A stretch of 64,000 bases of DNA from a virus. The stretch spans positions 15,937 to 79,936 of the IMG/VR virus record IMGVR_UViG_3300024329_000007. One strand, written 5' to 3'. Under the pieces are notes generated by a model. It was not told where the DNA came from, made no database searches, and saw only the letters and a list, made by a program, of their open reading frames with translations. Below are positions 1 to 64,000 of this stretch, in pieces. Both the position numbers and the translations under genes were made by a program. Positions within the stretch are counted from its first letter, which is position 1; every line of letters starts with the position of its first letter.

Positions 1-1056
1 AATTGTAGATGAGTTCCATAAAGTGTCCATGTTAATATGTGCATAATCAGCACCTGGCCTTAGATAGTTTTCAATCCATCTAATAAAGTCACAGGCTACA
101 TCCTCAGCATTATAAGGTAGACTACCAGTATCTTCATAGATCTTAGTCATAACTGCATCCAAGAACTCTTCAGATTTCTTACCTTTCTTTTCTACAGGAT
201 CTGCAAGATAACCAATACATTCTACTGCATTAGTACCATAATAGAACATTGATTCTCTATTCATAAATTCTGGGTACCAATCACATACATCTGCAATAAC
301 TGCAGCATACTGGAATCTATAAGCTCTTAATCCATTTGCAGCATTCCAATCAAACATCCATTGGCCAAGCTCTCTTAAATCCTTCTTACCACCTTCTCTT
401 AAAAAGTTTGCCATATCTCTTGCCATTCTCGGTGCAAACTCACATAAGAAATAATCGCCACCTTTTTTATAAACATATTCTGGTTCTGTAAAGTTATCCA
501 TTCCTACAAATAAATCCTCATTCCCGGAGGGTTTTGGTGGCTTAGGAAATGCTGGAAACTGATAGCCAACTGAAGTATAAAAAGAAGTTGGATGGTGTTT
601 CACCTTTTCACACATATCTTCAATAGTGTCACAATCATATAAATCAAATAAGATTGTGTTATGATATCCGGATGGTTTAGTTGCATAATTAATTGCAGAG
701 CCACAAACTCTATGGAGAATAAAAATATAGAGCCATTCTTCTAATCCAAAAACTTCTTGCCTTCCAGTCCAATTCTTTGCAACCTCTTCTCTTTGGGGGT
801 AAATTTTACCAGCTTGCATGTGTTTCCAATAAGGATGTTCTGGGGCCCAACCATAAAAACAATCATTTATGATCTGACTAAAACCTGCATACTTGCGCTC
901 GACAACATCATATAATTGAATCTGTTCCATAAGAGGATCTTGCATGCCACTCTCATCATGTGGAGTCATACCAAGGTTTGAAAGCTCTTGTTGCTTTTTA
1001 GCAAGAGCAAAATACCTTAAAAACTCATCGTAATATTTTGTTGTTGTTATCTGCAT
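1..1056 (-). CDS. Putative amino acid:DNA transferase / aGPT-pyrophosphorylase-like DNA hypermodification enzyme (3' end runs off window; missing from ORF track)
   Basis: Manual translation from ATG at 1056 is open to position 1: MQITTTKYYDEFLRYF...YRFQYAAVIADVCDWYPE...YYGTNAVECIGYL...NAEDVACDFIRWIENY. Motif order resembles aGPT-Pplase (Q..xD, GPGA-like, ExxxCE/DF). Confidence 0.55.
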   Translation of the reverse strand, partial: MQITTTKYYDEFLRYFALAKKQQELSNLGMTPHDESGMQDPLMEQIQLYDVVERKYAGFSQIINDCFYGWAPEHPYWKHMQAGKIYPQREEVAKNWTGRQEVFGLEEWLYIFILHRVCGSAINYATKPSGYHNTILFDLYDCDTIEDMCEKVKHHPTSFYTSVGYQFPAFPKPPKPSGNEDLFVGMDNFTEPEYVYKKGGDYFLCEFAPRMARDMANFLREGGKKDLRELGQWMFDWNAANGLRAYRFQYAAVIADVCDWYPEFMNRESMFYYGTNAVECIGYLADPVEKKGKKSEEFLDAVMTKIYEDTGSLPYNAEDVACDFIRWIENYLRPGADYAHINMDTLWNSSTI

Positions 1057-1208
1057 TAATCTTTAATTAATTCCCATGTTAATGCATCTCTATTTCTCTG
1101 ATACTGATCCATAGACCAATTAAGATCTGCTGTTGCTATCTCTAAAATATAGCTTGCATCTGGTGCATTGTGTGGTGTAATTCTAATTCTGTAGTCTATT
1201 GCTTTCAT
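1056..1208 (-). CDS. Small hypothetical protein (50 aa)
   Basis: MKAIDYRIRITPHNAPDASYILEIATADLNWSMDQYQRNRDALTWELIKD*. Fills the gap between neighbours; its TAA overlaps the next ATG (TAATG). Confidence 0.7.
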   Translation of the reverse strand: MKAIDYRIRITPHNAPDASYILEIATADLNWSMDQYQRNRDALTWELIKD

Positions 1209-1210
1209 AT

Positions 1211-2281
1211 TTAAAATAGCGCTGTTTGAATAGTTGCGACTTCTAATTTTTTATTAGGTTCATTGTTAATTAAATCCCATCTATAGAATTCTCTAGCCAA
1301 GTGTACTGATTTAGGTTTTTCCATAACATCAAAACTTAATTCGCCTAGTGCATTTTTATATGCATCTGAATGTTGCCATGTAGACCAACCATTACGATCA
1401 CACATTGAAACTATCATCTCATTCATAAGATTTACCAGATTAGTTCTCTCTTGCCAAGAGCCAGCAAATGGTGTTCCTTTATAATAACCAGTCTTTGGTA
1501 GCTTGCGAGATTCATTCTCAATAGGCAATGCTTGTATAACTTCTATAGTTTTTATACCTGAATCAATAAGCGCTTGCTCATACTGAGCCATCATCTTAGT
1601 TAGGGCCGCACTGGGATCTGACTGTCGCATTAAATGATGTCTTATGTCGATATTACCAAGGTAGATCCTAAGATCAGTGGTCCATGGGTAAACATACTCT
1701 GCGAGTCCACGTTTTAGGGTCCCGAATAAAGTTAAACCATCATTACGATTTACCATATACCCAGGAGTATACATACTAAAAGAATGACTATCACCAAAAC
1801 AGAGTTTATCTGTTTTTTCAATATGATCTACTCTATGAATAAAATCACTACAAATTTTAGTAGCCATTTCTATTTTATCTTCTAGAGTTTTAAATAGATC
1901 AGATCCGGTCTTAAGTCTTTTAGTTATAAGCTCACCAATATCTGGCATATCGTGGTGCATACTGTACATTCTTACTCCACAAAATAATCTATTTAGTTGA
2001 TGGTATAAATCATCATTTGCACCTCCAAAAATATTAAAGGTGCCTTTAAATTCCATACCATGATCTAATATGATTCTGTCATATTTAGTCCAGTCTTCAC
2101 TAACGCTAGTAATTACTGTCACATCTTTATATCCAGCAGTTCTTAATTGATTTGCAAGCATAAAAGGCCAAGCACTTTTATGCGAACTTAACTTATCTGA
2201 AAACTTACCAACTAAAATTGCAATTCCAATCTTAATATCAGTGTGTGGTTCTAATTCTGTGAAGTACTTAAATTCCTGCAT
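1211..2281 (-). CDS. SGNH/GDSL-like domain protein in modification cluster
   Basis: CFGDSHS (block I), YLGNIDIRHH (block III-like), KSVHL (terminal His). Start placed at MQEFKYF (2281). Confidence 0.5.
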   Translation of the reverse strand: MQEFKYFTELEPHTDIKIGIAILVGKFSDKLSSHKSAWPFMLANQLRTAGYKDVTVITSVSEDWTKYDRIILDHGMEFKGTFNIFGGANDDLYHQLNRLFCGVRMYSMHHDMPDIGELITKRLKTGSDLFKTLEDKIEMATKICSDFIHRVDHIEKTDKLCFGDSHSFSMYTPGYMVNRNDGLTLFGTLKRGLAEYVYPWTTDLRIYLGNIDIRHHLMRQSDPSAALTKMMAQYEQALIDSGIKTIEVIQALPIENESRKLPKTGYYKGTPFAGSWQERTNLVNLMNEMIVSMCDRNGWSTWQHSDAYKNALGELSFDVMEKPKSVHLAREFYRWDLINNEPNKKLEVATIQTALF

Positions 2282-2585
2282 CTGCGTCGGTTGTATTGAT
2301 TGGTTTTTCAGTTTCGCCATACCCATATTTTTTAATATAGTTATCTAGGCCGCCAATATATGCAACAGCATCAAGAAGGTTATCTTCTTTATAATTATAA
2401 GAATGTCTACTTAATTTAAGTGCGACTAACGCAGCATACATGTCAGCTCCGGTAAATTCTTTGCCAGTCATACCTGAGCAAACCATTGCAGCTCGACGCA
2501 TACCTTCTTCAAAAGGGCCATACATGCGTTCTTTCTCTTCTGATCTATGATTAATAATCTTGTCAGCTTCGTTTAATATATTCAT
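2268..2585 (-). CDS. DUF6378-like small helical phage protein (nucleotide metabolism-associated)
   Basis: ILNEADKIIN..R...YG...LKLSR....EDNLLDAVAY pattern; start at MNILNEA, downstream of a promoter-like motif. Confidence 0.65.
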   Translation of the reverse strand: MNILNEADKIINHRSEEKERMYGPFEEGMRRAAMVCSGMTGKEFTGADMYAALVALKLSRHSYNYKEDNLLDAVAYIGGLDNYIKKYGYGETEKPINTTDADAGI

Positions 2586-2601
2586 GTGATTTACTTTAGT
2601 G

Positions 2602-2627
2602 TTATATGTGTAATTGCTAGTTTGTTT
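2602..2627 (-). promoter_or_regulatory. AAAC-N17-TATAA putative middle-class promoter
   Basis: Minus strand reads AAAC AAACTAGCAATTACACA TATAA; the same architecture recurs upstream of five other genes. Confidence 0.55.
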
Positions 2628-2641
2628 AGATTTAAACCAAT

Positions 2642-2667
2642 AAAAAAGGCCAGTCTTTCGACTGGCC
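2642..2667 (-). terminator. Rho-independent terminator
   Basis: GGCCAGTC-GAAA-GACTGGCC followed by TTTTTT on the minus strand, just after the stop at 2693. Confidence 0.85.
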
Positions 2668-2692
2668 AATTTAGGAAGTAGAGTTTCAGATC

Positions 2693-3826
2693 TTAATTCA
2701 ATAAGGCTCCGACTTGTGCTCTAGGATCTAGTTGGTTTGTTTTAAATGGGTTTGGAACTTGATTTCCAAGGTTCCAAGATTTACCCAACATATTACCAGA
2801 CTTAATCATTAGTTCAGTAGAGTCTTTGTCAGTCATTGCAAACGCAAGTTGTTCTGGGGCATGTGTTGCCACGTGAGTCATTCCGTTTACTAGAGACCAA
2901 ATTGATTGGTTTGTATGTGCATTTTTTAATTCATCTGTTGTGAATTCTGTAGGATTTTGATTGTTCTTAATGTAAGCTGAACGGTTTTCGCTAAGTGGAA
3001 TCCAATTATCAGCAGCATCTCCAACGTGACTTTTAATAGTGCTATGTGCTCTTTGCATTTCAAATAGAGATGCTGGAGTGTTCATTGCATTATTTACTGT
3101 GTTTGCAAAATCATTAGGAACAAATCCAGTCTTACGCAAATCAGACATGTGTTGAAAAAACTTTTCCATAGAATCTTTACTTAAATTATTAAGAGAGTAA
3201 GATTCTTTTGCCATTGGAGTTGAAAGTCCATTTGAACACCATAGTCGATTAATATAAGGCATAACTTGAATTCCGTTGCTTGGGCTATTTGTTAGCGTTA
3301 ATCCAGATTTAAAAACCTCATCAGCAACTCCGAATTCAGCATTAGGGTTATATGCATTAATAGTTACTAAACCTTTATTAGCATCAACGCCCCAGTTTGT
3401 AACTTCAAATCCATGTTGATCTATAATTTGATCTGCAAGATTTATAAACCTTGAATGACTAATAAGCCCAGTTGCTGTTTTTGAAAAACCTAATACTTTT
3501 TTAGTAGTAGGTGATACAATTAATGTAATCTCGTTTAATTGAGATGCCATTGCGTTTTTCATTTGATTAACAAATGATGCTTTAGCTTCAGGAGAGAAAA
3601 GATTATCAAACTTTTTAGCAAATGTTTGACTCATTCCAATTAGCTTAATTAGACTCTTAAATGCATCTTTAGTAATCTCTAGGCGTTTACCTTTGATTTC
3701 AATAGTTGTGTCATTAACAAGAGTAATTTCTCTAACTGCAATAGTTTTACGAATTGCTTGTGAGTTTAAAGTTTCCGCTTTACGGCTTTCAATTACTGAA
3801 TTGGATAGTGTTGTTACTGTTGGCAT
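2693..3826 (-). CDS. DUF932-like phage protein
   Basis: LTLTNS...YINRLWCSNGL (RxxCxNG) motif and C-terminal SIWSLVNGMTH. Confidence 0.6.
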   Translation of the reverse strand: MPTVTTLSNSVIESRKAETLNSQAIRKTIAVREITLVNDTTIEIKGKRLEITKDAFKSLIKLIGMSQTFAKKFDNLFSPEAKASFVNQMKNAMASQLNEITLIVSPTTKKVLGFSKTATGLISHSRFINLADQIIDQHGFEVTNWGVDANKGLVTINAYNPNAEFGVADEVFKSGLTLTNSPSNGIQVMPYINRLWCSNGLSTPMAKESYSLNNLSKDSMEKFFQHMSDLRKTGFVPNDFANTVNNAMNTPASLFEMQRAHSTIKSHVGDAADNWIPLSENRSAYIKNNQNPTEFTTDELKNAHTNQSIWSLVNGMTHVATHAPEQLAFAMTDKDSTELMIKSGNMLGKSWNLGNQVPNPFKTNQLDPRAQVGALLN

Positions 3827-3874
3827 ATAATTTATTTTTAATTTATAGTGAATAGTTTGTTAATTGTTTCAAGA

Positions 3875-4192
3875 TTATGCGAACCTTTTCGCTGATTCTT
3901 TTTGAAGTAATTTAAGAAATTTATCGGAATCTAACTTAGTTGGCTCTGACCATTGTATCTCATGATCTATATATTCGAATGCTTCGTAGTCATTAGACTC
4001 TGCCTCTAGCATTTGATTAAAGACTGCAACGCAACTTTCCTCTTCATAAAGAAGAAAATCAGCATCCATCTCAACTGAGAATTGAAAACCACCTTTCATT
4101 TTCCAACGTTGTGGACATTGACCGTTTCCATCCCAATCATGTGCTCCATAGTTCTCTTTGTATTGACAATTGATAATAACTTTACTTTTCAT
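3875..4192 (-). CDS. Hypothetical early protein
   Basis: 105-aa ORF (QYKENYGAHDWDG..WKMKGG) directly downstream of a repeated early-promoter cassette. Confidence 0.75.
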   Translation of the reverse strand: MKSKVIINCQYKENYGAHDWDGNGQCPQRWKMKGGFQFSVEMDADFLLYEEESCVAVFNQMLEAESNDYEAFEYIDHEIQWSEPTKLDSDKFLKLLQKESAKRFA

Positions 4193-4217
4193 AATTTGTG
4201 TTGTTTAAGTGTTGATG

Positions 4218-4280
4218 TTTAATTACAGTACTAATATAATAAAAAAGATTGACATAAAAAAACTTTTTGGCAATTATTTT
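4218..4280 (-). promoter_or_regulatory. 63-nt early promoter cassette, copy 1
   Basis: AAAATAATTGCCAAAAAGTTTTTTTATGTCAATCTTTTTTATTATATTAGTACTGTAATTAAA; near-identical to 48342-48404. Confidence 0.75.
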
Positions 4281-4292
4281 GCAAAAACTTTG

Positions 4293-4430
4293 TTAAAAGT
4301 CTTTATTTTTGCCTTTATGTTTATCCTTTCTTGTGTATTGCTTCTTACTTTTATGGACATTACCACGCATTGCTTGCCATATCTCTTGTATGGTAAACTG
4401 TGTTTTTTCTAGTTTTTTATTCTTGTCCAT
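4293..4430 (-). CDS. ArfA-like (alternative ribosome rescue factor A-like) basic peptide, 45 aa
   Basis: MDKNKKLEKTQFTIQEIWQAMRGNVHKSKKQYTRKDKHKGKNKDF*. The YxRKxKH motif resembles ArfA SYxRKGKH; own promoter copy immediately upstream. Confidence 0.6.
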   Translation of the reverse strand: MDKNKKLEKTQFTIQEIWQAMRGNVHKSKKQYTRKDKHKGKNKDF

Positions 4431-4441
4431 TGTATTTGTGC

Positions 4442-4504
4442 TTTAATTACAGTACTAATATAATAAAAAAGCCTGAGACTAAAAAATCTCAGGCCAATTA
4501 TTTT
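4442..4504 (-). promoter_or_regulatory. 63-nt early promoter cassette, copy 2
   Basis: Shares AAAATAATTG and TTTTTTATTATATTAGTACTGTAATTAAA with copy 1. Confidence 0.7.
4465..4494 (-). terminator. Rho-independent terminator embedded in promoter copy 2
   Basis: GCCTGAGA-N8-TCTCAGGC followed by TTTTTT on the minus strand, downstream of the stop at 4522. Confidence 0.7.
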
Positions 4505-4521
4505 GTTAAAGTTATTAACAA

Positions 4522-5001
4522 TTATCCAAACTTTTTAATTGTCTTTGTTAATTCATCTAAAGATTTACCAACATGTTCACCAAAATCTGCATGAAGATCT
4601 TCATCAGCATCTAAAGGCTGCATATCTCTCCACTCTGTATATTTAGAAACAAACAATTCTGATGCATCCACTATTTTCTTAATATCGGATTTTGCATAGT
4701 CCTTTCCATAGTAACTATTAGGATCTACATCCTGTCTTGCTGTTTCGTCAGTAAATGGATTTTTAATATCGATGCCATCGTAATCAAAATTAAAAGCCTC
4801 AAATGATTTTAAATGCTTCATTCTTTTCTTTTTCTTTTTTTTGTACTCTTCTTCTGCGTCACCCCTGCCGGCAGGAACATCACCAGAACCTACACCACCA
4901 TCCATTGGCAATACAACAGGTCCCATTCCGCCCATTCCAGCTGGAGTTATATTTTCATTGATATCATCAATGAATGACTCAAATGTTGGTACGTATTTCA
5001 T
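4522..5001 (-). CDS. Putative internal head protein with two capsid-targeting-like motifs
   Basis: Begins MKYVPTFESFIDDINE; internal MKHLKSFEAF follows a poly-Lys run. Confidence 0.55.
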   Translation of the reverse strand: MKYVPTFESFIDDINENITPAGMGGMGPVVLPMDGGVGSGDVPAGRGDAEEEYKKKKKKRMKHLKSFEAFNFDYDGIDIKNPFTDETARQDVDPNSYYGKDYAKSDIKKIVDASELFVSKYTEWRDMQPLDADEDLHADFGEHVGKSLDELTKTIKKFG

Positions 5002-5020
5002 AGTTGTTTTTGTTTTTCAT

Positions 5021-7936
5021 TTACCAAGCGTAATCAAAAGTTTCAATTTTAGATATTTGATCCTTAATTGTTTTAGCGTAATTTTTAGCTTCTCTTTCGT
5101 AGTAAGATTCAGATTGTCCATATCTTTCTTCAGATTCTTCACCCTGTCTAATGTAATCACAATATCTAGAATAGTTATCTAAAATATTTGACATGTGATT
5201 AGAAGCATCTCTTAATTTAGCTTCTCTACCTTTAGAGTTTTCTCCTATTTTAATTTCATCATATCTAGTTTTATTACCACTCGACAATCCGGCTTTAATT
5301 TGTTCTGCTAATTCATCAATAGCCTTTTCAACCATTTTATCAATTGGTAAAGAAGCTGCCTTGGTAGCTAAAATTTGGTGATATCTGTCTGCGTTAGCTT
5401 TCTTAAAAGCTGCATCATCTGTAAATGCAGTTGCACCTTCTTTTGCTCTTGCTCTGTCACCTCTTAAGTTTTCAGTAGAATACTTCTGTCTAATTAGATC
5501 TAAGCTTACAATAATAACTCTATCAGAAACTTCTGCAATTCTTTTACCATTACTTAAACCAGAAGCACCCCAGCCTCTATATTTCTTGTTTACACCAACT
5601 TGATCTGCAGAACCTTTTCTACCATCTTTTTTCCATGAAGTTGTCTTAGCCCATCTAGACCAGTCGTTAGTATAAAATTCTCTATCACCACCCATAGCTG
5701 CTAATAAACACCCGCCACCTGGAATTGTGCTCATTGCATTGTATGACCTAGAATCCTGTGGTAAATATGGATTCTCTTTTTCATTATCTGAAATAAAGAA
5801 AATAATATTTTTAGAACCACCATGGTTTTTAAATGCTTTTTGTGGGTTATTGTCTAAAATAAAATCTTCATCTTGTATTTTATCAAGGGCAACTTTAGTC
5901 AGTTGGTAAAAACCACCTGCTAATCTAGCTACGTTTTTTCTAGCGTGTTTTCCTTCTTGGTTACTTTGTAAAATACCTGATAATATAGCACTAGATATTT
6001 TTTCGTTTAATACGTTATATTCTGACTCAGTAGTAGCTGATTCTTCGATAAAACTAGCTAAATGTCCATCATCATCCCATCCGTATTTAGAATCGGCTAA
6101 AACAGCTTCAATATCTTTTCTTTTTCCAGTTAATTCAACTTCTGGATGTCCTCCTGCTGGGCCAATCTCTCTTAATACTTTTAATTCAACTTTGTGTTTC
6201 TTTAAAAGTTTTTTAAGTCCTTTTGATTCAGGGTCTGTAGCATCCATTATTACAGTAGCTTCACATAATTTTTCGTCTAGCCTATCAAAGAAGTCAAAGT
6301 GTTCACTTTGTAAATCTTCACCATACTTTTCGTCCCATATTTCAGCTAATTCATATTTAGTAACTTTACCTTTATACTTATCCATGATTTCAACATAGAT
6401 ACTACCATATTCATATTCAAAATCTTCACCATAAGAAAGATCCCATGCCTTTTCAATATCTTTAAATGTAAGCTTTTTGGCTTTGGCTTCAGTAACTACT
6501 GATTCTTTTACGAAATTCTTAAGATCATCTGGATCTATAGAGTATTCTACGTCATCCTCGTCACTTCTAAGAACAACTTCATATTTACTTATGTCCCAAA
6601 TCTTAAATTCGGCATCTTTATTAAGAGTAGATCCATCTACGTCGTTAGTTATATCGTAAACATCTCCATCAAAATCATCGCTATGGACTGTAGTTTTAAT
6701 CTTTTGGCCTTTTTTAAATTTAGCCTCGTTAATAGATTTGCTTGAGCTATTAATAAAGCTTGCAAATGATTCATGTAAAAATTTATTATTCATTTTTTTT
6801 GTATTTTTATTTGTTACTTTATAAGTTTTACCATCGAATTCAAATTCTTCGCTGCCCTCTTCAATTGCTTTAGCTCTTGCTCCTAAAAATGCGTTACCTT
6901 CTCTAACATTATCAGCAGATTCAGTATATAGGTTTACATAATTTCTACCTTTTTCAGAGTAAATTGAAGTGATTTTAAATTCACCATCAATTTTCTTACC
7001 AGTATCTTTTTTATAGTATTTAGCATAGTAAGCTTTAAAGAATAAGTTTGGTTCTAGTTCTCCAAAGAAGTGTGTCATTTTACCCATAAAGAATTTAGCA
7101 GATGGATAATAAGTTGTTATATCTGCTTTGGTTTCAGCATCTAAAACACCTTTATCGAAATCTTTTACAAATTTAGCTTCAGTAACTACTGATTCTTTAA
7201 CAAGAGAATCTGCGTCTATTGCTATTTCACTTGAAAAAGTCTTTAAACCATTAACCACAATCATACCATCTTTTTGTATACGAGTAACTTCACCTGAATC
7301 GAATGGTTTTTTAGAACTTCTGCTTAGAATAGAAACTTTATCTCCTACTCTAAATTTAGCTTCAGTAACTACAGATTCTTTAATTCTATACTTTTTCATT
7401 AAAGATTCAGCATCATCAATTGCATCTTGTAATTCTTGATCGCCCAAATCTGCCCAGTATTCAGATCCTCTTTCTCCGTCTAAATAATTCTGAGATATTT
7501 GTTCCCATTCATTTTCTGCTTTTCTATCATACATTAAAATACTATCAAGGTCTCCGATTCTGTCTACAAGAGCGTTAACGCTATAATTTCTATTATCAGA
7601 GCCAGCCATTGGACCATATTCATTAAGTTCTTTAGACTTAGAAGTTTTATTTAGCTCACCAAGAATTTTAATACCCCATCTCGAAAGTGATACACCATCT
7701 TCAGATACATTAAAGTATTTTTTATTTCTAGATTTCCATTGTTTATGATCTCCGGAAAGTTCAGAAATAATTTTAGTAAATTCTTCTTTAGTAATTACAC
7801 CATCTTTAATAGCCTCAATAACTGAATTTCTTACACTAGCCGTTTTACCAACAGTCCTTGCTGGATGGCGTTCTGTATATTTTCGTTTAAGTGTTAGTTT
7901 TTTACCTTCACTCAAGAATTCATTAAATTTTTTCAT
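5021..7936 (-). CDS. Modular polyprotein-like internal head protein (about 9-10 modules)
   Basis: Leader MKKFNEFLSE; three KESVVTEAK linkers plus ELNE, NVRE, SINEAK, LCE and VLNE junctions separating 55-95 aa modules and a long C-terminal domain. Confidence 0.6.
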   Translation of the reverse strand: MKKFNEFLSEGKKLTLKRKYTERHPARTVGKTASVRNSVIEAIKDGVITKEEFTKIISELSGDHKQWKSRNKKYFNVSEDGVSLSRWGIKILGELNKTSKSKELNEYGPMAGSDNRNYSVNALVDRIGDLDSILMYDRKAENEWEQISQNYLDGERGSEYWADLGDQELQDAIDDAESLMKKYRIKESVVTEAKFRVGDKVSILSRSSKKPFDSGEVTRIQKDGMIVVNGLKTFSSEIAIDADSLVKESVVTEAKFVKDFDKGVLDAETKADITTYYPSAKFFMGKMTHFFGELEPNLFFKAYYAKYYKKDTGKKIDGEFKITSIYSEKGRNYVNLYTESADNVREGNAFLGARAKAIEEGSEEFEFDGKTYKVTNKNTKKMNNKFLHESFASFINSSSKSINEAKFKKGQKIKTTVHSDDFDGDVYDITNDVDGSTLNKDAEFKIWDISKYEVVLRSDEDDVEYSIDPDDLKNFVKESVVTEAKAKKLTFKDIEKAWDLSYGEDFEYEYGSIYVEIMDKYKGKVTKYELAEIWDEKYGEDLQSEHFDFFDRLDEKLCEATVIMDATDPESKGLKKLLKKHKVELKVLREIGPAGGHPEVELTGKRKDIEAVLADSKYGWDDDGHLASFIEESATTESEYNVLNEKISSAILSGILQSNQEGKHARKNVARLAGGFYQLTKVALDKIQDEDFILDNNPQKAFKNHGGSKNIIFFISDNEKENPYLPQDSRSYNAMSTIPGGGCLLAAMGGDREFYTNDWSRWAKTTSWKKDGRKGSADQVGVNKKYRGWGASGLSNGKRIAEVSDRVIIVSLDLIRQKYSTENLRGDRARAKEGATAFTDDAAFKKANADRYHQILATKAASLPIDKMVEKAIDELAEQIKAGLSSGNKTRYDEIKIGENSKGREAKLRDASNHMSNILDNYSRYCDYIRQGEESEERYGQSESYYEREAKNYAKTIKDQISKIETFDYAW
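6483..7381. repeat. Three dispersed in-frame 26-30 nt direct repeats encoding KESVVTEAK
   Basis: gcttcagtaactac(t/a)gattcttt within 6483-6508, 7169-7198 and 7352-7381. Confidence 0.9.
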
Positions 7937-7938
7937 GT

Positions 7939-8334
7939 TTATTTAAGTTTTTTTAATATACCGTCTATTTCTGTATATGAGCAATTTGCACCCTTAACTA
8001 TAAATGATCCATAAGAGATTGAAAGGTTTGCACCTTCACCTCCAGTTTTTACTTGAGTTTTATATGCTTCTTCTATAGATGCTTGATCTTCAGCAACAGC
8101 AACAACTTTAGGTCTAAATCCAGCGCCTACATTATGATCGTCTAAAGATCTTAAATGCATTTGTTCTCCATTAACTTCTACTGTATTATGTAGTATTAAT
8201 GCAAAGTGGGTTTCACCCTTACCAGGTAAATCAAAACCATCAAATGCATATTTGCTAAAATAATATGATCCGAATTTTATTTTTTCATTTACTAAACTAT
8301 TAGTAAATTCTCCAAATGTTTTTGTATTTTTCAT
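7939..8334 (-). CDS. Hypothetical protein with capsid-targeting-like leader
   Basis: Begins MKNTKTFGEFTNSLVNE. Confidence 0.65.
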   Translation of the reverse strand: MKNTKTFGEFTNSLVNEKIKFGSYYFSKYAFDGFDLPGKGETHFALILHNTVEVNGEQMHLRSLDDHNVGAGFRPKVVAVAEDQASIEEAYKTQVKTGGEGANLSISYGSFIVKGANCSYTEIDGILKKLK

Positions 8335-8351
8335 ATTAGTATATTATTTTT

Positions 8352-10205
8352 TTATATATTCTTAATAAAATCATTAAATGTTTGGAAATCCGTTTTAGTA
8401 GATTCTTGCACAACTCCCATAGAGTCTTCCAGTTTAGACTTTAACTCAGCATACATATTATGTAATGCCTTTGGTGTTAGCTTCTTAAAGAGCTTCTCAT
8501 CACCGTCTAACATTGCATTTCTTACCTGTGTTGCTGATATATTCTTACCAGTTCTAGGGATTTCAAATAAACCAAAGTCATCTCTAACTCCTAGGTCATC
8601 TCTATATTCTTGTTTATCTACTTGGAATCCATAAGTTCTCATTCTATCACTTCCTGTTCCCCATAATACTGGTTCGTATTTTGGTCTCATTGCATTAAAC
8701 ATAGTGTCAATACCGCCGGTTGGAATTACAAAAACTTCTTCGATTGGATATTTAGATTTTAAAGAGTTAATCATTGCTACTTGAGTCTCCTCATCATAAG
8801 GTCTCTTAAATGCATCCTCTTTTTTCTTGTTCTTAGCTTTTACTAATAATATTACTACTGGGTAGCCATTTTGTTTATGAATAGTTTCAACTACTTTAGC
8901 ATGGCCTAGTGTAAATGGTTGGAATCTACCAACAAACATATTAACTAATTTCTTGCCTTGTTCTGGGTGGTCCACCTTTAATGCTTCTAAAATAGGACTT
9001 GTTTGTGATTTTAAATCTTGATTATTTAAGTATGTTTGAAAATTCATAACCTCATCTTCTTTTACATCTCCAACAATTAGGCTTTCAATATTAGTGACTA
9101 TTGTGTTTACTTTTGACATTAAGTCTTTATTAATAATATCTGTTTCTTTAGTTCTCTTTTTTCTAAAGCTACCTAATGCTATTTTAAAAAGCTCAGATAA
9201 AACTTTATTGTTTACTAATGATATTGTTTTCTCATTCTTAATAAACGCTTTATTAAGTTCAAAACCTGGAAGTGATGCAAAGTCAGCAGAATTAAAACTA
9301 GTTCCGATATACTTAGTAGCATGCTTATCAATATAAGCATTAAAAATAATTGAAATTAGTTCAATATATCTTTCATCAGTTTTTTCTGCGTCTAATTGAA
9401 TTGTATTAAAATCATAACCGCTCATAAATTCAACTAAGTCTAGAATAGACAGTTGATACATGTCGGATGGTGTTCTATCATTATTATAATCTCTATCAAA
9501 TCTTTCTAATTTAAAACTTTTTACATTTTTACCTTCATAGAAATTAATAATAAACGAATCTATATCTTTATCTAGAGTATTGTTTAATGCAGCACTAGAA
9601 GTAGCAGAATTAAATATATTGTAAACTGCTCTAGTAAAAGATTGTTCTTTAAATTTATTTTTAAAAGCCTCTTCGGAAAGTTCTAATATATCTAATAAGT
9701 CATTAACTTGATCTTCTGATAATCTACCTTGAAATATAATTTGAGGTCTTTGTACATCTAATAAATCAGACCAATGATAAAGAATATTTGGGTCTCTAAT
9801 TACCTTTTTAATTTGACTAGGATTAGTTGAACTTATCGTTTGTATGTGTGTTAATATTAAATTATTTTTAGGTAAGGCATCGTACTCAATGTCGATTGCT
9901 TTTTTAGTTGGTAAATAATCAAAACCAAATTTCCAATCTGTTGGAAGCTTTTCTAAAAGTTTAGGATCTAAAGATTTAAAATAATTAATTGCATTTTCAT
10001 AATATTTAACAATAGTCCTATCAACTTTATTCATAGCTATTTTTGAACCACTTTTATAAAATTCAAATTCTCCATTAGAAGATCTTTTAACATGAAATGA
10101 AGAGGCTTGTATCTTTTCAGATATAAGACTTGTTGATTTTATTAACTTAATAAAATCTTGTCTATTACTTGATTCAAAATATGTTTTTAGGTTTTGTAAT
10201 GCCAT
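8352..10205 (-). CDS. Degenerate ligase-like N-terminal domain fused to cytidylyltransferase-like (HIGH-superfamily) nucleotidyltransferase
   Basis: C-terminal FVGRFQPFTLGH and ISATQVR motifs; N-terminal ISEKIQAS resembles a degenerate EKxDG. Confidence 0.7.
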   Translation of the reverse strand: MALQNLKTYFESSNRQDFIKLIKSTSLISEKIQASSFHVKRSSNGEFEFYKSGSKIAMNKVDRTIVKYYENAINYFKSLDPKLLEKLPTDWKFGFDYLPTKKAIDIEYDALPKNNLILTHIQTISSTNPSQIKKVIRDPNILYHWSDLLDVQRPQIIFQGRLSEDQVNDLLDILELSEEAFKNKFKEQSFTRAVYNIFNSATSSAALNNTLDKDIDSFIINFYEGKNVKSFKLERFDRDYNNDRTPSDMYQLSILDLVEFMSGYDFNTIQLDAEKTDERYIELISIIFNAYIDKHATKYIGTSFNSADFASLPGFELNKAFIKNEKTISLVNNKVLSELFKIALGSFRKKRTKETDIINKDLMSKVNTIVTNIESLIVGDVKEDEVMNFQTYLNNQDLKSQTSPILEALKVDHPEQGKKLVNMFVGRFQPFTLGHAKVVETIHKQNGYPVVILLVKAKNKKKEDAFKRPYDEETQVAMINSLKSKYPIEEVFVIPTGGIDTMFNAMRPKYEPVLWGTGSDRMRTYGFQVDKQEYRDDLGVRDDFGLFEIPRTGKNISATQVRNAMLDGDEKLFKKLTPKALHNMYAELKSKLEDSMGVVQESTKTDFQTFNDFIKNI

Positions 10206-10207
10206 TG

Positions 10208-11509
10208 TTATCTACCGTATTTAATAATTCCCATTAATTGATTAATTGCAGCAAAAGTTCCAGTTAGTTTATAAGTATGTCCTTTATATCTAAATACAAG
10301 GCCTTCGGTTGGTATGATAGATTCAATACCTCCAATTCTATCTAAACGTTCTAGTTCTTTAGCTACTTTATTTATCTGAGTTATATCTCCGCCCTTTTTA
10401 ATCTTATCAGCTTCTGTTCTAATTTGATTATGCAGTCTCTGCATTTCTTTATCTGGATTTGCAGCCACAAAGTTAGAAGCGTTCTTTAAGATAACAGAAC
10501 CTAATTCTAAGAAAAGATCTTCAAAAGGTCTAATATTTTCTTTATATTTCTTTTTAACATCTTCTTTGTCAAATCTTTTAACAGCAGCTGCTTCATCTTT
10601 TCCTATTTCCTTTGCAAGACTTCTTAGATTAAGTGTTTTCTTATCTCCATAAGCCCATCTTAATAATAAGCCTTCTTTATAGTCTTGTTGTAAATCGGGG
10701 AAGTTTTTATCAATAGTTTCTCTCCACCACATTTCATGATATCTAGAAACCTCATCTGCATCTGTTAATCCATAACGATCTCTTAGCGCTTCAACCTTTT
10801 TTATAAACTTAAGTTGGTTCTTTTCAAAATCAATATCCTTACCTATCTTAATAATTTGTGGTGGAATAACTGTAAAGACTTTACCAATATTAGCGTTAAC
10901 TTTTTCTAAAGCAGCAGCAATTGATTTACCGTACTTAGGCTCTTCGCCAATTATATTACCATTACCATCTGTTATTTTAATTCCATGAAATTGAATAACG
11001 TCTCTATCATAATAGATAACATTTGGGTTTTTAGAGTAGATAAGCTCCATGTTCATAAAGTTCTTACCATTATCAAATGCTTCTAAATCTTTATCAGATA
11101 ACTTGACTAGAGAAGTTGCTAAATCTTTAGCAGCAAAAATATAAGTTTCTTCAACTAATTTTGATGCATGTCCAGTAAACATATCGATAATACCATTAAG
11201 GTCTAATGGGTTTGCCATTTGTCCTTTATTTCTAGCAAACATTGCTTGGCCATCCTTTACAGTGACAAAAAGATTTTGCCCATCAGTTTTTTCAGTAGGC
11301 TCTTCTTCAAAATTAAGTTCACCGCTAAGTCCAGATTGGATTAATTTTTTAAAGTCTCCAAATGTTAATTGTTTATTATCAAATGGATGTGACATGTGTC
11401 CTGCGGCACCACCTTCAAGTATTAAAGCCTCATTAACCGAAAATGAAGGAGCCTCTTTCAAAGTCCTTCTTTCCAGTACAAATTCTCTATAAGATTGTAG
11501 TTTTTTCAT
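10208..11509 (-). CDS. ATP-dependent RNA/DNA ligase-like nucleotidyltransferase (DUF6267-like)
   Basis: TEKTDGQN (motif I KxDG), NMELIY, EGLVF (motif IV), YKLTG (motif V); N-terminal GGAAGHMSHPFD. Confidence 0.6.
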   Translation of the reverse strand: MKKLQSYREFVLERRTLKEAPSFSVNEALILEGGAAGHMSHPFDNKQLTFGDFKKLIQSGLSGELNFEEEPTEKTDGQNLFVTVKDGQAMFARNKGQMANPLDLNGIIDMFTGHASKLVEETYIFAAKDLATSLVKLSDKDLEAFDNGKNFMNMELIYSKNPNVIYYDRDVIQFHGIKITDGNGNIIGEEPKYGKSIAAALEKVNANIGKVFTVIPPQIIKIGKDIDFEKNQLKFIKKVEALRDRYGLTDADEVSRYHEMWWRETIDKNFPDLQQDYKEGLLLRWAYGDKKTLNLRSLAKEIGKDEAAAVKRFDKEDVKKKYKENIRPFEDLFLELGSVILKNASNFVAANPDKEMQRLHNQIRTEADKIKKGGDITQINKVAKELERLDRIGGIESIIPTEGLVFRYKGHTYKLTGTFAAINQLMGIIKYGR

Positions 11510-11510
11510 A

Positions 11511-13583
11511 TTATGCTAGTGATGATTGTAAAATTCCTGCACATTTTCCGTAGTCACCATCGCATTTTTTTAATATGCCGGCAACAACCTCGTCTGCTTT
11601 AGCCTCATCAAATTCTTCTCCAAAAGCTTTTTGTAATACTTCGTATGCGTATTCTTTAAAATCTTCTTCAGATTTAATTTCAGCCTCGTTTACAGATTCA
11701 AAAAGAGAATTAAAATCATCTAATAAAGATTGTCCCATTCTTTCTTCTTTAAGCTCTTGTAAAAATAGAGCAGTTCCTTCAACAATCCCTTGGCCAGACC
11801 ATCCTGCCGCATTAGCGATATCTGAATAGTATTTGTCTAGAATCCTTTTTAAAGTAGTAGTTCCTAGTTTTACAAAGTGTCCACCTAGACCTGGTAACTT
11901 AATCTCTAAAGCCGCCATTTTACCTTTAATGTTTCTAGAAACAATTTTTTCTCTATGGAAGTTAGCGTCTGTCATTGCTTCTTCAAAAAGATATTTAACA
12001 CAACCTCTAATAGACTCATGAGACATTGCACCAAAATCTGGTAAAGTCTTATAGAATATTTTCTTATATTGTGTAACTACCTTTTTAGCATCTCTTTTGC
12101 CGTCAACTTTAATAGCTTCATTAACTACTGATTCATTGCACATTGAAACTAATTCTTGTGCAATCTTTTTTGCTTTAGAACCTTTATGTCCATAAGATTC
12201 AACTGTATCTAAAGCATCTTCCATTTCCATGCCATGTAATTCTCCCATGTCTCCTCCTCTTTCATCTAAAAGATCCTGTAAGATATTTTCAGCTTCTGAT
12301 TCATTAACTACTGATTCAAAATAATCTTCATAGTCAGAGATTGAGTCTGGTCCCCATACATCAGCTAAAACTTTTTCGATATCTTCTCTTTTACCGGTTA
12401 ATTTAACTTCTGGGTAACCGTGGTCACCTTCTTCTTTTTGAACTTTCATTTTAACTTTATTCTTCTTTAAAGATGTAGTTAAGGGTTTAAATTTAGTTGG
12501 GTGTATATCGTCATCGTTTCCAAATTCTATACCCGAAAGAGATGTTTCATTAACAACTGATTCAAAGGTTGATGATGGCATTAGTTCTTTATCGCCATAT
12601 ATGTCTGCTACCAACCAATTTTTATTCTCTTCATCCCATAAATAAACCCACTCAGCGCCGGCTCCATTTGAAACATCATTTAAATATTGGTCTACTTTTT
12701 TATATTGTCCTGTTGTTTGCATGTCACCGCTTTCACCACGATCTCTTCCGTAAAAAATAGTATAACCTCTAGTCGGATTAGAAAAACTATGTTTCTTACC
12801 TATTGATTTATCTAAAAATGAAATACCAGCCTTTCCTAATTTCATTAATTGCTTAATGTCACTTTCGCTATATCCTTTTAACATTGGTAGCATGTGCTCT
12901 GGGTAACCATCAGAATGTACGTATGTTGATGTGATTTTACCACTCTTACTAAGAATACCAATTTGAGATCTAGTTGATTCGTTAACCGCAAGCGACTCAA
13001 ATGCTGGAACTAACTCTGCGTTTCCGTCTACATGTAGCATATACCATTTACCATCTCGCTCGTCAAAAAGATAAACATATTCTGCCCAACCAATATCTTC
13101 TAGATATTTAGACATGTTTTTAATCTTTCCTTTTTGATTTTCCATGTCGCCATAGTAATTCATATACCTTGGGTCTTCTTCTAATCCAGAGCTACCTCCA
13201 TTTTTAAGAACCATGTTTAGTGGCGAACCACCCTTTAAATATGTCATCTTAATAAGTGGTAACATTGCTTCTGGATAAGAATCAGCATGTGTGTATACAC
13301 TTTCTATATTACCTCTTTTGTCTATTTTACCAAAATGGCCTCTAGTGGCTTCTGTTAGTAATAAAATAGACTCATTAAGGCCTAAATTTTTTAACTTGTC
13401 AAAAAATTCAAATCTTTTTTCTTCTTCTAATTCTTTTATTCGAGTTACTCCATATTCAGATAAAAGTTCTTTAAATAGATCTGCTTCGTTAGATCTTTTA
13501 GCGTTCTGTTTTTTCTCTAATGCAACAGTATCTTTTTCATGTTTTGCTGCAGAAAATTCAGCAAATGAATTTAATTTCTTCAT
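11511..13583 (-). CDS. Modular polyprotein-like internal head protein (about 7 modules)
   Basis: Leader MKKLNSFAEF; junctions LLLTE, FESLAVNE, FESVVNE (x2), NESVVNE, FESVNE; tandem duplicated HxD(G/S)YP domain. Confidence 0.6.
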   Translation of the reverse strand: MKKLNSFAEFSAAKHEKDTVALEKKQNAKRSNEADLFKELLSEYGVTRIKELEEEKRFEFFDKLKNLGLNESILLLTEATRGHFGKIDKRGNIESVYTHADSYPEAMLPLIKMTYLKGGSPLNMVLKNGGSSGLEEDPRYMNYYGDMENQKGKIKNMSKYLEDIGWAEYVYLFDERDGKWYMLHVDGNAELVPAFESLAVNESTRSQIGILSKSGKITSTYVHSDGYPEHMLPMLKGYSESDIKQLMKLGKAGISFLDKSIGKKHSFSNPTRGYTIFYGRDRGESGDMQTTGQYKKVDQYLNDVSNGAGAEWVYLWDEENKNWLVADIYGDKELMPSSTFESVVNETSLSGIEFGNDDDIHPTKFKPLTTSLKKNKVKMKVQKEEGDHGYPEVKLTGKREDIEKVLADVWGPDSISDYEDYFESVVNESEAENILQDLLDERGGDMGELHGMEMEDALDTVESYGHKGSKAKKIAQELVSMCNESVVNEAIKVDGKRDAKKVVTQYKKIFYKTLPDFGAMSHESIRGCVKYLFEEAMTDANFHREKIVSRNIKGKMAALEIKLPGLGGHFVKLGTTTLKRILDKYYSDIANAAGWSGQGIVEGTALFLQELKEERMGQSLLDDFNSLFESVNEAEIKSEEDFKEYAYEVLQKAFGEEFDEAKADEVVAGILKKCDGDYGKCAGILQSSLA
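12115..12566. repeat. Three in-frame direct repeats encoding ESVVNE
   Basis: tcattaac(t/a)actgattca at about 12118, 12301 and 12547; nearly the same DNA as the KESVVTEAK repeats at 6.5-7.4 kb. Confidence 0.85.
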
Positions 13584-13616
13584 CTTTTATATTTTTTTAT
13601 TTTTTATAGTATTAGA

Positions 13617-15125
13617 TTATATATCCCCCTCAAAAGTTACGTTTTTAATATCATACTTAAACTTCTGTTCTTTATAGATTTTCTGCCTAGCTTTTGAGTG
13701 TCTTATTAAGTAGTTATCCCAATCCGGTGAGCTTAAGTCATCTACAAAGTCAATAATGTTTACACTATCCTTTGATTTATGTTGCCTTAAACCTCTACCA
13801 ATAGATTGCCTAATGATTACTTCTGATTTAAATGATTCTGTAAAGAATATGTTGTGGATTTTCTTGATGGATATACCAGTTGAGAATGTACCGTATGAAG
13901 CGACGATAACGACTTCTTCTCCGGCTTCCATTTTCTTTTTATATTCTTCTCTAATATCTTTATCAATTCCGCCATCAACATAATAAACTATTTTATTACT
14001 TTCTTGCCTAAGTTTGTCATATATCTTTCGGCCATGTTCAATTCTGTGAAAAAGAACGAGGCTATTTCTCTTAACTCTTGAAATTACACTTGTTATAAAG
14101 TTAAGTCTTCCAGGGGAATTAATTATATAGTTCTGTTCAAATTTAAAAACATCCTTGCTTTCATATCTATTCTGTGACATCTCTCTAAAAGCATCCTTTG
14201 TAGATTGTGCAGCATAATCCATTTTAATTACCTTAACGTGACATTGTGCAATATGTCCTTCATTTTGTAAAAAGTTTGCAGACACCTCCGTAATTACCGG
14301 TCCAGTATAAGCCATAAGAGTAAGTCTATCCAATGTGTTTGCTTTTGGTATTGTACCAGAGAGTCCGCTTCTATATTCAGCGTTAACACATTTTTGTAGA
14401 ATAGTTTTAATTGATGTAGACTTGGCCTTATGTGTTTCATCAATAATAACAGCATCAAACTGTTCAAAATATTCTTTATCTTTTTTAACAAGGGATTGAT
14501 AAGTACCAACTACTACATTTCTACCCGGCCTAATCTTTTGGCCAGAATAGATTTGTTGTACTTTAATATTTGCCCTGCCTTTCCAATTATAGTCTAAAAA
14601 ATCTTCAGTGGCCTGTACTACAAGAGAAACATTAGGTACAATAAAGAGTATTCTTTTTGCCTTTTGTTTTTCTAACATATATGCTACTGTAAGAAATGAA
14701 ATTAAAGTTTTCCCGGCAGAAGTTGCTAATTCAGATAAGCACTTTCTAAATTTAAGGATGTTAAATGCAGCCTCAATCTGATAATCTCTTGGAGTTATTT
14801 GAGAGCCCTCAAAAAATTCTAAGGCCCATTCGGTAAAAGTTTCTTGATTAATATTTCTATCAAACAATTCAGTAATACCATTTATTTTTAATTCGTATTT
14901 ATATTCTTTACAAACATTCATCACTTCTCGCCAAAGACCAGAAGGAATCCATTTGTCATCTTTTATATAAGATATGTAGCCATCCCATAGTCCCTTTTTA
15001 ACCAATGGGTGAAATCTCCAATTTTCTACCCTACGGTTTAAAGAAATATTGAGCTGTTCGATTTCCATTTCTGTAGCCGAATCAACTCTTAGCAATTGCT
15101 TATTATCTGTTAAACTTATTTCCAC
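13617..15125 (-). CDS. uvsW: UvsW-like SF2 DNA helicase
   Basis: WDGYI N-terminal motif, PRDYQ, ATSAGKT, DETH, SGLSGT, QSIGRGLR; adjacent to uvsY. Confidence 0.92.
   Translation of the reverse strand: MEISLTDNKQLLRVDSATEMEIEQLNISLNRRVENWRFHPLVKKGLWDGYISYIKDDKWIPSGLWREVMNVCKEYKYELKINGITELFDRNINQETFTEWALEFFEGSQITPRDYQIEAAFNILKFRKCLSELATSAGKTLISFLTVAYMLEKQKAKRILFIVPNVSLVVQATEDFLDYNWKGRANIKVQQIYSGQKIRPGRNVVVGTYQSLVKKDKEYFEQFDAVIIDETHKAKSTSIKTILQKCVNAEYRSGLSGTIPKANTLDRLTLMAYTGPVITEVSANFLQNEGHIAQCHVKVIKMDYAAQSTKDAFREMSQNRYESKDVFKFEQNYIINSPGRLNFITSVISRVKRNSLVLFHRIEHGRKIYDKLRQESNKIVYYVDGGIDKDIREEYKKKMEAGEEVVIVASYGTFSTGISIKKIHNIFFTESFKSEVIIRQSIGRGLRQHKSKDSVNIIDFVDDLSSPDWDNYLIRHSKARQKIYKEQKFKYDIKNVTFEGDI
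13618..13625 (-). promoter_or_regulatory. GATATATA putative late promoter heading the internal-protein block
   Basis: Exact octamer 35 nt upstream of the ATG at 13583; recurs before six other gene starts. Confidence 0.55.
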
Positions 15126-15146
15126 TTAATGTGTTTTTGTTTCTTT

Positions 15147-15569
15147 TTATAGATCCTTTAATGCCAATCTATTTCGGATTGCAAAGCCCATATTATCTAG
15201 GGTTTTGACCGATTCTCTAAAAAAATCTAATTGATTTTCTAGATGTGATAGTATCATGTTCTCATTTGAAAGATCAGTTTCAATAAACTTTTCTTTTTGC
15301 TTCTCACCAAGCTTATAGTCATATTCATAATAACGAATATAAGCCTCTCGATACCTAACACTTATTTTTGATTTTTGCTCTTTAATCTTAACATTCATAT
15401 ATGCCATTTGATCTATAAGAGTCTGTCTAGAAGATAGCACATCTGCTATAGTGCCTTCCATTGTATTAATATTACGAAGGCTTTGTGCGAGTGCTTTAAT
15501 TTTATTAGACCACTCTGTTCTTTGGGTACTTAACTTAGCATCCAAATTTAATATTTGTTCTTTACTCAT
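15147..15569 (-). CDS. uvsY: UvsY-like recombination mediator
   Basis: Helical 140-aa protein with YIRYY and C-terminal KTLDNMGFAIRN; next to uvsW. Confidence 0.7.
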   Translation of the reverse strand: MSKEQILNLDAKLSTQRTEWSNKIKALAQSLRNINTMEGTIADVLSSRQTLIDQMAYMNVKIKEQKSKISVRYREAYIRYYEYDYKLGEKQKEKFIETDLSNENMILSHLENQLDFFRESVKTLDNMGFAIRNRLALKDL

Positions 15570-15579
15570 TTATGTTTAT

Positions 15580-15804
15580 TTAAAATAAAGATTTATCATC
15601 ACCTCGCTTGGGCTTTATGTAAACGCTGGTTTTTTGTTTCTTTTTAAACTTGGGTTTACCAGGATCAAAAGCAACACTTTCCGGTTTATGCTCAATTGGT
15701 GTAAAGTCAATAAGTAATTTAAGGTTTTTAAATCTACTCTTGTCTCTATAAAAATCTTCTAAGTTATCTTCCACTATATCGTTAATATCTTCTATAAGTA
15801 CCAT
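15580..15804 (-). CDS. Hypothetical protein
   Basis: 74-aa ORF overlapping the primase stop. Confidence 0.6.
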   Translation of the reverse strand: MVLIEDINDIVEDNLEDFYRDKSRFKNLKLLIDFTPIEHKPESVAFDPGKPKFKKKQKTSVYIKPKRGDDKSLF

Positions 15805-16868
15805 AAGTCTAATTGGTTTGATGTGAAATAATTATTAATTTGCTTATGTGCATTTGACTTAAGCTCAAAACATTTTAACATCAAATCATTTAAATCTTTG
15901 ATATTATATTTATCTAGATTATTATCTTTAAGAAATTTAGACCACATAAATACTGATTTACCTTTTTTAAGTTTTTCAATCATTTTAGAGCGTCCTGTTT
16001 TATCATTATCAAACATATATCTAACCGTAGCCATTTCGTCAAACTCATCTGTAGTTCTACCAGCAGTTGCTAAAGCAATAGAGTTATGCATAAACTTAGC
16101 ATCAAGTGGCCCTTCAAAAAGAGTTACTGGTCTTTGAAAGTTAATTTGCATAATACCAAATAAGGTTGATGCCTTATTCATATTGCCTAATAATGTTGGT
16201 TCTACTTCAAGTTGATTTCCCATTTCAGAATAGAGTTTTGATAGATCGTAAGTTAGATACCTAGAACCATAGCCCTTCATTTTTCTAGTTTGAGCTCCCA
16301 TCACCTTTCCAGTATTGGTCATATTAAGAATCCAAAGTCGATGGCCCTTTTCTGTATAAAGGAATTCATCGGTTCTATTATGAAGAAGTCTATCTTTTAA
16401 TTGAAACCAAATCCAATCACCAGGTTCAACTGGCTTAGCTTTAAAAGACTTTTTAAAATCATCAAGTGTTATTGCATATTCTTCAACTGAACTCATTACA
16501 GCATGCTTAAGCGTGTCCTCTGAGTTTATTTTGACCTTATTCTGTTGAATATAGTCAATTACTGTAAAAGCATCATCAGAATTACTAAGCTTAATGCCAT
16601 GGTCTTTTAATAAAGAATGGATATTTGTATGTTCGCTGCAGTTATAACAATGATATTGAAGCGTATCCCAATACATGTTACCACGCTTTTTAGTATGGTC
16701 TGTATGTGAATCGCCACAATAAGGACATGCCAGGGTTATTCGCCCTGGCATGCTCTTAAGAAGTTGTTTACTAGGAGAAGAGTGTTCTTGTACGCAAAGT
16801 TCCTTTAACGCTTTTTTAATTCTTTCTCTTAGTTCTTCCGTTAATTGTATATTAGATGTCGAGGTCAT
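15792..16868 (-). CDS. DNA primase (T4 gp61-like)
   Basis: Zn ribbon CPYCGDS...YHCYNC; TOPRIM motifs FEGPLDA, FDND, KDLND. Confidence 0.92.
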   Translation of the reverse strand: MTSTSNIQLTEELRERIKKALKELCVQEHSSPSKQLLKSMPGRITLACPYCGDSHTDHTKKRGNMYWDTLQYHCYNCSEHTNIHSLLKDHGIKLSNSDDAFTVIDYIQQNKVKINSEDTLKHAVMSSVEEYAITLDDFKKSFKAKPVEPGDWIWFQLKDRLLHNRTDEFLYTEKGHRLWILNMTNTGKVMGAQTRKMKGYGSRYLTYDLSKLYSEMGNQLEVEPTLLGNMNKASTLFGIMQINFQRPVTLFEGPLDAKFMHNSIALATAGRTTDEFDEMATVRYMFDNDKTGRSKMIEKLKKGKSVFMWSKFLKDNNLDKYNIKDLNDLMLKCFELKSNAHKQINNYFTSNQLDLWYL

Positions 16869-17763
16869 TCAAAAAAGAATCTAAATCATCATCCGTACTA
16901 ACTTTAGAATCTGTACTTGCAGTTGTAGTTGCAGAACCTGCAGTTTCTGCTACTTTAGCTGGTGCTGGTTTTTCTTCTTTCTTTGCAGATCCGGTTATGG
17001 CTGCAATAGACTCTCCTGGGTTAAGGTACATACGAAGTACATCGTTAACAAAGCTACGCATATCTTCATCCCATGCTCTGTAGTCATAGTTAGCTAATGA
17101 TGGTGCATTGTCTAATTCTGTTTTGATCGTCGCCATTGTCTCTTTATTTCTTTCAGCTGGTGCATCTTCTAAGATAATTGCTGATTTACTTGCAGAGAAT
17201 TTAGACTTGTCATAGTTGTTGTATTCACCTTGTCTTGTGATAATCAACTCAAAGTTCTTTCCTTCAAAAAGGTCAAATACTTGTGTTGGCTCCCCAAAGT
17301 CTGGTTTTAATTCAGCATCGATCTTCTCTTTGATCTTATACCCGAATTTAAATACTTTGTACTGTCCTTCTAAATCTGGATTTTGTGGATCCTTTACGAT
17401 TTTAATAAGTGCATAATACTGCTGACGTCTTTTCAGTTTCTCAGATGCCTTACGGTCAACTGCTGAGTCAGACTTTCTTAATTTCCAAAATACGTCTGCA
17501 ATAGGACATTTCTCTCCGATTGTTGATGGACTGTCTACTAATTTACCATCTCCTGAAGAGTTAGTTAACCAGTGGACATATTTTTGGATTAGTGAGTTAC
17601 GAGGGTTTTCTGGATTAGGTACAAAACGTATTAATGCTTTGTAAGTTCCGTCTTTACCATCGTCTGCTGTTGGTTTGTAAATCTCATTTGTTGAGTTACT
17701 TGTTTGTACTTGGTGAGTTTCTACGTCTTCTACGCCCAAGTTAAAAATGTCAAAATCTGCCAT
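16852..17763 (-). CDS. Single-stranded DNA-binding protein (T4 gp32-like)
   Basis: ALIRFVP, STIGEKCP, DPQNPDLEG, FKFGYKI, YDKSKF; acidic tail DDDLDSFLNDL. Confidence 0.92.
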   Translation of the reverse strand: MADFDIFNLGVEDVETHQVQTSNSTNEIYKPTADDGKDGTYKALIRFVPNPENPRNSLIQKYVHWLTNSSGDGKLVDSPSTIGEKCPIADVFWKLRKSDSAVDRKASEKLKRRQQYYALIKIVKDPQNPDLEGQYKVFKFGYKIKEKIDAELKPDFGEPTQVFDLFEGKNFELIITRQGEYNNYDKSKFSASKSAIILEDAPAERNKETMATIKTELDNAPSLANYDYRAWDEDMRSFVNDVLRMYLNPGESIAAITGSAKKEEKPAPAKVAETAGSATTTASTDSKVSTDDDLDSFLNDLDI

Positions 17764-17848
17764 AATTCCTTTAAATTGTTTAATTGTTTAATACTTGAAA
17801 TAACTTTAATGTCCTTTCATTCCTTATAGTATGCTACTTTATTTAGTT

Positions 17849-18031
17849 TCAAATAGTTTGCAATGTTAATATCGTACTTTCATTTTCTCTCCATCTACCG
17901 TCCTTAAGCTTAAGCAGCCCTGCCTTGTGTAGTAATGTATCACGCTCAATTGCAGTGATTTTATTATCTTTCACCATTTTTATTAGGACTCTGTCTAGAC
18001 TGAGAAAGTCAGTAGTAACTAACATATACAA
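17849..18031 (-). CDS. Small hypothetical protein
   Basis: 60-aa ORF with promoter motifs at 18062-18087. Confidence 0.55.
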   Translation of the reverse strand: MYMLVTTDFLSLDRVLIKMVKDNKITAIERDTLLHKAGLLKLKDGRWRENESTILTLQTI

Positions 18032-18188
18032 GTTATTTTAATTGTTTAAGTAACATATAGGTTATATATCTAAGTTTAAAATTGTTTCTAAATTAGCTTA
18101 AAAAAATTAATTTGAAAAAAAGTTGAAATAGTTTGGAACAAAGCCAGTAGGCTTGCATATAAGTAATGTATTTAAAGGAAAGATAAGG

Positions 18189-18839
18189 TTAGTTCAGAGC
18201 GTTAGCAGTATAAGCTACAAGATAGCAAGCATCAATAAGGTCATCAAAAGGTTTAGGCACCTTTTTCCCAGTTTCAATTTCCCTAACATATTTATAGAAA
18301 GAGCTTTTAAGCAGAGACTTGTCATTAGCGGTATTTGCTTTAAAGGCATCAAATAATTGTAGCTTACTCATATTACCTTTACCTGCAAACTTCTTAAGAG
18401 AGGTTGGAGCTACAGTCAAGATATCTTCCGGCTTTAAAGTCTTTATCATCTTTAATTTTAAAATAGCAGCACCTGCTGCCATGTCAATCATATTATTAGT
18501 TCCCATTTTAGAACCATAAGAAGAGCCTTCAAATGCAATAGTAAATCCATCAGATTCAAATGTATTCTGTGCAATTAAATTAAGAATATCATCAGCCATC
18601 CTGTCATATCTTTTAACTTTAGCTAATTCTGATTTTGAATAATCTTTATTACTTGTGAAATCTGGCTGAGCCACTAATGTGACATCTGGTAAAATGCTAA
18701 TTTCTTCCTGCATTTTTTGTTCAGCCTTAGTACCTGATTTAGGCTTAAGATAACTTATAAAGTGATACACTTTACTTTTATCATTCCAGATACAAATACC
18801 TGGTGAGTTTAATGAGAAGTCTACTCCTATAAAATTCAT
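18189..18839 (-). CDS. RuvC-like Holliday junction resolvase
   Basis: IGVDFSLNSPG, AFEG, APTSLKKFAGKGN, DDLIDA catalytic pattern. Confidence 0.8.
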   Translation of the reverse strand: MNFIGVDFSLNSPGICIWNDKSKVYHFISYLKPKSGTKAEQKMQEEISILPDVTLVAQPDFTSNKDYSKSELAKVKRYDRMADDILNLIAQNTFESDGFTIAFEGSSYGSKMGTNNMIDMAAGAAILKLKMIKTLKPEDILTVAPTSLKKFAGKGNMSKLQLFDAFKANTANDKSLLKSSFYKYVREIETGKKVPKPFDDLIDACYLVAYTANALN

Positions 18840-19214
18840 TTAAATTCTTTTACCCATTGCAGCACCAAGAGCGGCACCAACTAATCTGGAAGTTAATAAA
18901 TCGTAAAAAATACCTTTTTGAATTCCTAAAACTTTAGCAATAACCTTTCCAATTGATTTACCTAATGCAAATCCAGCTAAACCACCTATAATAGAACCTA
19001 GAATACCTTCATTAGTCATCTCTTCATTTAAACGATCTAAATCATAAGTACCATCCTTTCTTTTATATTCAGCTTCAAATGCTTCAATAGCCGCATCTAC
19101 TTCAGCTTCTAATTCTGGAGTCCACTCTTCTTGTAAGCCCTCTTTGACTAAAGAATAGTCCTGCTCACTAATTTCGTTTTCTACTAAATAATCGTTAAAT
19201 GTTTTCATATTCAT
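18840..19214 (-). CDS. Putative virion protein: capsid-targeting-like leader, acidic pro-region, glycine-zipper C-terminus
   Basis: MKTFNDYLVE...MTNE|GILGSIIGGLAGFALG...LVGAALGAAMG; GATATATA at 19231-19238. Confidence 0.55.
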   Translation of the reverse strand: MNMKTFNDYLVENEISEQDYSLVKEGLQEEWTPELEAEVDAAIEAFEAEYKRKDGTYDLDRLNEEMTNEGILGSIIGGLAGFALGKSIGKVIAKVLGIQKGIFYDLLTSRLVGAALGAAMGKRI

Positions 19215-19241
19215 AATATTTTTTATAAAGTATATATCTTT

Positions 19242-19793
19242 TTATTCTATTTCTAGTCTAAGATCTAGTTTATTGTAAAAAAATGAAACCTCAAATGTAT
19301 TAAACTCTGCTACGTTCTGTGCCATATTAAGACTTAATTCATTTATTGAGTTCATAATCGGTTTTTGAAATTCCATATATGCAACAGAAGCTCCCTCGGC
19401 ATCTAAAATTCTTAATGTTAAAGGCTGAGTATAAGGTTCTTTTGTACTTCTTGCATAATAATAAAGCAATGTGTCCATCATAATCCAATAATTAATAAAA
19501 CCATCTAATAATTGCATGGTCACTGTAAATTCTCTTTGAATTGTATTTTGAATTGGAACTGCTCCCCTGTGATACCTTGTGGTTCCATCATTATCAGCTT
19601 GAGTAATTGGATCAAAAGAAATTCCTGGCACATTAATACCCTGTATAGAATAATTAATATAATCAATAGGCTCTGCTAATAAAGATCCCGGAATTCTATT
19701 TAAATACGATTTGTATTTATTTGCAACTTCTTCTGGTACAAATTTTCTAGGAAATCTAAAATCATAAAGGTTATTTCTGCTATTTAAAATCAT
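19242..19793 (-). CDS. Tail tube-fold protein (gp3/gp19-like)
   Basis: IQGINVPGISF...FTVTMQLLDGFINYW...FEVSFFY pattern; about 180 aa; tail context. Confidence 0.55.
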   Translation of the reverse strand: MILNSRNNLYDFRFPRKFVPEEVANKYKSYLNRIPGSLLAEPIDYINYSIQGINVPGISFDPITQADNDGTTRYHRGAVPIQNTIQREFTVTMQLLDGFINYWIMMDTLLYYYARSTKEPYTQPLTLRILDAEGASVAYMEFQKPIMNSINELSLNMAQNVAEFNTFEVSFFYNKLDLRLEIE

Positions 19794-19806
19794 AATATCT
19801 TATATC

Positions 19807-22272
19807 TTAAAGAAGATTGTCGTTTTTAAAATCATCAGAGCTAAAACCAGTATTTTGGCCTCTAGCACCACTTCCTCCGCCGCCGCTTCTACCGCTTCTA
19901 GGTGATTTTTTAGGATTTCCATAACTACTTCTATCCGGTTCGTATTGTAGAGGAGGTCCTTTTACAAAGTTAACTCCAGAAGGCCCGACTTTAACAGGCT
20001 TTACATTATCTTTAGGATTTACAAATTTTGGACCCGAGTTCCCTTTAATTGAAGCAGTTGCTCCAGTTTCACTTATAGACGCCACCGACGGTGTTGGTGG
20101 TAAATCTTCTTCAGCTACAGTTCCAGGATCTTCTGGCGCTGGCGTCGGTGCCGGTGTCGGCGTTGGCGTTGGCGCCACATCTGGCGTTGGTATTGGTTTT
20201 GGTGTTGGTGCTACCGGAAGGTTTGCAACCCATCTACCACTTGTAATCATAGTCTCATCAGTACCATTATCCATACTTATATAAAAAGTTCTAGAACGAA
20301 GGCCTCTAATAGCAACTGCATTAGCTTCACTTAATTTAAAAAGAACTTCACCGTCTCCCATATTAACAGACTTATCTATTATATGATTAAATTTTAATTT
20401 ATTTTTACCATCGACAAACGATAATACAATATTTTCTACATTATTTAAAGGTATATTAATAATATCACCAGTTTTATTTTTAGCTAATTTAAACTTTAAA
20501 TAAGTACTGAATGGCGGTATTACAATCAATAAGTTAGCACTTGAAGTATAAGGCTTACTATCAACTTCTTCTAATCCACCTTCTACTTGTTGCATTCCAC
20601 TTGAGCCCACAACAACGTTATATCTTTCTATAAATGCCGGAACTTTTTTAATACTTCTAGCTGGCATCATATTAGAAATTAAACTACCTACTTTTCTATT
20701 AGTTGAAATGTTAGGAAGAATATTATAAACCTCAGTTAATGTATTGTTACCATTAATGTTTACCTTCTGCAATCTTTTACCGTATCTACCAGCTTGTGCA
20801 GTTGTTATGCTAGCTCGTTTTACTATTTGTGTATTATCAGTTTGATTCCAAATTCTCATAGTTACATCTATTGAAAAATTAACTGCAACGTTTGAATTAA
20901 TTATAACAGGTCTAAAAACAATAGGAGTATCAAAATCTTCATATTGTGAATATGTTGTACTAAATGTTTTAATATTAGAAACACCTACTTGTTCAAAAAC
21001 ATCAACATCAAACATTACCATAATATCATCACCGCTAAGTTGAATTTTATCTAATAAGTATCTTTCAAAACCAGCAGTACTTCCATCTCTTTCACCATAT
21101 AATCTAAAATAATCTCCGTCAGTAGCATCTTCAACCACTACAGTAAAATCTTGAAATTCATCTTCTCTAGAAATAGTAAATTTATTTTCTTCAGCAGTGT
21201 GTATAAAATCAAATTCAGTACTTGACTCTATTCTAGAAATCAATTTAAAATTAATACCATAATTACTATCTGCTTTTAAATCAGAAGAACCTATAGATCC
21301 ATCTCCAAAAAACCTATTTAAAAACTCTGTATTTTGGTTAACTAAAGTAGGAACTTTAACTTCGATAAATTTAGCAAATAAAGTTTCTCCTAAAACAAAA
21401 GGCCTAGGATTAGCTAATTCGTAATTAGATGAGTTTAAATAAACTAATTGTGTAAGATTATTTTCTACACCGGATTCTCTTTCTGCTAAAACTTGAAATA
21501 AAAACCCTTCATAACCCCTAGATGCAAAACTATATCCACTTCTTAAGTGTAATCTAATAGTATCATATTTAATATAATTAATATTAGCAGTGTTGTCTAC
21601 TTGAGAATTTAAAACATCAGTTTCATTAGAACCATTCCAGTTTGGATTATTATTTAAATAATTATAAGCATCGTATGCTCCAGTAGAATCATAACCAATA
21701 AGTGCATATCTATTCGCGTCATTTAAATGTTTAACTGCGTGAAATCTACCTAGTATTTGATTTATATCATTACCTGCATTTTCATCTGGATTTGCAAAAA
21801 GAGGGTTAGCCCTACTTGCTACTGTAATTTTACCACCAATTAAATTATCTGCTTTATATTCAACTTGTCCATTCTGAGTTGGTGTATAAGTTGCAATATA
21901 TGTCACTGGTGAATAACTATAAACACCCAATGCTCCTGTAATTTCAAAACTAGATTGCTCTGCTAATGATAATCCAGATAAATCAAATTTATAAGTTTTA
22001 CCATTCTGTAAAAGAAGAGTTCTTCCAGCAAAATTTTCTATAGACAAATAACCTGATGCTGAAGTAACATCAAAGTTAACCACGTTACCACCCAATTCAC
22101 TTATTAGGTGTCTTTTTTGTGTAGAGTCACCTTGTACTGTATCTATAAATTTAACTTCACTACCATTGTCATCTACTTCTATCTGATATGCAGAAGGATT
22201 ACTTTGATCGTGATAGATAAATTCAATTAGTACGTCGTTATCTATTCTATAATATGCTGAAGATTGTGCCAT
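19807..22272 (-). CDS. Virion structural protein with Pro/Thr-rich C-terminal extension
   Basis: 821 aa, beta-rich, tail module context; PTPKPIPTPDVAPTPTPTPAPTPAP tract. Confidence 0.55.
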   Translation of the reverse strand: MAQSSAYYRIDNDVLIEFIYHDQSNPSAYQIEVDDNGSEVKFIDTVQGDSTQKRHLISELGGNVVNFDVTSASGYLSIENFAGRTLLLQNGKTYKFDLSGLSLAEQSSFEITGALGVYSYSPVTYIATYTPTQNGQVEYKADNLIGGKITVASRANPLFANPDENAGNDINQILGRFHAVKHLNDANRYALIGYDSTGAYDAYNYLNNNPNWNGSNETDVLNSQVDNTANINYIKYDTIRLHLRSGYSFASRGYEGFLFQVLAERESGVENNLTQLVYLNSSNYELANPRPFVLGETLFAKFIEVKVPTLVNQNTEFLNRFFGDGSIGSSDLKADSNYGINFKLISRIESSTEFDFIHTAEENKFTISREDEFQDFTVVVEDATDGDYFRLYGERDGSTAGFERYLLDKIQLSGDDIMVMFDVDVFEQVGVSNIKTFSTTYSQYEDFDTPIVFRPVIINSNVAVNFSIDVTMRIWNQTDNTQIVKRASITTAQAGRYGKRLQKVNINGNNTLTEVYNILPNISTNRKVGSLISNMMPARSIKKVPAFIERYNVVVGSSGMQQVEGGLEEVDSKPYTSSANLLIVIPPFSTYLKFKLAKNKTGDIINIPLNNVENIVLSFVDGKNKLKFNHIIDKSVNMGDGEVLFKLSEANAVAIRGLRSRTFYISMDNGTDETMITSGRWVANLPVAPTPKPIPTPDVAPTPTPTPAPTPAPEDPGTVAEEDLPPTPSVASISETGATASIKGNSGPKFVNPKDNVKPVKVGPSGVNFVKGPPLQYEPDRSSYGNPKKSPRSGRSGGGGSGARGQNTGFSSDDFKNDNLL

Positions 22273-22284
22273 AATTTTTTATAT

Positions 22285-23091
22285 TTAAAACCTCAACCAC
22301 TTAGGTGACCAATATACTCCTAAACCAATAGAAGGGCCAGTACTAATTACTTGATTATTATTTAAGTTTATTCCATACCCAACTCCTATTCCGATAGACC
22401 AACCAGATTTTTTTTCATATCTTTGGTTTAGTTTAGTATTTATCAGGTTTATATTTTCAATATCAGAGATAATTAATCCAGGATATGTTGTTGATAATTT
22501 AAGTCTATTTGAACCTTCTACGTTTTCAATTGCTGCACTTAAAGATAATGTTTGATCTATATTAAATTGACTCTCACCTATTATATAGAATTTACCACCA
22601 CTAAATCTAACAGTAGAAGAACCTGTTAATGTTCTAGTATTCCCTTTGCTAAATATATCAAACTTATTGTACTTTATTTCACTTGTAGTAGAATCAATCT
22701 CCACGACGCTAGTTGATGCTAATAAACTATCTTTAATTGCAAGTTCAGCAGAAATCAAAGTATTTACTTCATTTAAATCTTTATTTAAATTAAGAGCATT
22801 TGTATACTTTTTAATCATGTCTTTCTGATCGTCTTTTAGGTTTATTATATCAAATTCATAACTTCTAATCGTGCTAATTAACTCACCAGTTCCGGTTTTA
22901 TAAATTTCTATAGAGTCTTTAGAAGCTAAATAATTATTAAAGTTTCTATCTGAAGTTTCTTGTGTAGTTTTTAAATCTCTTTTAAGTTTTTCAGTCTGTT
23001 CACATTGTCTTAAAAATAATAAAACGAAAAGAACACCTAGTACAAAACCAAGTGTGCTTTTATTAGATAATATTTTTTTTAATTTATTCAT
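22285..23091 (-). CDS. Membrane-anchored coiled-coil protein (possible spanin-like)
   Basis: N-terminal hydrophobic helix ending FLRQC, a coiled coil, and C-terminal amphipathic strands WSIGIGVGYG...IGLGVYW. Confidence 0.4.
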   Translation of the reverse strand: MNKLKKILSNKSTLGFVLGVLFVLLFLRQCEQTEKLKRDLKTTQETSDRNFNNYLASKDSIEIYKTGTGELISTIRSYEFDIINLKDDQKDMIKKYTNALNLNKDLNEVNTLISAELAIKDSLLASTSVVEIDSTTSEIKYNKFDIFSKGNTRTLTGSSTVRFSGGKFYIIGESQFNIDQTLSLSAAIENVEGSNRLKLSTTYPGLIISDIENINLINTKLNQRYEKKSGWSIGIGVGYGINLNNNQVISTGPSIGLGVYWSPKWLRF

Positions 23092-23108
23092 TATTTACTT
23101 TTTAATTA

Positions 23109-25619
23109 CTAAACCATTGTTGTATTTAATTGTATTTGTTTAAATTCTACATCTAATTGAGAATAATCTACACGATCAAATCCATCTGCATGTTTAATTA
23201 CAGCATTCTCAGGAATTTCATCAGACATTACACCTTGGAATAATCCAACTCCGTGTACTAAGTCCTTATATTCAAAACTATATATGTTTAACCCACTTGG
23301 CGATTCACCAATTTTAGTTATATTCTTCTTTAATCTTCTATCAGACGTGGTTTTTGTTGGGCTGGTACTGCCTGGTGAGACTAGAGGAATTGGCGACGGT
23401 GATGGTGTTCCTGGTGGAGATACTACGATCGGCGTTGGCGTTGGTGTTGGCGTCGGCGTTGGTGTCGGCGTTGGTGTTGGCGTCGGCGTCGGTGTTGGTG
23501 ACGGAGACGGATTAAGTACAACAGGGTTTTTCGGCCCCGGCGTCACTGGCGCTGGCGTCGGTACCGGTGACGGCGAAATAGGCGATGGTGATCCTGGAGT
23601 CGGCGTTATTATCTGAGTATTACTTAATGTTTCATTATAGGTTGCTAATCTTTCATTTTGATTAAAAACTTCATAAGATTTATCATTCGTTGGATATGTA
23701 AAGTTATAATACAACATGACGGCATAAAGGCCATCAGGTGTTGTAGTTTTCCAATCAAAATCCTCAACATTTAAAAAGTCAGCCTCTATCTCATCTGCTA
23801 ACAGCACCCCTGGAGTTGATCCGAAAACAGTAGATTGATTTTCTTCACCAAAACCATCGTTAATTACAATTGTTGTAGGCTTTTTCTTAGCTATGTTAAA
23901 ATAATTACCACCTGGCGGTATTGCACCCCAATATTCTTCGGTGTAATTATCTTCGAAACCATCTGTATTTTTAAAACCATCTATTTGAATCATTATTGGA
24001 AATAATATCCAATGTGCCGCGGCATTTCTATATGGCCAATAGATTGGTGATGGGAAAACAGCTACCCTACCTTTTATGTTTTGAGCCATTTGTGAGCCAC
24101 TTGCAGGCGTATTGTCAGCACCATATTCTCCATTTAAATTCATACCATTACTATAATGGATAGTATTTAAAGGTGCTGGCATGTAATTTATTTGACCCGA
24201 TGCTGTAACTTGGTGGCCAATTTTAGTATATGTAATTTTACTTTTTGAAGGTCTTATTGCCATCCTAAGTGCTTGTGCATTAACTAATGTCTGGTTTTGG
24301 TTACTAACTTTTTTATGTACTCTAAATTGATTAGTAGATGTTAACCAGGTAGCATCAAGAAATCTAACCCATGAGTTAGATGCAAATGCAGAATCAGTAT
24401 TACCATCTAAAGCAAGGTCACCAAAATCTGAAGTTGTACTAGGTTGATAAAAATAATCATCAATTCTTCTTTGGCTTTTAGGAGTACCTTCATTTGGCGC
24501 GTCTAATTCGCCAGCGCCTAATGAGCCACCTTCATCTGCTTTATACAAAATACCACGACCGGATTCATTAATTTGCAAATCTCCTAGCAGCTCTGTAGTA
24601 TTTTTAATAGATATTGCATTATCAGTAGTTGAAAAACCATCACCTATTGAAACATTTACTGAAACTAGTTCAGTTCCACCAGCATACATTCTTAATACAT
24701 CTTCATCAGGTGCTTCTTCTGCAGTAATATAAGTATCTTGATCGGCATCAATTAATCCACCTAAACCTCTCCAATCAGAACCATGTCGACCCTCAAATTG
24801 ATCAGTATCAGTATTAAACCTAATTTGACCCTGGTTGGTATCTAAAGTTCTTTCGGCAGTAGTACCAGCCGGCAGGCGAATTGACGAAGTATTCGTCCAA
24901 ACAGATTTAGCATAAAACAAAGTTTCAAGATCAAATTCCACGTTATGTACATTAAGACTGTTAACCGTATCATGAAATTTAATAACGCCATTCCCTGGGT
25001 CTATATCTATAGTTAACCCTTGTGAACTTAATTGTATATCATTTTCAGCTGAAAGATTAATGCTATTTACAGCGATTTGAAAAGCTAATTCACTTGTAGC
25101 AGATCCAAAATCTTTTTTAAATCCAAAAGTATCAACGCTATTTATTATATCGTGAGTAAAATTTAAAACTTTATCTGGTGCAATTCTAAAAGATTTAAAA
25201 TGATCATACTCTCCTGGATCTAATTCTAACGTAATTCTAGCATTTGCTGTAGTTTCACCAGTAAGATCTTGTCCAGAACCACCCTCATTAAAAGTTGAAT
25301 CTCCAAGCCATAAGGCTGACGCACTAGCGTCTCCATCTAATTTTGGTTTAAGTATATGTGAATTATTTGAAACATTAGTTACGCGCTCCCATGGAGTATC
25401 TGAGACTCCAGGATCACCTTGGTCACCTTTAGTTCCAATTTCACCCTTTTCACCTTTAACACCAGTTGCACCTTCGGCACCTTGTTGTCCCTTAATTCCT
25501 TGTATACCCTGTGGACCTCCTCCATTAATTAAAATTTGATCAAAGTTATAATTGATCTTTTCAAACTTTATAGAGTCTGAATCGCTTGGGTGTAAAATCT
25601 CTTTTATATTGATTGCCAT
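23109..25619 (-). CDS. Tail fibre protein with collagen-like segment and C-terminal peptidase S74 chaperone domain
   Basis: Gly-X-Y run (GPQGIQGIKGQQG...), LPAGTTAER..GQIRFNTD, GGLIDADQDTYI, (PT)n linker, SDRRLKKNI...VDYSQL. Confidence 0.8.
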   Translation of the reverse strand: MAINIKEILHPSDSDSIKFEKINYNFDQILINGGGPQGIQGIKGQQGAEGATGVKGEKGEIGTKGDQGDPGVSDTPWERVTNVSNNSHILKPKLDGDASASALWLGDSTFNEGGSGQDLTGETTANARITLELDPGEYDHFKSFRIAPDKVLNFTHDIINSVDTFGFKKDFGSATSELAFQIAVNSINLSAENDIQLSSQGLTIDIDPGNGVIKFHDTVNSLNVHNVEFDLETLFYAKSVWTNTSSIRLPAGTTAERTLDTNQGQIRFNTDTDQFEGRHGSDWRGLGGLIDADQDTYITAEEAPDEDVLRMYAGGTELVSVNVSIGDGFSTTDNAISIKNTTELLGDLQINESGRGILYKADEGGSLGAGELDAPNEGTPKSQRRIDDYFYQPSTTSDFGDLALDGNTDSAFASNSWVRFLDATWLTSTNQFRVHKKVSNQNQTLVNAQALRMAIRPSKSKITYTKIGHQVTASGQINYMPAPLNTIHYSNGMNLNGEYGADNTPASGSQMAQNIKGRVAVFPSPIYWPYRNAAAHWILFPIMIQIDGFKNTDGFEDNYTEEYWGAIPPGGNYFNIAKKKPTTIVINDGFGEENQSTVFGSTPGVLLADEIEADFLNVEDFDWKTTTPDGLYAVMLYYNFTYPTNDKSYEVFNQNERLATYNETLSNTQIITPTPGSPSPISPSPVPTPAPVTPGPKNPVVLNPSPSPTPTPTPTPTPTPTPTPTPTPTPIVVSPPGTPSPSPIPLVSPGSTSPTKTTSDRRLKKNITKIGESPSGLNIYSFEYKDLVHGVGLFQGVMSDEIPENAVIKHADGFDRVDYSQLDVEFKQIQLNTTMV
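23394..23605. repeat. GC-rich hexamer tandem repeat encoding (Pro-Thr/Ser)n linker
   Basis: ggcgttggcgttggtgttggcgtcggc... in frame within the tail fibre gene. Confidence 0.85.
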
Positions 25620-25620
25620 A

Positions 25621-28600
25621 TTATGACTTTATTTTTATCATAGGCCTTATATCATAAGAGTAGCCTAACCTTTTATTATATATCAGTCTGAAGTTTAGTG
25701 GTGTTTGTGTATGCGGTTTATAAGTAAAATTATTGTCGCTTTCAAATCCATTAGAACTTAGATCGCCTGTATTTAAAGTATTAATAAACTCAGATCCCTT
25801 GCCTTTAAAAGACTTAGTATATAGTACTAAATTATCTATAGTTAAAACATCTATTAAGTTTTTAATAATATAATTCTGAGAATCATCAATAAGTGTAGTT
25901 TTATCACCAAATGATTTTTCCGGATTAACAAACTCTATTAACGTATTTAAAACTCCAGAATCTCTAAGTTTTTTATAGATAACTGAATCCATATAAAAAT
26001 CTGCAATAATATTATTTTTATCTTCAAATATCATAATATCTGCAGTATTGTTAGAATTTCTTAAAATATCATCTAATTCTTCTTTATTGTTAACATTAGC
26101 TGTAGTATAATCTAATAGTAAATATGAATCTTCTAGTGTCATCATTGTAGAGGCTAAATAAGATCTTTCTTCAATAACCCCAAACGTTCCTACGACATTA
26201 GTACTTTTACCACCAGATAAAGACCTAGAATAGTATTCACTATCCCATGAAGACTTAAATACATTTATGTCTTTTTTATCTATTGCGATCTCGCTAATTA
26301 GTGGGTAAAGTGGCAACAAATCACTACTGGCAGAAAGTTTAATAACACCCTTAGTGTTTATATCATTAACTTTGTGGTAAAAATGATTTTTTATTACACC
26401 CCAATTAGAATCATGTTCTCCATTATCTTGTATAAAACCAAGATTAAATGTAGTTCCAGTTCTATTATACCTATTATAGTATTTTCTAGCTATCGCAACC
26501 TCAGATACATCATTTAAAGAGTGTCTATATAAACTTTCTTCAAAAGATCTTTCAACAGCATTACCGGAAACATGATCTCTATTTACTTTAAAATGAGTAT
26601 ATAAATCTGTAAACGTAACCACCGGTCTCATATCCACTGTATAATTTCCAGAATGTCTAATCAAGAATGGGTAGTATGTTTCCCCGGGTACAATATTATA
26701 TCCAATAGTTCCAGAGCTTAACTTAAAAGTCTGTGGTTTATTAGTATCTTCTTCTATTTTTAAATTTGATTCTTTAATAATTTCTTTACCATCTTCAAAG
26801 TTTATAATAAATCTATTATCAAGAACAGTACCGTCTGTAGTTATTGTTTTGTAATTTATATCTGCTCCATTTGAGTTTAACATTTTAGAAACATATTGTA
26901 TAGAAAGTTTTTCTAAAAGTTTAGAATGTGCATTTACACCACCACCTTCATATACATAATCTGCATTAACTAATAATGTTGAACTTAAATAAGCAACAGG
27001 CATTATTATACTAGGATCATCTACTCTATAAGGTATTTCCTGTAATACTAACTCTTCATTTGAATTTACAGTGGCTACTCTTGCTGCCCAAGTACCAACC
27101 GAGCCTGCAAATTCTATTATAATTCTTCCATATAAACCATCACTCCCCGGTGATATTTGAGTATCAAACTCAGGGTCAGTTCCATTGTTATGTTCCATAC
27201 CTCTAACAACGTAGGGCCCAGATCCACTAAAATCAACACTTAATAAATTTAAAGCTCCTGAAAGGTTTGCATCACTATAAACATATTCACCAATACCATC
27301 TCCATAATTATCTGAATTATCAAAAACCATTTTATGATTTAATTCATACATCATTTTTCTAGAAAGAGTATTATCAATCCAAAAATCTGAAATATTTAGT
27401 GTAATAAAGAATATTACAAATTTATGTGCTTCGTTTTTTATAACATCATATTCAATAGAATTTTTGCCGTCTGCTGTATTGTCTTGATTAACCTTAACTA
27501 AAGTACTAAAACGGTAACCATTAAATTCATTATTTTTTACATACTCAGATGCTATTTGATTTGTAAACTCTTTTCTTGATCTAAATAAAACTTTAATACC
27601 TTTAAAGAAAGTGCTTGCAAATGAAATATCATTACCATTTTTAATAATACTATATTTCTTTTTTAAAGGTTTTTTTGCAAACGTGTTCATGTCAAAATTT
27701 ACTGAGCGATCATCTTTTAAATCACTAGAATTAGAGCTTATTTCAAGACCATCACATATCATAAACTTGTCAAAGTAGTCAAGATTATTATCCATAAACA
27801 TCTCTTTAGTTATTTCAAAATCTTGTATAAAATTAATATAACTAAAAGTTTCATTAACATGGTTGTATCTATAAAAATTAGGTATTTTATCTATATAAAA
27901 CCATTCATGAGTAAATGCCTTTTTATCTCTACCAGCAACTGATAAATCTGGTGCGAAATTGGTTCTACCAAAAGCTTCATTAGCATTTAAATAATATGGC
28001 TGTTCTCTAACAGTATCACAATCTTTAAGTACCCATTTATTAATATTAGGAACCACTCGTGAGTTTAAAGATAATTCCTTTACATTATTTTCTTCTAGCC
28101 TATCAAATTCAGAATTAATAAATTTAGAATTAGCACCTACAATAGATTCGTTATCTAATATAGGAAGCAGGTTTGAAAAATATTCAGATGGACTAAGTTC
28201 AAAATCTTCACTTAAAATATCACTGGTTTCAAGGCCTTCATAATTTGCTCTATAACTAAAGAGATCTTCATCTGTCCATTCTTTAGTAGTCGAATAAGGT
28301 TTATACTCAATATTAGAAAACTCTTCTTTATATAGTTCTTTAAGATCAGAATTAGAAGTATCATAAAAATCAAAGTTTAAATCATAAATATCATACGCTG
28401 AAAATAAACCAATTCTAAGGTTATTTTCTCTATATAATCTAAGCTCTCCAGAGCCAATAGAATTAGGCTCACTTAAAATTAACCTATGATATCCAGCATT
28501 TAAGTCTTCAACATATTCAACAACATCTTTAATTTTATTAAATCTGCCCGCGTAATTAGTAGCAATGTAATCATTAATATTAATTTCACTAATAGTATCA

Positions 28601-31600
28601 CTTTTAACAAGCATAGAAGTACCATTACTAGCACCACCGTTAAAATAATAAGGCCTCCAGCTATTAAGTATAGTAGAGTCTAAGTTTAATAAAAAGCCAT
28701 TTGGATCATAATTTTCTGCGCTAACAAAATCAATATTATTATTTTGATTAATTAATAACGCATGCTGAAGTAATTTATATCCAGGTATTTTTATACTAAC
28801 ATAAACATCAGCACCTATATTTTTAGCATTAAATTCTGAAAACTGATTAATACAACCACTCATTGCAATTGCAATATCTTTAGGTTGGCCATCTTGTGAA
28901 AATTTATTACCGTTAAACGTACCTTTAGTAAGTTCACCAGAATCTGCTGCAAAAATAGTACTATTATATAAATCAACGTTTGTATATACATTACTAACTT
29001 TAATAATATTGCCATTAGGTATTGAAACAAATAGTCCTATATTTCCAAGTCCTGATTTTTTTTCAGAAACAATTATTGTTTTATTTAATTCATCAATTGT
29101 AATTGTAGACTTTTGAGATAAAGCACTAGCTAAAAAGCTAGTTTTAAAATTATTAATAGCATCTAAAACATCACTACCAGAATTAAATTGAAAACTAATT
29201 CCTGTAGAATCCTCTATAGTAATTTGACTTAAAGGTGTATGTTTAATAAACTTAAAGCTAAAAACCTCTTCTTTTGTATGTACAATAGCTATATTATCAT
29301 TAACAATCGGATTATCAGTTACTGTAAATTTAATATAATCAAAAGCAGCTCCTTCTACATCTTCTGCTTCAATAGATTTGTCTTTATATTTAATACCTAA
29401 TTTACCAGATATCTCATTTAAACTATCTACAACTTCTAAGTTTAGATTAGATTCATCATAATACTTATTAGTAGCTATTTTATAATAAGAGTCTTCAATA
29501 GAAACATAACCCAACGTCGGCGTGTTATTCATCATACTATGAGCAGGAATACCAGTAGCCGGGTTTGTAGAATCTACGTATGACTCAATAGATTTAAATT
29601 TAATTCTTCCGGATGTAGATGTAGAAACTTCTCCAAGTCCAGAATCTATATCGTTAACATACAATCCAAAATATCTATTAACAGAATATTCGTTAGCAGA
29701 TGCATCATCAAATAAAAATTCAAGATTTAAAATATTAGCAGACGCTATTGAATTTCTTCTAAACCCATCAGTTATAAAGTCATTAGCCTCTATCAACGGT
29801 TTATCTTTTTTAACAAAATCTTCATATAAGTATTCTGCTTTACTAACAAAACCACCCTTAACTAAATCTATTCCATTATAAGTAGATTTTTCATCTTTTT
29901 CAAAAGAAAAAGTTAATGGTGCTTCTGGGAAGTTATCATCTTGTAAATGATTTCTAACATAAGCCCCTATTGCAGACTCGCTTGTTAAATCAAATGTTTT
30001 AACAATTTCAGCATTAGCTAAAATAGATTTAATCCTTGTTAAGTTATCGTCGTTAGTATTCTTTAATTCTTCAGATTCTCCAGGATTATTTATTTTAAAA
30101 ATAACAAACATTTTAGGCATATTAAGATCCGCCCATATTGGTGCAAATATCCTAAACTTTTCATCATAAAGCTTGGAGTAATTAAGAGTTGCACCATATT
30201 GATAATCTTCCTCAATCTGAGATTGATAATCTTCTAATACTGATGTGTCAGAAGATGTTCTTTTTGTTTTATAAATAATCTCACTAGGTGTTCTTTTAGA
30301 ATTAAAGAAATTAGCAATGTCGTAAGAATACGATCCTGTCCTACTAACTTCATTTTTCTTATATTCAATATTAGCTAAATCTTTAGTCGCATCAATAGAT
30401 TCTAAATAGATTTTATCGTCAGTGTCTGCAACTAATTTAATATTTGTTGTTAACTTAGGGTTTGTTCTTAATAAAGGTCTAGAAATATTATCTATATTAT
30501 AATTTTTATCAGTATTAAAATTAACACCCAATGTCGGATCAAAATCATCGTCATCTATTTCACCAAATTGGTACAAATATAAATTAGCCACAGGATCTCC
30601 ACATTTAAGACAGCCCTCAAACGCCTTTATTTCATTATTACTAAAAATACCAATTGAACTTGCTAGTTTTTGCTGTACTATTGTTTTTTTACCTGCAACA
30701 TCATACCCACCGATGCTTTTTAATAATAGCTCAGCTTCGTCTATGTCCGTAGCTCTAACTTTATGTACAAATGTAACACATTCGTTACCGCCAGGTAATT
30801 CAAATGTTGTATAGTTTACGCTCTTTAATGCAGATATAAAATCAGAAATATAATTCTCATCTCCTTCAAAATGATCCCCATCAATAACGTACATATTAAA
30901 TGTAATCTCTCCTGTTATTTCTTCCGGACTACATGACCAAAAAGCATAAAATATATTAGAAGCAAATGCGTTTGCACTATTAATTTGACTTATACCATAG
31001 GCATCTGGCCTCTCATATTCCTCACAAGACCCTCCGGTTTCAATTAAACCACCAGTGCTTAAATCTCCAGTGCCTGTAAATCCAAACCATTGTCTAGGTG
31101 CTGGATTTCCATCTCCAAAATAAAACCAGCCGTCGATCGGGTTAGCATCACTCTTATAAATTTGTCTAGGCGCTAAAAAAGTAGATTCTTGATCTAATGC
31201 CGCCTGTTGAGTTGTAAAAATAGGAATATCCTGCTGCGCAAGATCTAAGAGCTCTAATGTAGAACCCTCTTCTGCTAAATAATAAAATGTGCTTGTTGTT
31301 AAATTTGTAGTACAAAATTCTGCTGCGGATGTTGCATTATTATCAGGATCATGTTTTAACGAGATTGAAAAAACATCATAAACTATAAATATACATTCTA
31401 CAGCTGCGCCACCATTAGGCCACTCTACTGATGCTCCATCCCATTCTAGATGTGATGGCTCTGCTGCATCTGAAGATTCAAAAAATATGTTCGCGTTCCA
31501 AACTGTATTTAGTGTAGGCGATGTACCACTATTTAATTCATTAGAGTGTACTTCTGCATCGTTAAAACTTGTAAAAATAGGTAAATTCTCAGAAGCTATT

Positions 31601-33150
31601 TGATCTATATTTTTAAGGCCGTCATTAGTAACATAAAAAACATTTAACAGAGTTCCAAATTCATTACAAATATTATTAAATTGAGTAGAAGATAAAACAC
31701 TAATACTCTCAACACTGTATATTGGCCCCGTTGGACATGATACAATATCTACTACTTCACCAACCTGGTCAATTTTGTAAGATTTATCAGTTGTAGCTTC
31801 ATAAAACCAAGAACCCTCACCATCATACTCTACTTGTAAATTTTGATCGCTATAAAAAATAGTTCCAGTAACAATACTTGCGGCTACTGTATCGTTTGTA
31901 TATAATTCGTTAGGAGTTGATTGATTACATGCTGTAAATTGATTACCAAATGGATTACTAAGCTGAATAGCTTCAAACGGAATCACACATGAGCCTATTG
32001 CTGCTACCTCTCCGCTTACCACCTGTGCCCAAGTATCAGTATTATATAAATAGTAATAACCATCTAACACTGGAGTGGTTTTGTCTACATCTTGCCAAAT
32101 CACATCACCAACTACTAAAGAGCTTGTAGTATTTCCACTAGTGGTATAATATAAATTAACATAACCAGAATTTGAACATGCATCAAAGCTACTTGTTTGC
32201 CTAGACCCTACTGAAACCCCAGTTGTACTAGTACACTGGACTATATTAATAACTTGGCCAGATTCATTTACTAAATAGGTCTTATCAATTTCACTTTCAT
32301 ACCAATATTGAGTACCTGCCGCCTTTGGCGTAGACCCATCTCCTTCATACTCATCTATATTTCCTGCAGTATCTAAGAATATAGTATCGTTAATTGCCGG
32401 CTCAGTTTTAGTACCAAAATTATCATCAAAATACCTTACTGCAACCGTTCCACCAGTACCTGAACATGCACCAGCTGGAGTTGTACTATAAATATTGGTA
32501 GTATTAAATGCAGTGTATGTTGTACATTGAGTCCCAAATGCAACTATCTCTCCAATATCTGATACTTCTATTGGTATAGAATTTCCATTACCAAGATCAA
32601 GAGTATACCAATATGTAGTTCCTGATGTTTTAGCAGTTGAACCGTCGGCTAAATAAGTATCGGGGATTGTAGCGTTTGCATCTGTATATACAGTCATCCC
32701 AATTTCTAGTGAACTTCCAGCAGTTTCAACAAATCTTTGTGTTTTATTTGCATCTAATATAACTGCACATGCATCAGCCTCATTGGCTTCAAATGGCTGA
32801 GTAGTTGAATTAGTTTCAAAATCAAGAATTTGTGTACAAGTATATTTTTGTGTAACTTTACCAGCTTCATCTACTAATAGCGAAATACCAATCCCTGATC
32901 CTAAATCTGTAGTATACCAATAATCAGTACCGGCCTGTTTTATACCACTTGCTGCGTCGGCAAGAAACTCATCAGCTTGAGTGCCGGCAATAGTCATAAA
33001 GATAGTATCACCAACCTCAGGCTCGGTGCCATTAGTATCATCAAAGAATCTTTGTTGAGGTAAAGTTGTAATATCTACGGCACATGCCGCATCTGCGCCA
33101 GATGAATACGGTTGTGTAGTAGGATTAGTATTAAAACTGATTATTGCCAT
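25621..33150 (-). CDS. Very large virion (baseplate/tail) protein with N-terminal tandem Cys-bracketed repeats
   Basis: 2509 aa; about seven 80-115 aa repeats (AC...GDTI(F/Y)...G.V...C) precede a long core (LLRTNPKLTTNIKL...). Confidence 0.65.
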   Translation of the reverse strand: MAIISFNTNPTTQPYSSGADAACAVDITTLPQQRFFDDTNGTEPEVGDTIFMTIAGTQADEFLADAASGIKQAGTDYWYTTDLGSGIGISLLVDEAGKVTQKYTCTQILDFETNSTTQPFEANEADACAVILDANKTQRFVETAGSSLEIGMTVYTDANATIPDTYLADGSTAKTSGTTYWYTLDLGNGNSIPIEVSDIGEIVAFGTQCTTYTAFNTTNIYSTTPAGACSGTGGTVAVRYFDDNFGTKTEPAINDTIFLDTAGNIDEYEGDGSTPKAAGTQYWYESEIDKTYLVNESGQVINIVQCTSTTGVSVGSRQTSSFDACSNSGYVNLYYTTSGNTTSSLVVGDVIWQDVDKTTPVLDGYYYLYNTDTWAQVVSGEVAAIGSCVIPFEAIQLSNPFGNQFTACNQSTPNELYTNDTVAASIVTGTIFYSDQNLQVEYDGEGSWFYEATTDKSYKIDQVGEVVDIVSCPTGPIYSVESISVLSSTQFNNICNEFGTLLNVFYVTNDGLKNIDQIASENLPIFTSFNDAEVHSNELNSGTSPTLNTVWNANIFFESSDAAEPSHLEWDGASVEWPNGGAAVECIFIVYDVFSISLKHDPDNNATSAAEFCTTNLTTSTFYYLAEEGSTLELLDLAQQDIPIFTTQQAALDQESTFLAPRQIYKSDANPIDGWFYFGDGNPAPRQWFGFTGTGDLSTGGLIETGGSCEEYERPDAYGISQINSANAFASNIFYAFWSCSPEEITGEITFNMYVIDGDHFEGDENYISDFISALKSVNYTTFELPGGNECVTFVHKVRATDIDEAELLLKSIGGYDVAGKKTIVQQKLASSIGIFSNNEIKAFEGCLKCGDPVANLYLYQFGEIDDDDFDPTLGVNFNTDKNYNIDNISRPLLRTNPKLTTNIKLVADTDDKIYLESIDATKDLANIEYKKNEVSRTGSYSYDIANFFNSKRTPSEIIYKTKRTSSDTSVLEDYQSQIEEDYQYGATLNYSKLYDEKFRIFAPIWADLNMPKMFVIFKINNPGESEELKNTNDDNLTRIKSILANAEIVKTFDLTSESAIGAYVRNHLQDDNFPEAPLTFSFEKDEKSTYNGIDLVKGGFVSKAEYLYEDFVKKDKPLIEANDFITDGFRRNSIASANILNLEFLFDDASANEYSVNRYFGLYVNDIDSGLGEVSTSTSGRIKFKSIESYVDSTNPATGIPAHSMMNNTPTLGYVSIEDSYYKIATNKYYDESNLNLEVVDSLNEISGKLGIKYKDKSIEAEDVEGAAFDYIKFTVTDNPIVNDNIAIVHTKEEVFSFKFIKHTPLSQITIEDSTGISFQFNSGSDVLDAINNFKTSFLASALSQKSTITIDELNKTIIVSEKKSGLGNIGLFVSIPNGNIIKVSNVYTNVDLYNSTIFAADSGELTKGTFNGNKFSQDGQPKDIAIAMSGCINQFSEFNAKNIGADVYVSIKIPGYKLLQHALLINQNNNIDFVSAENYDPNGFLLNLDSTILNSWRPYYFNGGASNGTSMLVKSDTISEININDYIATNYAGRFNKIKDVVEYVEDLNAGYHRLILSEPNSIGSGELRLYRENNLRIGLFSAYDIYDLNFDFYDTSNSDLKELYKEEFSNIEYKPYSTTKEWTDEDLFSYRANYEGLETSDILSEDFELSPSEYFSNLLPILDNESIVGANSKFINSEFDRLEENNVKELSLNSRVVPNINKWVLKDCDTVREQPYYLNANEAFGRTNFAPDLSVAGRDKKAFTHEWFYIDKIPNFYRYNHVNETFSYINFIQDFEITKEMFMDNNLDYFDKFMICDGLEISSNSSDLKDDRSVNFDMNTFAKKPLKKKYSIIKNGNDISFASTFFKGIKVLFRSRKEFTNQIASEYVKNNEFNGYRFSTLVKVNQDNTADGKNSIEYDVIKNEAHKFVIFFITLNISDFWIDNTLSRKMMYELNHKMVFDNSDNYGDGIGEYVYSDANLSGALNLLSVDFSGSGPYVVRGMEHNNGTDPEFDTQISPGSDGLYGRIIIEFAGSVGTWAARVATVNSNEELVLQEIPYRVDDPSIIMPVAYLSSTLLVNADYVYEGGGVNAHSKLLEKLSIQYVSKMLNSNGADINYKTITTDGTVLDNRFIINFEDGKEIIKESNLKIEEDTNKPQTFKLSSGTIGYNIVPGETYYPFLIRHSGNYTVDMRPVVTFTDLYTHFKVNRDHVSGNAVERSFEESLYRHSLNDVSEVAIARKYYNRYNRTGTTFNLGFIQDNGEHDSNWGVIKNHFYHKVNDINTKGVIKLSASSDLLPLYPLISEIAIDKKDINVFKSSWDSEYYSRSLSGGKSTNVVGTFGVIEERSYLASTMMTLEDSYLLLDYTTANVNNKEELDDILRNSNNTADIMIFEDKNNIIADFYMDSVIYKKLRDSGVLNTLIEFVNPEKSFGDKTTLIDDSQNYIIKNLIDVLTIDNLVLYTKSFKGKGSEFINTLNTGDLSSNGFESDNNFTYKPHTQTPLNFRLIYNKRLGYSYDIRPMIKIKS

Positions 33151-33205
33151 TAGTTATTAAAATCTTTTAATATAGAGGTTGTTCTCTATTATATATCCTA
33201 GATTA

Positions 33206-36200
33206 TTATCTAACTAATTGAGCTGCTCTAATAGAATTTAAATTCTTGCCTTTAGGAGAATATTTAGCGAATACTTCTAGGTCAAATGAAAATTGATTAT
33301 CATATTTATCAAATATATCCAATCCTATTTTCTTAGTATATGTTAGATTACCAAATCCAAATTTAGTAAACCCTCCGATTCTACCGATATCAGATTCTGC
33401 ATCATTTCCATAATAATCAGTCATCCTATATTGGAATACTACATCTAAAGATAGTCCATTATTTTCCCCATTTTCAACAGATTTAGTACTCTGTTTTGTT
33501 TCTCCGGATACAGATAAAGTATCCGGGTTAATTGGAGATAAAAATAAGAAAGAACCTACTGATTTTCCACCTAATAAATATTGGTCATTTGCATCAAATG
33601 ACATTTTAAAAGATCTATCACCAGCTGCAATCTTACCGTCCATTTCCATGAAACCTAACTGCTTCTTACTTAGTACTGAGTTAACATTAAGTACACCACT
33701 TACTAACGCTTGATACGGAGTTATTCTTCCTGAAGTTTCTAACGTAGCAGTTATTGGCATTGTGTATATTGCATTATTAACAAGAGCCTGTAATGATACA
33801 CCCTGTTCAGATATAGTTACTGCCGAAGATGAAGATGCGGTTTGTCCGTAATCTAAATATAGGTTTTCTAAATCTGGGTGGTCTTTATGTAAATAAAGTC
33901 CTGTGTTATATTCTAATGCACTAACGTTAGCAAATGTTGTTACATCAATAACATTAGCGTTAAACTGTCCACTTAAATCTGCGTCTGCACCGGCAGTACC
34001 TGCAGTGCTAATACCAAATGTACCCGACCAAATAAAGTTTGATGACGTTGCATCACCAGTTGTAGTTAATAAAGTAGGTAGTGTAGAACTTTCAAAGTCA
34101 GCATAACCCAATACATATTCATAATTATCTAAAGACCCAATCGAAGATCCAGTATTAGTAGAAATAGGAGCAGTAGCATATAATGTGTTTGTACCAGATA
34201 TATCCATATATCTAGAGTAAACAAATTGACCCCTCCTTTGTGCAGATTGATAAGGTGCTTCATGTAATAAGTCTATTGAACTTAATTGATTAGCGGATAT
34301 GTTTTGGTACTGTATTGGTACTAAATCATAATTACCTTCTGTTGTATAATAAGTATCACTAATAATTTTACTATCTATTGCCTGGGCGCCATCGTCATTA
34401 ACAGGATTTCCAAATCCGTTTATGGATGCTCCGCCAGCATTTGATTTATGTGCCGGGAATGTTCTATCACCAGTAAGTCTAGAAATTAATTCTAATGTTG
34501 TAGCTTTTGTATTTTCAATTACTAATTTAAAAGTCTTAGTAACAATATGCCCCTTCTTTACTGTTAAATCTGCAACCTCGTCAACATAATATCCAGCAAA
34601 TATTTGATTAGTAGTATCTTTATTAATGTTAATAACAGTTCCGTCCTCATTGATGAGTTTAACAAATAGCTCACCCTTAACAGTTTCAATATTTTCTGTT
34701 AACGCGCTGATTTGTAATTGTAATTCTGCTAATTTATCATATATTGAAATAGGCTTTTGCTCTGGAGATAAAAATCCAGAAGCTAAATCTTGTGCACTAT
34801 GTGCATAAAACTTTTCGTTAGCAGTAAATGATCCAGCAACGTGTGTATAAACACCTTGAGCATTTAATTCTTCAGTTAGTTTTACTTTAGTTACTTCAGA
34901 TATATTTTGTTGAAGTAGTGCGTTTAAATCTGTTGTATCAACCTCTCCTGCTGGGAAACCTATAACAATAGGCTCGGACCAATCAGATAAAATTGGATTG
35001 GCAGGATAACCAGCTTCTGAAACTGATTTAATTCTAATCTCAACAGATTCACCTTGTGATATTGGTAAGTCTAATTGATTAAAGTTAACCTTTTGTGCAT
35101 CTTCAACCCTAGAGTCTTGCCATCTAAATTTACCTCTTACGTCCTTTGCTCTATCTCTTACTAAAGTTTTCTTTTCATTCCAATTTGAAAACACTGCAGT
35201 TTTTTCTCTAGTGTTCTCAAAGAATTTAAGTTGGTTTACTTCTGGAGCTTTACCAGATGTAGAAATATATCTATATTGAACTATAAATCTAACTACATTC
35301 TGATCTATTGTTCCGGCAACTGTTTTTGCAGTTGGCACCGTCCAAAAACCTCTTACTCTGTATTTAGGAGTAGCCTTACCGACATTTGTATCAACAGATA
35401 ACGATTGTATTTGATTAACAATTGAGCTATATAGAGATGCCTCAGATGCTCTCTGGTCTATTAATGTTTGTAATTCACTTCTATCTTTATCTCTCTCGAT
35501 TTTAGACTTATACTTTTTAGTAGCAATCTCAGATCTTTTCTTAGCAATAGTTTCATCTAATTTTTCTATTGTCTTTTCAGCAGCTGTTTTAGTAGAGTTC
35601 ATCTTTTTAATTTTTGAAGCAGAGTCACTCTCTGTCAAATGCTTATTAATTTGAACTACTTTAAAGTTTTCTACAACTAATGTAGGAGCATCCGGCTGAA
35701 TACCTTGAGTTGCTGGTGGTATTGCATCATCTTTAAGTGCTTTAATATATCTACCAAAGTCAGCAACTTCATCTTTATAAAATTCTGAAAGTCTTAATAC
35801 AGCACCATCATCTCTTGTGATTGTTAAATTATTAGAATAAAAACCAACACCTGGCGACCAACGTTCTGATAACATTTTAGATACTGGATCTATAGCTTTA
35901 ATAAAAACTAAAAGTCTTTCATTAAATCCAACGTTAAGTTCTGCTTCTAACACATTACCAACATTCTTATAAATACCAATAACGTTAACTCCAATTCTAA
36001 TAGGTTCAAATCCCTCAACTAATTCTAATTCAACTTGCCTAGTAGATCCATCAACTTTGACAACTTTATACCTAGTATTTTTATATGATGAATTAACCAT
36101 TATCTCATCACCAGGCTTAATAACCTCGGTGTTAATCACATCTTTACTAGAATCACTATAAGTTAATTGATCTAATGTATATAGTTTAATAGCCTGCTTC

Positions 36201-36895
36201 TTAGTAACTCCATCAACAATAACCTCTCTTTTAGAATTACTAATTTTAGTAACATCAAATTTACCATAAAATCTACTATTTCTATAAGGCATATCTCTAA
36301 CCTCTTCGTCAACAGTATACTTAATGCTATTATTTTCTAAACCTGCAATTGCTGCAGTATATGAAATATTATTTTGATTTACAAAATTAAGATTAAAGTA
36401 ATCTACAGCAATCTGATCACCAGAATCAAAAATAAATCTTTTAACTAAGATTCTTTCAGTATCATTAGGAATCTGACCCGTAACATCAAATTTAGTTACT
36501 AATAATGGGTTTAAGAAATCCTCAAAGAAGTAATTAGTTTTAACACCAAATGTTATTGGTCGATCTAATGCCTCAATATTATTTGCTGGAGTTTTAAGCG
36601 CTGCTGTAATTACCTTTTGGTAACTTCCGTCTGAAAGTCTAATATTTGTATCTCCATTTCCAAGTCCGCTAATAGACTTAAGATTCTTATCTAGTCTATC
36701 AAGTTCGCTTTTCATAAAACCGAACGAGGGTACGTAAACAGTAGTGGTTGAACCATCTTTGTTTAATATTTCTAGTGGAACATTTTTTTCACTAGTTGTA
36801 ACCGCTTCATTTATTCTCTCAAATGTTTTTAATGAATTAACATTAATCTCAAGAAGCTGTTTAATCGTGCTGGAAATAGAATTATTTGTATTCAT
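33206..36895 (-). CDS. Large virion structural protein with central coiled coil
   Basis: 1229 aa in tail/baseplate cluster; coiled coil KTAAEKTIEKLDETIAKK; FN3-like segment ILSDWSEP. Confidence 0.55.
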   Translation of the reverse strand: MNTNNSISSTIKQLLEINVNSLKTFERINEAVTTSEKNVPLEILNKDGSTTTVYVPSFGFMKSELDRLDKNLKSISGLGNGDTNIRLSDGSYQKVITAALKTPANNIEALDRPITFGVKTNYFFEDFLNPLLVTKFDVTGQIPNDTERILVKRFIFDSGDQIAVDYFNLNFVNQNNISYTAAIAGLENNSIKYTVDEEVRDMPYRNSRFYGKFDVTKISNSKREVIVDGVTKKQAIKLYTLDQLTYSDSSKDVINTEVIKPGDEIMVNSSYKNTRYKVVKVDGSTRQVELELVEGFEPIRIGVNVIGIYKNVGNVLEAELNVGFNERLLVFIKAIDPVSKMLSERWSPGVGFYSNNLTITRDDGAVLRLSEFYKDEVADFGRYIKALKDDAIPPATQGIQPDAPTLVVENFKVVQINKHLTESDSASKIKKMNSTKTAAEKTIEKLDETIAKKRSEIATKKYKSKIERDKDRSELQTLIDQRASEASLYSSIVNQIQSLSVDTNVGKATPKYRVRGFWTVPTAKTVAGTIDQNVVRFIVQYRYISTSGKAPEVNQLKFFENTREKTAVFSNWNEKKTLVRDRAKDVRGKFRWQDSRVEDAQKVNFNQLDLPISQGESVEIRIKSVSEAGYPANPILSDWSEPIVIGFPAGEVDTTDLNALLQQNISEVTKVKLTEELNAQGVYTHVAGSFTANEKFYAHSAQDLASGFLSPEQKPISIYDKLAELQLQISALTENIETVKGELFVKLINEDGTVININKDTTNQIFAGYYVDEVADLTVKKGHIVTKTFKLVIENTKATTLELISRLTGDRTFPAHKSNAGGASINGFGNPVNDDGAQAIDSKIISDTYYTTEGNYDLVPIQYQNISANQLSSIDLLHEAPYQSAQRRGQFVYSRYMDISGTNTLYATAPISTNTGSSIGSLDNYEYVLGYADFESSTLPTLLTTTGDATSSNFIWSGTFGISTAGTAGADADLSGQFNANVIDVTTFANVSALEYNTGLYLHKDHPDLENLYLDYGQTASSSSAVTISEQGVSLQALVNNAIYTMPITATLETSGRITPYQALVSGVLNVNSVLSKKQLGFMEMDGKIAAGDRSFKMSFDANDQYLLGGKSVGSFLFLSPINPDTLSVSGETKQSTKSVENGENNGLSLDVVFQYRMTDYYGNDAESDIGRIGGFTKFGFGNLTYTKKIGLDIFDKYDNQFSFDLEVFAKYSPKGKNLNSIRAAQLVR

Positions 36896-36896
36896 A

Positions 36897-38837
36897 TTAT
36901 CTTAAAATATCTGCTTCAAATTTATAGTTTATTGGATCTAAACATGTAATCTCAATATACGGCTTAGCTGTAATTAGCTGGTCTGGTTCAATATGTGCAA
37001 TAGTTTTAGTAAAACCACTTGTCTTACCGGTCTTAATAATAATACTATTACCATTAATATTTATTGTATCAAATACTATTTTAAATACATGACCAACTTG
37101 CCATGCAGTAGTACTGTCATCAATGTATATATACAAATCATCATTAGGGTCAGTTGAAAAAGTTTCATAAAGACTTAGCCTATTAGTAAAGTCTTGAAGT
37201 CTAGACCATATTGCATATCGATCCGCACCGTTTCCACTATTACCTGCATCAAATAGATTAGTATTAGTAATTTCAACAGCTACTTCCTTTGCAGCTATAT
37301 CCCATAAAAACTTTTGACTTGGTGCATAACCAACAACATTATTATTAATTTTAATATGCCCCGTTGCGTTTTTTGAAATAGAAGTTCCCTTACCACCAAA
37401 AACAACATCAGTATTATATTGTAATTCTGTGGGTATTGTACCATCAATCAAAGAATTTATCTTTTCATGTGCTTTCTGTATTAATTTTAACAAAGCATCA
37501 GAATCTTCTAACTGTATTGAGCTATTTTGAAAACTATCTTCTAACTCTCTTAATCTTTTTAAAATATCATCAGAGTCGTCACTCGACACTAATAAGTTTT
37601 CTAAAGTATCAAGTCTAGATGCAATTCTAGAATATCTAGCATTAGCATCTAATAAAACTTCTACGGCATTTTCTAATGCAGTAGTCGTATCCATAAAAAG
37701 ATCCATCGAGAATGTAGTAAAGTCATTAATACTTGTTTCTACACCAACATTATCTAGAGATGAATTAAATTTAAGATTAAGCTTTAATGAAAAAGCATTA
37801 CCATTAAGTCCGGTAACTTCATTTGGCTTATTCTTAATTTGTTCGTTAATTTTAGAACCGACACCACCAACCGACTGAATATCATCTAGTATAAGTATAC
37901 CATATAAATTTGTCGCTCTATTTGAAGGCACTGATTCACTGTATAGGTCATAGTAAACTAAAATAGCATTAAAAGTAAACCTTTGACCGGTTTTTGAGTA
38001 ATCTAATAAGTTTTTAACAGAAGATGTATTTACAACCTCATGGTATGCTGTTGCATCCCACTCAATTTGGACACTATCTGTAGTATTAACTGAAATATCA
38101 TAATAAGGTCCATCTGATAAAGTATAATTATCAACAACAGCATCTATATTTAAACTTGGGTCTGGATGTGTTTGTCCAGCTCTACCCTCAATATCACTAG
38201 ATGCATAAAGTTTACTTGCTGTTGTATTATAATTTTCAGGACTAAAAATAACTTGTGGCGTATAACCAACTGATGTTGGCACATTAATAAATACCTCGTG
38301 GTAAGTATTACCGGCATAGGCGACATCATTCTCTGCGTCAATTGTACCTAAATACTTTACAACTCTATCATAAGCTGCTGTACCAATTCCATCACTATTC
38401 ACAGGTTCAGTATAACCGCCCAGTGTACTAGTATTAGAATCTGCAGATTTATATCTAATAGCCCCAAGAGTGCTCAACCATTTAAAAAATATCTTTTCAG
38501 AATCTGATTGCATTATAATAGGATCGTAATCATCATCTTGAAGAAGTAATTCTTCCATGTTTAATGCATAGTTTTGAAAAGTTTGCGCAAAATCTATATT
38601 TGGAGCGTTTCCAACGTAATTTGCACCAGATGCTTGTTTAAGCCCTAATTCAAAATCGATAGTGTTTGAGCCAGATACTGCTGTTGTAAAATCTGGAAGA
38701 TCTATTAACGCAAATCTGCTAAACTCAAATTTAATATCTGGGTTGTTAAACGCCCTAGTCATGTCCTTTGCAGAAGACGCAAACGCATACATAGTGCCGC
38801 CCTGCGACTGTGGTATTCTAACTAGTGGAGTTGCCAT
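36897..38837 (-). CDS. Virion structural protein
   Basis: 646 aa; GGTMYAFASSAKD, FNAILVYYD, NLYGILILD; structural-gene context. Confidence 0.55.
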   Translation of the reverse strand: MATPLVRIPQSQGGTMYAFASSAKDMTRAFNNPDIKFEFSRFALIDLPDFTTAVSGSNTIDFELGLKQASGANYVGNAPNIDFAQTFQNYALNMEELLLQDDDYDPIIMQSDSEKIFFKWLSTLGAIRYKSADSNTSTLGGYTEPVNSDGIGTAAYDRVVKYLGTIDAENDVAYAGNTYHEVFINVPTSVGYTPQVIFSPENYNTTASKLYASSDIEGRAGQTHPDPSLNIDAVVDNYTLSDGPYYDISVNTTDSVQIEWDATAYHEVVNTSSVKNLLDYSKTGQRFTFNAILVYYDLYSESVPSNRATNLYGILILDDIQSVGGVGSKINEQIKNKPNEVTGLNGNAFSLKLNLKFNSSLDNVGVETSINDFTTFSMDLFMDTTTALENAVEVLLDANARYSRIASRLDTLENLLVSSDDSDDILKRLRELEDSFQNSSIQLEDSDALLKLIQKAHEKINSLIDGTIPTELQYNTDVVFGGKGTSISKNATGHIKINNNVVGYAPSQKFLWDIAAKEVAVEITNTNLFDAGNSGNGADRYAIWSRLQDFTNRLSLYETFSTDPNDDLYIYIDDSTTAWQVGHVFKIVFDTININGNSIIIKTGKTSGFTKTIAHIEPDQLITAKPYIEITCLDPINYKFEADILR

Positions 38838-38860
38838 TTATTAACTTGTTTATTTGTTTA

Positions 38861-39442
38861 TTATACTATTGTTGCACCATAAGAAGCAATAACAAACCAT
38901 TTGTTATTAAAACATCTTAAAGTTGCAGAAGCGTTTACTATATTTGCAGAAGCTCCGGTTAAAGTTATAGTGCTTACACCTAAATCAACTCCGGCTGCAC
39001 TATTAATTTCTATATCCGATGCAGATCTACTAATAATAGTAACTTCTTGGCCTTCCTCTCCTTCTGGAAGAGTAAATGTATTTGCAACAAAATAAGTACT
39101 TGCCTCTATAGATACAGGTGCATTGTCAATAGAAGGTGTTGCAAATGAACCAACTACTCCGTTTTTAATTAATTTACCACCAACTTTAAAAGCTCCGTTA
39201 AATGTAGTATCTACTTCAAAAGTTGCTTCAGTTGTGTTAATAGAAGCAATAGAGCTACCACCAGATGTTAGTGAAAGTTCCCCAGCAGATACACTAGCTA
39301 CATTACTTAATGTTTGCGTAGTTGGATCTAATAGGGCTGTGATTGAAGAAAGTTCATCATTTAATAACTCAAAGTTACTATTGATAACTGGTCTCGATGA
39401 AGAAACTGAATCAGTTCCTAAAATTTCAGTAATGTTTGCCAT
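38861..39442 (-). CDS. Short fibre-like structural protein
   Basis: SSSRPVINSNF N-terminal motif; TLPEGEEGQEVTII...WFVI C-terminal beta domain. Confidence 0.55.
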   Translation of the reverse strand: MANITEILGTDSVSSSRPVINSNFELLNDELSSITALLDPTTQTLSNVASVSAGELSLTSGGSSIASINTTEATFEVDTTFNGAFKVGGKLIKNGVVGSFATPSIDNAPVSIEASTYFVANTFTLPEGEEGQEVTIISRSASDIEINSAAGVDLGVSTITLTGASANIVNASATLRCFNNKWFVIASYGATIV

Positions 39443-39453
39443 TTTTAGTTTTT

Positions 39454-42252
39454 TTATTTTACTTTTATCATATTACGTTTTACAACGTTTTTATTTCCAT
39501 ACGTGTCTTCGGCATTTAGCTCAATTGAGTAGAAACCAGACTCTTTAAAAATATAAGTCAGCCACATATTATTATAGTATATATCATCATTTGCTGGGTT
39601 AGTTGCATGTTTAATACTCCATGTTGGATTTTTTAGACCCGGCATTTTAGAACTATCCACTGCAATTGTTACATGAGTCGATCTTTCTACTTCTGCAAAA
39701 TCTTTAAAAACCCTAGTATCATCGAACGTTGGATTATAATGTATGACATGTTGTAAGCCCTCAGTTATATATATTGGTTCCAGGTCTGTAGGCCCTTGTA
39801 CTGATACAGAATCAAAATCATAATTCTTAGAATACTCTTTACCAACTGCTAAAATATAGTAAAAAGTTTCGCCACTTCCATTGTTATCTATATCAGCAAA
39901 TACTGGATTGTAATTAAACTTACTAATGATAGGATCCATAGACGCATTAAGTTCATCTGTAATTGTTTGCCAAGCACTAATATCTAAACTACCAGATGGT
40001 GTTGGAGATGTAACAGTTATAGAACCAGTCTCAATTTCATTAGTACTAACATTTGTATGTGTAATAGATAGAACTGTTCCTGTTTCAAGATCATCTATTT
40101 TAAAAGACGAAGTTTGATCTGGCCCCACTCTAGTAGAATCCCAAGAAAGATTTTTTGTATCAAACCATCTATAAGAAGACTCTTCCCATCTATAAGGTCC
40201 AGTAGTTTCACTAAAACCAGTCTCGCTATAAATATCCTGATATCTTCGCACTGTAGAAAATCTAATACCTTGGCTAATATCATGCTGATAATTAGCTCGA
40301 TCTAGCGTTAAATAAAGTGCAGCAATATGTTCATCTACCGATGTCTTGTTATTTTGAGGATTGTCCCAATAACCACCAGCTTTACTCCAGTCTAATTTTG
40401 TATCGTCCCATGTAAAAGACTCTAGCCATTTATAAATACCATACAATTCAATATCTTTTAAATTAACTTCAAACAAATCGTCTATTTTATAATAAGACCT
40501 ATGTCCAAATAAATCATAAGTTCTCATCTCTACACTATATACATCATTGTGCGGAATGAAAATCGGTAATCTTAAATAATCATCAATTGCTCCTCTAAAA
40601 CTTTGATTATACCCATTTCTACCCGTAACTATCCATTCTATTTCATATACCCATTTTTTCCACCAGTTTTCCCAAGTTACACCAGAGTGTAGTTGTTCAA
40701 TTCCGTTTGGTACTGGATCATTTCCATCTGGATCTGCATCTTCCCATGTAAAAAGGGCCTCATCCCATATATCATCAAACGATGGAATTCCATTAAGTAT
40801 AATAGGACATCCAACTGGAGTGCCCTCATTCCAAGTTTCTAAAGTTCTATCATGATAGTTTTCATAGAATGCATCTACAATATCTCTTAACTCAGTGATT
40901 TCACTAGAAGTAAGTGTAGAATAATCTATATCACGGTAATTTAAAAACTTTACGTAATTATTTGTAGCATCATTTTGATCTAAAACATTACCAATTACCA
41001 GTGCCATATCTTCAATAAAAATAGATCTTTCTTCTTGGTCTATTTTAAAATCAATATTATGACCCTCACTAAAATAAGATATTGCATTTTGAGTATTCCA
41101 CACATTTATATTTTTTTGTGTAAAATAATCACCTTCTGCTGTAATATCAATAATCTTAGCGTTAAGGGGTAAAAAATCTAATTGTAACTTTTTAGATAAT
41201 CCATATAATTTAAGTAGAATTTCTTCTGGTGTAAAATCAAAAATCTCAGTTACATTTGGGATATCCCACTCATCATAAGTTCCGTTTGGTTCATTAAGCC
41301 TATAAACAAGACTAAATTTACTAGTCTTTTTCATTGTTTTAGAAGGAGTCTGAATAACCTGCTTCTTTCTAGTCATTTCACCCCTAACTGAAGAGTTAGG
41401 TACTGGAACTGCATGTAATTTACCAAAATTACTTTTAGAAGAATCTACATTTAACCAATATTCTTTTAATGTAATATTATTATACCCAAAGAAATCAATT
41501 GCGTTTAAGATTGCTTTATATGTACCAACAAACGGCTTAATATTGTGTAACTCTAATAAGAGTTCTTTTCTTTTTTGATTTAATAAAATGTTATCTGGCG
41601 ACATTTCAGAAAGATCATGACTTTTAAATAAAAGAAAATCACCTTCACTTAAAGTAGCTCCAAAATTCTGTAAAAGATTTTTTAATCTTTCATCTTCAGC
41701 AACAACTTCACCATAAAATGAAATTGAAGCTATCATATTTTTTGAACTTCCTTCTTTTATATAGACATTTAATATTCTAACATGAGCACCTTCAAATTCA
41801 GATTTAATAGCAATATTAACCTGAAGTGCTGATGTATTATTTTTAGAATCATTAATAATGTAATAACCTTCTGGGTTTGTGCTATCAACATCACTAAAAT
41901 CTCCAAGATTAATTTCAACTGTTTTTTTCTCTGTAACTATCGGTAATCCATTTTGCATTTCTGCATCATACATAAAAATATCATCACTATGGTTTGAATT
42001 ATTTTCTGTTGCCCATTCAAAACAAAGAATTGCTGGAGTGCTAGATTCTGACCTAGGATAATTAAATGTAAAATTATTTCTATGGATAACTTCCTCTAAT
42101 ACAAATATATTAGAAGTTTCATAAAGCCCTGTCGATACCTCATCTAAAAAAACACTACCCTGTAAGAAACTATCACTATAACTTGAAGATTTAGTCTTCA
42201 AATTTAAGTCATTTTCAGTGTCTTTAAAAAATCTTAAATTATTATAAGCCAT
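39454..42252 (-). CDS. Baseplate wedge protein (gp7-like)
   Basis: IKPFVGTYKAILNAIDFFGY..LKEYW motif; located downstream of the gp6-like gene. Confidence 0.55.
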   Translation of the reverse strand: MAYNNLRFFKDTENDLNLKTKSSSYSDSFLQGSVFLDEVSTGLYETSNIFVLEEVIHRNNFTFNYPRSESSTPAILCFEWATENNSNHSDDIFMYDAEMQNGLPIVTEKKTVEINLGDFSDVDSTNPEGYYIINDSKNNTSALQVNIAIKSEFEGAHVRILNVYIKEGSSKNMIASISFYGEVVAEDERLKNLLQNFGATLSEGDFLLFKSHDLSEMSPDNILLNQKRKELLLELHNIKPFVGTYKAILNAIDFFGYNNITLKEYWLNVDSSKSNFGKLHAVPVPNSSVRGEMTRKKQVIQTPSKTMKKTSKFSLVYRLNEPNGTYDEWDIPNVTEIFDFTPEEILLKLYGLSKKLQLDFLPLNAKIIDITAEGDYFTQKNINVWNTQNAISYFSEGHNIDFKIDQEERSIFIEDMALVIGNVLDQNDATNNYVKFLNYRDIDYSTLTSSEITELRDIVDAFYENYHDRTLETWNEGTPVGCPIILNGIPSFDDIWDEALFTWEDADPDGNDPVPNGIEQLHSGVTWENWWKKWVYEIEWIVTGRNGYNQSFRGAIDDYLRLPIFIPHNDVYSVEMRTYDLFGHRSYYKIDDLFEVNLKDIELYGIYKWLESFTWDDTKLDWSKAGGYWDNPQNNKTSVDEHIAALYLTLDRANYQHDISQGIRFSTVRRYQDIYSETGFSETTGPYRWEESSYRWFDTKNLSWDSTRVGPDQTSSFKIDDLETGTVLSITHTNVSTNEIETGSITVTSPTPSGSLDISAWQTITDELNASMDPIISKFNYNPVFADIDNNGSGETFYYILAVGKEYSKNYDFDSVSVQGPTDLEPIYITEGLQHVIHYNPTFDDTRVFKDFAEVERSTHVTIAVDSSKMPGLKNPTWSIKHATNPANDDIYYNNMWLTYIFKESGFYSIELNAEDTYGNKNVVKRNMIKVK

Positions 42253-42533
42253 TATCTAACGTTTATGTCGTCTTTTTTAGTAGTGTAATTTTTAAAGTTC
42301 TTTAAGTATGCCGGTGCTTTTAAAATATTACCAAGCGATCTATCTATATAAAAAACAAAATTTGCAAGTATCTTACTCCTTAAAATAAATGGAGATACTG
42401 AATTACTTAAAATACCCGCAAGCCTAGTAGGAACTCCATTGTTTAATCTAGAATCCTTTCTAGTATTAGAAGCTTCATAAAGCTTAGTATTAAGCGCAGC
42501 ATTTGATTTTGTTTTATTAAGATCCTTCCTCAT
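42252..42533 (-). CDS. Small baseplate-associated hypothetical protein
   Basis: 93-aa ORF coupled (TAATG) to both neighbours. Confidence 0.6.
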   Translation of the reverse strand: MRKDLNKTKSNAALNTKLYEASNTRKDSRLNNGVPTRLAGILSNSVSPFILRSKILANFVFYIDRSLGNILKAPAYLKNFKNYTTKKDDINVR

Positions 42534-44365
42534 TACTTAAGTGCTTTTCTATTTCCTGCCTGTACCCTAGTGTAAATTGTTCTAGGTACTGGAGTTGAGT
42601 CAAAGTTAATACTTAATGCTGCCTCTTCATTCATAAGAGCATCATCTACAATTACATCACCATCTCTATCTTGCCAACCTCCTCTAAATACTGCAACTTC
42701 TTCTTTATCCATAATAATATCACCCCATTGATCTAATCCAGCCACATCTTCTGGGATTGTAGTAGTATCATCAACTCTTACGACATTTACAGTTTCTAAT
42801 TTTTTAAAGAACACATATTTCTGTTTACCATTTCCAATATCTTCTAATAATACTGGCTCTTGTGGCTGTACTTGTGTTGTAATTGATTCATAATAACCAA
42901 GTCTTCTAGCTGTTTCTTCAGTTTCAGAAATAAATCTAACATTTACTGAATCAATACCTTCTATTTCTTCTAAGATGTAAATAATATCAGACTTAGGTAG
43001 TTTATCTCTTCTTGTTATATTTAATAAGTAATCAGAAACAACAGCCCTAACATCATTAAAAATATCTTGTTTACTAAATCCTTCAAAATATCTAATATCA
43101 ATATCCATTGAATATTTTCTAATTTGTGGCTTTACAAAATTAACTTCTGTCGTTACCATCATTTGACCAGAGTCTTCTAACACTTTTAACATTGCGTCAT
43201 ATTCCTCTTGTGCAAAAAACATTTCTTTTTCTGGCATTGAAAAATAATCACCGCCTTTAGAAACTTTTTTCTTAATATCCGGAGTTGCAAAAATATAAAT
43301 AACATTATCGTCGTCTAAGTATTGGTCGTCAGTTCTATTATAAGCGTCAATATAAGAGAAGATACCATACTTAGAAAGAAAGTATTCATAATTATCTGGA
43401 GTAGCCAACACAAAGCTCTTAGAGGCCATAGGAGTTAATATCTTTGTAAAGTCAATAGATTCTCTATTAGCTCCCATCTTTGGCGAAGAAGTTACTTCAA
43501 CATTTAATAGTTCATTAAGGTCATGTAATGTTCCAGTTGAATCTTCACCTTCAACTTTCCATTTAACTTTTAATTCACCGGAATCATTAAGATTACCTTG
43601 AGCACCTTTATGTTTTAAATATTCTACTTCTACAATAGCGCCTTTATTTGGTATAGCACCAAAATTAGAGTTACCAAAATAAATATCTAACCCACCAGAA
43701 ATTCCAGTCTTAATTAGATAGCCTTTTTCATTTGGTAGTAAATCATATAAAGATTCATGCTTAGTCCACTGTTCTCCATTAACACTAATAGTAACTCTAT
43801 TATGATCTGTTAAACCGCTGCCAGTTTTACAGTTAAAAGATTGCATCGATTCACCAGTACTAGTAAACGTTTGTTTTTCAAAAACACCCTGTACGATTCC
43901 ACATGTAGTCCAGTTAAAATCTGATTTAGAAATTCTAAAGGCATCCCTAGAAGTTAATAATGTGTAGAACAATCCATTTGATTCAAACTCAAGTTCGGCT
44001 CTACCATCTATAACTAATCCATTTCCGGCAATATCTCCTAAACTTGCAGATGGACTCCATCTAAATCTAATTTCACCAAATGCAGAATAACCTCTTGTCG
44101 CATCATGTCCAGTTAATCTAGACATTCCATATACAGATTCCGGATGTTGTGCTGTATAAATATTTTGTTCAACTAACGCATCTTCAATATAAAACATGAT
44201 AAGCTCAGTTATTTCAGATAGAACTAAAACAATTTGAGCAAACGGAGAAGCCGTAGTAAATAATGTACCAGCTCTTTTATATGCTGATATAATATAATTA
44301 CGTGCGTCCTCTCTAATTTTATTAGAAGTAATTCTTAGTGTATTTAAAAAATTTTGTTCAGCCAT
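42533..44365 (-). CDS. Baseplate wedge subunit (T4 gp6-like)
   Basis: SPFAQIVLVLSE, IYFGNSNFGAIP..G..VEVEYL...G..GN, GANRES, LATPDNYE. Confidence 0.8.
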   Translation of the reverse strand: MAEQNFLNTLRITSNKIREDARNYIISAYKRAGTLFTTASPFAQIVLVLSEITELIMFYIEDALVEQNIYTAQHPESVYGMSRLTGHDATRGYSAFGEIRFRWSPSASLGDIAGNGLVIDGRAELEFESNGLFYTLLTSRDAFRISKSDFNWTTCGIVQGVFEKQTFTSTGESMQSFNCKTGSGLTDHNRVTISVNGEQWTKHESLYDLLPNEKGYLIKTGISGGLDIYFGNSNFGAIPNKGAIVEVEYLKHKGAQGNLNDSGELKVKWKVEGEDSTGTLHDLNELLNVEVTSSPKMGANRESIDFTKILTPMASKSFVLATPDNYEYFLSKYGIFSYIDAYNRTDDQYLDDDNVIYIFATPDIKKKVSKGGDYFSMPEKEMFFAQEEYDAMLKVLEDSGQMMVTTEVNFVKPQIRKYSMDIDIRYFEGFSKQDIFNDVRAVVSDYLLNITRRDKLPKSDIIYILEEIEGIDSVNVRFISETEETARRLGYYESITTQVQPQEPVLLEDIGNGKQKYVFFKKLETVNVVRVDDTTTIPEDVAGLDQWGDIIMDKEEVAVFRGGWQDRDGDVIVDDALMNEEAALSINFDSTPVPRTIYTRVQAGNRKALK

Positions 44366-44381
44366 TTTTTGTTATTATAAT

Positions 44382-44735
44382 TTACGTACGAACTGAGACT
44401 TCATACTTATTATCTATCTCAATATTAATGTACCCTATATCTCTTGCATTTCCTCTTTCAAAAGAAACATTAATTTTAACTTTATGTTTATTCGCTAATG
44501 GACAATATGTATTTAATTGACTTCTTATTTGCTTTTTAATTTTATATTCAGCAAAACCAAATGTATATATCATATCTCCTAAGTTACAACCAAAGTCCGG
44601 AAATCCTAAAACATCACCCTTTCTAGTAAATAGAATAGTTTCAATTTGAGTAATTAATTGTTGAACTTCGTCTTCAATATGTACTTTAGTTGCGTCAAAA
44701 TTTGGGTCGCCATTGACTTTAATATAGATCTCCAT
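44382..44735 (-). CDS. Baseplate wedge / sheath initiator (gp25-like)
   Basis: ILFTRKGDVLGFPDFGCNL signature. Confidence 0.85.
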   Translation of the reverse strand: MEIYIKVNGDPNFDATKVHIEDEVQQLITQIETILFTRKGDVLGFPDFGCNLGDMIYTFGFAEYKIKKQIRSQLNTYCPLANKHKVKINVSFERGNARDIGYINIEIDNKYEVSVRT

Positions 44736-44753
44736 TTTATATGTATTCGTTTT

Positions 44754-45620
44754 TTATGAGTGCATCATCCAATCAACACCTTCATCACCTTTAATTTCTT
44801 CTTCAATTATAGATAATTCTTCATCACCCATATCTTTTATAGCTCCATAATCAAATTCAACATTACCAGGCATTGCAAATTTAAAGATACCTAATTTTGC
44901 ACCAAGTGATTGTTTAATCTTAGCACTTACGTATCTAAAAAATAACTCATCATCAAATAAAGCACAATCGTGAATAGTCTCATATACCTCTAATATCACA
45001 TCGCCCTTTGGAGTATCTCCCATAATTTTTAAATCACCTGTTAGTTGTGAGTAATGAAATGAAATAGGATTTTCTAGAATCTGTCTAGACAGATCAGCCA
45101 TAGAAGCATTCAATACATAATATTGTAATTCTTCAGCAGCATCTGCAGCTCCAGCACCATCGTACATTCTTCTAAATAACATTCTTTCCATAGAGAAGTC
45201 AGATCCACCTTGGAATCTTTTATCCATACCACTACCAACGCCATTCCAGCCTGATGCTAAATCATAAAGCCCATATACTGAATAAACAGATCCACCTAAG
45301 TCTTTCTTATTTCCTTCAGCATCACTAGAAGCTGCACCTGGCAAAGTTAGAGTCCTATGTTTCTTAAAGTATTCAGTCTCAAATATTTCATTAGGTATAT
45401 GATAATAATTCTCCTTAAGAGAATATTCATATTTTTTATACATCCACTTTTTAGCTCTTTTAATAATATTAAGAACTTCCTTTGGTGGTAATTGTATTGG
45501 AATCATACAAGCTCCAGAAATATCATCCTGAATTTCTGTGAGAAATTCATTTAAACAGTTTGAACCAAAGTCTCTTGGTGTATTTAAATTACTTTCATTT
45601 CCACTTCTAATTTCACTCAT
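44754..45620 (-). CDS. Neck protein (T4 gp13-like)
   Basis: C-terminal FRYVSAKIKQSLGAKLGIFKFAMPGNVEFD...ELSIIEEEI pattern. Confidence 0.7.
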   Translation of the reverse strand: MSEIRSGNESNLNTPRDFGSNCLNEFLTEIQDDISGACMIPIQLPPKEVLNIIKRAKKWMYKKYEYSLKENYYHIPNEIFETEYFKKHRTLTLPGAASSDAEGNKKDLGGSVYSVYGLYDLASGWNGVGSGMDKRFQGGSDFSMERMLFRRMYDGAGAADAAEELQYYVLNASMADLSRQILENPISFHYSQLTGDLKIMGDTPKGDVILEVYETIHDCALFDDELFFRYVSAKIKQSLGAKLGIFKFAMPGNVEFDYGAIKDMGDEELSIIEEEIKGDEGVDWMMHS

Positions 45621-45624
45621 TTTG

Positions 45625-46932
45625 TTATTTTATTTTTTTACTTACTACTATTTCGGTATCTTCAAATCTAGCAGCATCGCTTTTAAAACCTTCTCTAAAA
45701 ATACCCCCAATCATTTTACCTTTAAAGATTCCATCTCTACCAAAGACATAACAATTAGTTAACTCGCAACTTCCATGTACATAAGAAGATTCTATTTTAG
45801 ATTCAAATACTTCAGTAGATCTATATAAATCACATCTTAATAAATTAGCGCCCTTAACGGTACATCCATATAAATTAGACGTTTCAATATTACCAGCCAA
45901 TTCACAGTCTACAAAATCATATCCTTCTAATAAATAACAGATTCCAAATTTACCATCTTTAACCTGTATTTTTCCTAAGTCGCTATCATAATTAATTTTA
46001 CCAGAAACCATGCCACCATTTACAATAAGATCCATTACTTTTTTCTTTATCTTAGCCCACTGTAATTGTATAATTTGTTCATGTTCTTGTAGGTCTACCA
46101 TAATTGTAATTTCAGGCCAATATTTATTAATATTTTTCCAATCTTTACTACTTTCTATTATTGGTAAATTTTTATTAAGAATCTTTCTAAGCTCAATCTT
46201 ATTTTCTTCGTTAAAAAGAGGGCTATTGCAAGAGTTCCACATTTGCATTAAAAACATTTCAGAAAGATAAAAAATGTTTTCAGATTTTTTTTCATAATCT
46301 GCGCCACCTAAATATCTAAATTCTAGATAATTACTTTCTTTCTTTGAAAAGTTAATTCCATAGTATTTTGTATCTGCAAATTTATAACTCATAGATGAAA
46401 TATTACTACCATCAAAAAAGTAGGCTTCATCTTTAGGCATAATCCATTTAATACTTTTTGCATAAACAGACTTTTCTCTTTTAGGGAAGAATTTATATAC
46501 TTGTTGCTCATTAAAATCAAGAATGAATTTTAAAACATTCATTTTTGAAATCATCGCAGGATCCTCTAAATATTTTTTATCAAATGAAAGATTAATATGT
46601 ATAGATGCTCTGTCATTAGTATAGCCATTCTCATTAATCCAGTTTAAAACATTAGAAATCATAATCCTAGCGTTTCTATATGGAACAGGCCCTGTTACTA
46701 ATTCTACCAAGCCTTTACCACCAGACATATCTGGTTCTAATTTAAACTCATCAGCAGATGGTTGAAAATCAGAATGGGCTTTATCTTCAAGCCTAATAGG
46801 TCGGCCTAGGAGTTTACTCAATGATTTTTGAGTCTCTTCTAGGCCGATATTAGAATAGAATTCGAACTCGACACCTACTAGCGCTGCGTTCAGTATAGAG
46901 TTGCGATCTGAATTCTTATTTAATTTTTTCAT
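45625..46932 (-). CDS. Putative amidoligase (COOH-NH2 ligase type 2) with C-terminal beta-helix-like repeats
   Basis: VGVEFEF, VELVTGP, ASIHINLS, KYYGINF, LEFRYLGG. Confidence 0.75.
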   Translation of the reverse strand: MKKLNKNSDRNSILNAALVGVEFEFYSNIGLEETQKSLSKLLGRPIRLEDKAHSDFQPSADEFKLEPDMSGGKGLVELVTGPVPYRNARIMISNVLNWINENGYTNDRASIHINLSFDKKYLEDPAMISKMNVLKFILDFNEQQVYKFFPKREKSVYAKSIKWIMPKDEAYFFDGSNISSMSYKFADTKYYGINFSKKESNYLEFRYLGGADYEKKSENIFYLSEMFLMQMWNSCNSPLFNEENKIELRKILNKNLPIIESSKDWKNINKYWPEITIMVDLQEHEQIIQLQWAKIKKKVMDLIVNGGMVSGKINYDSDLGKIQVKDGKFGICYLLEGYDFVDCELAGNIETSNLYGCTVKGANLLRCDLYRSTEVFESKIESSYVHGSCELTNCYVFGRDGIFKGKMIGGIFREGFKSDAARFEDTEIVVSKKIK

Positions 46933-46983
46933 CTTAGAGTATGATATTACGTTTCAATATATATCACACTTAAAATGCTTTAG

Positions 46984-48267
46984 TTATTGTGGCATCTTTA
47001 AAAATACCTTTTTACTCTCCGTATCGATTCTTGTGATTTGTACTGTAATTTTATCACCAGAATTAAAGACGTCTATTAAGCCATCTTCAAGTTCACTAAT
47101 ATGTAATAAACCAGTAACACCATCTTCAATATTTATAAATAAACCATACTCTTTTTTAGTCTTAATCGTTGCCTCGACAGTCGATGGAATTTGATATCTT
47201 TCAATAATATCATTCCATGGATTAGAGACTACGTTATCTTTTTGAGTTAGTGTAATTTTAGTGTTAGAAATAATATCTTTTACTTTAAATTTAATTTCAT
47301 CACCTGGTTTAATATCTCTAGACTTAAACGCCGGGAGCGTTAATTCATCTAGGTCATTAATGTGTATCATACCAGTAAGACATTTATTAAATTCAACAAA
47401 TACGCCATATCTAGCAGAGCCAGTAACTGTACCAGTATATTCTTCTCCCATATTATCTTTAATGGCCTGAATTTCTGTTGGTATTAGTGCTTGTAAATAT
47501 TTTCTATGTGAAACCACAATAGTTCCTCTATCTGCTGAGAAGCTTACAGGTACTACATAAATTTCAGTACCAATAATAGATTCAAAGTCGTGAAGTTTAT
47601 TAATTCCAGCAAGTGAACCTGGCATAAAGCATTCTACTCCTTGAACTTCTATAATATAACCACCATTCTCGATCATGTTTTTAACAGTACCAACCCAAGC
47701 AGTATTACCTTCTTCAACTCCAGCTCTTAAGTCTAAGAATACCTTATGTTTTACACCACCTGAAATCGAACCAAGTACATGTGTGTTATTTTTATTAGAA
47801 GTAATTAAAACTGCAGTTTCTTCTCCTGGTTGTAGTGCTTTAACAAGAGCAGTCTCTTTATCATACTTAACATAAATCAATTCTCTATAGCCAATATCGA
47901 CTGAAATAAATTCTTGATTTACAGCAAAGATCTTACCTTCATATATAGAACCTTCTGTAATTAATGGTAAGAGAGGATTTTGCTGATTAGCATGTTCCAT
48001 AAGATCATAAAGTTCTTGAGCATAAGATTCTCTCGAATATACTCTATCTCCTTTTTTAGTCTTAATATGTGGGTTTGGTTTTCTGGTTTTAGAAGGGCAT
48101 GTGGCCTCGTAAGCATCCCACATGAATTCACCATTTTCATCGTAAAAGCTCTGTTCAGTTTCTGGAGCTTGTTCTTTAACTTCGATTTGCGGTTCTGGAA
48201 GTTTATCAACCGTTTTGTCTAGTGTTACTGTAGTAATTCTAGGTCTTTTGTTTTTTTCGTTGTTCAT
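46984..48267 (-). CDS. rpsA: Phage-encoded ribosomal protein S1 homologue (four S1 domains)
   Basis: EGSIYEGKI..ISVDIG; GGYIIEVQGVECFMPGSL...VVSHR; YGVFVEF..LTGMIHINDL; YGLFINIEDGVTGLLHISEL...KVFLKM. Confidence 0.85.
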   Translation of the reverse strand: MNNEKNKRPRITTVTLDKTVDKLPEPQIEVKEQAPETEQSFYDENGEFMWDAYEATCPSKTRKPNPHIKTKKGDRVYSRESYAQELYDLMEHANQQNPLLPLITEGSIYEGKIFAVNQEFISVDIGYRELIYVKYDKETALVKALQPGEETAVLITSNKNNTHVLGSISGGVKHKVFLDLRAGVEEGNTAWVGTVKNMIENGGYIIEVQGVECFMPGSLAGINKLHDFESIIGTEIYVVPVSFSADRGTIVVSHRKYLQALIPTEIQAIKDNMGEEYTGTVTGSARYGVFVEFNKCLTGMIHINDLDELTLPAFKSRDIKPGDEIKFKVKDIISNTKITLTQKDNVVSNPWNDIIERYQIPSTVEATIKTKKEYGLFINIEDGVTGLLHISELEDGLIDVFNSGDKITVQITRIDTESKKVFLKMPQ

Positions 48268-48341
48268 TTATTTTTATATTAAAGGTGTAACATAATATAT
48301 ATCAGCTTTCTTTTCTATTATAGGAGCATTGGCTTCTACAA

Positions 48342-48404
48342 AAAATAATTACCAAATAATTTTTTTATGTCAATTATTTTTATTATATTAGTACTGTAAT
48401 TAAA
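48342..48404 (+). promoter_or_regulatory. 63-nt early promoter cassette, copy 3
   Basis: AAAATAATTACCAAATAATTTTTTTATGTCAATTATTTTTATTATATTAGTACTGTAATTAAA, 11 nt before the ATG at 48416. Confidence 0.75.
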
Positions 48405-48415
48405 AACTAATAGAC

Positions 48416-48634
48416 ATGCAAAACGTAAAAAACTTACTTCAGAATTGGAAACATGATTTAGCACAAGCTGGCGAGTTAATGGGAACCGATCTCGAAACAC
48501 TTGATACTCGAGGGTTTAAAAACTTAGAGTTTCAAATTGAACAACTAGAATCTGCTATTAAAAAAGACGATCAGTCTAAAAGATGGGCAGAACAAGAAAT
48601 GGCAGACTTTAATAATCATTTAGGAAGGTTTTAA
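48416..48634 (+). CDS. Small early hypothetical protein
   Basis: 72-aa ORF directly after the early promoter cassette. Confidence 0.7.
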   Translation: MQNVKNLLQNWKHDLAQAGELMGTDLETLDTRGFKNLEFQIEQLESAIKKDDQSKRWAEQEMADFNNHLGRF

Positions 48635-48654
48635 TTAAACAAGATACATAACAC

Positions 48655-49812
48655 ATGAACTTACATAACTTCGCAGATTTTAAACTTTTAACAGAGGCTA
48701 AGAATTCACTTAAGATGAATGTGCCTTCTGATATATTAGATCTACATAAACTATTTAAAAAGAATGGTAAAGAACTTTTTATAGTTGGTGGTGCAGTTCG
48801 AGATGCACTGCTTGGTAAGAAGCCAAAAGATTTTGATTTAGCAACAGATGCCTTCCCGGCAGAAGTTATTGAAATAGTTACTAATGCAGGTTACACAACC
48901 ACTGGAGAAGTTGGACATCAATTTGGTGTGGTTATTGTAAATGTACCGTCAGATCCAGCTGGAGTTGAGGTTGCAACATTTAGAGAAGATATTGGTAAAG
49001 GCCGAAGACCTGATGCCGTGGAGTACTCTACAATAGATAAGGACGTTCTAAGGCGAGATCTAACTATCAATGCATTATTCTATGACATGGGAACTGAAGA
49101 GGTTGTCGATCTTGTAGGTGGCTTAGAAGATATAAAGAATTCAAAGATTAGAACTGTCGGTGTTGCTGCAGATAGATTTGCAGAAGATCCACTTAGAAAA
49201 TTAAGAGCCTTAAGATTTGCTGGTAGAACTGGAAGTAAATTAGAAAAAGAAACTGCTGAAGCTATACTAACAGATAATAGTTTAGAAGGTATTAGTCCAG
49301 AAAGAATTAGAGATGAATTTAAGAAATCAGTAACGACTGCAAAGTCTGCTAAGAAATACTTGGAAATGGTTTCTGAATTTAAGTTATGGAATATTATGTT
49401 TCCGACATTACCTATTAGTCAAAAATTCGTTAACACAAATACTTGGTTAATTCAACTAACTCAATTATTTATGGCAAACGATACAGATCTTCTTAAGAAA
49501 GAAATGAATAAGGCTACATTTTCAAACGATGAAATTAGTGGAGTTATATTCTTAAAGAACTTAATGGCATTTAATCCAGCCAATGTGTTTGATACACATA
49601 AGCAATTTAAAAATAGCGGACTTGATAAAAAGGTTATTTTAGAATTTGTAAAGATTAATAGACTAGATGCTAAAATGATTAAAGCCTTTTTTAAATACAA
49701 GCCATCTACAAATGGTAGAGATGTTATGAAAGAGTTTGGTTTAAAAGGACCTGCAATATCTGATAAAATCAATCAAATAGAGGCTGATAAATTTAAAAAA
49801 CTTTTAAAGTAA
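48655..49812 (+). CDS. cca: Class II tRNA nucleotidyltransferase (CCA-adding enzyme)
   Basis: VGGAVRD..KDFDLAT, flexible loop REDIGKGRRPD, RRDLTINA, EDPLR templating motif; no poly(A)-polymerase G(R/K)(R/K)F signature and no HD domain. Confidence 0.88.
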   Translation: MNLHNFADFKLLTEAKNSLKMNVPSDILDLHKLFKKNGKELFIVGGAVRDALLGKKPKDFDLATDAFPAEVIEIVTNAGYTTTGEVGHQFGVVIVNVPSDPAGVEVATFREDIGKGRRPDAVEYSTIDKDVLRRDLTINALFYDMGTEEVVDLVGGLEDIKNSKIRTVGVAADRFAEDPLRKLRALRFAGRTGSKLEKETAEAILTDNSLEGISPERIRDEFKKSVTTAKSAKKYLEMVSEFKLWNIMFPTLPISQKFVNTNTWLIQLTQLFMANDTDLLKKEMNKATFSNDEISGVIFLKNLMAFNPANVFDTHKQFKNSGLDKKVILEFVKINRLDAKMIKAFFKYKPSTNGRDVMKEFGLKGPAISDKINQIEADKFKKLLK

Positions 49813-49815
49813 GCT

Positions 49816-51609
49816 TTAAAACGCAATTGGCACAAAACCAATCATTGGCACAAAAGGAACTGTCGGAACTGGAATACCTCCAAAATACAATAGTTTAAAC
49901 TCTAACAAATGAAGTGCATAAACTGCTGCCAATGCAGTTGCTACTGTTAATGCCGGAGGTTGAGTTGCCGGTACCTTATCAAAACTTTTCCCACTATTTA
50001 ACGCACGCCTAAGACCTTTAGCTAACCTGGTTTTACTTCCATAATATATTGGAACATAAAATCCATTTAACGGCGGAACACTTAATGCTGGTGGCATAGG
50101 TGGGGAAGTTTTAAAAGGTTGTATTATATGTAAATACCAAAATGTAATCGTGGCCTCTGCTAATTCTTCATAAGGGTCACCAGAAGGATATTGATACGGA
50201 ATATCTGGAAGCTCTTCATTAGCATCACATTCTTCTGCTGCTTCTTTAGCATCAATGCCACTTTGTACTACAAATTTATATTGAGTCCCAGCATCCGGAT
50301 GTGTTACTTTAGGTTCTAAAGTTTCAATTGTATCACTAGAACTTACTGGTGGCAGACCGTTCCATTTTTTCTTATATTCAAATTCTAAGTAAACATTTTT
50401 TGAATACTGTTTTGCTGCATTTGAGTTATAACTTGCATTGCTACTATTATTTTTATATGAATACCAAATATTGTAGTTTGCGTAAATCCCAGAGAGCTCG
50501 TATGTAGTAGTTCTTTTAATAGCAGGATTATAAGAGAAGAAACAAATTACATTTCTGTGTAGCAACACAGGCACCCCTGTCTTTTCTTCAGCTCCAACTT
50601 GTATTCTATATTTAGAAAGAGGACACTCTTCTTTTACATCAGGATCGTATGGCCATGGAACTATTATCTCACCACGCAGGCCTGCTTCTAACCTTCCGCT
50701 AATATCTGAATTTAAATTTAAAATACCATTATTATTAGTCTCATATTCTGGATATGCAACATGAATAGCATCAATAAATAATTGAGATATATTGTCTATC
50801 ATTTCAAATGCATTATATCCAGCATCTTCTATTCTACGCTTAACATCTGCATTTACATTCCAATATGGATAGTCACCTTCCGACTTAGACTGAAAATCAG
50901 GTGCGAAAAAATTTCTATGCGTTTTCTTATATAAAATACTACCTAATTTTTCTACCCACTTATAATATTCAATTTTATCTTCTATATCAGAGTAACTTTC
51001 AAACTCTCTAATCATTTTAGTTGCAAAAAGCTTCTCAACTTCTTCTTGTGGTTGACCATCTTCAATACAATGAAATTCGCTAAATAAAAAACTATGTAGA
51101 TCCATATCATCATCGTCTTTATACTTTTCTATAAATGCATTAAATTTCTTTCTTTGCTTTTCAGCCTCTTCCATTTCATTAGGAACTTTTATCGGCTCCG
51201 GGCAAAGATCAGAAAAAGCTTCACTACTCTGTTTACCCTCTTTAATAATATTACCATCTTCGTCCTTGGTGTCCATTAAGTCAACATCACCATCTCGATA
51301 AAGTCTTTCAAATGCCTCTCCGTATGCAAGTATTAATGCTTGGTCTGCTGCACCATTCGGCTGCCTCATGGCACCGACTGGAGTTTGTGCAGTTTTTACA
51401 GCTGCAATATATTCTGCTGCCAAAGCTTCACCCCAATCTCTTCTACCACCTGGAGTTACAAATGGTATATAATCAGGTGTTGCGAAGTTTGGATTAGTGT
51501 CACTACCAATTCTAGGCGGGTCATTAGCAATAGAACCTGGATTTTTAAAAGATTGGCCAGATAATATTTCTGTAACATTAGGTATAAAAGTTCCCCAATT
51601 TGCTGGCAT
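49816..51609 (-). CDS. Baseplate-associated hypothetical protein
   Basis: 597 aa immediately downstream of the gp5-like spike gene; Pro-rich hydrophobic C-terminus. Confidence 0.5.
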   Translation of the reverse strand: MPANWGTFIPNVTEILSGQSFKNPGSIANDPPRIGSDTNPNFATPDYIPFVTPGGRRDWGEALAAEYIAAVKTAQTPVGAMRQPNGAADQALILAYGEAFERLYRDGDVDLMDTKDEDGNIIKEGKQSSEAFSDLCPEPIKVPNEMEEAEKQRKKFNAFIEKYKDDDDMDLHSFLFSEFHCIEDGQPQEEVEKLFATKMIREFESYSDIEDKIEYYKWVEKLGSILYKKTHRNFFAPDFQSKSEGDYPYWNVNADVKRRIEDAGYNAFEMIDNISQLFIDAIHVAYPEYETNNNGILNLNSDISGRLEAGLRGEIIVPWPYDPDVKEECPLSKYRIQVGAEEKTGVPVLLHRNVICFFSYNPAIKRTTTYELSGIYANYNIWYSYKNNSSNASYNSNAAKQYSKNVYLEFEYKKKWNGLPPVSSSDTIETLEPKVTHPDAGTQYKFVVQSGIDAKEAAEECDANEELPDIPYQYPSGDPYEELAEATITFWYLHIIQPFKTSPPMPPALSVPPLNGFYVPIYYGSKTRLAKGLRRALNSGKSFDKVPATQPPALTVATALAAVYALHLLEFKLLYFGGIPVPTVPFVPMIGFVPIAF

Positions 51610-51611
51610 AA

Positions 51612-52328
51612 TTACTTATTTCTTTGTTGATAATCTGGGTGAGTACTTGTAAGTTGTCCAACTATAGTTGGGGTTGGTGGCATCGGAGCACCTGATGGCC
51701 CCACGCCAGTCGGATGAATATGTGTATTATAATCATCTAACCATTTTTGTAACCAATCCTGTAAAGACTGCCCTCTTACAGCAGGTTCTGTTTCATCTGC
51801 ACCTGGCTCACCAGTATTTGATATAAAAATATCACCACAGTCTAAGAACATTTTTGCATCTGTACTTATTTTAATAAAACCTTCTTCATCTATCTGAATC
51901 ATCGGTCGCTCCTTAGCACCAGAGCCACGCGTTATGACAAGGCCATCTTCCGGTGAATGATATATTCTTAAATTTCTTTCAGCGTCATAGACTAGACTTA
52001 TGACATCATAAGGTGCGTCTGATGCATTAAGAATATCTTCTTTTAATTCTACATTTTGATCTACTTGAAACCAGTATTCTGGGTGATATATGTTGCCATT
52101 ATCAAATCTAACTGCAACAATATCGCCAACTCTTGGAACAGCGTGAGCCCCGGGAGTTTCTCTGTTTTGTGGAGTTGCCCATGGAATAGCTTCATCTGGA
52201 AGCTGATCAAATTTACCATAAACCTTTACTCGACATCTGCCATCATTAAGCGGGTCCTCATTAATAACAACCTCACCTAGCCAATGTCCATCTCTAAGAT
52301 TATCTACAAAAAGTTCGTCCTTATTCAT
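51612..52328 (-). CDS. Baseplate central spike (gp5 OB-fold / gpV-like)
   Basis: WLGEVV..DPL..GRCRVKVYG, PWATP, VPRVGDIVAVRF; C-terminal HIH-PTG metal-binding tip; no lysozyme domain. Confidence 0.85.
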   Translation of the reverse strand: MNKDELFVDNLRDGHWLGEVVINEDPLNDGRCRVKVYGKFDQLPDEAIPWATPQNRETPGAHAVPRVGDIVAVRFDNGNIYHPEYWFQVDQNVELKEDILNASDAPYDVISLVYDAERNLRIYHSPEDGLVITRGSGAKERPMIQIDEEGFIKISTDAKMFLDCGDIFISNTGEPGADETEPAVRGQSLQDWLQKWLDDYNTHIHPTGVGPSGAPMPPTPTIVGQLTSTHPDYQQRNK

Positions 52329-53712
52329 GTACGTTATCGTTTAAGTTACCATCTGGTGTTGAGTCTACTCCAGTATCTACACCACCATATACATTATCAT
52401 TAGATATATCATCATTATCTCCTGGTGAATCATCATAAACCTTCTTAGGAGAAATATTACCATCCGGAGAGCTGTCAATTCCAGGGCCATCATAAATACT
52501 TGATAAATCACCACCAACTCCACCTGAATTACCTGATCCTGTTAAATTACCGGCTAATTGTCCAGCTGCATTAAGAATACCATTAATACTTCCTTGTTGA
52601 ATTGCTCCCGCGATTGTACTTAAAGTACTTACACCATAAACATTATCTAACAATACTGAACCTACTACATTATCTATAGCATTATTTACAATACTTGCAG
52701 CAGCCCCTCCTAATATTTTACCATTTGCATTACCAAGACCTGGGCCTCCAGTAACACCTTGTGCTAAATTTTTAAATTGTGCAACAGTACCACCAATTGC
52801 TTTATCTTTAAGCTTTGCAAATTTACTTTTAGCAGCCCCTAATATTGGATTTGCTGGGTTATAAGCATCTACTGTCGGATCTTTCTTAGGCTCTATTAAA
52901 ACTTCTTGAGCGACTCCTAAGTTCGAACCCCATCTATATGTAGGTGTTTTTACAGTTTTATAAAAGAATGAAAGTTTTGGTTTTTTTACCTCTGGGTTTT
53001 TTCCTAGACCAGCTAACATATCATTAGTAGAATCCATATCCCAAGTACAATGTCCTAATTGCACATGATAGAATGGTTTTGCACTAGCAGCCATTTCAGT
53101 ATTAATAGATACTGGATCAGTTCCTACAGTACCTTTTGGTAAATTACCAAATAAATCTTTATTTCTAGCAGCGATATCCTGTTGGAATGTTCTAATTTCA
53201 GAAACATATATGTCTATTGAAAACTTTCTTAAATTTTCTGGAATAACTTCTACCCACCTTTGATAATCAAAACAAGCATCTCTATAAAGTCTCATTAAAG
53301 TTAATCCCATTAACTCAACATTCTCTTCTAGACATTCAATCTCTATCTTCTTATCTTTGCCCCAAAATGGATCTTGCATTCCACCGAATTGCATCGTAGT
53401 TTCAAGTCCAGAAATAGATTGCCAAAACCAAGGCATTTCTTTATTAATCTTTATCAATAGTTTTTGAAAATTCTTAAGACTTTCTGCGTATGTTGCTCCA
53501 GGGCCTTTTCCCTCATTATCTGAACCTACATTTACTACATTCTCTAAATAGTCTAATGCTCCACCTGGCTTATTTGTTAAAAGTGGAGAATCACTAACAC
53601 TACCTGTATTAAATACAAGCATGAAGCTTAATAGAGTAGGATCCTCGTTTACTTTACGTATCGTGGTTCCTTTTCTAAAATATTCAATACCTTTTAATTC
53701 TAATTCTGCCAT
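52321..53712 (-). CDS. Tail tube/baseplate junction-like structural protein
   Basis: WFWQSISGLE, LRKFSIDIYVSEIR; lies between hub and spike genes. Confidence 0.45.
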   Translation of the reverse strand: MAELELKGIEYFRKGTTIRKVNEDPTLLSFMLVFNTGSVSDSPLLTNKPGGALDYLENVVNVGSDNEGKGPGATYAESLKNFQKLLIKINKEMPWFWQSISGLETTMQFGGMQDPFWGKDKKIEIECLEENVELMGLTLMRLYRDACFDYQRWVEVIPENLRKFSIDIYVSEIRTFQQDIAARNKDLFGNLPKGTVGTDPVSINTEMAASAKPFYHVQLGHCTWDMDSTNDMLAGLGKNPEVKKPKLSFFYKTVKTPTYRWGSNLGVAQEVLIEPKKDPTVDAYNPANPILGAAKSKFAKLKDKAIGGTVAQFKNLAQGVTGGPGLGNANGKILGGAAASIVNNAIDNVVGSVLLDNVYGVSTLSTIAGAIQQGSINGILNAAGQLAGNLTGSGNSGGVGGDLSSIYDGPGIDSSPDGNISPKKVYDDSPGDNDDISNDNVYGGVDTGVDSTPDGNLNDNVHE

Positions 53713-53737
53713 GGTTTATATATTCTATTTATAAAAT

Positions 53738-55240
53738 TTAAGATTCATTAATATTATTAATTCTGGCCGGCCACTCTCTTCTAAGTAAAGTAACTTCTTG
53801 TCTCATACCTGTGTCTGCCTCGTATATAATATTAATATTTTCTATAACATAGTGACCGCTTAAAAAAGTATCTAACATTTGATTAGGCGCTTCTTCGTTT
53901 GTAATTTCATTAGCATTTGCACCTTCAATTGGCGAAGCATCTAAACCTGCATCTTTTTTAGCATTCTTAAGATTCTTTAACACCTCGACTTTAGTTGGAT
54001 CATAATGATACATTAACACTGGTACTTTTTGGTATTTATAAATTGTAGGGTTAAATTCTTCTAAAGTAATCTTTAGTTTCATTTTTTGCAACTCTACATT
54101 ATTTTGGTGATTATTTAACTCACTAAACAAAGCGTTACTATGAACATTACCTAGACCATCTTCACCGGTATTATGTCTTCCCATATATTTAAACTTTACC
54201 TGCTCTTGAAAATGATCCTCACCTCTTCGGCCCTTGAGTGGCTCATCAGCATCTGGTAAATTTTCAGAAACTTGAGGCTGAATATTAAATTCTGTAAACT
54301 TCTCGTCTGGATTATTATCATCATAATAAGAAATATTACGCTCATATCCATGTTCTAAGCTAACTTGATTAGAATTATTTATAAGTTTATGTTCATAAAT
54401 ATAATTGCTACTACCTCGTTGGTCATTGTGATTAGTTAGTAATAACTTAGCAGGTATATTATCAGTGTTTTCTTCTGTATTTCCACCCTCGGCAATACTT
54501 ACTGGCATTGATGCTAAACTTTCCTGTAAATCTTCTAGACTACTATTCTCAGAATTAAAAACCTTATTGACATCAACAAAGTTTAAATAATAAAATTGAT
54601 CTATATGATATCTTTGAAATGATGTTTCACTTACATAAGAGTTATCTACAATATCTTCAATAAATTGAAATGTTGGAGTATAAGCCTGAACCCTAGGCAT
54701 AGAATCATCAGTTTCTTCTATGTTTGTGGCTAATCCTATTTTAAGATCTCTTGCAATAAGTTCTAAATGATCTAAAGAACTTCCAGACTCAAAGCTTCTA
54801 CAAGCTTCAGAAAAATATTTAGGAATTTTAGCAATACCACTGATTTTTATCATTGGCTCACCATCTTCTGTAGTTGCATTTGTTGAAATAGAAGTTATTT
54901 CAAAATCCATGTGTAGAGTTTTAAACGTATCTACATTTTTTGAATTAATAAATATTGTAACACAGTCACCATCCCTTGGCATAAAATCTAAGGCAAATGC
55001 CTTTGTTCTATCTACAAGATTAAGATTAACTCTAGGTAAAACTTCTGATAAATCTATTGTACATTTTTCAATAGAGTCCATTTGAAATGGAAACTTATTA
55101 ACTTCTATAACCGGAGTTACAGAACCAATAGTTTTACTCTGTCGCTCACCACCATCTTCTTCATCAAATGCATGATAATCTAGTGGGGTTGGATCTATTT
55201 CAGGTTCTACAACCGCTAATATGTGTTGATTTATATCCAT
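53738..55240 (-). CDS. Baseplate hub protein (gp27/gpD-like)
   Basis: C-terminal LSGHYVIENI...QEVTLLRR; position between gp53-like and spike genes. Confidence 0.6.
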   Translation of the reverse strand: MDINQHILAVVEPEIDPTPLDYHAFDEEDGGERQSKTIGSVTPVIEVNKFPFQMDSIEKCTIDLSEVLPRVNLNLVDRTKAFALDFMPRDGDCVTIFINSKNVDTFKTLHMDFEITSISTNATTEDGEPMIKISGIAKIPKYFSEACRSFESGSSLDHLELIARDLKIGLATNIEETDDSMPRVQAYTPTFQFIEDIVDNSYVSETSFQRYHIDQFYYLNFVDVNKVFNSENSSLEDLQESLASMPVSIAEGGNTEENTDNIPAKLLLTNHNDQRGSSNYIYEHKLINNSNQVSLEHGYERNISYYDDNNPDEKFTEFNIQPQVSENLPDADEPLKGRRGEDHFQEQVKFKYMGRHNTGEDGLGNVHSNALFSELNNHQNNVELQKMKLKITLEEFNPTIYKYQKVPVLMYHYDPTKVEVLKNLKNAKKDAGLDASPIEGANANEITNEEAPNQMLDTFLSGHYVIENINIIYEADTGMRQEVTLLRREWPARINNINES

Positions 55241-55248
55241 GTGTTTAT

Positions 55249-56136
55249 TTATTTAGAACAAGGAGAATCTGAATCATCACCCCCGTTAGCATTACCGCCG
55301 CCTTGTGGGCCACTTCCATCACTATTATTATCTCCAGTAGAATCTGCGTTTCCACCATTGCCTCCGTTTCCACCAGCTCCACCAGCTCCACCAGCTCCAC
55401 CTCTACTGTTAATACCATCATTCATAAAAGTTGCATTTCCAGTAGTAGTGTCACTAACATTACCAGTTGCCCAATTAACTCCAGCTGCATAACCTTCGTC
55501 ATATTTGTTTTCAAGGGGGTTATTATTAGAATTATTAGATCCAGATCCCTTTCCATCATTTAGGGCCGCGTCGTCTAATAAATCGATTAGTTCTGTATCA
55601 GAGCCTTTAAATTTTTCTAATGTAGTAGAAGATGTTACTGCCGCAGTTTGAGCCTGCTTACCTAATCTAATACCCTCACCATCAAATTCATAAGTTTTCT
55701 GACCAGAAGGAACTACGTTAGGTGGCAATAACTCGTCTTTACCATATTTCTTTTTAAGACGATCTATTTTAGCCTGATCTTTAGGCGGCAATCTTTTAGT
55801 ATCTATAAATTGATCCTTTACTTTATTGCTAGCCTCTGATAAATTAGGTCTTTCTAATTTATAATATGCAATTTCTTTTTTCGGTATTCTAAGAAGTTCA
55901 CCTTCAATAATACTAAATGGATCTGAAATTCTATTATACTTCAATATAATATCTACCATACGGTGATCTCCATAGTACTTATCAGCAATTAAATCTGGCC
56001 TACCAGTCTCATCTCTATCTACATAATGTAATGTATCTAAAGACTCATCACCGAGAACTCTAAATATCATAGTCGGTTGGACCATTAGAATTTTAGAGCC
56101 TTCTACAATTTTATTTACAATAGTTTTTAAATTCAT
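55249..56136 (-). CDS. Baseplate wedge protein gp53-like (LysM) with Gly/Asn-rich tail
   Basis: GRPDLIADKYYG...ILKYNRISDPF..EGELLRIP. Confidence 0.8.
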   Translation of the reverse strand: MNLKTIVNKIVEGSKILMVQPTMIFRVLGDESLDTLHYVDRDETGRPDLIADKYYGDHRMVDIILKYNRISDPFSIIEGELLRIPKKEIAYYKLERPNLSEASNKVKDQFIDTKRLPPKDQAKIDRLKKKYGKDELLPPNVVPSGQKTYEFDGEGIRLGKQAQTAAVTSSTTLEKFKGSDTELIDLLDDAALNDGKGSGSNNSNNNPLENKYDEGYAAGVNWATGNVSDTTTGNATFMNDGINSRGGAGGAGGAGGNGGNGGNADSTGDNNSDGSGPQGGGNANGGDDSDSPCSK

Positions 56137-56140
56137 AATC

Positions 56141-58060
56141 TTATCCTGAAGACATATCTGATATTCTATTAATCATACCAGGGCTCATTTTTTTATCTTT
56201 ATTACCGTATTGTGATACATCAATAACATCATCAAGGCTTCTAGCACCTTCAACATCTGGTGTTAAGTAGAATCTACCTTTACCAGAATTAAACATACTT
56301 TCAATTTCACCCTTATCTCTAGGTCTAGCAGGTTTTAATTGCACTGTTAATTTCATTTTAGTAGGAAAACCTTCAAATCCAAGAGGCCCTTCAAACGATA
56401 TTTCAGAACTCTCTAGTGCAAGGTTACCACATACCATAATAGGTGACATCGGGTTTCCTATAGTTAAATGCCATTGTCCTGTTGGATCTCCAGTTAAGAA
56501 TGCCGCGGCTGTTTGGGCTCCAGTTGCTCCTGGGCCACCTAATAATTTCATAAGACCACCGCCAATGATATTATCTAATATCTTTGAGTCTCCAAGTGCA
56601 TTTAAAGCTTCACCGAATTTACCTTCAGCAGCAGCTGCACCACTTTTAAAGATTGCACCACCGACATCATCCACACCTGCAGAAAACTTTTTACTTAATC
56701 CAGTAACAATTGATCCTGCAAATCCAGCATAATCCCCACTTTTAAGTAAATCATAATCACCAAATGGTTTTCCAGTAGAACTAGATCCAGTACCTCCTAC
56801 CCATCTTGCTCCACCACCCCAAAACGGCGCGTTGTTATATGTCATTGCAAGTAGATTAGACATCACATCCATAAATGCAACTCTAGGACTTGTATTAGGA
56901 AGTCCCTTTAAATCATAATAAAAATTTAAAGAGAATGATTGTTCAAAATTTAAACCTTGCTCACGAACCAATACATTTTTAATAACATTTAAAGGTCCAT
57001 ATACGTGGTTCGGGTATGTTGCAGACATTGCATCATATCCATCACCTCTAGATTTTTTTCTAGCAGCAGCATCAGCTGAATATCCATTAACACCACTTTC
57101 AATTGCTGATAAAAGACTACTGCCATCAATGGCAGCACCAACCGAACCTCTCTTATTTTGAGCAGATCCACCACTAAGCTCTTGCATCTTAGATTCTTCA
57201 TCTTTCCATTTATACTTATATGCAAACTTAAGTACTTCTTTTAAATCATTACCTAATTCCGGGCTTAACCAAGTTATTGCTCTAGCCAAATCTGGCTGAG
57301 TTATATCTATTGCTTCTGAAGATCCTGTCTTAAAATCTTTAGTATTAATAATATCATCTGGCACTGGATATGCAAATCTTCTTAATGTTATTAAATAATC
57401 ATTAGGAATTTGACCAAAATGCTGAGTTGATAAAAAATCATAATGGTTATAGTTAACACCAAGTGAATCTAAGTTACCAGCATAAGTAATTATTCTATTC
57501 GCAGTAGGATTAATAAGATCATCACTTGTTACTGTTTTATTATAATCATTAAATGTAACATCTTTAGGATCTGATACACCAGGCTGATTTAAATACTTAT
57601 ATAAAGACCATCCATTAAATTTACTTCTAACTGCATCACCTGCAGAAATATCACCTTTATCTTTATCTGGAAATATTTGAGTTTGCTGTACGGTTTTACC
57701 ATAAATACTGTCAGAAGCTGCGGGTTTTTCTGGTGGTTTTGCCGCTGGTACTTCTGGCATTTGAGTTGGTGTGTATGGTGGAACAAACCCTCTAATTTGA
57801 ACTGCCGAAACAGCAACCATAGCAAACATACTAGCCGTTAAGCTGTCGGCGATACCTTCGTTTATTACACGAGCTATTTCAGGATCATTCATTTCTGGAG
57901 CAGCTTTAAAAACTGGAGTTGGAGATGCAAACCCTATTACGTCAGCAACATCATTTTCGACATTACATACTACCTCTGCTCCGGATTCGTCTAGTAGAAT
58001 AGCATCAGTATTACTAAATCCACCTTCTCCATCAAGATATTCTACAAACGTATACGCCAT
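56141..58060 (-). CDS. Tail tube initiator / baseplate protein (gp48/gp54-like)
   Basis: FSLNFYYD, WHLTIGNPMSPIMVCGNL...FPTKMKLTVQLK; first gene after GATATATA at 58083. Confidence 0.55.
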   Translation of the reverse strand: MAYTFVEYLDGEGGFSNTDAILLDESGAEVVCNVENDVADVIGFASPTPVFKAAPEMNDPEIARVINEGIADSLTASMFAMVAVSAVQIRGFVPPYTPTQMPEVPAAKPPEKPAASDSIYGKTVQQTQIFPDKDKGDISAGDAVRSKFNGWSLYKYLNQPGVSDPKDVTFNDYNKTVTSDDLINPTANRIITYAGNLDSLGVNYNHYDFLSTQHFGQIPNDYLITLRRFAYPVPDDIINTKDFKTGSSEAIDITQPDLARAITWLSPELGNDLKEVLKFAYKYKWKDEESKMQELSGGSAQNKRGSVGAAIDGSSLLSAIESGVNGYSADAAARKKSRGDGYDAMSATYPNHVYGPLNVIKNVLVREQGLNFEQSFSLNFYYDLKGLPNTSPRVAFMDVMSNLLAMTYNNAPFWGGGARWVGGTGSSSTGKPFGDYDLLKSGDYAGFAGSIVTGLSKKFSAGVDDVGGAIFKSGAAAAEGKFGEALNALGDSKILDNIIGGGLMKLLGGPGATGAQTAAAFLTGDPTGQWHLTIGNPMSPIMVCGNLALESSEISFEGPLGFEGFPTKMKLTVQLKPARPRDKGEIESMFNSGKGRFYLTPDVEGARSLDDVIDVSQYGNKDKKMSPGMINRISDMSSG

Positions 58061-58114
58061 TTATTATAGTAATTGTTTTTTATATATATCTCAGTATTAT
58101 AATAGGATATTATA

Positions 58115-58714
58115 TTAAACCCATTCAGCACTATCTAATTCATCAGCACCGGGTCTATTTAATAAATCTTCTGCCCAATTTTTATCATTTGGCAATCTAC
58201 TACCTAAGAATTTCTCTATAGATTTTATATATTCGCCTTTTGTATGGAAATAAAATTGACCTTTACTATAAGTAGATCTATTAGTAAGTTCATAAAGTTC
58301 TTTTAACTTTATTTGTATGTGGAAAGTATTTATATTATTAAAGAGTTCTATTTGCTCTACTCGAGTCTTAGTACAAAATACAGAATCTACTAAAAGAAGA
58401 TAACTTTTCCAGTTTTTACCATTAAAGAGTTCTTCTTCAACCTGTTTTACTGTCGTATATCCCTCTCGCTTAACGTTAATTTTAGTATCTTTATTATTAA
58501 AGTCTTTTATAAACCTACCACCAAACATGTAATGTTTTAAGTAGTAAATATTATCATAAAAAGTTTTTACTCTAATTTGATACTGCGGATTTATGTCGTT
58601 AAATTTAACGTCGTAAATTGTAGCTCTTACTGGAAATAAAATGTTTGGGTTTTGTGTAGTAGATATAAGAGCATGTATGTTATCACCTTTAGCAAACAGC
58701 TGATGTTTAATCAT
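58115..58714 (-). CDS. Hypothetical protein
   Basis: 199-aa ORF in a tightly packed operon. Confidence 0.7.
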   Translation of the reverse strand: MIKHQLFAKGDNIHALISTTQNPNILFPVRATIYDVKFNDINPQYQIRVKTFYDNIYYLKHYMFGGRFIKDFNNKDTKINVKREGYTTVKQVEEELFNGKNWKSYLLLVDSVFCTKTRVEQIELFNNINTFHIQIKLKELYELTNRSTYSKGQFYFHTKGEYIKSIEKFLGSRLPNDKNWAEDLLNRPGADELDSAEWV

Positions 58715-59108
58715 TATCTATAAATCTAACATTATCAAACTTACTTAAGACGCCTTTTTTTGGATAGTCACATCTGTTAACTATAACAAGATCAAGTTCA
58801 ATGTTGGCATCTGTAATTTCACTAATAAATGATTTAAAGTTACCAACTGTTTCAGAATTTAAATCCTTAAACATGTAAATCATTTTTAATGGACGTTCTT
58901 CTGAAAGATTTTTAATAGCTTTATTAATCATCTTTCTAATATAGAGGGAAATAATCAAATTAGAAGGCTCTTTGTTGTATGGATCGCTTTTTACTAAACG
59001 ATTAAATACATCAAAATATGATACTGACACATCATAAGCGCTTGCTTTAGATAGTCTATCAAATTCAGTTCGTGTCTTACACCAAACGCCTTCTACTTTC
59101 AATATCAT
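58707..59108 (-). CDS. Hypothetical protein
   Basis: 133-aa ORF overlapping both neighbours. Confidence 0.7.
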   Translation of the reverse strand: MILKVEGVWCKTRTEFDRLSKASAYDVSVSYFDVFNRLVKSDPYNKEPSNLIISLYIRKMINKAIKNLSEERPLKMIYMFKDLNSETVGNFKSFISEITDANIELDLVIVNRCDYPKKGVLSKFDNVRFIDND

Positions 59109-59428
59109 TATTCTATTAGTGAGTTATACTTCTTGATTGTTTTTTCAAGAATCTTAACTTTATTTTTTAATTCAGATTGCGTTGGCATATATTGGTTCCC
59201 CCATTCTAATTTAAATATAAGCTTATCAGAATCTAGATCAGTGCCAGTATCTAGACCTAAATCTAGAATTAAATCATTTATAAATCTAGCTTGATTCTTT
59301 CTTTTATTAGAACCTTCAAATTCATAAACTCTTCTGGTAACATGCTCCTCACCACCTCCGTTTATATTATCGTCAATTAAAAATTTAACAAGGCCATTAT
59401 CTGCTGGCTCAATTGTAATCGTAATCAT
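59108..59428 (-). CDS. Hypothetical protein
   Basis: 106-aa ORF beginning MITITIEPADNG. Confidence 0.7.
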   Translation of the reverse strand: MITITIEPADNGLVKFLIDDNINGGGEEHVTRRVYEFEGSNKRKNQARFINDLILDLGLDTGTDLDSDKLIFKLEWGNQYMPTQSELKNKVKILEKTIKKYNSLIE

Positions 59429-59431
59429 ATA

Positions 59432-59824
59432 TTACTTAGTTCTTGTAGCTCTCATTTCAGCTACTTGTTTACGTAATGCTTTAGCTTTTTTCTTATCTGC
59501 TCTATAAGATTCTTTATCTTTAATAGTAGTAAGAGCCCATGCCTCTTCTAATAATTCTATTTCTTCTTTAACATAGCCTTGTCCGAACCAAGCTGATTTA
59601 GCAGCCTGTAATCTTTCTTCATAAAAAGTAGCCATTGCAGCTTCATGTTTATCCACATGCATTTGGTGAATCTTTCTACCATTCTCTAGGTTTTGCTGAC
59701 GAATCTGTTTTTTAACAGGATGGAAATAAGATAATTTGCTAATTGCTCCTAAAACCCCAGACTCTTTCATCTGCATTCTACGCATTCTTCTATTTGGTGG
59801 GATCTGTTGTGTTTGTTCTGCCAT
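59432..59824 (-). CDS. Basic hypothetical protein
   Basis: 130-aa ORF with PNRRMRR motif. Confidence 0.7.
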   Translation of the reverse strand: MAEQTQQIPPNRRMRRMQMKESGVLGAISKLSYFHPVKKQIRQQNLENGRKIHQMHVDKHEAAMATFYEERLQAAKSAWFGQGYVKEEIELLEEAWALTTIKDKESYRADKKKAKALRKQVAEMRATRTK

Positions 59825-60359
59825 TTTCGTAATAATTAGTTATAAAATTTGTAATTTGTTCTTTTAATTGTGCTTGTAGATTATTTATCTGATTTTCTAC
59901 AAGCAGCCCAATTTGAATATTAAGTTCTTCTCGATCTAAATCCATTTGATCTTGTAACATTTCATACACTGATTTAGATGGAATGTTTATTTCTACAGGC
60001 ATATTAGCCTTATTCTTCTTGCTAATTTTTTTTAGCATTTCCGTCATAACATTTAATTCAGCAACTTTAACTTCAGCAACTTTAACTGGAGTAGGTTGTA
60101 CGACATCTGTTTTTGATTTATTTGAAGTCGAAGTTCCAATGCCACCAAAATCTTTAGATATATTATTAGCCTGCTCAAGTGTACTTGCAGGTAATAACAT
60201 TTCATCTATTAATGTTTTATTAATTTTTGTACCATCTTTAAATAAAAGCCATTTAGAATCTTTTTTTTCATGATCCACTTCTACAACAGTTCCTACTTTT
60301 TCAGTTTTTGACCAAACATAAAATTGTTGAGAGGGTTTTGTTATTGTTGAATTTGCCAT
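59790..60359 (-). CDS. Hypothetical protein
   Basis: Start placed at MANSTIT to avoid overlap with the upstream gene. Confidence 0.7.
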   Translation of the reverse strand: MANSTITKPSQQFYVWSKTEKVGTVVEVDHEKKDSKWLLFKDGTKINKTLIDEMLLPASTLEQANNISKDFGGIGTSTSNKSKTDVVQPTPVKVAEVKVAELNVMTEMLKKISKKNKANMPVEINIPSKSVYEMLQDQMDLDREELNIQIGLLVENQINNLQAQLKEQITNFITNYYENGRTNTTDPTK

Positions 60360-60366
60360 ATTTTTT

Positions 60367-60579
60367 TTATTTAGTAGACGGCTTATTAGCCTTAATATCT
60401 TCATTATACTTCATGTTTATAAATTGTTTAATAAAGTTTGAAGATTCCTCAGGCCCAATGATAGCATCGGCTTTATTATATCTACGAATCCAATGTTTAG
60501 AAAACTCTTCGTTTCCCATGCTTAATAGTGACTCCTTTAAAGAATCAACATCCGGTAAAAATAGTTTATTAAATCCCAT
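60367..60579 (-). CDS. Small hypothetical protein
   Basis: Start MGFNKLFLP, downstream of AAAC-N16-TATAA at 60591-60615. Confidence 0.65.
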   Translation of the reverse strand: MGFNKLFLPDVDSLKESLLSMGNEEFSKHWIRRYNKADAIIGPEESSNFIKQFINMKYNEDIKANKPSTK

Positions 60580-60583
60580 AATT

Positions 60584-61171
60584 TTATTTTTTATATGTGT
60601 CAAAGAAAAAAGTTTGAAATAATCTTCCATCTTTTAAATTGTTCCCAAAATAGTTTAATGATGAGTGAAATAAATCACCATTGTAAATTACTAGTCTATT
60701 ATAAACATTACCAATAACATCTATAATTTCCCATTTAGCAGGATCTCCAGCATCATCATAAATTTTATCTGTTAACTCACGGTTAATTGTACCGTCGAGC
60801 AACCTTGGTATCTTATACAAGCCAGTTTCAATATGTTTAAATATTCCAGTACCAGCGTTTAGTGGTGCTTCAGGTGTTAAGTATAAAACTCCAGCCCAAT
60901 GATTATGCTCATCAGCATGAATCCAGCTTAAATCATCTTTAGTAGTATATTGAAACGAACCATTATACTCTTTGTTATTTTTCCAGTCTATGTTCCCATG
61001 AATTGAAGCCAAATGGTCTTCAATAAATTGCTTAGTACTTTCATTTAATATAGGCTCTGTTCTTGCCCCTGGAAAGTTTCCAGTAATATTAAACTCTTGT
61101 GTAAGTATATAATCCCTAACTTCATCTGGGTTAGTATAGAAGTCATCTATTATAATTGATGTATATGCCAT
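60584..61171 (-). CDS. 2OG-Fe(II) oxygenase (DUF6445-like)
   Basis: IIIDDFY.NPD, FPGART, WIHAD (HxD), AGVLYL, YNRLVIY...FHS, RLFQTFF. Confidence 0.8.
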   Translation of the reverse strand: MAYTSIIIDDFYTNPDEVRDYILTQEFNITGNFPGARTEPILNESTKQFIEDHLASIHGNIDWKNNKEYNGSFQYTTKDDLSWIHADEHNHWAGVLYLTPEAPLNAGTGIFKHIETGLYKIPRLLDGTINRELTDKIYDDAGDPAKWEIIDVIGNVYNRLVIYNGDLFHSSLNYFGNNLKDGRLFQTFFFDTYKK

Positions 61172-62904
61172 TATTTTATAGTTTTAATTCTCTCTTGAAA
61201 TGAAGGTGGAAAGAATCCCTGTTTATTTATCAAGCTTCTAAAGCAAGCATCCAGGACATAAGTTACTGCCCAATCATCTTTACTTCTTACAGATCTTCCA
61301 ACTCCTTGCATTATAGAAATACCAGTCTTCCAATCATACCACTCTTTTGAATGTTGCATTTTCGCTTTAATTAAAGGATCGCTTACATTAGGATAAGGAA
61401 CTTTAAAAAAGATTTGAAAGCGACTGATATCATCTTTTAAATCTAAGCCTTCAAGAAGAGATGGTCCCATAAGAACTGCATCATCTTTCTTTTTAAACAA
61501 TTCAATAATACCCTTCTTATCTTTTGAATTCTCATAGTCCATTAATCTAAATGTATGTTTAGAATTCTGTTTAATATAGTTTGCAAACATATAAGATCCA
61601 GTGTGAATAACTCCACGTTGACCAGAATGTTTAGATATAATTTGATCTAATATTTTAACTACCTTTGGTAGACTAGCCTCTCTTTCTCTAAATGAAAGTT
61701 TATGTCTATTTACAAATACAACCGGGGACTTATCATAATTAAATGCATTTGGAACTCTAATAAATTTAGCATTCTTAATCCCCATTATTTTTACAAATGC
61801 CCTTGGGTCTCCAATTGTTGCACTCATAAAAACTTTAAAGCCGGCTTTTTCATGTAAGTATTTTTGAATCATCTTACTCTCTTCAACACACATAAACTTA
61901 GCTTCATCTTCCATCTGGTTGATTACCATAGCCTCTGTGCCAACCTCTTTAATCAGGCCAACATAATCATCAAACTTACAATATACATCTTTAAGGCGGT
62001 CAAATACTGTCAATGCACTTGACCAATCTCTTGGTACTTCTCTATTCTTAAATCTTTTTGCTGCCTGGGCCTTTGTAATCTGAGCAGCCTTTCTATAAAC
62101 CTTAGCAATCTTTCTAAAATCTTGCATAACTTCAAATAGAGCAGGTTTACTTTTTTCGGTTAGCAACCTATTTACAATTGATTTAATGCTTCCTAGGGTT
62201 TGTATCGGAGTTCCAATATCTTGCTTCTGTATAAATCTATTAGCAAGTCCAAACTTATCTACAATACCAATATCTACTCTAGGGCTAAAATGCCCCTGTA
62301 CAATTTCATCAACTTTATGTGCCTCATCAAAGAAGACAAAGTCTCTAGATTTAAAAGGAACCTCTCTGCTATCTTGTAACATTCTATCCTCTACGTAGTT
62401 TCTTTGAATTAACCAAAATGCATAATTCAATAAAGCCACCGGTTGCTCTATAGAGCGCCTTCTATTTTGAAGGTATTCACATGAACTATAGCAAGAAAGC
62501 TTCTCAGCTTGTTCATAACCCATACCCTTGAGCTTACAATCACCAAGACTAAAAGGAAGACCGTTAACCGAACATTCATAATTATCAACACCACGAACTG
62601 AAGGCCATCTTAGGCCTAGTCGATAGAAATCGCTTTCATATTGATCTTGTAGTGAAAGGTCACTTGTAATAAGGTAGCCTCGGTTTCCAAGTTCTTTAAG
62701 TACATGTGCTGACCACATTGCAATTAAGGACTTACCAGCCCCAGTCGGAGCATCTACAACAAGAGTAGCATTTGGGTCATCAAGGTAACTATTACATATC
62801 GCTTCAATAATTTCTCGTTGGCCATCTCTAAAAGCAAAGTCCGTACCAAATACATTCTTAGCAAGAGAGTTGTCTATTATTTCTACTATAGTCCGTTCCA
62901 GCAT
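61171..62904 (-). CDS. DinG/XPD (Rad3)-like helicase
   Basis: APTGAGKS, four-Cys Fe-S region, DEAH, MSAT, EGLDL, KVPYP, QGVGRSVRS.DD. Confidence 0.88.
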   Translation of the reverse strand: MLERTIVEIIDNSLAKNVFGTDFAFRDGQREIIEAICNSYLDDPNATLVVDAPTGAGKSLIAMWSAHVLKELGNRGYLITSDLSLQDQYESDFYRLGLRWPSVRGVDNYECSVNGLPFSLGDCKLKGMGYEQAEKLSCYSSCEYLQNRRRSIEQPVALLNYAFWLIQRNYVEDRMLQDSREVPFKSRDFVFFDEAHKVDEIVQGHFSPRVDIGIVDKFGLANRFIQKQDIGTPIQTLGSIKSIVNRLLTEKSKPALFEVMQDFRKIAKVYRKAAQITKAQAAKRFKNREVPRDWSSALTVFDRLKDVYCKFDDYVGLIKEVGTEAMVINQMEDEAKFMCVEESKMIQKYLHEKAGFKVFMSATIGDPRAFVKIMGIKNAKFIRVPNAFNYDKSPVVFVNRHKLSFREREASLPKVVKILDQIISKHSGQRGVIHTGSYMFANYIKQNSKHTFRLMDYENSKDKKGIIELFKKKDDAVLMGPSLLEGLDLKDDISRFQIFFKVPYPNVSDPLIKAKMQHSKEWYDWKTGISIMQGVGRSVRSKDDWAVTYVLDACFRSLINKQGFFPPSFQERIKTIK

Positions 62905-63392
62905 ATAACTTCATTTACTTCTATTCCTGCTTTTTCTAATAGTGTAACGCCACTCATATCTCTATAATCTTCAGAGAAATAAACTCGTTTAATGCCTGCC
63001 TGTATAATTAATTTTGCACAATCAAAACAAGGAGCTGTTGTAGTATATAGATCTGCTCCGTTTGATGTCATTGTGGATTTTGCTAATTTAGTAATAGCGT
63101 TTGATTCTGCATGTAGAACCTCTTTTTTAGTAACTTGTTTAGAGCAACATCCGCTTTCACACTCATATCCCTTTTCAATTAGGATTTCCATGTGATCTGG
63201 ATTGTCTACATTTCTAGTTTGAGTTTCTTCACATTGATTATTAAATCCATGTGGAGTTCCATTGTAACCAAACGAAACTATTTGCTCATCTTTAACAATT
63301 ATACAACCAACACGTCTTCGCTCTGCATAACTCAGCTTGGCCGTTTGGTAGGCCATTTGCATATAAACTTTATCTACTGATATTCTTGGCAT
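62886..63392 (-). CDS. cd: dCMP deaminase
   Basis: VGCIIVK, GYNGTP, HAESNA, PCFDCAK; start placed at MPRISVD. Confidence 0.92.
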   Translation of the reverse strand: MPRISVDKVYMQMAYQTAKLSYAERRRVGCIIVKDEQIVSFGYNGTPHGFNNQCEETQTRNVDNPDHMEILIEKGYECESGCCSKQVTKKEVLHAESNAITKLAKSTMTSNGADLYTTTAPCFDCAKLIIQAGIKRVYFSEDYRDMSGVTLLEKAGIEVNEVICWNGL

Positions 63393-63406
63393 AAGTGTAT
63401 TATAAT

Positions 63407-63439
63407 AAAAAAGGTTCATGTGTTATACATGAACCTTTT
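63407..63439. terminator. Hairpin terminator (possibly bidirectional) overlapping a promoter-like motif
   Basis: aaaaggttcatgt...acatgaacctttt inverted repeat downstream of the stop at 63477. Confidence 0.7.
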
Positions 63440-63476
63440 AAAAAGTTTAATTCAATGATACTTAAACTATCTTAGT

Positions 63477-64000
63477 TTATTTAGCAGACCAAGCCTCTTT
63501 CATTTCGTCAATTTTATTACAAAAAGCCTCTTTCATTTCATTACAAGCAGCTTCATAAGTCTCTGTAGTCATATCTGCTTCTTTAACTTCTGAACAAGCA
63601 GCCTCATACATTTCTGTAATCATACCTGCATTTAATGAAGACATTTCTTTAACATAAGATTCAACTGTATGTTCTGTATAATCATCACCTTCATAAGTAC
63701 ATGCTTCTGAACAAGCAGCCTCATATACTTCTTTTAATAATTCAGATGCTGGTTTAGGATCTTTAACTTCAATGTCATCATCGTCATCATCGTCATCGTC
63801 ATCGTCATCATCGTCATCATCGTCGTCATCTTCCGAATCATCATCGTCATCATCATCGTCGTCATCTTCTTCCGAGTCATCCTCATCTTCAATTTCCTCA
63901 TCTTCAATTTCATCTTCTTGTCCTGTGGTTTCACAAACACAAGGTTCCTCATCACAAGTATCACAAGATTCTTCAAGTGCGTCTGTGTTTTCAAGTTCTT
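63477..64000 (-). CDS. Highly acidic protein, 5' end outside window (possible prohead core/scaffold-type)
   Basis: Open frame not in the ORF track: ...EESCDTCDEEPCVCE...poly-Asp...YEAAC x3...KEAWSAK*. Confidence 0.7.
   Translation of the reverse strand, partial: ELENTDALEESCDTCDEEPCVCETTGQEDEIEDEEIEDEDDSEEDDDDDDDDDDSEDDDDDDDDDDDDDDDDDDDIEVKDPKPASELLKEVYEAACSEACTYEGDDYTEHTVESYVKEMSSLNAGMITEMYEAACSEVKEADMTTETYEAACNEMKEAFCNKIDEMKEAWSAK

Follow-up and report, generated by a model that had tools for sequence, protein, structure and literature searches.

Two putative head-packaged polyproteins of an uncultured marine jumbo phage: small modules joined by a recurring prohead-protease-like junction

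The window analysed here – 64,000 nucleotides of the IMG/VR record IMGVR_UViG_3300024329_000007, from an uncultured marine jumbo phage – carries two long genes on its minus strand, which we call array A (971-aa ORF, 5021–7936) and array B (690-aa ORF, 11511–13583). Their products begin with MKKFNEFLSE and MKKLNSFAEF, respectively, and are chains of 57–151-aa modules connected by (E)S-V-V-(N/T)-E, to which array A adds a 326-aa C-terminal domain. In the lists below, all features lie on the minus strand, coordinates refer to the window, and an arrow marks a predicted cut.

Array A, from N- to C-terminus:
7907..7936, minus: leader MKKFNEFLSE (residues 1–10), resembling the T4 capsid-targeting sequence (CTS); predicted cut after E10
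7619..7906, minus: constant basic N-terminal module (residues 11–106), ending ELNE106
7361..7618, minus: acidic variable module (residues 107–192), ending KESVVTE192↓AK
7178..7360, minus: small beta module starting AKFRVGDKV (residues 193–253), ending KESVVTE253↓AK
6902..7177, minus: AKFVK module (residues 254–345)
6725..6901, minus: GNAF..EFEFDGKTYKV sub-module (residues 346–404), ending SINE404↓AK
6488..6724, minus: AKFKKGQKI module (residues 405–483), ending KESVVTE483↓AK
6002..6487, minus: W..YGED duplicated helical part (residues 484–556) and phrog_5922-like module (residues 557–645), ending VLNE645
5021..6001, minus: constant C-terminal domain, 36.6 kDa (residues 646–971 and stop)

Genes between the arrays:
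7939..11509, minus: three genes in the same tight operon, with synteny conserved in relatives
within 7939..11509, minus: 433-aa ORF with leader MKKLQSYREFVLE..SFSVNE↓A
within 7939..11509, minus: 617-aa ORF, leaderless, with a cytidylyltransferase-like C-terminus
within 7939..11509, minus: 131-aa ORF with leader MKNTKTFGEFTNSLVNE↓K

Array B, from N- to C-terminus:
13350..13583, minus: constant helical N-terminal module with leader MKKLNSFAEF (residues 1–78), holding the first canonical sites, GLNE71 and LLLTE78
12978..13349, minus: first (A)TRG..HxDxYP module, phrog_1987 family (residues 79–202), ending FESLAVNE202
12546..12977, minus: second STRS..HxDGYP module (residues 203–346), ending FESVVNE346
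12300..12545, minus: phrog_5922-like module (residues 347–428), ending FESVVNE428
12117..12299, minus: acidic helical module of 61 aa, SEAEN.. (residues 429–489), ending NESVVNE489
11685..12116, minus: 144-aa module (residues 490–633), ending FESVNE633
11511..11684, minus: constant acidic C-terminal module of 57 aa, three helices (residues 634–690 and stop)

Two more sites in array A, of the general [LV]-x-E type, were located from homology breakpoints at about E345 (NVRE↓GNAF) and about E556 (KLCE↓ATV); each chain has 6–9 junction sites, not one cut beside the leader. The junction motifs are present and non-random. The loose tripeptide [LIVMAF][NT]E, at 7.2 and 10.1 per 1000 aa in the arrays vs 3.3, is just two- to threefold enriched. 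The extended motif [ES]S[LIVMAF]{1,3}[NT]E occurs eight times in the arrays’ 1,661 aa and not once in the 24,231 aa of 67 other ORFs of the contig, a skew with a chance of about 3e-10 by a rough hand estimate rather than program output. The original prediction had described both ORFs correctly in length and start, and every junction it listed was located in them, as were the HxDxYP motifs, the W..YGED duplicate, the AKF.. module starts and EFEFDGKTYKV; its small, unrelated modules, said to span mostly 55–145 aa, stand at a measured 57–151 aa, a range that the 326-aa C-terminal domain of array A exceeds. At the DNA level the linkers contain repeats of 18–24 nt. As recombination sites these stay possible only and are weak evidence, the codons being mostly preferred ones.

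Comparison with relatives points to the same boundaries. In array A, the 11–106 module (10.9 kDa, pI 10.0) is conserved in all family members, homology blocks stop at residues 101–106, and another block terminates exactly at residue 192. The junction before the GNAF sub-module is degenerate here (NVRE↓G) and reads VVNE↓G in relatives; the AKFKKGQKI module has Glu at P1 in 19 of 20 contexts, and (F/I)-L-N-E precedes the C-terminal domain, whose core is invariant across 54 homologues, in 66 of 66. For array B, P1 is Glu in all 24 contexts of the phrog_5922-like module, all 72 of the 144-aa module and 124 of 125 of the C-terminal one. A close relative, 93% identical in its best segment, has the SEAEN module and the one before it in swapped order.

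Both arrays belong to large metagenomic families, of at least 769 and at least 539 proteins, with members on contigs as long as about 250 kb; the phage collection yielded no cultured relatives by megablast or tblastn. The 137 proteins compared show 67 module architectures, in which the end modules are constant and the middle ones vary; the count is approximate, single-linkage clustering of modules having over-merged several families into one cluster, and the breakpoint and logo tests were relied on rather than this first clustering. Of the 691 internal homology breakpoints in array B, 73% fall no more than 10 aa from a junction vs 19% expected, and in array A 38% do so vs 13% expected. Modules also change family: the AKFVK module belongs to the other array family in some relatives, such a move being seen for one module in two relatives.

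Stand-alone homologues of modules, for which the original prediction had proposed a search, do exist. For one array module the match to phrog_1987 begins at profile position 2, and its cluster representatives number 2,086. In 53 of 145 representatives – cultured cyanophages S-T4 and MED4-213 provide examples – the STRS..HxDGYP module begins directly after Met1, at residue 2, and its start in array B is exactly the start of these stand-alone homologues after Met1. In embedded or leadered copies, the preceding residue is Glu in 90 of 92 cases, P3 is I, L or V in 90 of 92 and P1' is G, S or A; six further module families likewise have V, I or L at P3, N or T at P2 and E at P1. These junction logos were drawn from related proteins, and the counts are not fully independent. 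Some single-module proteins carry a short leader alone, ending in the junction motif (e.g. ..FINEKPINE↓GTRS and ..FESFVNE↓AKFIK), among them the AKFVK-type protein P0455 of 102 aa (MKHVKLFESFVNE↓AKFIK). In cultured phages, by comparison, stand-alone homologues are leaderless and sit among small genes without assigned function. The modularity and the junction rule are thus shown by comparing related proteins, and the matching N-termini of embedded and free-standing STRS..HxDGYP copies are the best evidence for cutting.

Structure prediction is consistent with linkers between folds. In the better model, that of array B (pTM 0.35), four of the six junctions fall in stretches with pLDDT <50, one lies at a helix end and one (E428) within a predicted, low-confidence helix; the 144-aa module exceeds a pLDDT of 90. 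For array A the model is of low quality (mean pLDDT 51.6), and its evidence on linkers is weak; its best-folded part is the AKFVK module (pLDDT 85–91). The AKFRVGDKV module, one of two whose starts the original prediction called SH3/KOW-like, has four beta-strands, predicted with low confidence. Most modules of the arrays are acidic. Searches of both arrays against Pfam, NCBIfam and PHROGs matched only families of unknown function, with no embedded peptidase or known conflict domain, and the 326-aa C-terminal domain of array A had no Pfam or NCBIfam match and no usable ESM Atlas match. Foldseek returned nothing from the PDB at E <=0.001, and BFVD only small uncharacterised phage proteins; a wide fold search with VIA-align gave generic small helical bundles (Z <=7.2), the weak matches aligning to single modules.

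The leader of array A invites comparison with phage T4, whose CTS is MKTYQEFIAE (PMC8442874), with residues 4 and 7 serving targeting and 8 and 10 processing (PMC9026906). F4, F7, L8 and E10 of array A agree with these four functionally mapped positions, bearing out the T4-like leader proposed for it, and the consensus of its family is M-x-x-F-E-D-F-L-S-E↓GKK. T4 IPI, IPII, IPIII and Alt have the same plan: a leader of about 10 residues with an aromatic residue at 4 and 7, a hydrophobic one at 8 and Glu at 10. In T4, an Asp at position 10 blocks processing. Array B shows L4 and F7 but lacks E10 and any hydrophobic-x-E site near residues 10–13. A Sec or Tat signal peptide was also considered as the meaning of the leader and rejected, there being no hydrophobic core as judged by eye.

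The gp21-type protease gene, which the original prediction noted as absent from the window, is also missing from the whole 79.9-kb contig. Two related contigs, however, carry a Peptidase_S77 domain above the Pfam cut-off, one of them collinear with ours at 85–99% amino-acid identity and scoring 42 bits; our contig stops some 5.4 kb short of the protease gene. The lineage domain shares 26% identity with T4 gp21, whose His85 and Ser140 align with conserved residues. The collinear relative encodes a portal protein, a gp21-type protease fused to the scaffold in one ORF at 5634–7733 of its contig, and a capsid protein (MCP), and the lineage order portal – small leadered ORF – protease-scaffold – MCP, in which the small ORF bears a leader of the array A type, mirrors T4 gp20-67-68-21-22-23. 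The lineage MCP starts MANL(L/I)NE↓AEI (MANLLNE↓AEI in the collinear relative), to be compared with the T4 gp23 site FLTE↓AEI, read from AF158101; a conserved RVNE↓SYG closes the protease domain, and the scaffold has many similar sites. The capsid protein is distantly similar to its counterpart in Prevotella Lak phages, and a Bacteroidota host is a guess on that basis. At the sequence level, the junction rule (P3 V/I/L, P2 N/T, P1 E) agrees with hydrophobic-x-Glu at gp23. Proteases of the gp21 type work inside proheads.

The arrays themselves are located amid replication genes, not head genes; the T4 ip genes likewise lie outside the head cluster. The T4-type late promoter TATAAATA does not occur upstream of the array operon and shows no enrichment across the window. 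The 433-aa ORF between the arrays had no match in a sequence search of the PDB.

Taken together, the stand-alone homologues, the junction rule, the linkers, the lineage protease and the leader support the earlier reading of the arrays as head-packaged polyproteins, all the computational checks proposed with it having turned out favourably. We consider it reasonably likely that they are cargo loaded into the T4-type head of a jumbo phage, a single tag probably bringing an entire string of freely shuffled small proteins into the virion. Packaging, prohead cleavage and injection are steps that we infer from sequence. The T4-CTS-type leader would carry the entire chain into the core of the prohead as it assembles; targeting of array B may be done by the leader together with the constant 78-aa helical module. 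The gp21-type serine protease (Peptidase_S77, scaffold-fused in the lineage) would then mature the head and cut after the Glu of each hydrophobic-(N/T)-E junction, removing the leader too and releasing folded modules of 6–16 kDa and one 36.6-kDa domain. The N-termini so released would be those which free homologues have after Met removal. The pieces would stay inside the head and be delivered to the cell along with the DNA, supplying ready-made what other phages encode as small stand-alone gene products; an anti-defence or takeover role for them is speculative. Because the same short linker flanks every module, modules could be gained, lost, swapped and moved between arrays without loss of delivery, which may be why so many architectures are seen.

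The junctions might instead be cut outside the head, by the same or another Glu-specific protease, the arrays then being cytoplasmic polyproteins that supply several small proteins in equal amounts, with neither packaging nor injection. The replication-gene neighbourhood, the lack of a recognisable late promoter, the leaderless homologues among functionally unassigned small genes of cultured phages and the acidity of many modules all fit such a role. We nevertheless think it unlikely, given the agreement of the leader with T4 targeting positions, its recurrence on the small ORF between portal and protease, the resemblance of the junction to the lineage MCP and T4 gp23 sites, the prohead setting in which gp21-type proteases act, and the fact that no other protease gene is evident near the arrays.

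The leadered ORF, lying as it does at the gp67/68 position, can also be read as favouring an expendable filler of the prohead core or scaffold, in the manner of T4 gp22, gp67 and gp68; the chains would be packaged and cut, their fragments being expelled or having no role after injection. The lineage scaffold, too, is rich in similar sites, and none of the modules has a known effector function. Filler is nonetheless quite improbable as an account of globular, folded domains that have autonomous homologues by the thousand across several phage kinds, are shuffled rapidly between constant ends in a manner typical of conflict genes rather than scaffolds, and are close in size to the retained T4 internal proteins. 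That ESVV(N/T)E is a mere conserved flexible linker, or a recombination scar, in proteins that stay uncleaved strikes us as very improbable: a passive linker would not be expected to place the module boundary, to the residue, at the position after Met1 of free homologues, to keep Glu before it in 90/92, 72/72 and 124/125 contexts, or to persist at the end of the short leader of single-module proteins. The likeness of linker DNA between copies could be explained by duplication history alone, but with mostly preferred codons in use it is weak evidence.

If the arrays are indeed cargo polyproteins, their nearest parallels are the T4 internal proteins, in which hypervariable cargo follows a conserved tag (PMC3012670, PMC9026906, PMC7411985). 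Variable cargo behind a conserved tag, a site after hydrophobic-x-Glu and, in the lineage, a T4-type set of head genes including the S77 protease are common to both. T4 internal proteins, however, are single proteins with one cut beside the CTS (PMC8442874), whereas one array leader precedes 6–9 unrelated modules, each with its own site; they are also basic, whereas many array modules are acidic, and the phage-collection search found no sequence homology between the two.

Polyvalent proteins of phages and conjugative elements offer a second comparison. These combine 2–15 unrelated domains per phage polypeptide with extreme mosaicism (Iyer et al. 2017, PMC5512222), and have been proposed to be packaged in the capsid, delivered with DNA and released proteolytically (PMC5512222). 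The arrays resemble them in joining several unrelated domains in mosaic architectures. Polyvalent proteins, however, contain conflict domains that can be recognised, and their release has been ascribed to an embedded Zn-metallopeptidase (MPTase) (PMC5512222), whereas the arrays, in which we detected no embedded peptidase or known domain, would be released in trans by the head-maturation protease at a repeated linker, after targeting of the CTS type. The claim that such arrays had not been described therefore needs narrowing, since packaged multi-domain polyvalent proteins have been (PMC5512222); for CTS-led arrays cut by a prohead protease, we found no description, and a polyprotein strategy of this kind is not known to have been described for dsDNA phages. 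The arrays would thus extend both T4-type internal proteins and polyvalent proteins, the many junction sites per chain being the new feature.

In phiKZ, 201phi2-1 and SPN3US, many proteins inside the head are processed on the C-terminal side of Glu, in some cases at more than one site (PMC9026906, PMC10052503), with a cleavage motif of (S/A/G)-x-E or A-x-E in the phiKZ/SPN3US type (PMC7411985, PMC10052503). Like the source of the arrays, these are jumbo phages, and their gp21-related prohead proteases cut ejection and inner-body proteins. The multiple cuts described there fall inside long propeptides that are then removed, whereas array sites separate product-like folded modules; P3 in nearly all array junctions is V, I or L, as in T4, and not a small residue. 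Eukaryotic RNA-virus polyproteins share the general logic – a single translation product, repeated short sites, a viral protease and several functional proteins – but have no evolutionary relation to the arrays, which belong to a dsDNA phage, comprise an accessory-gene subset and are presumably processed inside the capsid.

If confirmed, a single tag would let phages load many different small proteins for release by the maturation protease, and cassette shuffling would explain how such cargo sets evolve. Thousands of small phage proteins in marine metagenomes, uncharacterised so far, would also gain a route of delivery and hence a time at which they act, namely the first seconds of infection. 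More tentatively, and with somewhat less than an even chance in our estimate, the cassette system may be open to any small protein behind a hydrophobic-(N/T)-E linker and general among the marine jumbo phages of a large and abundant group, with two proteins of the window that bear the same tag, one ligase-like and the other a CCA-adding enzyme, forming a virion RNA-repair kit; were this true, dsDNA phages would inject a large, rapidly reshuffled proteome by a previously unrecognised route. The arrays also suggest a design for placing several cargos in T4-type capsids, and the rule of a leader plus hydrophobic-(N/T)-E↓small residue could predict injected proteins in T4-type phages.

The two open reading frames (ORFs) behind the original prediction read as described there, and all of the junctions listed for them were found – a recurring (E)S-V-V-(N/T)-E linker that joins small modules in the following proteins:

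5021–7936, minus strand: array A, 971 aa
11511–13583, minus strand: array B, 690 aa

For the short pattern [LIVMAF][NT]E, enrichment in the arrays over the remaining contig sequence is just two- to threefold. The longer linker pattern, [ES]S[LIVMAF]{1,3}[NT]E, has eight matches in the arrays' 1,661 residues and none in the other 24,231. Homology breakpoints add two boundaries in array A, at about E345 and E556, with the more general form [LV]-x-E. That these are mosaic arrays with a conserved junction is next to certain. Module pI values are mixed, many modules being acidic. The linkers are also repeated as DNA (GAA TCA GTA GTT A(C/A)T GAA, window positions 6485–7380 and 12114–12566), which, because the codons are mostly preferred ones, is weak evidence for shared descent or recombination; recombination at the linkers would nevertheless be plausible.

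Sequence comparison shows the modules to be genuine units of evolution. Gene order is conserved on related IMG/VR contigs – helicase, array B, a 423–433-aa ORF, a 617–620-aa ORF, a 127–138-aa ORF and array A – while array length is variable, at 329+ to 830 aa (A) and 485–637 aa (B). Homology blocks between relatives stop at junctions; in array A, for instance, they break off at 106 and 192 and start again at 631–645. A close relative, 93% identical in its best segment, has two array B modules swapped and lacks one HxDGYP copy; in two other phages the AKFVK module (array A 254–345) is found inside the array B family, at 70% identity. A large protein collection holds at least 769 members of the B family (412–902 aa) and at least 539 of the A family (613–905 aa). 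A rough grouping of modules distinguished 67 architectures in a set of 137 proteins, whose first and last modules are constant while the middle varies. Array B has 691 internal homology breakpoints, and 73% of them are no more than 10 residues from a junction, where 19% would be expected; in array A the share is 38%, compared with an expected 13%. In some shorter relatives (P0466, P0494, P0506 and P0482) a single chain combines the AKFVK module with cytidylyltransferase (PF01467) or SnoaL-like domains, so enzymes too occur as array members. One array B homologue (L010:4381-6412) consists of two overlapping ORFs of 485 and 213 aa, probably through a frameshift or assembly error within the array.

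The junctions also behave as protein boundaries. A search with the second HxDGYP module (array B 203–346) against 1.84 billion cluster representatives returned 2,086 relatives, of which the best 145 were re-aligned. Stand-alone homologues, as had been envisaged, do exist: in 53 of the 145 the module starts at residue 2, right after Met1, and most of these are free proteins of 120–200 aa beginning M-(S/A/G)-T-R-S. Among the other 92, embedded or preceded by a leader, Glu immediately precedes the module in 90, P3 (counting the Glu before the presumed cut as P1) is I, L or V in 90, a hydrophobic residue is usual at P4 and T or N at P2, and P1' is occupied by G, S or A. Since the same boundary is Glu in chains and Met1 when free, a cut after Glu would recreate the free protein's N-terminus after Met removal. 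Some proteins comprise just one module behind a short leader that closes with the junction motif (..FINEKPINE|GTRS, ..LKEDVINE|GTRS). A second module follows a like pattern: the 102-aa protein P0455 reads MKHVKLFESFVNE|AKFIK.., and within arrays the AKFVK type always follows ..(N/T)E|A(K/R)FV. In the logos of seven modules, P1 is Glu in 72/72, 124/125, 24/24, 66/66, 109/131, 19/20 and 15/20 distinct contexts – counts that come from related proteins and so overstate independence, although the upstream modules differ between contexts – and the exceptions are mostly one-residue register shifts. In the cultured cyanophages S-T4 and MED4-213 the HxDGYP homologue is a stand-alone gene, begins at Met1+1 and has small uncharacterised genes around it. 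Proteolytic cleavage behind the junction Glu appears likely.

Array A begins with a leader resembling the T4 capsid-targeting sequence, MKTYQEFIAE (PMC8442874), in which suppressor analysis assigned residues 4 and 7 to targeting and 8 and 10 to processing (PMC9026906). The array A leader, MKKFNEFLSE (family consensus M-x-x-F-E-D-F-L-S-E|GKK), agrees in register at all four mapped positions. The array B family has M-x-K-L-(K/N/Q)-S-F-x-(E/Q)-F, and in many members ATE|A comes next, at position 13; this site is absent from our array B, whose whole 78-aa helical first module may therefore be a propeptide. The same leader type is found on five other ORFs of the window, listed here with the leaderless ORF between the arrays:

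4522–5001, minus strand: 159-aa ORF, MKYVPTFESFIDDINE|N
7939–8334, minus strand: 131-aa ORF, MKNTKTFGEFTNSLVNE|K
8352–10205, minus strand: 617-aa ORF without leader, C-terminus cytidylyltransferase/NMNAT-like (PF01467, TIGR00125)
10208–11509, minus strand: 433-aa ORF between the arrays, MKKLQSYREFVLE..SFSVNE|A
18840–19214, minus strand: 124-aa ORF, MNMKTFNDYLVENE, weak glycine-zipper match
48655–49812, plus strand: CCA-adding or poly(A) polymerase family enzyme (PF01743, 113.6 bits), beginning MNLHNFADFKLLTE|AK, leader plus site

The 433-aa ORF, without a match in Pfam, NCBIfam, PHROG and PDB sequence searches, contains EKTDGQN, resembling the nucleotidyltransferase (ligase) KxDG motif I; if a ligase, it may be virion-delivered. 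The N-terminal part of the 617-aa ORF has EKIQASSFHVK versus EKIDGSSFHVK (ligase-like KxDG) in relatives; this phage thus has an altered motif. Among related contigs, the CCA-adding/poly(A) polymerase gene adjoins the arrays in L008, and the 131-aa ORF family is tandemly duplicated in L012. Single-module proteins of other phages (P0259, P0294, P0326, P0348, P0349) carry a different leader, MK(K/I)(S/T)(E/K)(L/S)..LI(R/K)EE.., whose last residues, immediately ahead of the module, are again hydrophobic-x-E; it may be a second head-targeting class.

A gp21-type protease, on which the proposal depends, is absent from this contig (no Peptidase_S77 was found on its 79.9 kb) and present on two related ones (Peptidase_S77, 42.4 bits; cut-off 27). 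There the head genes run portal, a 112–115-aa leadered ORF, a 699–728-aa protease-scaffold fusion and capsid protein, an order mirroring T4 gp20-67-68-21-22-23. The fusion lies at:

L015:5634-7733 and L016:6743-8929: gp21-type protease plus long acidic coiled-coil scaffold

Its protease domain is 26% identical to T4 gp21 (E = 5e-12), with conservation of the residues aligned to T4 His85 and Ser140, which we take to be catalytic. Directly after this domain a conserved RVNE|SYG looks like a self-release site. The 112–115-aa ORF shares the leader type (MKNLKTFEDF.., MKIIKTFEEFIQE|D), and the capsid protein begins MANL(L/I)NE|AEIR.. and carries a further site, GINE|S; the T4 gp23 site is FLTE|AEIGG. 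From the capsid and protease-domain sites, the presumed natural substrates of the lineage therefore bear the array junction motif. One protease-bearing relative is collinear with our contig (85–99% amino acid identity) over its positions 12000 to 26187, which correspond to record positions 12842 to 2; its portal and protease start at about 29.6 and 31.6 kb; our contig thus breaks about 5.4 kb short of the expected protease gene. That a prohead protease cuts head-packaged chains seems, on these sequence grounds, rather likely; that the modules act as injected effectors is a more tentative suggestion, somewhat short of an even chance.

The expectation of disordered linkers between independent folds was borne out for most junctions of array B. 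The AlphaFold2 model of array B (71 sequences, mean pLDDT 73) has well-folded modules and a pTM of 0.35, hence no fixed mutual arrangement; four of six junctions fall below pLDDT 50 (stretches below this value include 71–78, 196–204, 342–366 and 630–633), whereas E489 lies at a helix end and E428 within a helix of moderate confidence. For array A the quality of the model is low (mean pLDDT 51.6), and every junction, like half the protein, falls in low-confidence stretches. Fold searches gave no lead to function, the best VIA matches (weak, Z ≤ 7.2) spanning single modules, array B 420–490 and 634–690.

The arrays would resemble T4 internal proteins in working by a tag and a gp21-type cut. Those proteins are cut once to give one product, whereas the arrays carry many sites, and no homology between the two was found. 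As packaged mosaic multi-domain chains – the packaging being proposed here – the arrays fit the concept of polyvalent proteins, yet lack the embedded peptidase and known domains of the latter (PMC5512222). Multiple cuts within propeptides are described for phiKZ and SPN3US, where P3 is small, unlike the I/L/V of the arrays (PMC10052503, PMC7411985). Full-text literature searches found no description of arrays led by a capsid-targeting sequence and cut by a prohead protease.

The contig, of which the window covers bases 15937–79936, is rated about 27% complete by CheckV, has about 32% GC and carries nearly every gene on the minus strand. The arrays lie outside the head gene cluster, and no T4-type late promoter was found upstream of them; directly upstream are T4-type replication genes (gp41-like helicase, primase, gp32-like SSB and RuvC-like resolvase), with ORFs of tail/baseplate size further along. 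The relatives' capsid protein is gp23-like; no cultured relative above 60% identity was found for it, the nearest records being an uncultured 462-kb phage (49%) and Prevotella Lak phages (36%). Contigs carrying members of the array families range up to about 255 kb, and Tara and other marine samples account for many of them.

What the first reader, a model, noticed from the sequence alone, without database searches (positions are those of the whole stretch)
6483..12566. Linkers are conserved at DNA level within and between the two genes, suggesting cassette shuffling
Seen: gcttcagtaactac(t/a)gattcttt occurs three times in the 971-aa gene and tcattaac(t/a)actgattca three times in the 690-aa gene. 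Synonymous positions are almost fixed (GAA TCA GTA GTT ACT/AAT GAA) while flanking modules are unrelated. Inference: protein-level selection alone would let third positions drift, so these 18-30 nt repeats may be recombination joints through which modules are gained, lost or swapped in frame. UvsW, UvsY and gp32 are encoded immediately upstream.
Basis: partly seen in the sequence, partly recalled or inferred. Interest (0 to 1): 0.85.

Follow-up and report, generated by a model that had tools for sequence, protein, structure and literature searches.

The report
Cassette-shuffled capsid cargo polyproteins, marine phage
Two long genes of an abundant uncultured marine T4-like phage are strings of small independent proteins joined by one short linker; related phages have gained, lost and reordered these pieces exactly at that linker, which also looks like the cutting site of the phage's head-maturation protease.

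Summary
Six copies of an 18-23 nt repeat encode ESVV(T/N)E in the 971-aa and 690-aa genes. Their codon identity (71/81 synonymous pairs) far exceeds codon bias (38-45 expected, p~1e-4).

The shuffling inference is supported:
- The closest relative carries the 690-aa gene with two modules swapped and one missing. Breakpoints lie inside the ~20-nt linker, and module identities are mosaic (99/87/93/71%).
- 240 metagenomic homologs show at least 78 architectures built from ~50 modules, many used by both genes.
- 83% of 543 junctions carry the motif, against 18% of random windows.
- Linker codons are fixed family-wide (Val1 GTA 44/47, Val2 GTT 42/44).

Best reading of the linker: a T4 gp21-type prohead-protease site (E-S-V-V-N/T-E|A/S/G/K; T4 uses L/I-x-E).
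- The proteins start with T4-like capsid-targeting peptides (MKKFNEFLSE against T4 MKTYQEFIAE).
- Relatives encode a Peptidase_S77 protease.
- Two modules start exactly where free-standing homologs start.
- All six linkers of the 690-aa protein fall in pLDDT dips.

So these are probably head-packaged, injected cargo polyproteins. Packaging, cleavage and homology-driven recombination are inferred, not shown. Module functions are unknown.

Other first-stage notes of this scan gave the same reading of this stretch. This is a new variant of known kinds (T4 internal proteins; motif-mediated modular shuffling).

The parts
5021..7936 (-). 971-aa modular gene (P0001). Layout: capsid-targeting peptide plus N-domain, then seven cassettes, then a conserved 330-aa C-terminal domain.
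   Evidence: The C-terminal domain is conserved in more than 393 metagenomic clusters.
11511..13583 (-). 690-aa modular gene (P0002) with seven modules, m0-m6.
   Evidence: More than 574 homolog clusters. The AlphaFold model shows folded blocks separated by low-confidence linkers.
7907..7936 (-). N-terminal decapeptide MKKFNEFLSE, a T4-like capsid-targeting sequence ending in L-S-E|G.
   Evidence: the family consensus is MxxFEDFLxE|GKK. T4 CTS MKTYQEFIAE; roles of residues 4, 7, 8 and 10.
6486..6508 (-). Linker repeat, KESVVTEAK (971-aa gene, residues 477-485).
7176..7198 (-). Linker repeat, KESVVTEAK (residues 247-255); identical over 23 nt to 6486-6508.
   Evidence: Loose contig ends at 7178, 7197 and 7202.
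7359..7381 (-). Linker repeat, KESVVTEAK (residues 186-194); differs from the 6486-6508 copy at one base (the T/A position).
12115..12137 (-). Linker repeat, NESVVNEA (690-aa gene, junction m4|m5).
   Evidence: Logan contigs end at 12135 in two runs.
12298..12320 (-). Linker repeat, FESVVNES (junction m3|m4).
   Evidence: Logan contigs start at 12291 in two runs.
12544..12566 (-). Linker repeat, FESVVNET (junction m2|m3).
12978..12998 (-). Diverged linker ESLAVNE (junction m1|m2). The next residue aligns with codon 2 of free-standing homologs.
13350..13370 (-). Diverged linker SILLLTE (junction m0|m1). The next residue starts the first phrog_1987-like module.
11685..11699 (-). Short linker ESVNE (junction m5|m6).
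7619..7630 (-). ELNE site, at the end of the N-terminal region conserved with relatives (homology with L009 stops at nt 318 of the gene).
6002..6013 (-). VLNE site, immediately before the conserved C-terminal domain (homology with all orthologs starts here).
12546..13349 (-). Two tandem paralogous modules of the phrog_1987 family; each equals a whole free-standing phage protein.
6017..6232 (-). phrog_5922-type module in the 971-aa gene; a homolog sits at 12300-12545 in the 690-aa gene.
   Evidence: (D4, D10)
12300..12545 (-). phrog_5922-type module in the 690-aa gene (m3).
4522..5001 (-). 159-aa gene with a CTS-like start (MKYVPTFESF...INE) and a second, internal CTS-like stretch.
7939..8334 (-). 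131-aa gene with a CTS-like start (MKNTKTFGEF...LVNE|K).
8352..10205 (-). 617-aa conserved gene of the cluster; C-terminal cytidylyltransferase-like domain.
10208..11509 (-). 433-aa conserved gene of the cluster; CTS-like start (MKKLQSYREFVLE|R) and a KTDG motif.
13617..15125 (-). UvsW helicase, the upstream anchor of the variable cluster in all relatives.

Best explanation
The two genes encode capsid-internal cargo polyproteins of a marine T4-like phage with a large genome. Each is a conserved frame into which small, autonomously folding proteins (cassettes of 55-150 aa) are spliced in frame. The frame is an N-terminal capsid-targeting peptide plus N-domain, and a conserved C-terminal piece. 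Every cassette ends in the linker E-S-V-(V/I/L)-(N/T)-E. At protein level this linker is most likely a cleavage site for the phage's gp21-family (Peptidase_S77) prohead protease. The polyprotein would be carried into the prohead by its N-terminal tag, then cut after the last Glu into separate small proteins that stay in the head and enter the host with the DNA. At DNA level the same 18-23 nt are nearly invariant. They are the place where cassettes are exchanged, deleted, duplicated and reordered, within a gene, between the two genes and between phage lineages. The likely mechanism is short-homology recombination by the phage's own UvsX/UvsY/gp32/UvsW-type machinery during replication or co-infection. 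Any crossover inside the linker is automatically in frame and regenerates a cleavable site, so almost every recombinant is viable. Shown: the repeats, their synonymous conservation beyond codon bias, module shuffling with breakpoints in the linker, and the large combinatorial diversity. Inferred: packaging, cleavage, injection, and homology as the cause of exchange. Unknown: what the cassettes do. Anti-defence or host-takeover roles are suggested only by analogy with T4 IPI* and Alt.
For: SHUFFLING. (1) blastn of the window's 690-aa gene against its L009 ortholog gives segments 1263-1469/594-800 (99%), 1020-1284/780-1044 (87%), 1449-2073/1026-1650 (93%) and 1-493/1-490 (71%). They overlap only in the ~20-nt linkers. 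Order is m0-m1-m4-m3-m5-m6 against m0-m1-m2-m3-m4-m5-m6. (2) For the 971-aa gene against its L009 635-aa ortholog, only nt 1-318 and 1927-2916 are homologous, ending at ELNE| and VLNE|. (3) Module 254-405 of the 971-aa protein sits in the other gene in L003, L004, L005 and L007. (4) There are 33 and at least 45 architectures among 120+120 representatives, from ~50 modules, many shared by both genes. (5) 83% of 543 distinct junctions carry [VILMA][NTE]E, against 18% of random windows. Crisp breakpoints lie within 8 aa of a site in 67% vs 20% (690-aa family) and 41% vs 13% (971-aa family). (6) In seawater runs, contigs break at 12135 and 12291. 6 of 19 listed loose ends lie at linkers. The same foreign sequence abuts linker 7178 in one run and 6488 in another. 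DNA-LEVEL CONSERVATION. 71/81 identical codon pairs vs 38-45 expected. Across 57 linkers in 22 genomes, Val1 is GTA 44/47, Val2 is GTT 42/44, Thr is ACT 22/24, and Ser is always TCN; background usage is ~0.44/0.42 for the Val codons, and non-orthologous linkers match as well as orthologous conserved codons. PROTEASE SITE AND PACKAGING. The junction logo is E-S-V-(V/L/I)-(N/T/E)-E|(A/K/S/G); T4 gp21 cuts after L/I-X-E, first seen at a Glu-Ala bond. The N-terminus MKKFNEFLSE has F4, F7, L8 and E10, the positions that matter in T4's CTS MKTYQEFIAE. Related contigs encode Peptidase_S77 fused to an acidic scaffold, next to portal and gp23-like genes, with a CTS-like 112-aa gene in the position of T4 gp67/68. 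Site density is 7.2 per 1000 aa in the two proteins against 0.85 in the rest of the contig. Two modules begin exactly at codon 2 of free-standing homologs in CcrColossus and XbC2. All six linkers of the 690-aa protein fall in pLDDT dips between folded blocks. Modules match small free-standing phage proteins by fold.
Against: There is no proteomic or experimental evidence of packaging or cleavage. The window's own 80-kb contig (about 27% of the genome) holds neither the protease nor the capsid gene; they were found only on relatives' contigs. P3 is mostly Val, whereas T4 prefers Leu/Ile. The N-terminus of the 690-aa protein (MKKLNSFAEF...) lacks Glu at position 10. T4 internal proteins are small and basic, and these are not. 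A late-promoter test was uninformative. Linker codon identity is no higher within genomes than between them (0.736 vs 0.725), so simple within-genome gene conversion is not the explanation. Synonymous fixation could reflect hitch-hiking of one ancestral linker with spreading cassettes, or an unknown translational or mRNA constraint, rather than selection for homology. Many breakpoints (33-59%) were not within 8 aa of a site, partly because BLAST segment ends are imprecise. No domain function was identified.
Confidence: 0.6

Rival explanations
1. The linker is only a structural inter-domain connector. The proteins are ordinary cytoplasmic multidomain proteins that are neither packaged nor cleaved. 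Shuffling happens by rare illegitimate recombination, and only junctions at neutral connectors survive.
For: Nothing directly shows cleavage or packaging. No protease is on the window's own contig. Linkers lie between folded blocks, as any connector would.
Against: A beta-prone, strictly conserved E-S-V-V-N/T-E|A motif is unlike flexible Gly/Ser/Pro connectors. It matches the gp21-type x-hydrophobic-x-E|A rule. The same short site closes the N-terminal T4-like targeting peptide of most genes in the cluster. Modules begin exactly at native N-termini of free-standing homologs. Illegitimate recombination would not explain family-wide fixation of synonymous positions.
Confidence: 0.12
2. The proteins are capsid polyproteins and are shuffled at linkers, but DNA identity is a consequence, not a cause. 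All linkers descend from one ancestral copy that travels with each cassette, and synonymous sites are kept by frequent cassette turnover or by a translational or mRNA constraint. Exchanges need no homology.
For: Ser is always TCN, never AGY, which is a sign of common descent. Codon identity is equal within and between genomes. GTA-GTT and TCA-GTA are the commonest Val-Val and Ser-Val codon pairs in the genome.
Against: Flanking orthologous codons have diverged as much as or more than non-orthologous linker codons (0.50-0.67 vs 0.72-0.74), so descent alone needs added constraint. The codon-pair preferences are weak (18/81 and 26/111). Breakpoints map inside the identical tract with no indels. 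T4-type phages are reported to recombine at short (<50 bp) conserved motifs (PeSL precedent).
Confidence: 0.22
3. The module permutations are metagenome assembly chimeras made at the repeats.
For: Repeats of 18-23 nt can confuse small-k assemblies. Logan contigs break at these points.
Against: The window's arrangement is held at 96-99% of words in at least 20 runs from 20 studies. The exact 690-aa protein was seen on 34 contigs. The alternative order recurs on two independent IMG/VR contigs (L008, L009). Repeats are shorter than the usual final k-mers. Modules have different divergence levels, which chimeras of one population would not give.
Confidence: 0.03
4. The DNA identity of the linkers is fully explained by AT-biased codon usage acting on a conserved peptide.
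For: The genome is 32% G+C, and GAA, AAT and ACT are the preferred codons.
Against: Simulations give p<=1.1e-4. The two adjacent Val codons are fixed to different synonymous codons (GTA then GTT) across 22 genomes although both are used about equally.
Confidence: 0.02

Closest known systems
T4 internal proteins IPI/IPII/IPIII and Alt (capsid-targeting sequence plus gp21 processing)
   Same: N-terminal ~10-aa targeting peptide with aromatic residues at positions 4 and 7 and L/I-x-E at 8-10. Cleavage after Glu by a Peptidase_S77 protease. A hypervariable, non-essential cargo set thought to serve the arms race with the host.
   Different: T4 IPs are single small basic proteins cut once. Here, 2-9 unrelated cassettes are chained in one reading frame with an internal site after each, so one tag would load many cargos. 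P3 is mostly Val. Packaging and cleavage are not demonstrated.
PeSL-mediated modular shuffling in T4-type phages (Arbiol et al. 2010, PMC2839356; PMC4122927)
   Same: Short conserved DNA motifs scattered through hyperplastic regions of T4-type genomes act as homologous recombination sites that insert, delete and swap cassettes without disrupting neighbours.
   Different: PeSLs are ~100-bp intergenic promoter/terminator cassettes that move whole genes. Here the joint is 18-23 nt, lies inside an open reading frame, and preserves both the reading frame and a peptide signal.
Polyvalent proteins of phages and conjugative elements (Iyer et al. 2017, PMC5512222)
   Same: Many unrelated domains in one polypeptide, predicted to be packaged in the virion and delivered with the DNA. 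Processing into separate products has been proposed.
   Different: Polyvalent proteins are defined by recognisable effector domains (MuF, zincin-like peptidase, ART, etc.), and release was ascribed to an in-built peptidase. None of those domains is detected here. Release would be by the head protease at a repeated linker, and the linker is conserved at DNA level.
phiKZ / 201phi2-1 / SPN3US head and ejection proteins processed by the prohead protease
   Same: Many head-internal proteins are cut after Glu at a minimal motif (S/A-X-E) by a diverged gp21 homolog. The cargo is ejected into the host.
   Different: Those proteins are mostly trimmed of propeptides or cut into a few fragments. No cassette array with a repeated, DNA-conserved linker and combinatorial architectures has been described in the papers read.
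Polymorphic toxin loci (CdiA 'VENN', Rhs 'PxxxxDPxGL') and T-even tail-fibre 'His-box' swapping (from own knowledge, not checked here)
   Same: A short conserved peptide or DNA motif marks the border of variable cassettes and provides homology for swapping them.
   Different: Those systems usually exchange one C-terminal cassette, not an internal ordered array. They are bacterial toxins or phage adhesins, and the motif is not a maturation-protease site.

Membership tests
T4-type CTS-bearing internal head proteins | N-terminal ~10-residue capsid-targeting sequence with key residues at positions 4 and 7 (targeting) and 8 and 10 (processing; L/I-x-E) | tested here: met
   The 971-aa protein starts MKKFNEFLSE (F4, F7, L8, E10). 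All 120 family members have MxxFEDFLxE|GKK. T4 rule. The 690-aa protein (MKKLNSFAEF) matches only in part, with no Glu at position 10.
T4-type CTS-bearing internal head proteins | A gp21-family (Peptidase_S77) prohead protease in the same phage | tested here: inconclusive
   Absent from the window's 80-kb contig, which is ~27% of the genome. Present on two relatives' contigs that also carry the orthologous cargo genes.
T4-type CTS-bearing internal head proteins | Physically packaged in the head and cleaved after the targeting peptide | not testable with these tools
   Needs virion proteomics.
T4-type CTS-bearing internal head proteins | Small, basic, single-domain protein cut once | tested here: not met
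   The proteins are 690 and 971 aa, multi-module, with 5-7 internal sites.
Polyvalent proteins (Iyer et al. 2017) | 2-15 distinct domains in one polypeptide of a phage or mobile element, in a virion-gene context | tested here: met
   7-9 modules per protein. The cluster lies between replication genes and baseplate/tail genes.
Polyvalent proteins (Iyer et al. 2017) | Presence of the characteristic effector or anchor domains (MuF, zincin-like MPTase, ART, ArdC-N, etc.) | tested here: not met
   No Pfam family at E<0.01 for either protein. No PDB sequence or fold match.
PeSL recombination cassettes of T4-type phages | Intergenic sigma70-like early promoter plus stem-loop terminator of ~100 bp | tested here: not met
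   The repeats are 18-23 nt, lie inside ORFs and are translated.

The most novel reading that the evidence does not exclude
A natural in-frame 'protein integron'. A single ~20-nt element both encodes the head-protease cleavage site and serves as the homologous-recombination joint. This lets abundant marine T4-like phages assemble, reorder and trade arrays of capsid-delivered small effector proteins combinatorially. One targeting tag loads the whole array, and every recombinant is automatically in frame and cleavable.
Probability: 0.4. Interest if true: 0.85.

Novelty: new variant of a known kind. Interest (0 to 1): 0.7.

Why it matters
If the reading is right, this is a simple genetic way for a virus to diversify what it injects into its host. 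It would extend the T4 internal-protein paradigm from single hypervariable genes to combinatorial polyprotein arrays: at least 78 architectures from ~50 cassettes in a lineage found in at least 20 seawater studies. It would define dozens of small protein families as candidate injected effectors, possibly anti-defence or host-takeover factors, for functional screening. It gives a concrete case of one sequence under dual constraint, as a peptide signal and as DNA homology. It also suggests a design rule for loading several cargos into T4-type capsids with one targeting tag. The cleavage-site logo can be tested directly in marine virome metaproteomes.

Tried and rejected
- megablast of the locus against deposited phages: no match.
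- Pfam, PDB sequence search and ESM Atlas for the two proteins: nothing.
- Foldseek of both full-length models against PDB and BFVD: no significant functional match. The 971-aa model is poor (mean pLDDT 53).
- T4 late-promoter motif TATAAATA: at chance frequency, uninformative.
- Peptidase_S77 and Gp23 in the window's own contig: absent, because the contig is a fragment.
- First breakpoint statistic using all BLAST segments at 45% identity or more: noisy. Replaced by crisp breakpoints and junction windows.
- My intermediate idea that linker identity reflects within-genome homogenisation: rejected. Within- and between-genome codon identity are equal.
- My crude regular expression for CTS-like starts gave false positives and negatives. 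Only the per-protein site densities are used.
- The raw-read run X24 had almost no coverage (6 reads), so rare module-skipping reads could not be assessed. The joints listed between the two genes have short sides (21-32 nt) and are treated as weak.
Full report
**1. What is there**

The window is the 3' 64 kb of an 80-kb IMG/VR viral contig. G+C is 32%, and CheckV estimates about 27% completeness, which implies a genome of roughly 250-300 kb. The contig encodes T4-type replication and recombination genes: gp32 and UvsW are confirmed by Pfam, along with a primase-like gene and a helicase. It also encodes baseplate and tail genes.

Directly downstream of UvsW, on the minus strand, lies a run of genes whose products nearly all begin with a peptide of the form MK..(T/S)F.EF..E. 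In order they are:
- the 690-aa gene (11511-13583);
- a 433-aa gene;
- a 617-aa gene;
- a 131-aa gene;
- the 971-aa gene (5021-7936);
- a 159-aa gene.

A further 124-aa gene of this type lies at 18840-19214.

**2. The observation**

The reported strings are present at the stated places and are far from chance: 4 matches against 0.01 expected, and 5 against 0.03. They encode KESVVTEAK three times in the 971-aa protein and (F/N)ESVVNE three times in the 690-aa protein.

Among the six ESVV(T/N)E copies, 71 of 81 synonymous codon comparisons are identical. Simulation from codon usage gives a mean of 38 (whole contig, p<1e-5) or 45 (the two genes only, p=1.1e-4). More diverged copies of the same motif mark the remaining module borders: ESLAVNE, SILLLTE, ESVNE, ELNE, SINE and VLNE.

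**3. Do relatives differ at the linkers?**

They do. IMG/VR holds related loci with the same gene order anchored on UvsW, but with different gene and module content.

The closest relative is L009, at 90-98% amino-acid identity in shared modules. It has a 549-aa version of the 690-aa gene with order m0-m1-m4-m3-m5-m6, against m0-m1-m2-m3-m4-m5-m6 in the window.

At DNA level the homologous segments tile the two genes in different order and overlap only within the ~20-nt linkers. Upstream residues travel with the upstream module and downstream residues with the downstream one. The segments differ widely in identity (99%, 87%, 93%, 71%), so adjacent modules have separate histories.

In the 971-aa gene only the first 318 nt and the last 990 nt are shared with the L009 ortholog. 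Both borders fall at x-L-N-E sites. Module 254-405 of the 971-aa protein is found in the other gene in four relatives. A phrog_5922-type module occurs in both genes, at various positions.

**4. Family-wide picture**

The two proteins have more than 393 and more than 574 homolog clusters in public metagenomes, with lengths of 554-971 and 412-902 aa on contigs up to 250 kb.

I annotated 120 representatives of each family with a greedily built library of 52 modules. This gave 33 and at least 45 distinct architectures. Each family has a conserved frame (A0...AC; B0-T1-B5...BC) around a variable set of cassettes, and many cassettes are used by both genes.

Of 543 distinct junction sequences, 83% contain [VILMA][NTE]E, against 18% of random windows. 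Aligned on the Glu, the logo is E(46%)-S(47%)-V(31%)-V/L/I(59/20/19%)-N/T/E(53/29/18%)-E | A/K/S/G(51/16/13/11%); the last three positions before the cut were fixed by the search pattern.

High-identity homology segments that end abruptly stop within 8 residues of such a site in 67% (690-aa family) and 41% (971-aa family) of cases. Random positions give 20% and 13%.

**5. Natural populations**

The window's version of the locus is held at 96-99% of sampled words by at least 20 seawater or marine runs from 20 studies, dated 2018-2025. It is therefore a stable, widespread genotype and not an assembly accident.

I laid contigs of three runs on the locus:
- In two runs the pieces end at 12135 and restart at 12291, the two linkers that flank module m4. 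This is the module that is 99% identical in the rearranged relative.
- 6 of the 19 loose ends listed lie at linkers, although linkers with 10 nt either side make up only about 3% of the stretch.
- One foreign sequence abuts the linker at 7178 in one run and the linker at 6488 in another.

The raw-read run had too little coverage to look for rare module-skipping reads.

**6. Is the DNA-level conservation special?**

In a first set of relatives some third positions drift. That suggested within-genome homogenisation, but a larger set rejected the idea. Across 31 loci (57 linkers in 22 distinct genomes), non-orthologous linker pairs share codons equally within genomes (0.736) and between genomes (0.725).

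As a control I measured codon identity at conserved E/S/V/T/N residues of the orthologous C-terminal domain in the same genome pairs. It is 0.66-0.68 overall and 0.50-0.67 for pairs below 70% protein identity.

The codon choice is position-specific:

| Linker position | Codons observed | Background usage |
|---|---|---|
| First Val | GTA 44/47 | GTA 0.44, GTT 0.42 |
| Second Val | GTT 42/44 | GTA 0.44, GTT 0.42 |
| Thr | ACT 22/24 | ACT 0.45, ACA 0.42 |
| Ser | always TCN | AGY is 21% of Ser codons |

So the linker behaves as one sequence family kept nearly constant at synonymous sites across lineages whose flanking codons have diverged. This is what is expected if the linker is continually copied and exchanged, or selected as a homology patch. 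It is not expected from peptide selection plus codon bias.

**7. What the linker is at protein level**

Several independent observations point to a T4-type prohead-protease site in head-packaged proteins.

- (a) T4 gp21 cuts after Glu at L/I-X-E, first defined at a Glu-Ala bond, and has few other determinants. The junction logo has an aliphatic residue at P3, Glu at P1 and Ala/Ser/Gly/Lys at P1'.
- (b) The T4 capsid-targeting sequence is the decapeptide MKTYQEFIAE. Residues 4 and 7 matter for targeting and residues 8 and 10 for processing. The 971-aa family starts MxxFEDFLxE|GKK, and the window's copy is MKKFNEFLSE. The other genes of the cluster carry a 13-residue variant that ends in the same site.
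- (c) Contigs of two relatives that carry orthologs of the cargo genes encode a Peptidase_S77 domain fused to an acidic scaffold-like region. It is flanked by portal and gp23-like capsid genes. A 112-aa gene with the same N-terminal tag sits in the position of T4 gp67/gp68.
- (d) The site [VIL][NT]E[ASGTKN] occurs 7 and 5 times in the two proteins, against 0.85 per 1000 aa in the rest of the contig.
- (e) The two phrog_1987-type modules begin at the residue after ...LTE| and ...VNE|. That residue aligns with codon 2 of free-standing homologs in Caulobacter phage CcrColossus and Xanthomonas phage XbC2, and the modules end where those proteins end. Cleavage would therefore release native-like proteins.
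- (f) In the AlphaFold model of the 690-aa protein, all six linkers lie in pLDDT dips between folded blocks. Individual modules match small free-standing phage proteins by fold.

**8. Mechanism proposed, and its status**

Shown:
- cassette arrays;
- exchange, loss and reordering with breakpoints in the linker;
- synonymous conservation beyond codon bias;
- occurrence in many natural samples.

Inferred:
- The N-terminal tag takes the polyprotein into the prohead core.
- The S77 protease cuts after each linker Glu.
- The cassettes remain in the head and are injected.
- Exchanges occur by short-homology recombination at the 18-23-nt identity tracts, using the phage's own recombination system. The PeSL work shows that T4-type phages shuffle cassettes at short conserved motifs and form excised circles.

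A reorder such as m3-m4 to m4-m3 can arise by unequal crossing-over between linkers (duplication) followed by deletions between linkers.

The dual role explains why the system tolerates change so well: any crossover within the linker keeps the frame and rebuilds a cleavable site. What the cassettes do is unknown. No Pfam, PDB or fold assignment was obtained. An anti-defence or takeover role is only an analogy with T4 IPI* and Alt.

**9. Comparison and novelty**

The parts are known: CTS-tagged hypervariable internal proteins, gp21-type processing, motif-mediated modular shuffling in T4-type phages, and polyvalent virion proteins. In the papers I read, I did not find any of the following:
- chaining of many unrelated cargos in one frame behind one tag;
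- a repeated internal cleavage-type linker;
- conservation of that linker at DNA level;
- the resulting combinatorial diversity shared between two genes.

I class it as a new variant of a known kind. Other first-stage notes of this scan gave the same polyprotein reading for this stretch. They are unchecked and were not counted as evidence.

**10. Weak points**

- No direct evidence exists for packaging or cleavage.
- The protease is not on the window's own contig.
- P3 is Val rather than Leu/Ile.
- The tag of the 690-aa protein is less canonical.
- The causal role of DNA homology is untested.
- Breakpoint statistics rest on BLAST segment ends and on a module library I built greedily.

Noticed in passing
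window 10208-11509 (-) and 8352-10205 (-): Two genes conserved in every relative sit between the two polyprotein genes. The first is a 433-aa protein with a CTS-like start (MKKLQSYREFVLE|R...SVNE|A) and a KTDG motif reminiscent of ligase or capping nucleotidyltransferases; it has no Pfam hit. The second is a 617-aa protein with a C-terminal cytidylyltransferase/NMNAT-like domain (PF01467, phrog_3041). If the tag is functional, these would be head-packaged enzymes.
   Followed up: partly
window 4522-5001 (-): The 159-aa ORF has a CTS-like start (MKYVPTFESF...INE) and, after a Gly-rich stretch and a run of Lys, a second internal CTS-like stretch (MKHLKSFEAF). It looks like two small cargo genes fused into one frame.
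   Followed up: no
L015:7543-9729 (relative G001): The prohead protease (Peptidase_S77) is fused to a ~500-aa highly acidic, repeat-rich scaffold-like region in one 728-aa ORF. In T4, gp21 and gp22 are separate genes. The ORF contains VNE|S-type sites.
   Followed up: partly
L005:8001-10099 and L005:2381-4412: In one relative both polyprotein genes are split into two ORFs (62+603 aa; 485+209 aa). These could be frameshifts, recent rearrangements or assembly errors.
   Followed up: no
window 18840-19214 (-): A 124-aa protein with a CTS-like start (MNMKTFNDYLVENE|I) and a C-terminal glycine-zipper membrane-type segment (weak PF13488 hit). It lies outside the main cluster, next to a 216-aa gene.
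   Followed up: no
window 6488-6550 and 7178-7240 (-): Similarity between the ends of two otherwise unrelated small modules extends ~20 residues upstream of the linker (E.(A/S)ID.D.L..VKESVVTE). The conserved joint is therefore longer than the hexapeptide in some cassettes.
   Followed up: partly
window 25621-33150 (-): A single 2509-aa ORF followed by 1229-, 932- and 836-aa ORFs in the tail/baseplate region. None was examined.
   Followed up: no
Its identity rests on size and position only.
   Followed up: partly

Follow-up and report, generated by a model that had tools for sequence, protein, structure and literature searches.

Why does a domain that phages otherwise encode as a gene of its own lie twice within one long ORF, each time beginning directly after a glutamate? 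The ORF in question, P0001, specifies 690 amino acids and lies in a stretch of 64,000 nucleotides, here called the window, from a 79.9-kb IMG/VR record (IMGVR_UViG_3300024329_000007) that is ∼27% complete. We consider it probable, with a good deal of room for doubt, that the ORF encodes a virion-cargo polyprotein that is cut after Glu, which would restore the first residue that the domain may require. Its parts, in window coordinates, are as follows.

11511..13583, minus strand: the 690-aa ORF, a candidate cargo polyprotein composed of a leader and six modules with hydrophobic-x-Glu junctions.
13350..13583, minus strand: leader, residues 1–78, beginning MKKLNSFAEF and finishing LLLTE.
13350..13352, minus strand: Glu78 codon, predicted P1 of the junction before module 1.
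12978..13349, minus strand: module 1, residues 79–202, a PHROG_1987-type domain with A-T-R-G directly after L-L-T-E.
12978..12980, minus strand: Glu202 codon, predicted P1 of the junction between modules 1 and 2.
12546..12977, minus strand: module 2, residues 203–346, a PHROG_1987-type domain with S-T-R-S directly after A-V-N-E.
12546..12548, minus strand: Glu346 codon, predicted P1 of the junction after module 2 (FESVVNE, then T).
11514..12545, minus strand: four downstream modules, residues 347–428, 429–489, 490–633 and 634–690, with (F)ESV(V)NE junctions.

The junctions after residues 346, 428, 489 and 633 are near-identical, each a form of (F)ESV(V)NE, and in a six-frame translation of the window the VNE-type motif was nearly exclusive to this ORF. 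The leader holds additional candidate sites after E33 and E71, and BLAST segments show it to be common to P0003, P0005, P0093 and P0045. A Pfam search of the ORF found no domain at E < 0.07, and no peptidase domain.

The original prediction, made from the letters of the window, had described two tandem paralogous modules at 12547–13349, a range that proved right within one base. Modules 1 and 2 share 34% identity (BLASTP E = 1e-19), and each is matched over the full length of the domain HMM (model positions 1–122), at E = 3.3e-20 and E = 2.1e-43 respectively. Module 2 carries the full motif set, TR, YxHxDGYP, YGRDRGE and AEWVYLWD..W; module 1 has all core motifs (T-R, Y-x-H-x-D-G-Y-P, E-[YW]-x-Y-L...W) except YGRDRGE. 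The two are placed in different subclades of the tree and therefore do not reflect a recent tandem duplication. The nearest relative of module 1, at 69% identity, is P0093. In the closest relatives, P0002 and P0003, an orthologue of module 2 directly follows the leader and module 1 is absent.

The free-standing family starting M-[SGA]-T-R, to which the original prediction had referred, exists: it is PHROG_1987, whose profile matches ORF residues 203–333 at positions 2–122 of 128 (E = 1.3e-24). Matches to two smaller PHROGs likewise begin at profile position 2. An exhaustive search of 1.84 billion representative proteins gave 2086 relatives at E < 1e-3, and tblastn with a free-standing member gave 151 GenBank phage records, spread over T4-like cyanophages, vibriophages, Rak2-like jumbo phages, Caulobacter phages and Streptococcus suis prophages; a word-indexed protein search returned 11 near-length relatives only. 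Known members are free-standing genes of 120–170 aa, for example S-PM2d016 (‘T4-like GC 66’), CBB_356 and CcrColossus gp083. They have the N-terminal T-R, Y-x-H-x-D-G-Y-P and E-Y-x-Y-L...W in common with the modules of the ORF, but here the domain is embedded, and twice, once without YGRDRGE. The free-standing homologue L094 of Streptococcus phage phi-SsuNJ5_rum (30598–30942) occupies a moron-like position, with terminase genes and a toxin–antitoxin pair on one side and the portal gene on the other.

Neither Pfam nor NCBIfam has a family for either module or for the free-standing relatives, and Pfam found no peptidase or other domain in ten related polyproteins and free-standing members. PDB sequence searches, with a single protein or a profile, returned nothing significant, and the ESM Atlas yielded unnamed viral clusters only. 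Searches for related loci with single-protein queries found none; a narrower alignment gave the IMG/VR loci considered below. Biochemically, the domain is probably an early-acting effector that possibly binds nucleic acid or nucleotides.

We then asked how the domain begins wherever it occurs. Copies were anchored by the domain HMM and the residues preceding model position 1 were tabulated. The best 150 of the 2086 homologues contained 159 copies with a complete N-terminal alignment; six partial domain hits were either the latter parts of matches split in two or came from truncated ORFs. The contexts were:

Met followed by the domain: 60 of 159 copies.
Met directly before the domain, with a dubious upstream start: 2 of 159 copies.
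Short leader (12–54 residues) ending in Glu: 21 of 159 copies.
Within a longer protein, with Glu immediately before the domain: 76 of 159 copies.
Any other N-terminal context: 0 of 159 copies.

The original prediction had proposed such an HMM-based tabulation of the distance from the initiator Met to TR, and among these 159 copies from the best 150 of 2086 homologues there was no N-terminal extension without a Glu. It had also stated, correctly, that both copies in the 690-aa ORF begin exactly after Glu (L-L-T-E/A-T-R and A-V-N-E/S-T-R, with the slash marking the junction). In the tree, free-standing copies form one clade (support 97) with a few extended copies nested inside, and at least two to four switches between free and extended forms are needed. 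Because the N-extended copies fall into a few clades only, some of them nested in this way, copy counts do not represent independent events; read accordingly, Glu occupies position –1 in 97/97 extended copies, P3 is I, L or V in 88 of 91, and P1′ is G in 63, S in 17 and A in 11. Glu was likewise at –1 in 80/80 IMG/VR loci, a set that was collected with patterns excluding the Glu and that may overlap with the database set.

Free-standing copies start M-[S/A/G]-T-R, with residue 2 being S in 32, A in 18 and G in 10. The initiator Met is normally removed by methionine aminopeptidase before S, A or G, and therefore a chain cut after Glu and a chain that has lost its Met would share the mature start [G/S/A]-T-R. 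The GenBank records show the same boundary: the alignment begins at query residue 1 in all 60 rows sampled across the 151-record ranking. In CBB_356, CcrColossus gp083 and EniLVp02_0185 the equivalent of S203 occupies position 2 in the annotated CDS, and in S-PM2d016 and an S. suis prophage gene the annotated CDS start is the start of the match from the query Met.

Three asymmetries in these sequences argue for a constraint that would be specific to the N-terminus. The spacing from Glu to the domain is always 0, whereas mostly 11–27 residues separate its C-terminal end from the Glu site that follows. Thirteen multidomain proteins (191–680 aa) consist of Met, the domain and further sequence free of Glu junctions, and the domain comes first in 13/13. 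Finally, the second copy in P0062 is the only internal copy that lacks T-R, and it has lost the His too.

Several of those 13 proteins have a different repeated linker, [F/Y/M]-A-[K/T/E]-G-G. In the long proteins P0039, P0091, P0114, P0116, P0131 and P0146, a PHROG_1987 domain of the free-standing type at residue 2 is accompanied by unrelated modules between such repeats, and two of these proteins end in a hydrophobic tail. Possibly these form another class of polyprotein, whose site would be of the Gly-Gly type.

Conservation within the domain was compared with its predicted structure. Among the 159 copies, T2 is present in 157, R3 in 151, Y19 in all 159, H21 in 157 and D23 in 153. YGRDRGE is kept in all 62 free-standing copies and lost in 51/97 N-extended ones, including module 1, which belongs to the subfamily without it; all but one of these 51 still have T2, R3, H21 and D23. 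An AlphaFold2 model of module 2 (144 residues, alpha/beta, built from a 58-sequence alignment) had a pLDDT of 94.6 and a pTM of 0.89, with a mean of 95 over the first ten residues. Strands 4–9 and 14–22 form the first hairpin in this model. Judged from the strand register, T2 would lie opposite H21 and share a face with Y19 and D23, and the match between T2/R3 conservation and the hairpin thus makes the N-terminal T-R part of the predicted invariant core. The original prediction had allowed that the N-terminus might turn out to be distant from the conserved residues; in the predicted hairpin, T2 and R3 adjoin the Y-x-H-x-D strand. The need for a free N-terminus that it proposed has therefore gained part of its footing, in the conservation of T2 and R3 beside that strand, while the requirement that the domain begin its chain is plausible, not proven.

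The fold itself gave little further guidance. Foldseek against the PDB returned no match below E = 0.2, and BFVD yielded uncharacterised phage proteins only. The best VIA-align Z was 4.3, with most top rows being Brix or class II tRNA-synthetase anticodon-binding-like alpha/beta domains; such a fold is consistent with the model, but a Z of at most 4.3 is too weak for it to be claimed.

The reading that we prefer runs as follows. An uncultivated T4-like jumbo phage would encode, in the 690-aa ORF, a virion-cargo polyprotein in which a leader is followed by six small modules at [I/L/V]-x-Glu junctions. A prohead protease of the T4 gp21 type (S77) would cut after each Glu, releasing PHROG_1987 modules that start A-T-R and S-T-R, and the free-standing M-[S/A/G]-T-R relatives would reach the same start through removal of the initiator Met. 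In T4, a change of the Glu to Asp is reported to prevent processing. The rule for the family would then be that residue 1 of the domain is residue 1 of the chain. As to why, we infer that T2, R3 and perhaps the free amino group, at the head of the domain, likely pack on the Y-x-H-x-D-G-Y-P strand to form the conserved site, which any residues added in front would obstruct or distort.

A more specific version of this scheme, which we hold only tentatively, takes PHROG_1987 to be an effector in which the alpha-amino group, Thr2, Arg3, His21 and Asp23 make up the conserved site and which is latent until prohead cleavage. If the site needs a free N-terminus, embedding behind Glu would therefore keep the domain latent, in a zymogen-like state, in the producing cell; the capsid protease would activate it in the prohead and it would act in the next host. 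In other phages, the free-standing copies would be active once made.

The exact junction might instead be an accident of history, an explanation to which we give about the same modest credence as to latency. Free-standing genes would have been captured at their start codons into cassettes; cleavage would still occur, but an extension would be tolerated. The small second residue would already have fitted the P1′ preference, and the junction would then have travelled with the cassette. The polyproteins do have the mosaic structure that this explanation calls for. When the 690-aa ORF was compared by BLAST with other polyproteins, the ends of the matching segments were the Glu junctions, and its downstream modules recurred in other polyproteins in a different order, residues 490–633, 347–428 and 429–489 at varying positions. 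More than 20 other polyproteins have a counterpart of residues 634–690 (window 11514–11684) at their very C-terminus (55–87% identity), and residues 429–489 (window 12117–12299) are 97% identical to a module in P0079. These two similarities indicate recent cassette exchange, with possibly a conserved C-terminal function.

Capture at the start codon also accords with the few switches (two to four) that the tree needs between free and extended forms, and with the small P1′ residues (T, S, A, A) at the other junctions of the same ORF. It leaves unexplained, however, why 62/62 free-standing copies have no extension and only S, A or G at position 2, why the domain comes first in multidomain proteins that lack Glu junctions, why indels occur on its C-terminal side and never on the N-terminal side, and why T2 and R3 equal the H-x-D motif in invariance.

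Both the preferred reading and the historical one suppose that the junctions are cut. Were they not, the protein would be one multidomain chain in which the Glu repeats are structural or recombination linkers, and we regard this as improbable. In its favour is the position of the ORF, whose neighbours encode a UvsW-type helicase, a primase, a gp32-like protein and a RuvC-like protein; a place amid replication genes, not head genes, counts against virion cargo. The frequency in the window of the T4 late-promoter consensus, TATAAATA, was not above chance, and neither was that of the motif GGATATATA found upstream of the 690-aa ORF; we therefore make no claim on expression timing. For the linker before the junction that follows module 2 (...STFESVVNE, model residues 135–143), the model predicts a helix (pLDDT ∼86) continuing right up to the Glu; a protease would therefore find little disordered spacer, which again counts against cleavage. 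Elsewhere in the window, a 131-aa ORF (7939–8334, minus strand) has a leader ending ...FGEFTNSLVNE/K, the same junction type as in the polyprotein.

Against an uncleaved chain stands first the motif itself: T4 gp21 cuts after Glu in L/I-x-E (PMC9026906), which fits the Glu at –1 and the I, L or V at –3. Relatives also encode the enzyme. A Peptidase_S77 (T4 gp21) match above the Pfam cut-off was present in 5/5 large contigs that carry Glu-junction copies, and the same 5/5 contigs encode a gp23-type capsid protein. In four of the five, a UvsW helicase is 69–84% identical to that of the window; in contig G005 the span of polyprotein locus L022 includes its gene, which is near the polyprotein there, just as it is in the window. 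The 79.9-kb record that contains the window is only ∼27% complete and has no S77 protease gene, which weighs against our preferred reading.

The gp23-type capsid proteins of relatives (L090, L092, L093) open with the junction motif, MAQLINE/AEIR or ..MANLINE/AEIR, and their capsid propeptide may thus be very short. The 690-aa ORF starts MKKLNSFAEF and one of the short-leader relatives MKNIKLFEEFINE...; such starts may resemble the leader of T4 IPIII. The forms composed of a short leader and the domain resemble T4 internal-protein precursors, and an uncleaved chain would also place internally a domain that is intolerant of N-terminal extension elsewhere. On this evidence, the original suggestion that the junction supports proteolytic processing has been strengthened by the invariant Glu at –1 (97/97 and 80/80) and the S77 protease of relatives; processing at the Glu junctions is well supported by comparison, if indirectly and without being proven, and the products would be packaged and injected.

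The original prediction had offered Ntn-type catalysis as the reason for a free N-terminus, with the new N-terminal residue acting as nucleophile. A [G/S/A]-Thr sequence resembles the self-processing sites of some Ntn hydrolases. An Ntn-type enzyme, released by cleavage or by self-processing between [G/S/A] and Thr, is nevertheless very improbable, and we reject membership of that class: Thr2 is nearly invariant and the hairpin register would put the N-terminus beside the conserved His and Asp, but residue 1 varies (of 159 copies, 76 have Gly and 51 Ser, with Ala in most others) and, being mostly Gly or Ala, cannot be a conserved nucleophile, self-processing would tolerate propeptides of any length and none was seen among the 159 copies, and no Ntn hydrolase, with the four-layer alpha-beta-beta-alpha fold of that class, was among the Foldseek or listed VIA-align matches. 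Thr2 or the free amino group may still have a part to play.

If the junctions are cut, a single gene would let uncultivated T4-like jumbo phages fill the capsid with several small proteins unrelated to one another, and the sites, being readable from sequence alone, would yield a catalogue of candidate injected effectors. The N-terminal rule is an unusually clean comparative signal; it ties a widespread phage family to a testable structural requirement and highlights T2, R3, H21 and D23 as candidate key residues.

The closest parallel is with the internal proteins of T4. There, ten-residue N-terminal leaders direct internal proteins into the head (PMC9026906), and those that are injected are anti-restriction factors (PMC9026906, PMC3012670, PMC12373910). 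IPI, IPII, IPIII and Alt have in common with the 690-aa ORF an N-terminal leader, an L/I-x-E cut, predicted in our case, and a small P1′ (PMC9026906, PMC12373910). In both, the cargo is unrelated and fast-evolving, and the relatives of the present ORF have the S77 protease and the gp23-type capsid. The ORF differs in that it joins several unrelated modules, with repeated internal sites and cassette shuffling; its leader is 78 residues long rather than 10, and it is known from its sequence.

Other systems are more distant. In the giant phages phiKZ, 201phi2-1 and SPN3US, many head proteins are cut after Glu and cargo is ejected (PMC9026906, PMC5694885, PMC10052503), but the phiKZ protease motif is S/A-x-E, unlike the junctions here, and the head proteins are usually trimmed or fragmented and are not described as strings of domains that also occur free-standing. 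Polyvalent proteins likewise combine many effector domains that are delivered together with DNA, and processing into units has been proposed for them (Iyer et al., 2017; PMC5512222); that processing is thought to be due to a built-in zincin-like peptidase, whereas the ORF described here has none and its sites fit a capsid protease. With Ntn hydrolases the domain would share a precisely placed N-terminus made by processing, but they have a conserved nucleophile (Thr, Ser or Cys) at residue 1, and the domain has neither this nor a match to their fold. A leader followed by a gp21-type site was thus already known from T4; what is new is the format, in which several cargoes are strung together as cassettes, and the N-terminal rule of PHROG_1987.

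Follow-up and report, generated by a model that had tools for sequence, protein, structure and literature searches.

An uncultured marine jumbo phage encodes a predicted CCA-adding-type tRNA nucleotidyltransferase whose first 14 residues resemble a capsid-targeting propeptide, and the reading that fits best is that the enzyme is probably targeted to the capsid, trimmed there by a protease and injected into the next host. The case is built from the leader and the proteins that share it, from the polyproteins in which related enzymes are embedded, and from the promoter-like box and head genes of close relatives.

A plus-strand island with a predicted CCA-adding enzyme

The window, the whole 64,000-nt stretch of DNA analysed here, comprises bases 15937–79936 of a 79.9-kb IMG/VR virus record with a CheckV completeness of 27%. 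It is AT-rich (29–36% G+C) and carries a UvsW-type helicase and gp6- and gp5-like baseplate genes. Unlike T4, the source phage is of the marine jumbo type, at about 300 kb, and its nearest baseplate relatives are Bacteroidota-host phages and huge uncultured phages.

Every non-overlapping ORF of at least 90 aa lies on the minus strand, with the sole exception of 48416–49812 on the plus strand, and the GC skew changes sign solely in the 48–50 kb bin. Strand and skew together bear out the claim of a first-pass annotation that the enzyme sits in the only credible plus-strand island of the window. This island consists of two genes, a 72-aa ORF, for which Pfam and PHROG searches returned no family above threshold, and a 385-aa ORF at 48655–49812 that starts MNLHNFADFKLLTEAK. 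Its features are as follows.

48330–48404, plus strand: PeSL-like intergenic repeat of about 65 nt ending AGTACTGTAATTAAA, a candidate promoter/terminator cassette heading the island
48416–48634, plus strand: 72-aa ORF from the ORF list, first gene of the island, joined to the start of the CCA gene by RNA-library contigs (records 6 and 21)
48643–48650, plus strand: GATACATA, a one-mismatch copy of the late-promoter-like box GATATATA, ending 4 nt before the ATG
48655–48696, plus strand: leader MNLHNFADFKLLTE, codons 1–14, a capsid-targeting-like propeptide ending in a predicted L-T-E cleavage site
48697–49812, plus strand: predicted mature class II CCA-adding-type tRNA nucleotidyltransferase, A15–K385 plus stop (PF01743, PF12627, phrog_2244, AlphaFold, fold matches)

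From sequence and model, the 385-aa protein is best assigned as a full-length member of the class II CCA-adding-type tRNA nucleotidyltransferase family, with a predicted specificity. The PolyA_pol head domain (PF01743, residues 41–166, E 9.7e-33) is followed by the RNA-binding neck (PF12627, residues 195–252, E 1.3e-7), and the match in PHROGs is phrog_2244, tRNA nucleotidyltransferase (E 1.5e-57). Motif A (GGxVRD, DxD) and motif B (RRD) are present, with G45, R49, D50, D59, D61, R133, R134, and D135 invariant in 84 sequences, and the EDxxR nucleotide template of motif D, EDPLRKLRALRF, is conserved, with R181, R184, and R187 invariant.

An AlphaFold model built from 84 homologues has a mean pLDDT of 93, and its best full-length Foldseek matches are the CCA-adding enzymes 6q52, 1miv, and 4x4w (TM 0.63–0.72); TM is 0.69 for 6q52, 6qxn, and 1miv compared with 0.56 for the E. 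coli PAP 3aql. Like class II CCA-adding enzymes of the Bacillus type (1MIV, 6Q52/6QY6) and human TRNT1 (4X4W), the phage protein has the GGxVRD...DxD, RRD, and EDxxR motifs, the FR..x..RRP loop, and the full-length head-neck-body-tail fold. Identity to these enzymes is just 26–29%, and, unlike the cellular members, the phage enzyme bears about 14–20 additional N-terminal residues. NCBIfam equivalog cut-offs were not reached (TIGR01942 pcnB, 187 bits with a cut-off of 306; NF009814 CCA, 178 bits with a cut-off of 290), so CCA addition is the best assignment but unproven, as is the choice between CCA-adding, A-adding, and poly(A) specificity for the predicted enzyme.

Leader, shared tag, and polyprotein junctions

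The enzyme begins MNLHNFADFKLLTE↓AKNSLK (arrows mark junctions here and below), its 14-residue leader ending LTE↓AK. F9, E14, and A15 are invariant in 17 aligned relatives (70–93% identity), and over 100 marine metagenomic relatives (70–100% identity) retain the leader, which persists in all four of the different genomic contexts in which the gene occurs among relatives. Conserved leader residues are encoded by synonymously varying codons (TTC/TTT, GAG/GAA, GCT/GCA/GCC), which argues that selection acts on the leader peptide. pLDDT values below 50 are confined to residues 1–16 of the model. A check of cellular homologues that had been proposed along with the leader found them to be without it, the alignments to solved cellular CCA and PAP structures starting only at query residues 21–40 and leaving the leader uncovered. 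Judged by sequence and model, the leader is real: translated, selected, and outside the fold.

A start at M21 (48715), which would give an enzyme of canonical length, was ruled out, since M21 is replaced by Leu or Val in most of the 17 aligned relatives and the upstream frame is conserved. Among cultured phages, we identified no leader-bearing CCA enzyme: matches begin at query residues 11–42 (residue 11 in AsSzw2), and the two gene starts inspected, those of the T4-like phages PX29 and ValKK3, have no leader.

Several minus-strand proteins of the window share the tag.

5021–7936, minus strand: tagged polyprotein of 971 aa, MKKFNEFLSE↓G, in which the KESVVTE↓AK linker occurs three times; tag and junction in common with the CCA enzyme
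10208–11509, minus strand: 433-aa tagged protein, MKKLQSYREFVLE...; in relatives, this same module comes after the CCA module within polyproteins
11511–13583, minus strand: tagged polyprotein of 690 aa, MKKLNSFAEF..., its linkers of the ESVVNE type; an exact GATATATA lies 34 nt upstream
18840–19214, minus strand: tagged protein of 124 aa, MNMKTFNDYLVE↓N; an exact GATATATA lies 16 nt upstream

The first-pass annotation had held that the enzyme shares its tag and TE↓AK junction with the polyproteins, and the ORF set agrees: TEAK occurs four times among the contig's 72 ORFs, once at residues 13–16 of the enzyme and otherwise only in the three linkers of the 971-aa protein. Of the 72 ORFs, 9 have [FY]x[DE][FY] near the N-terminus compared with about 1.1 in residue shuffles, and the stricter combination of tag and [LIVM]xE in three ORFs (0.06 expected), rising to eight in the 212-kb relative G001 (0.30 expected). 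By these counts, tag and junction exceed chance. Taken alone, [LIV]xE is a low-information motif with many occurrences inside the folded enzyme. A similar pairing is seen in huge phages, where the CCA orthologues of two loci (L001 and L002) have starts resembling those of neighbours or of other ORFs within their own record, with MILKKYKMFLES beside MIIKKYIRFLES. A putative RNA-ligase identity for the 433-aa protein found no backing, as Pfam, PHROGs, NCBIfam, and a PDB sequence search gave no match.

The nearest known counterpart of this arrangement is the capsid-targeting sequence (CTS) of T4, which loads proteins, foreign ones included, into T4 heads (PMC3012670, PMC5694885); S77 proteases cleave after Glu (PMC5694885). 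According to the T4 record, MKTYQEFIAE↓A opens both IPII and IPIII, and ...ITE↓A is found in IPI. The enzyme is like T4 IPI, IPII, and IPIII (and Alt) in having a 10–19-residue N-terminal propeptide with an aromatic-x-x-aromatic core and an [LI]-x-E↓A end, here ...FADFKLLTE↓A. Unlike in T4, the cargo would be a 43-kDa tRNA nucleotidyltransferase and not a small basic inhibitor or ADP-ribosyltransferase, the same CCA module also occurs within multi-enzyme polyproteins, and packaging is here proposed from sequence. The phiKZ-like giant phages (SPN3US, phiKZ, 201phi2-1) offer a second parallel: they have many packaged head-internal proteins, e.g. the virion RNA polymerase, and some of their ejection proteins carry N-terminal propeptides removed after Glu by an S77-family protease. 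Unlike the window's leader, most of these propeptides exceed 100 residues and have A/S/G-x-E sites, and no tRNA enzyme has been reported among the processed ejection proteins of these phages.

A search of 1.84 billion representatives yielded 148 related CCA modules, of which 45 begin at the predicted mature end (e.g. MSNLKLKIPSD), 59 have an N-terminal leader, and 44 are internal to long polyproteins, the largest of 1930 aa. [LIVMF]-x-E peaks where E14 falls in the alignment, being present in 22 of the 59 leader-bearing and 15 of the 44 internal modules (columns 19–20), with a chance expectation of about 1.2–1.6 per column. The P1' residue at this column is mostly S, A, or G, as in EVITE↓AQ, QILEE↓AK, and GGLDE↓ST. 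Because the E14 column coincides with a junction in the polyproteins of relatives, TE↓AK is a genuine module border.

Partner modules in the CCA polyproteins comprise an NMNAT-like nucleotidyltransferase, DUF5661, a PNK-like kinase, an HD domain, a 2H/Acb1-like phosphoesterase, and a ligase-like module of the same kind as the window's 433-aa tagged protein. Loci related to polyprotein P0141 hold partial relatives in which modules are separate genes.

Promoter-like box, repeat cassette, and head genes of relatives

A one-mismatch box had been placed just upstream of the gene, and it is indeed found there on the plus strand, ending 4 nt before the ATG. GATACATA differs from GATATATA by a single T-to-C change and is the only site within one mismatch of it in 48300–48700. 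The plus strand holds 48 sites within one mismatch, and taken by itself the box is a weak signal. RNA-library contigs from two runs span the box with no difference listed from the window, so they also read C at this position.

Relatives make the box more informative. An exact GATATATA precedes the CCA gene in each of the ten related loci, the distance to the ATG being 4 nt in L008–L012 and L016–L017 and 22 nt in L013–L015, and the window's box is validated by the exact copies that orthologous relatives carry at the same offset. In G001, 38 of the 40 exact boxes are on the coding strand, and 30 lie within 60 nt upstream of co-oriented genes, including those for portal, protease, tail, and baseplate. 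By count, the box is not over-represented compared with shuffles (10 vs 7.5); its signal resides in strand and position. The 4-nt spacing goes with the tag, which is present in five of six such genes in G001 (Fisher P = 2e-7). An objection that a box 4 nt before the ATG would be unusable was dropped, as the spacing recurs at five tagged G001 genes and at the orthologous CCA sites. The earlier proposal of a late-type promoter is supported by the exact boxes in relatives and their position before portal, protease, and tail genes, and the T-to-C change here and the PeSL-like cassette upstream, shared with the 72-aa ORF, make the timing of expression in the window less certain.

This cassette belongs to a small repeat family, with two further copies in the window.

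4190–4515, minus strand: two further PeSL-like copies, where the closest relatives place the CCA gene

The 14-mer AGTACTGTAATTAAA occurs exactly three times (4218–4231 and 4442–4455 on the minus strand, 48391–48404 on the plus strand), each time upstream of a gene, and the three repeat copies can be aligned over about 65 nt. By eye, a clear GC stem followed by a T-run is present in one copy only. RNA-library contigs cover the CCA gene and break at the repeat with loose ends into further contexts; DNA carry-over in these libraries is possible.

The position of the gene also shifts. In the closest relatives, the CCA gene is co-oriented between a homologue of the 971-aa polyprotein, located two genes upstream of it, and homologues of the window genes at 2268 and 1211. 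It lies inside a cluster of tagged-polyprotein cargo genes in L008–L010 and 44 kb away from it in the window.

PeSL cassettes of T4-type phages are repeated intergenic promoter-terminator elements that flank variable genes (Arbiol 2010, PMC2839356; Comeau 2014, PMC4122927). As judged from sequence, the candidate cassette has the corresponding traits, being a repeated intergenic element beside variable genes with a shifted gene position, the CCA gene being placed differently in close relatives. Unlike the published PeSLs, its sequence is unrelated as far as can be compared, and its promoter/terminator role is putative. A repeated PeSL-like promoter cassette would explain the plus-strand island. 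The cassette resembles the early-promoter PeSLs.

The T4-like head machinery is seen in relatives. PF03420, the S77 domain, had no match in the window's own contig, and as head and protease genes are absent from this 27%-complete contig, the protease is known solely from relatives. It is present in G001, G002, and G004, whose CCA genes are 79–93% identical to that of the window (93% for G004). As in T4, the set comprises an S77 (gp21-type) protease, a gp20-type portal, and a gp23-type capsid protein. The order in G001 is portal (PF07230), a tagged 122-aa ORF, protease, capsid (PF07068), and a tagged 326-aa ORF, so that the 122-aa ORF occupies the gp67/68 position between portal and protease. 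In the G001 protease, at L028:14160–16619, the fusion partner is a repeat region with abundant [LV]AE sites, the gp23-type capsid protein starts MANLINE↓S, and a gp55-like late sigma factor is likewise present.

A proposed packaging route and competing explanations

In the route that we propose, the precursor would be synthesised late from a GATATATA-type box, degenerate in the window, and possibly also from the PeSL-like cassette promoter. The leader would dock the precursor to the scaffolding core of the assembling prohead, where an S77 protease of the T4 gp21 type would cleave after Glu14 (L-T-E↓A) to release an enzyme beginning AKNSLK. The mature enzyme would remain in the DNA-filled head and be ejected together with the genome, and in the next host it may add or restore tRNA CCA ends ahead of phage protein synthesis, acting on phage tRNAs from genes without CCA and on host tRNAs with damaged 3' ends. 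Cleavage after E14, presence in the virion, and ejection are steps that we infer by analogy with T4. The first-pass suggestion of virion delivery is supported in part, the sequence-based checks proposed with it having all turned out favourably. The 45 related enzymes that begin at the mature end, together with those of PX29 and ValKK3, work without a leader, which counts against packaging.

The same leader and junction could instead serve polyprotein processing or the assembly of an RNA-repair complex, with an enzyme confined to the cytoplasm that matures CCA-less phage tRNAs or repairs tRNAs, a reading that we consider unlikely despite several points in its favour. The CCA gene directly follows a 10-tRNA cluster in G001, L014, and L015. 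Of the 12 tRNA genes of G001, 7 have no encoded CCA, with which maturation of phage tRNAs in the cytoplasm is equally compatible. Jumbo-phage CCA enzymes have been viewed as RNA-repair factors (PMC7824862), the CCA modules are found together with PNK-like, HD, 2H, and ligase-like partners, a combination familiar from multidomain repair enzymes, and the leader is absent from many relatives. However, the sole protease seen in the lineage is an S77 prohead enzyme that carries a fused scaffold-like region. The tag corresponds to the T4 CTS, and a tagged ORF sits at the gp67/68 position. The box before the gene is of late type, whereas tRNA maturation would be required early. To our knowledge, T4 gp21 is active only within proheads.

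An explanation at the RNA level is improbable. It holds that GATATATA-N4-ATG gives a leaderless or near-leaderless late mRNA, with A/T-rich first codons selected for initiation, and it draws on the fixed 4-nt spacing common to the five tagged G001 genes and the CCA gene in eight loci, and on gene starts that are without Shine-Dalgarno sequences. Yet the tag also occurs at spacings of 16–34 nt and inside polyproteins. Synonymous codon changes, along with conservative protein substitutions (F/Y/L and D/E/N/Q), and an E↓A junction conserved at internal module borders, where no initiation takes place, weaken this explanation further. That the extra N-terminal residues are there by chance or are neutral, serving no function, is strongly disfavoured and, in our estimate, very improbable: the leader is short, the cleavage motif carries little information, and the box is mismatched here, but the conservation of F9, E14, and A15, the retention of the leader in over 100 metagenomic relatives, the enrichment of the tag over shuffles, and the coincidence of the junction with the E14 column in polyproteins all speak against it.

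Beyond the packaged CCA enzyme itself, it is possible, as a tentative extension, that a large clade, made up of marine and huge phages whose heads are of T4 type, uses a portable cassette (the late box GATATATA, four bases, ATG, and a capsid tag ending [LI]-x-E) to turn arbitrary enzymes, single or in polyproteins, into head cargo. The CCA enzyme might then be part of an injected tRNA heal-and-seal kit with kinase, HD/2H phosphoesterase, ligase-like, and NMNAT-like components, active from the first second of infection and pre-empting tRNA-targeting host defences.

Iyer et al. 2021 (PMC7824862) described jumbo-phage CCA-adding enzymes as RNA-repair factors; like those enzymes, the one studied here is phage-encoded alongside tRNA genes and ligase, kinase, and phosphoesterase functions, and their survey mentions no leader, polyprotein form, or virion delivery for the CCA enzyme. 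Our literature search found no precedent for the packaging of a CCA enzyme or for virions that deliver a tRNA repair enzyme, and no description of phage cargo polyproteins of this kind. Phages inject small inhibitors, ADP-ribosyltransferases, and RNA polymerases. If the packaging reading is true, the contest over tRNA integrity, in which anticodon nucleases and CCA-end toxins take part, would start before any phage gene is expressed, and the tag and junction rule would make it possible to list, from sequence alone, the proteins injected by an abundant group of ocean phages that is still uncultured.

Predicted tRNA repair modules on metagenomic polyproteins

Metagenomic polyproteins of 1300-1900 aa carry CCA-adding modules (P0141, P0121, P0130, P0151, P0152, and P0146), with the module present in two copies in P0121. 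Their partners in these chains are an HD domain, a PNK-like AAA_33 kinase, a 2H/Acb1-like phosphoesterase, an NMNAT-like transferase, DUF5661, and a ligase-like module. Judged by predicted modules, such polyproteins are a whole tRNA heal-and-seal set on one chain. The ligase-like module, found repeatedly behind the CCA module in these chains, is of the same kind as a tagged protein of the window (one bearing a leader like the T4 capsid-targeting sequence):

10208-11509 (-), 433-aa tagged protein with a GHMSHPFD motif

This protein had no matches in Pfam, PHROG, NCBIfam, or PDB sequence searches, and the related module of P0121 contains a K-x-D-G-like motif. The 433-aa protein may be an unmodelled RNA-ligase-type enzyme.

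Tag-like sequences also occur internally in the window ORFs 4522-5001 (-) and 5021-7936 (-), for example ...MKHLKSFEAF... and ...MNNKFLHE|SFASF..., a pattern that looks as though once-separate tagged genes had been joined into polyproteins. In a second group of CCA-module proteins (P0134, P0142, P0154, P0156, P0158, P0160, P0163, and others), the upstream junction has another style, ...E-x-x-P-[VI]-R-, suggesting a separate phage clade with a different processing rule.

CCA genes and head protease in other phages

In the 212-kb relative G001, 10 of the 12 phage tRNA genes (L030:11941-14344 and L031:11272-11859) form a cluster immediately 5' of the CCA gene, and seven of the 12 lack an encoded CCA end. 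Two further phage genes were noted:

Vibrio phage ValKK3 150083-151180 (L041), opposite strand, leaderless tRNA nucleotidyltransferase gene of a cultured T4-like phage
G001 147160-149622 (L028:14160-16619), S77 prohead protease fusion

The ValKK3 gene is flanked by the prohead protease inhibitor and major capsid protein genes, a placement that echoes the window's plus-strand island inside structural genes. In G001, the region joined to the S77 protease spans ∼500 residues with coiled-coil-like repeats, acidic stretches, and many [LV]AE sites; the whole resembles a fused protease and scaffold, which would self-digest.

Repeat copies and late-promoter-like boxes

Metatranscriptome contigs stop at the PeSL-like repeat (window 48359-48406), with loose ends leading into three or more sequence contexts other than this one, so the phage population contains more copies of this intergenic element than the three present in the window. 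The late-promoter-like box GATATATA occurs as an exact copy 28 nt upstream of a gene within the baseplate region:

46984-48267 (-), 427-aa protein with S1 RNA-binding domains (PF00575, E 1e-24)

This resembles an S1-domain phage protein that is expressed late. The arrangement of box, exactly four bases, and ATG is almost confined to tagged genes (G001 loci L023 and L026; the window):

G001 41826-41840, 42857-42871, 45787-45801, 55495-55509, and 106676-106690, box-N4-ATG
Window 48643-48657, box with one mismatch-N4-ATG

This spacing may yield leaderless or near-leaderless late mRNAs; alternatively, it may be the mark of a mobile promoter-plus-tag cassette.
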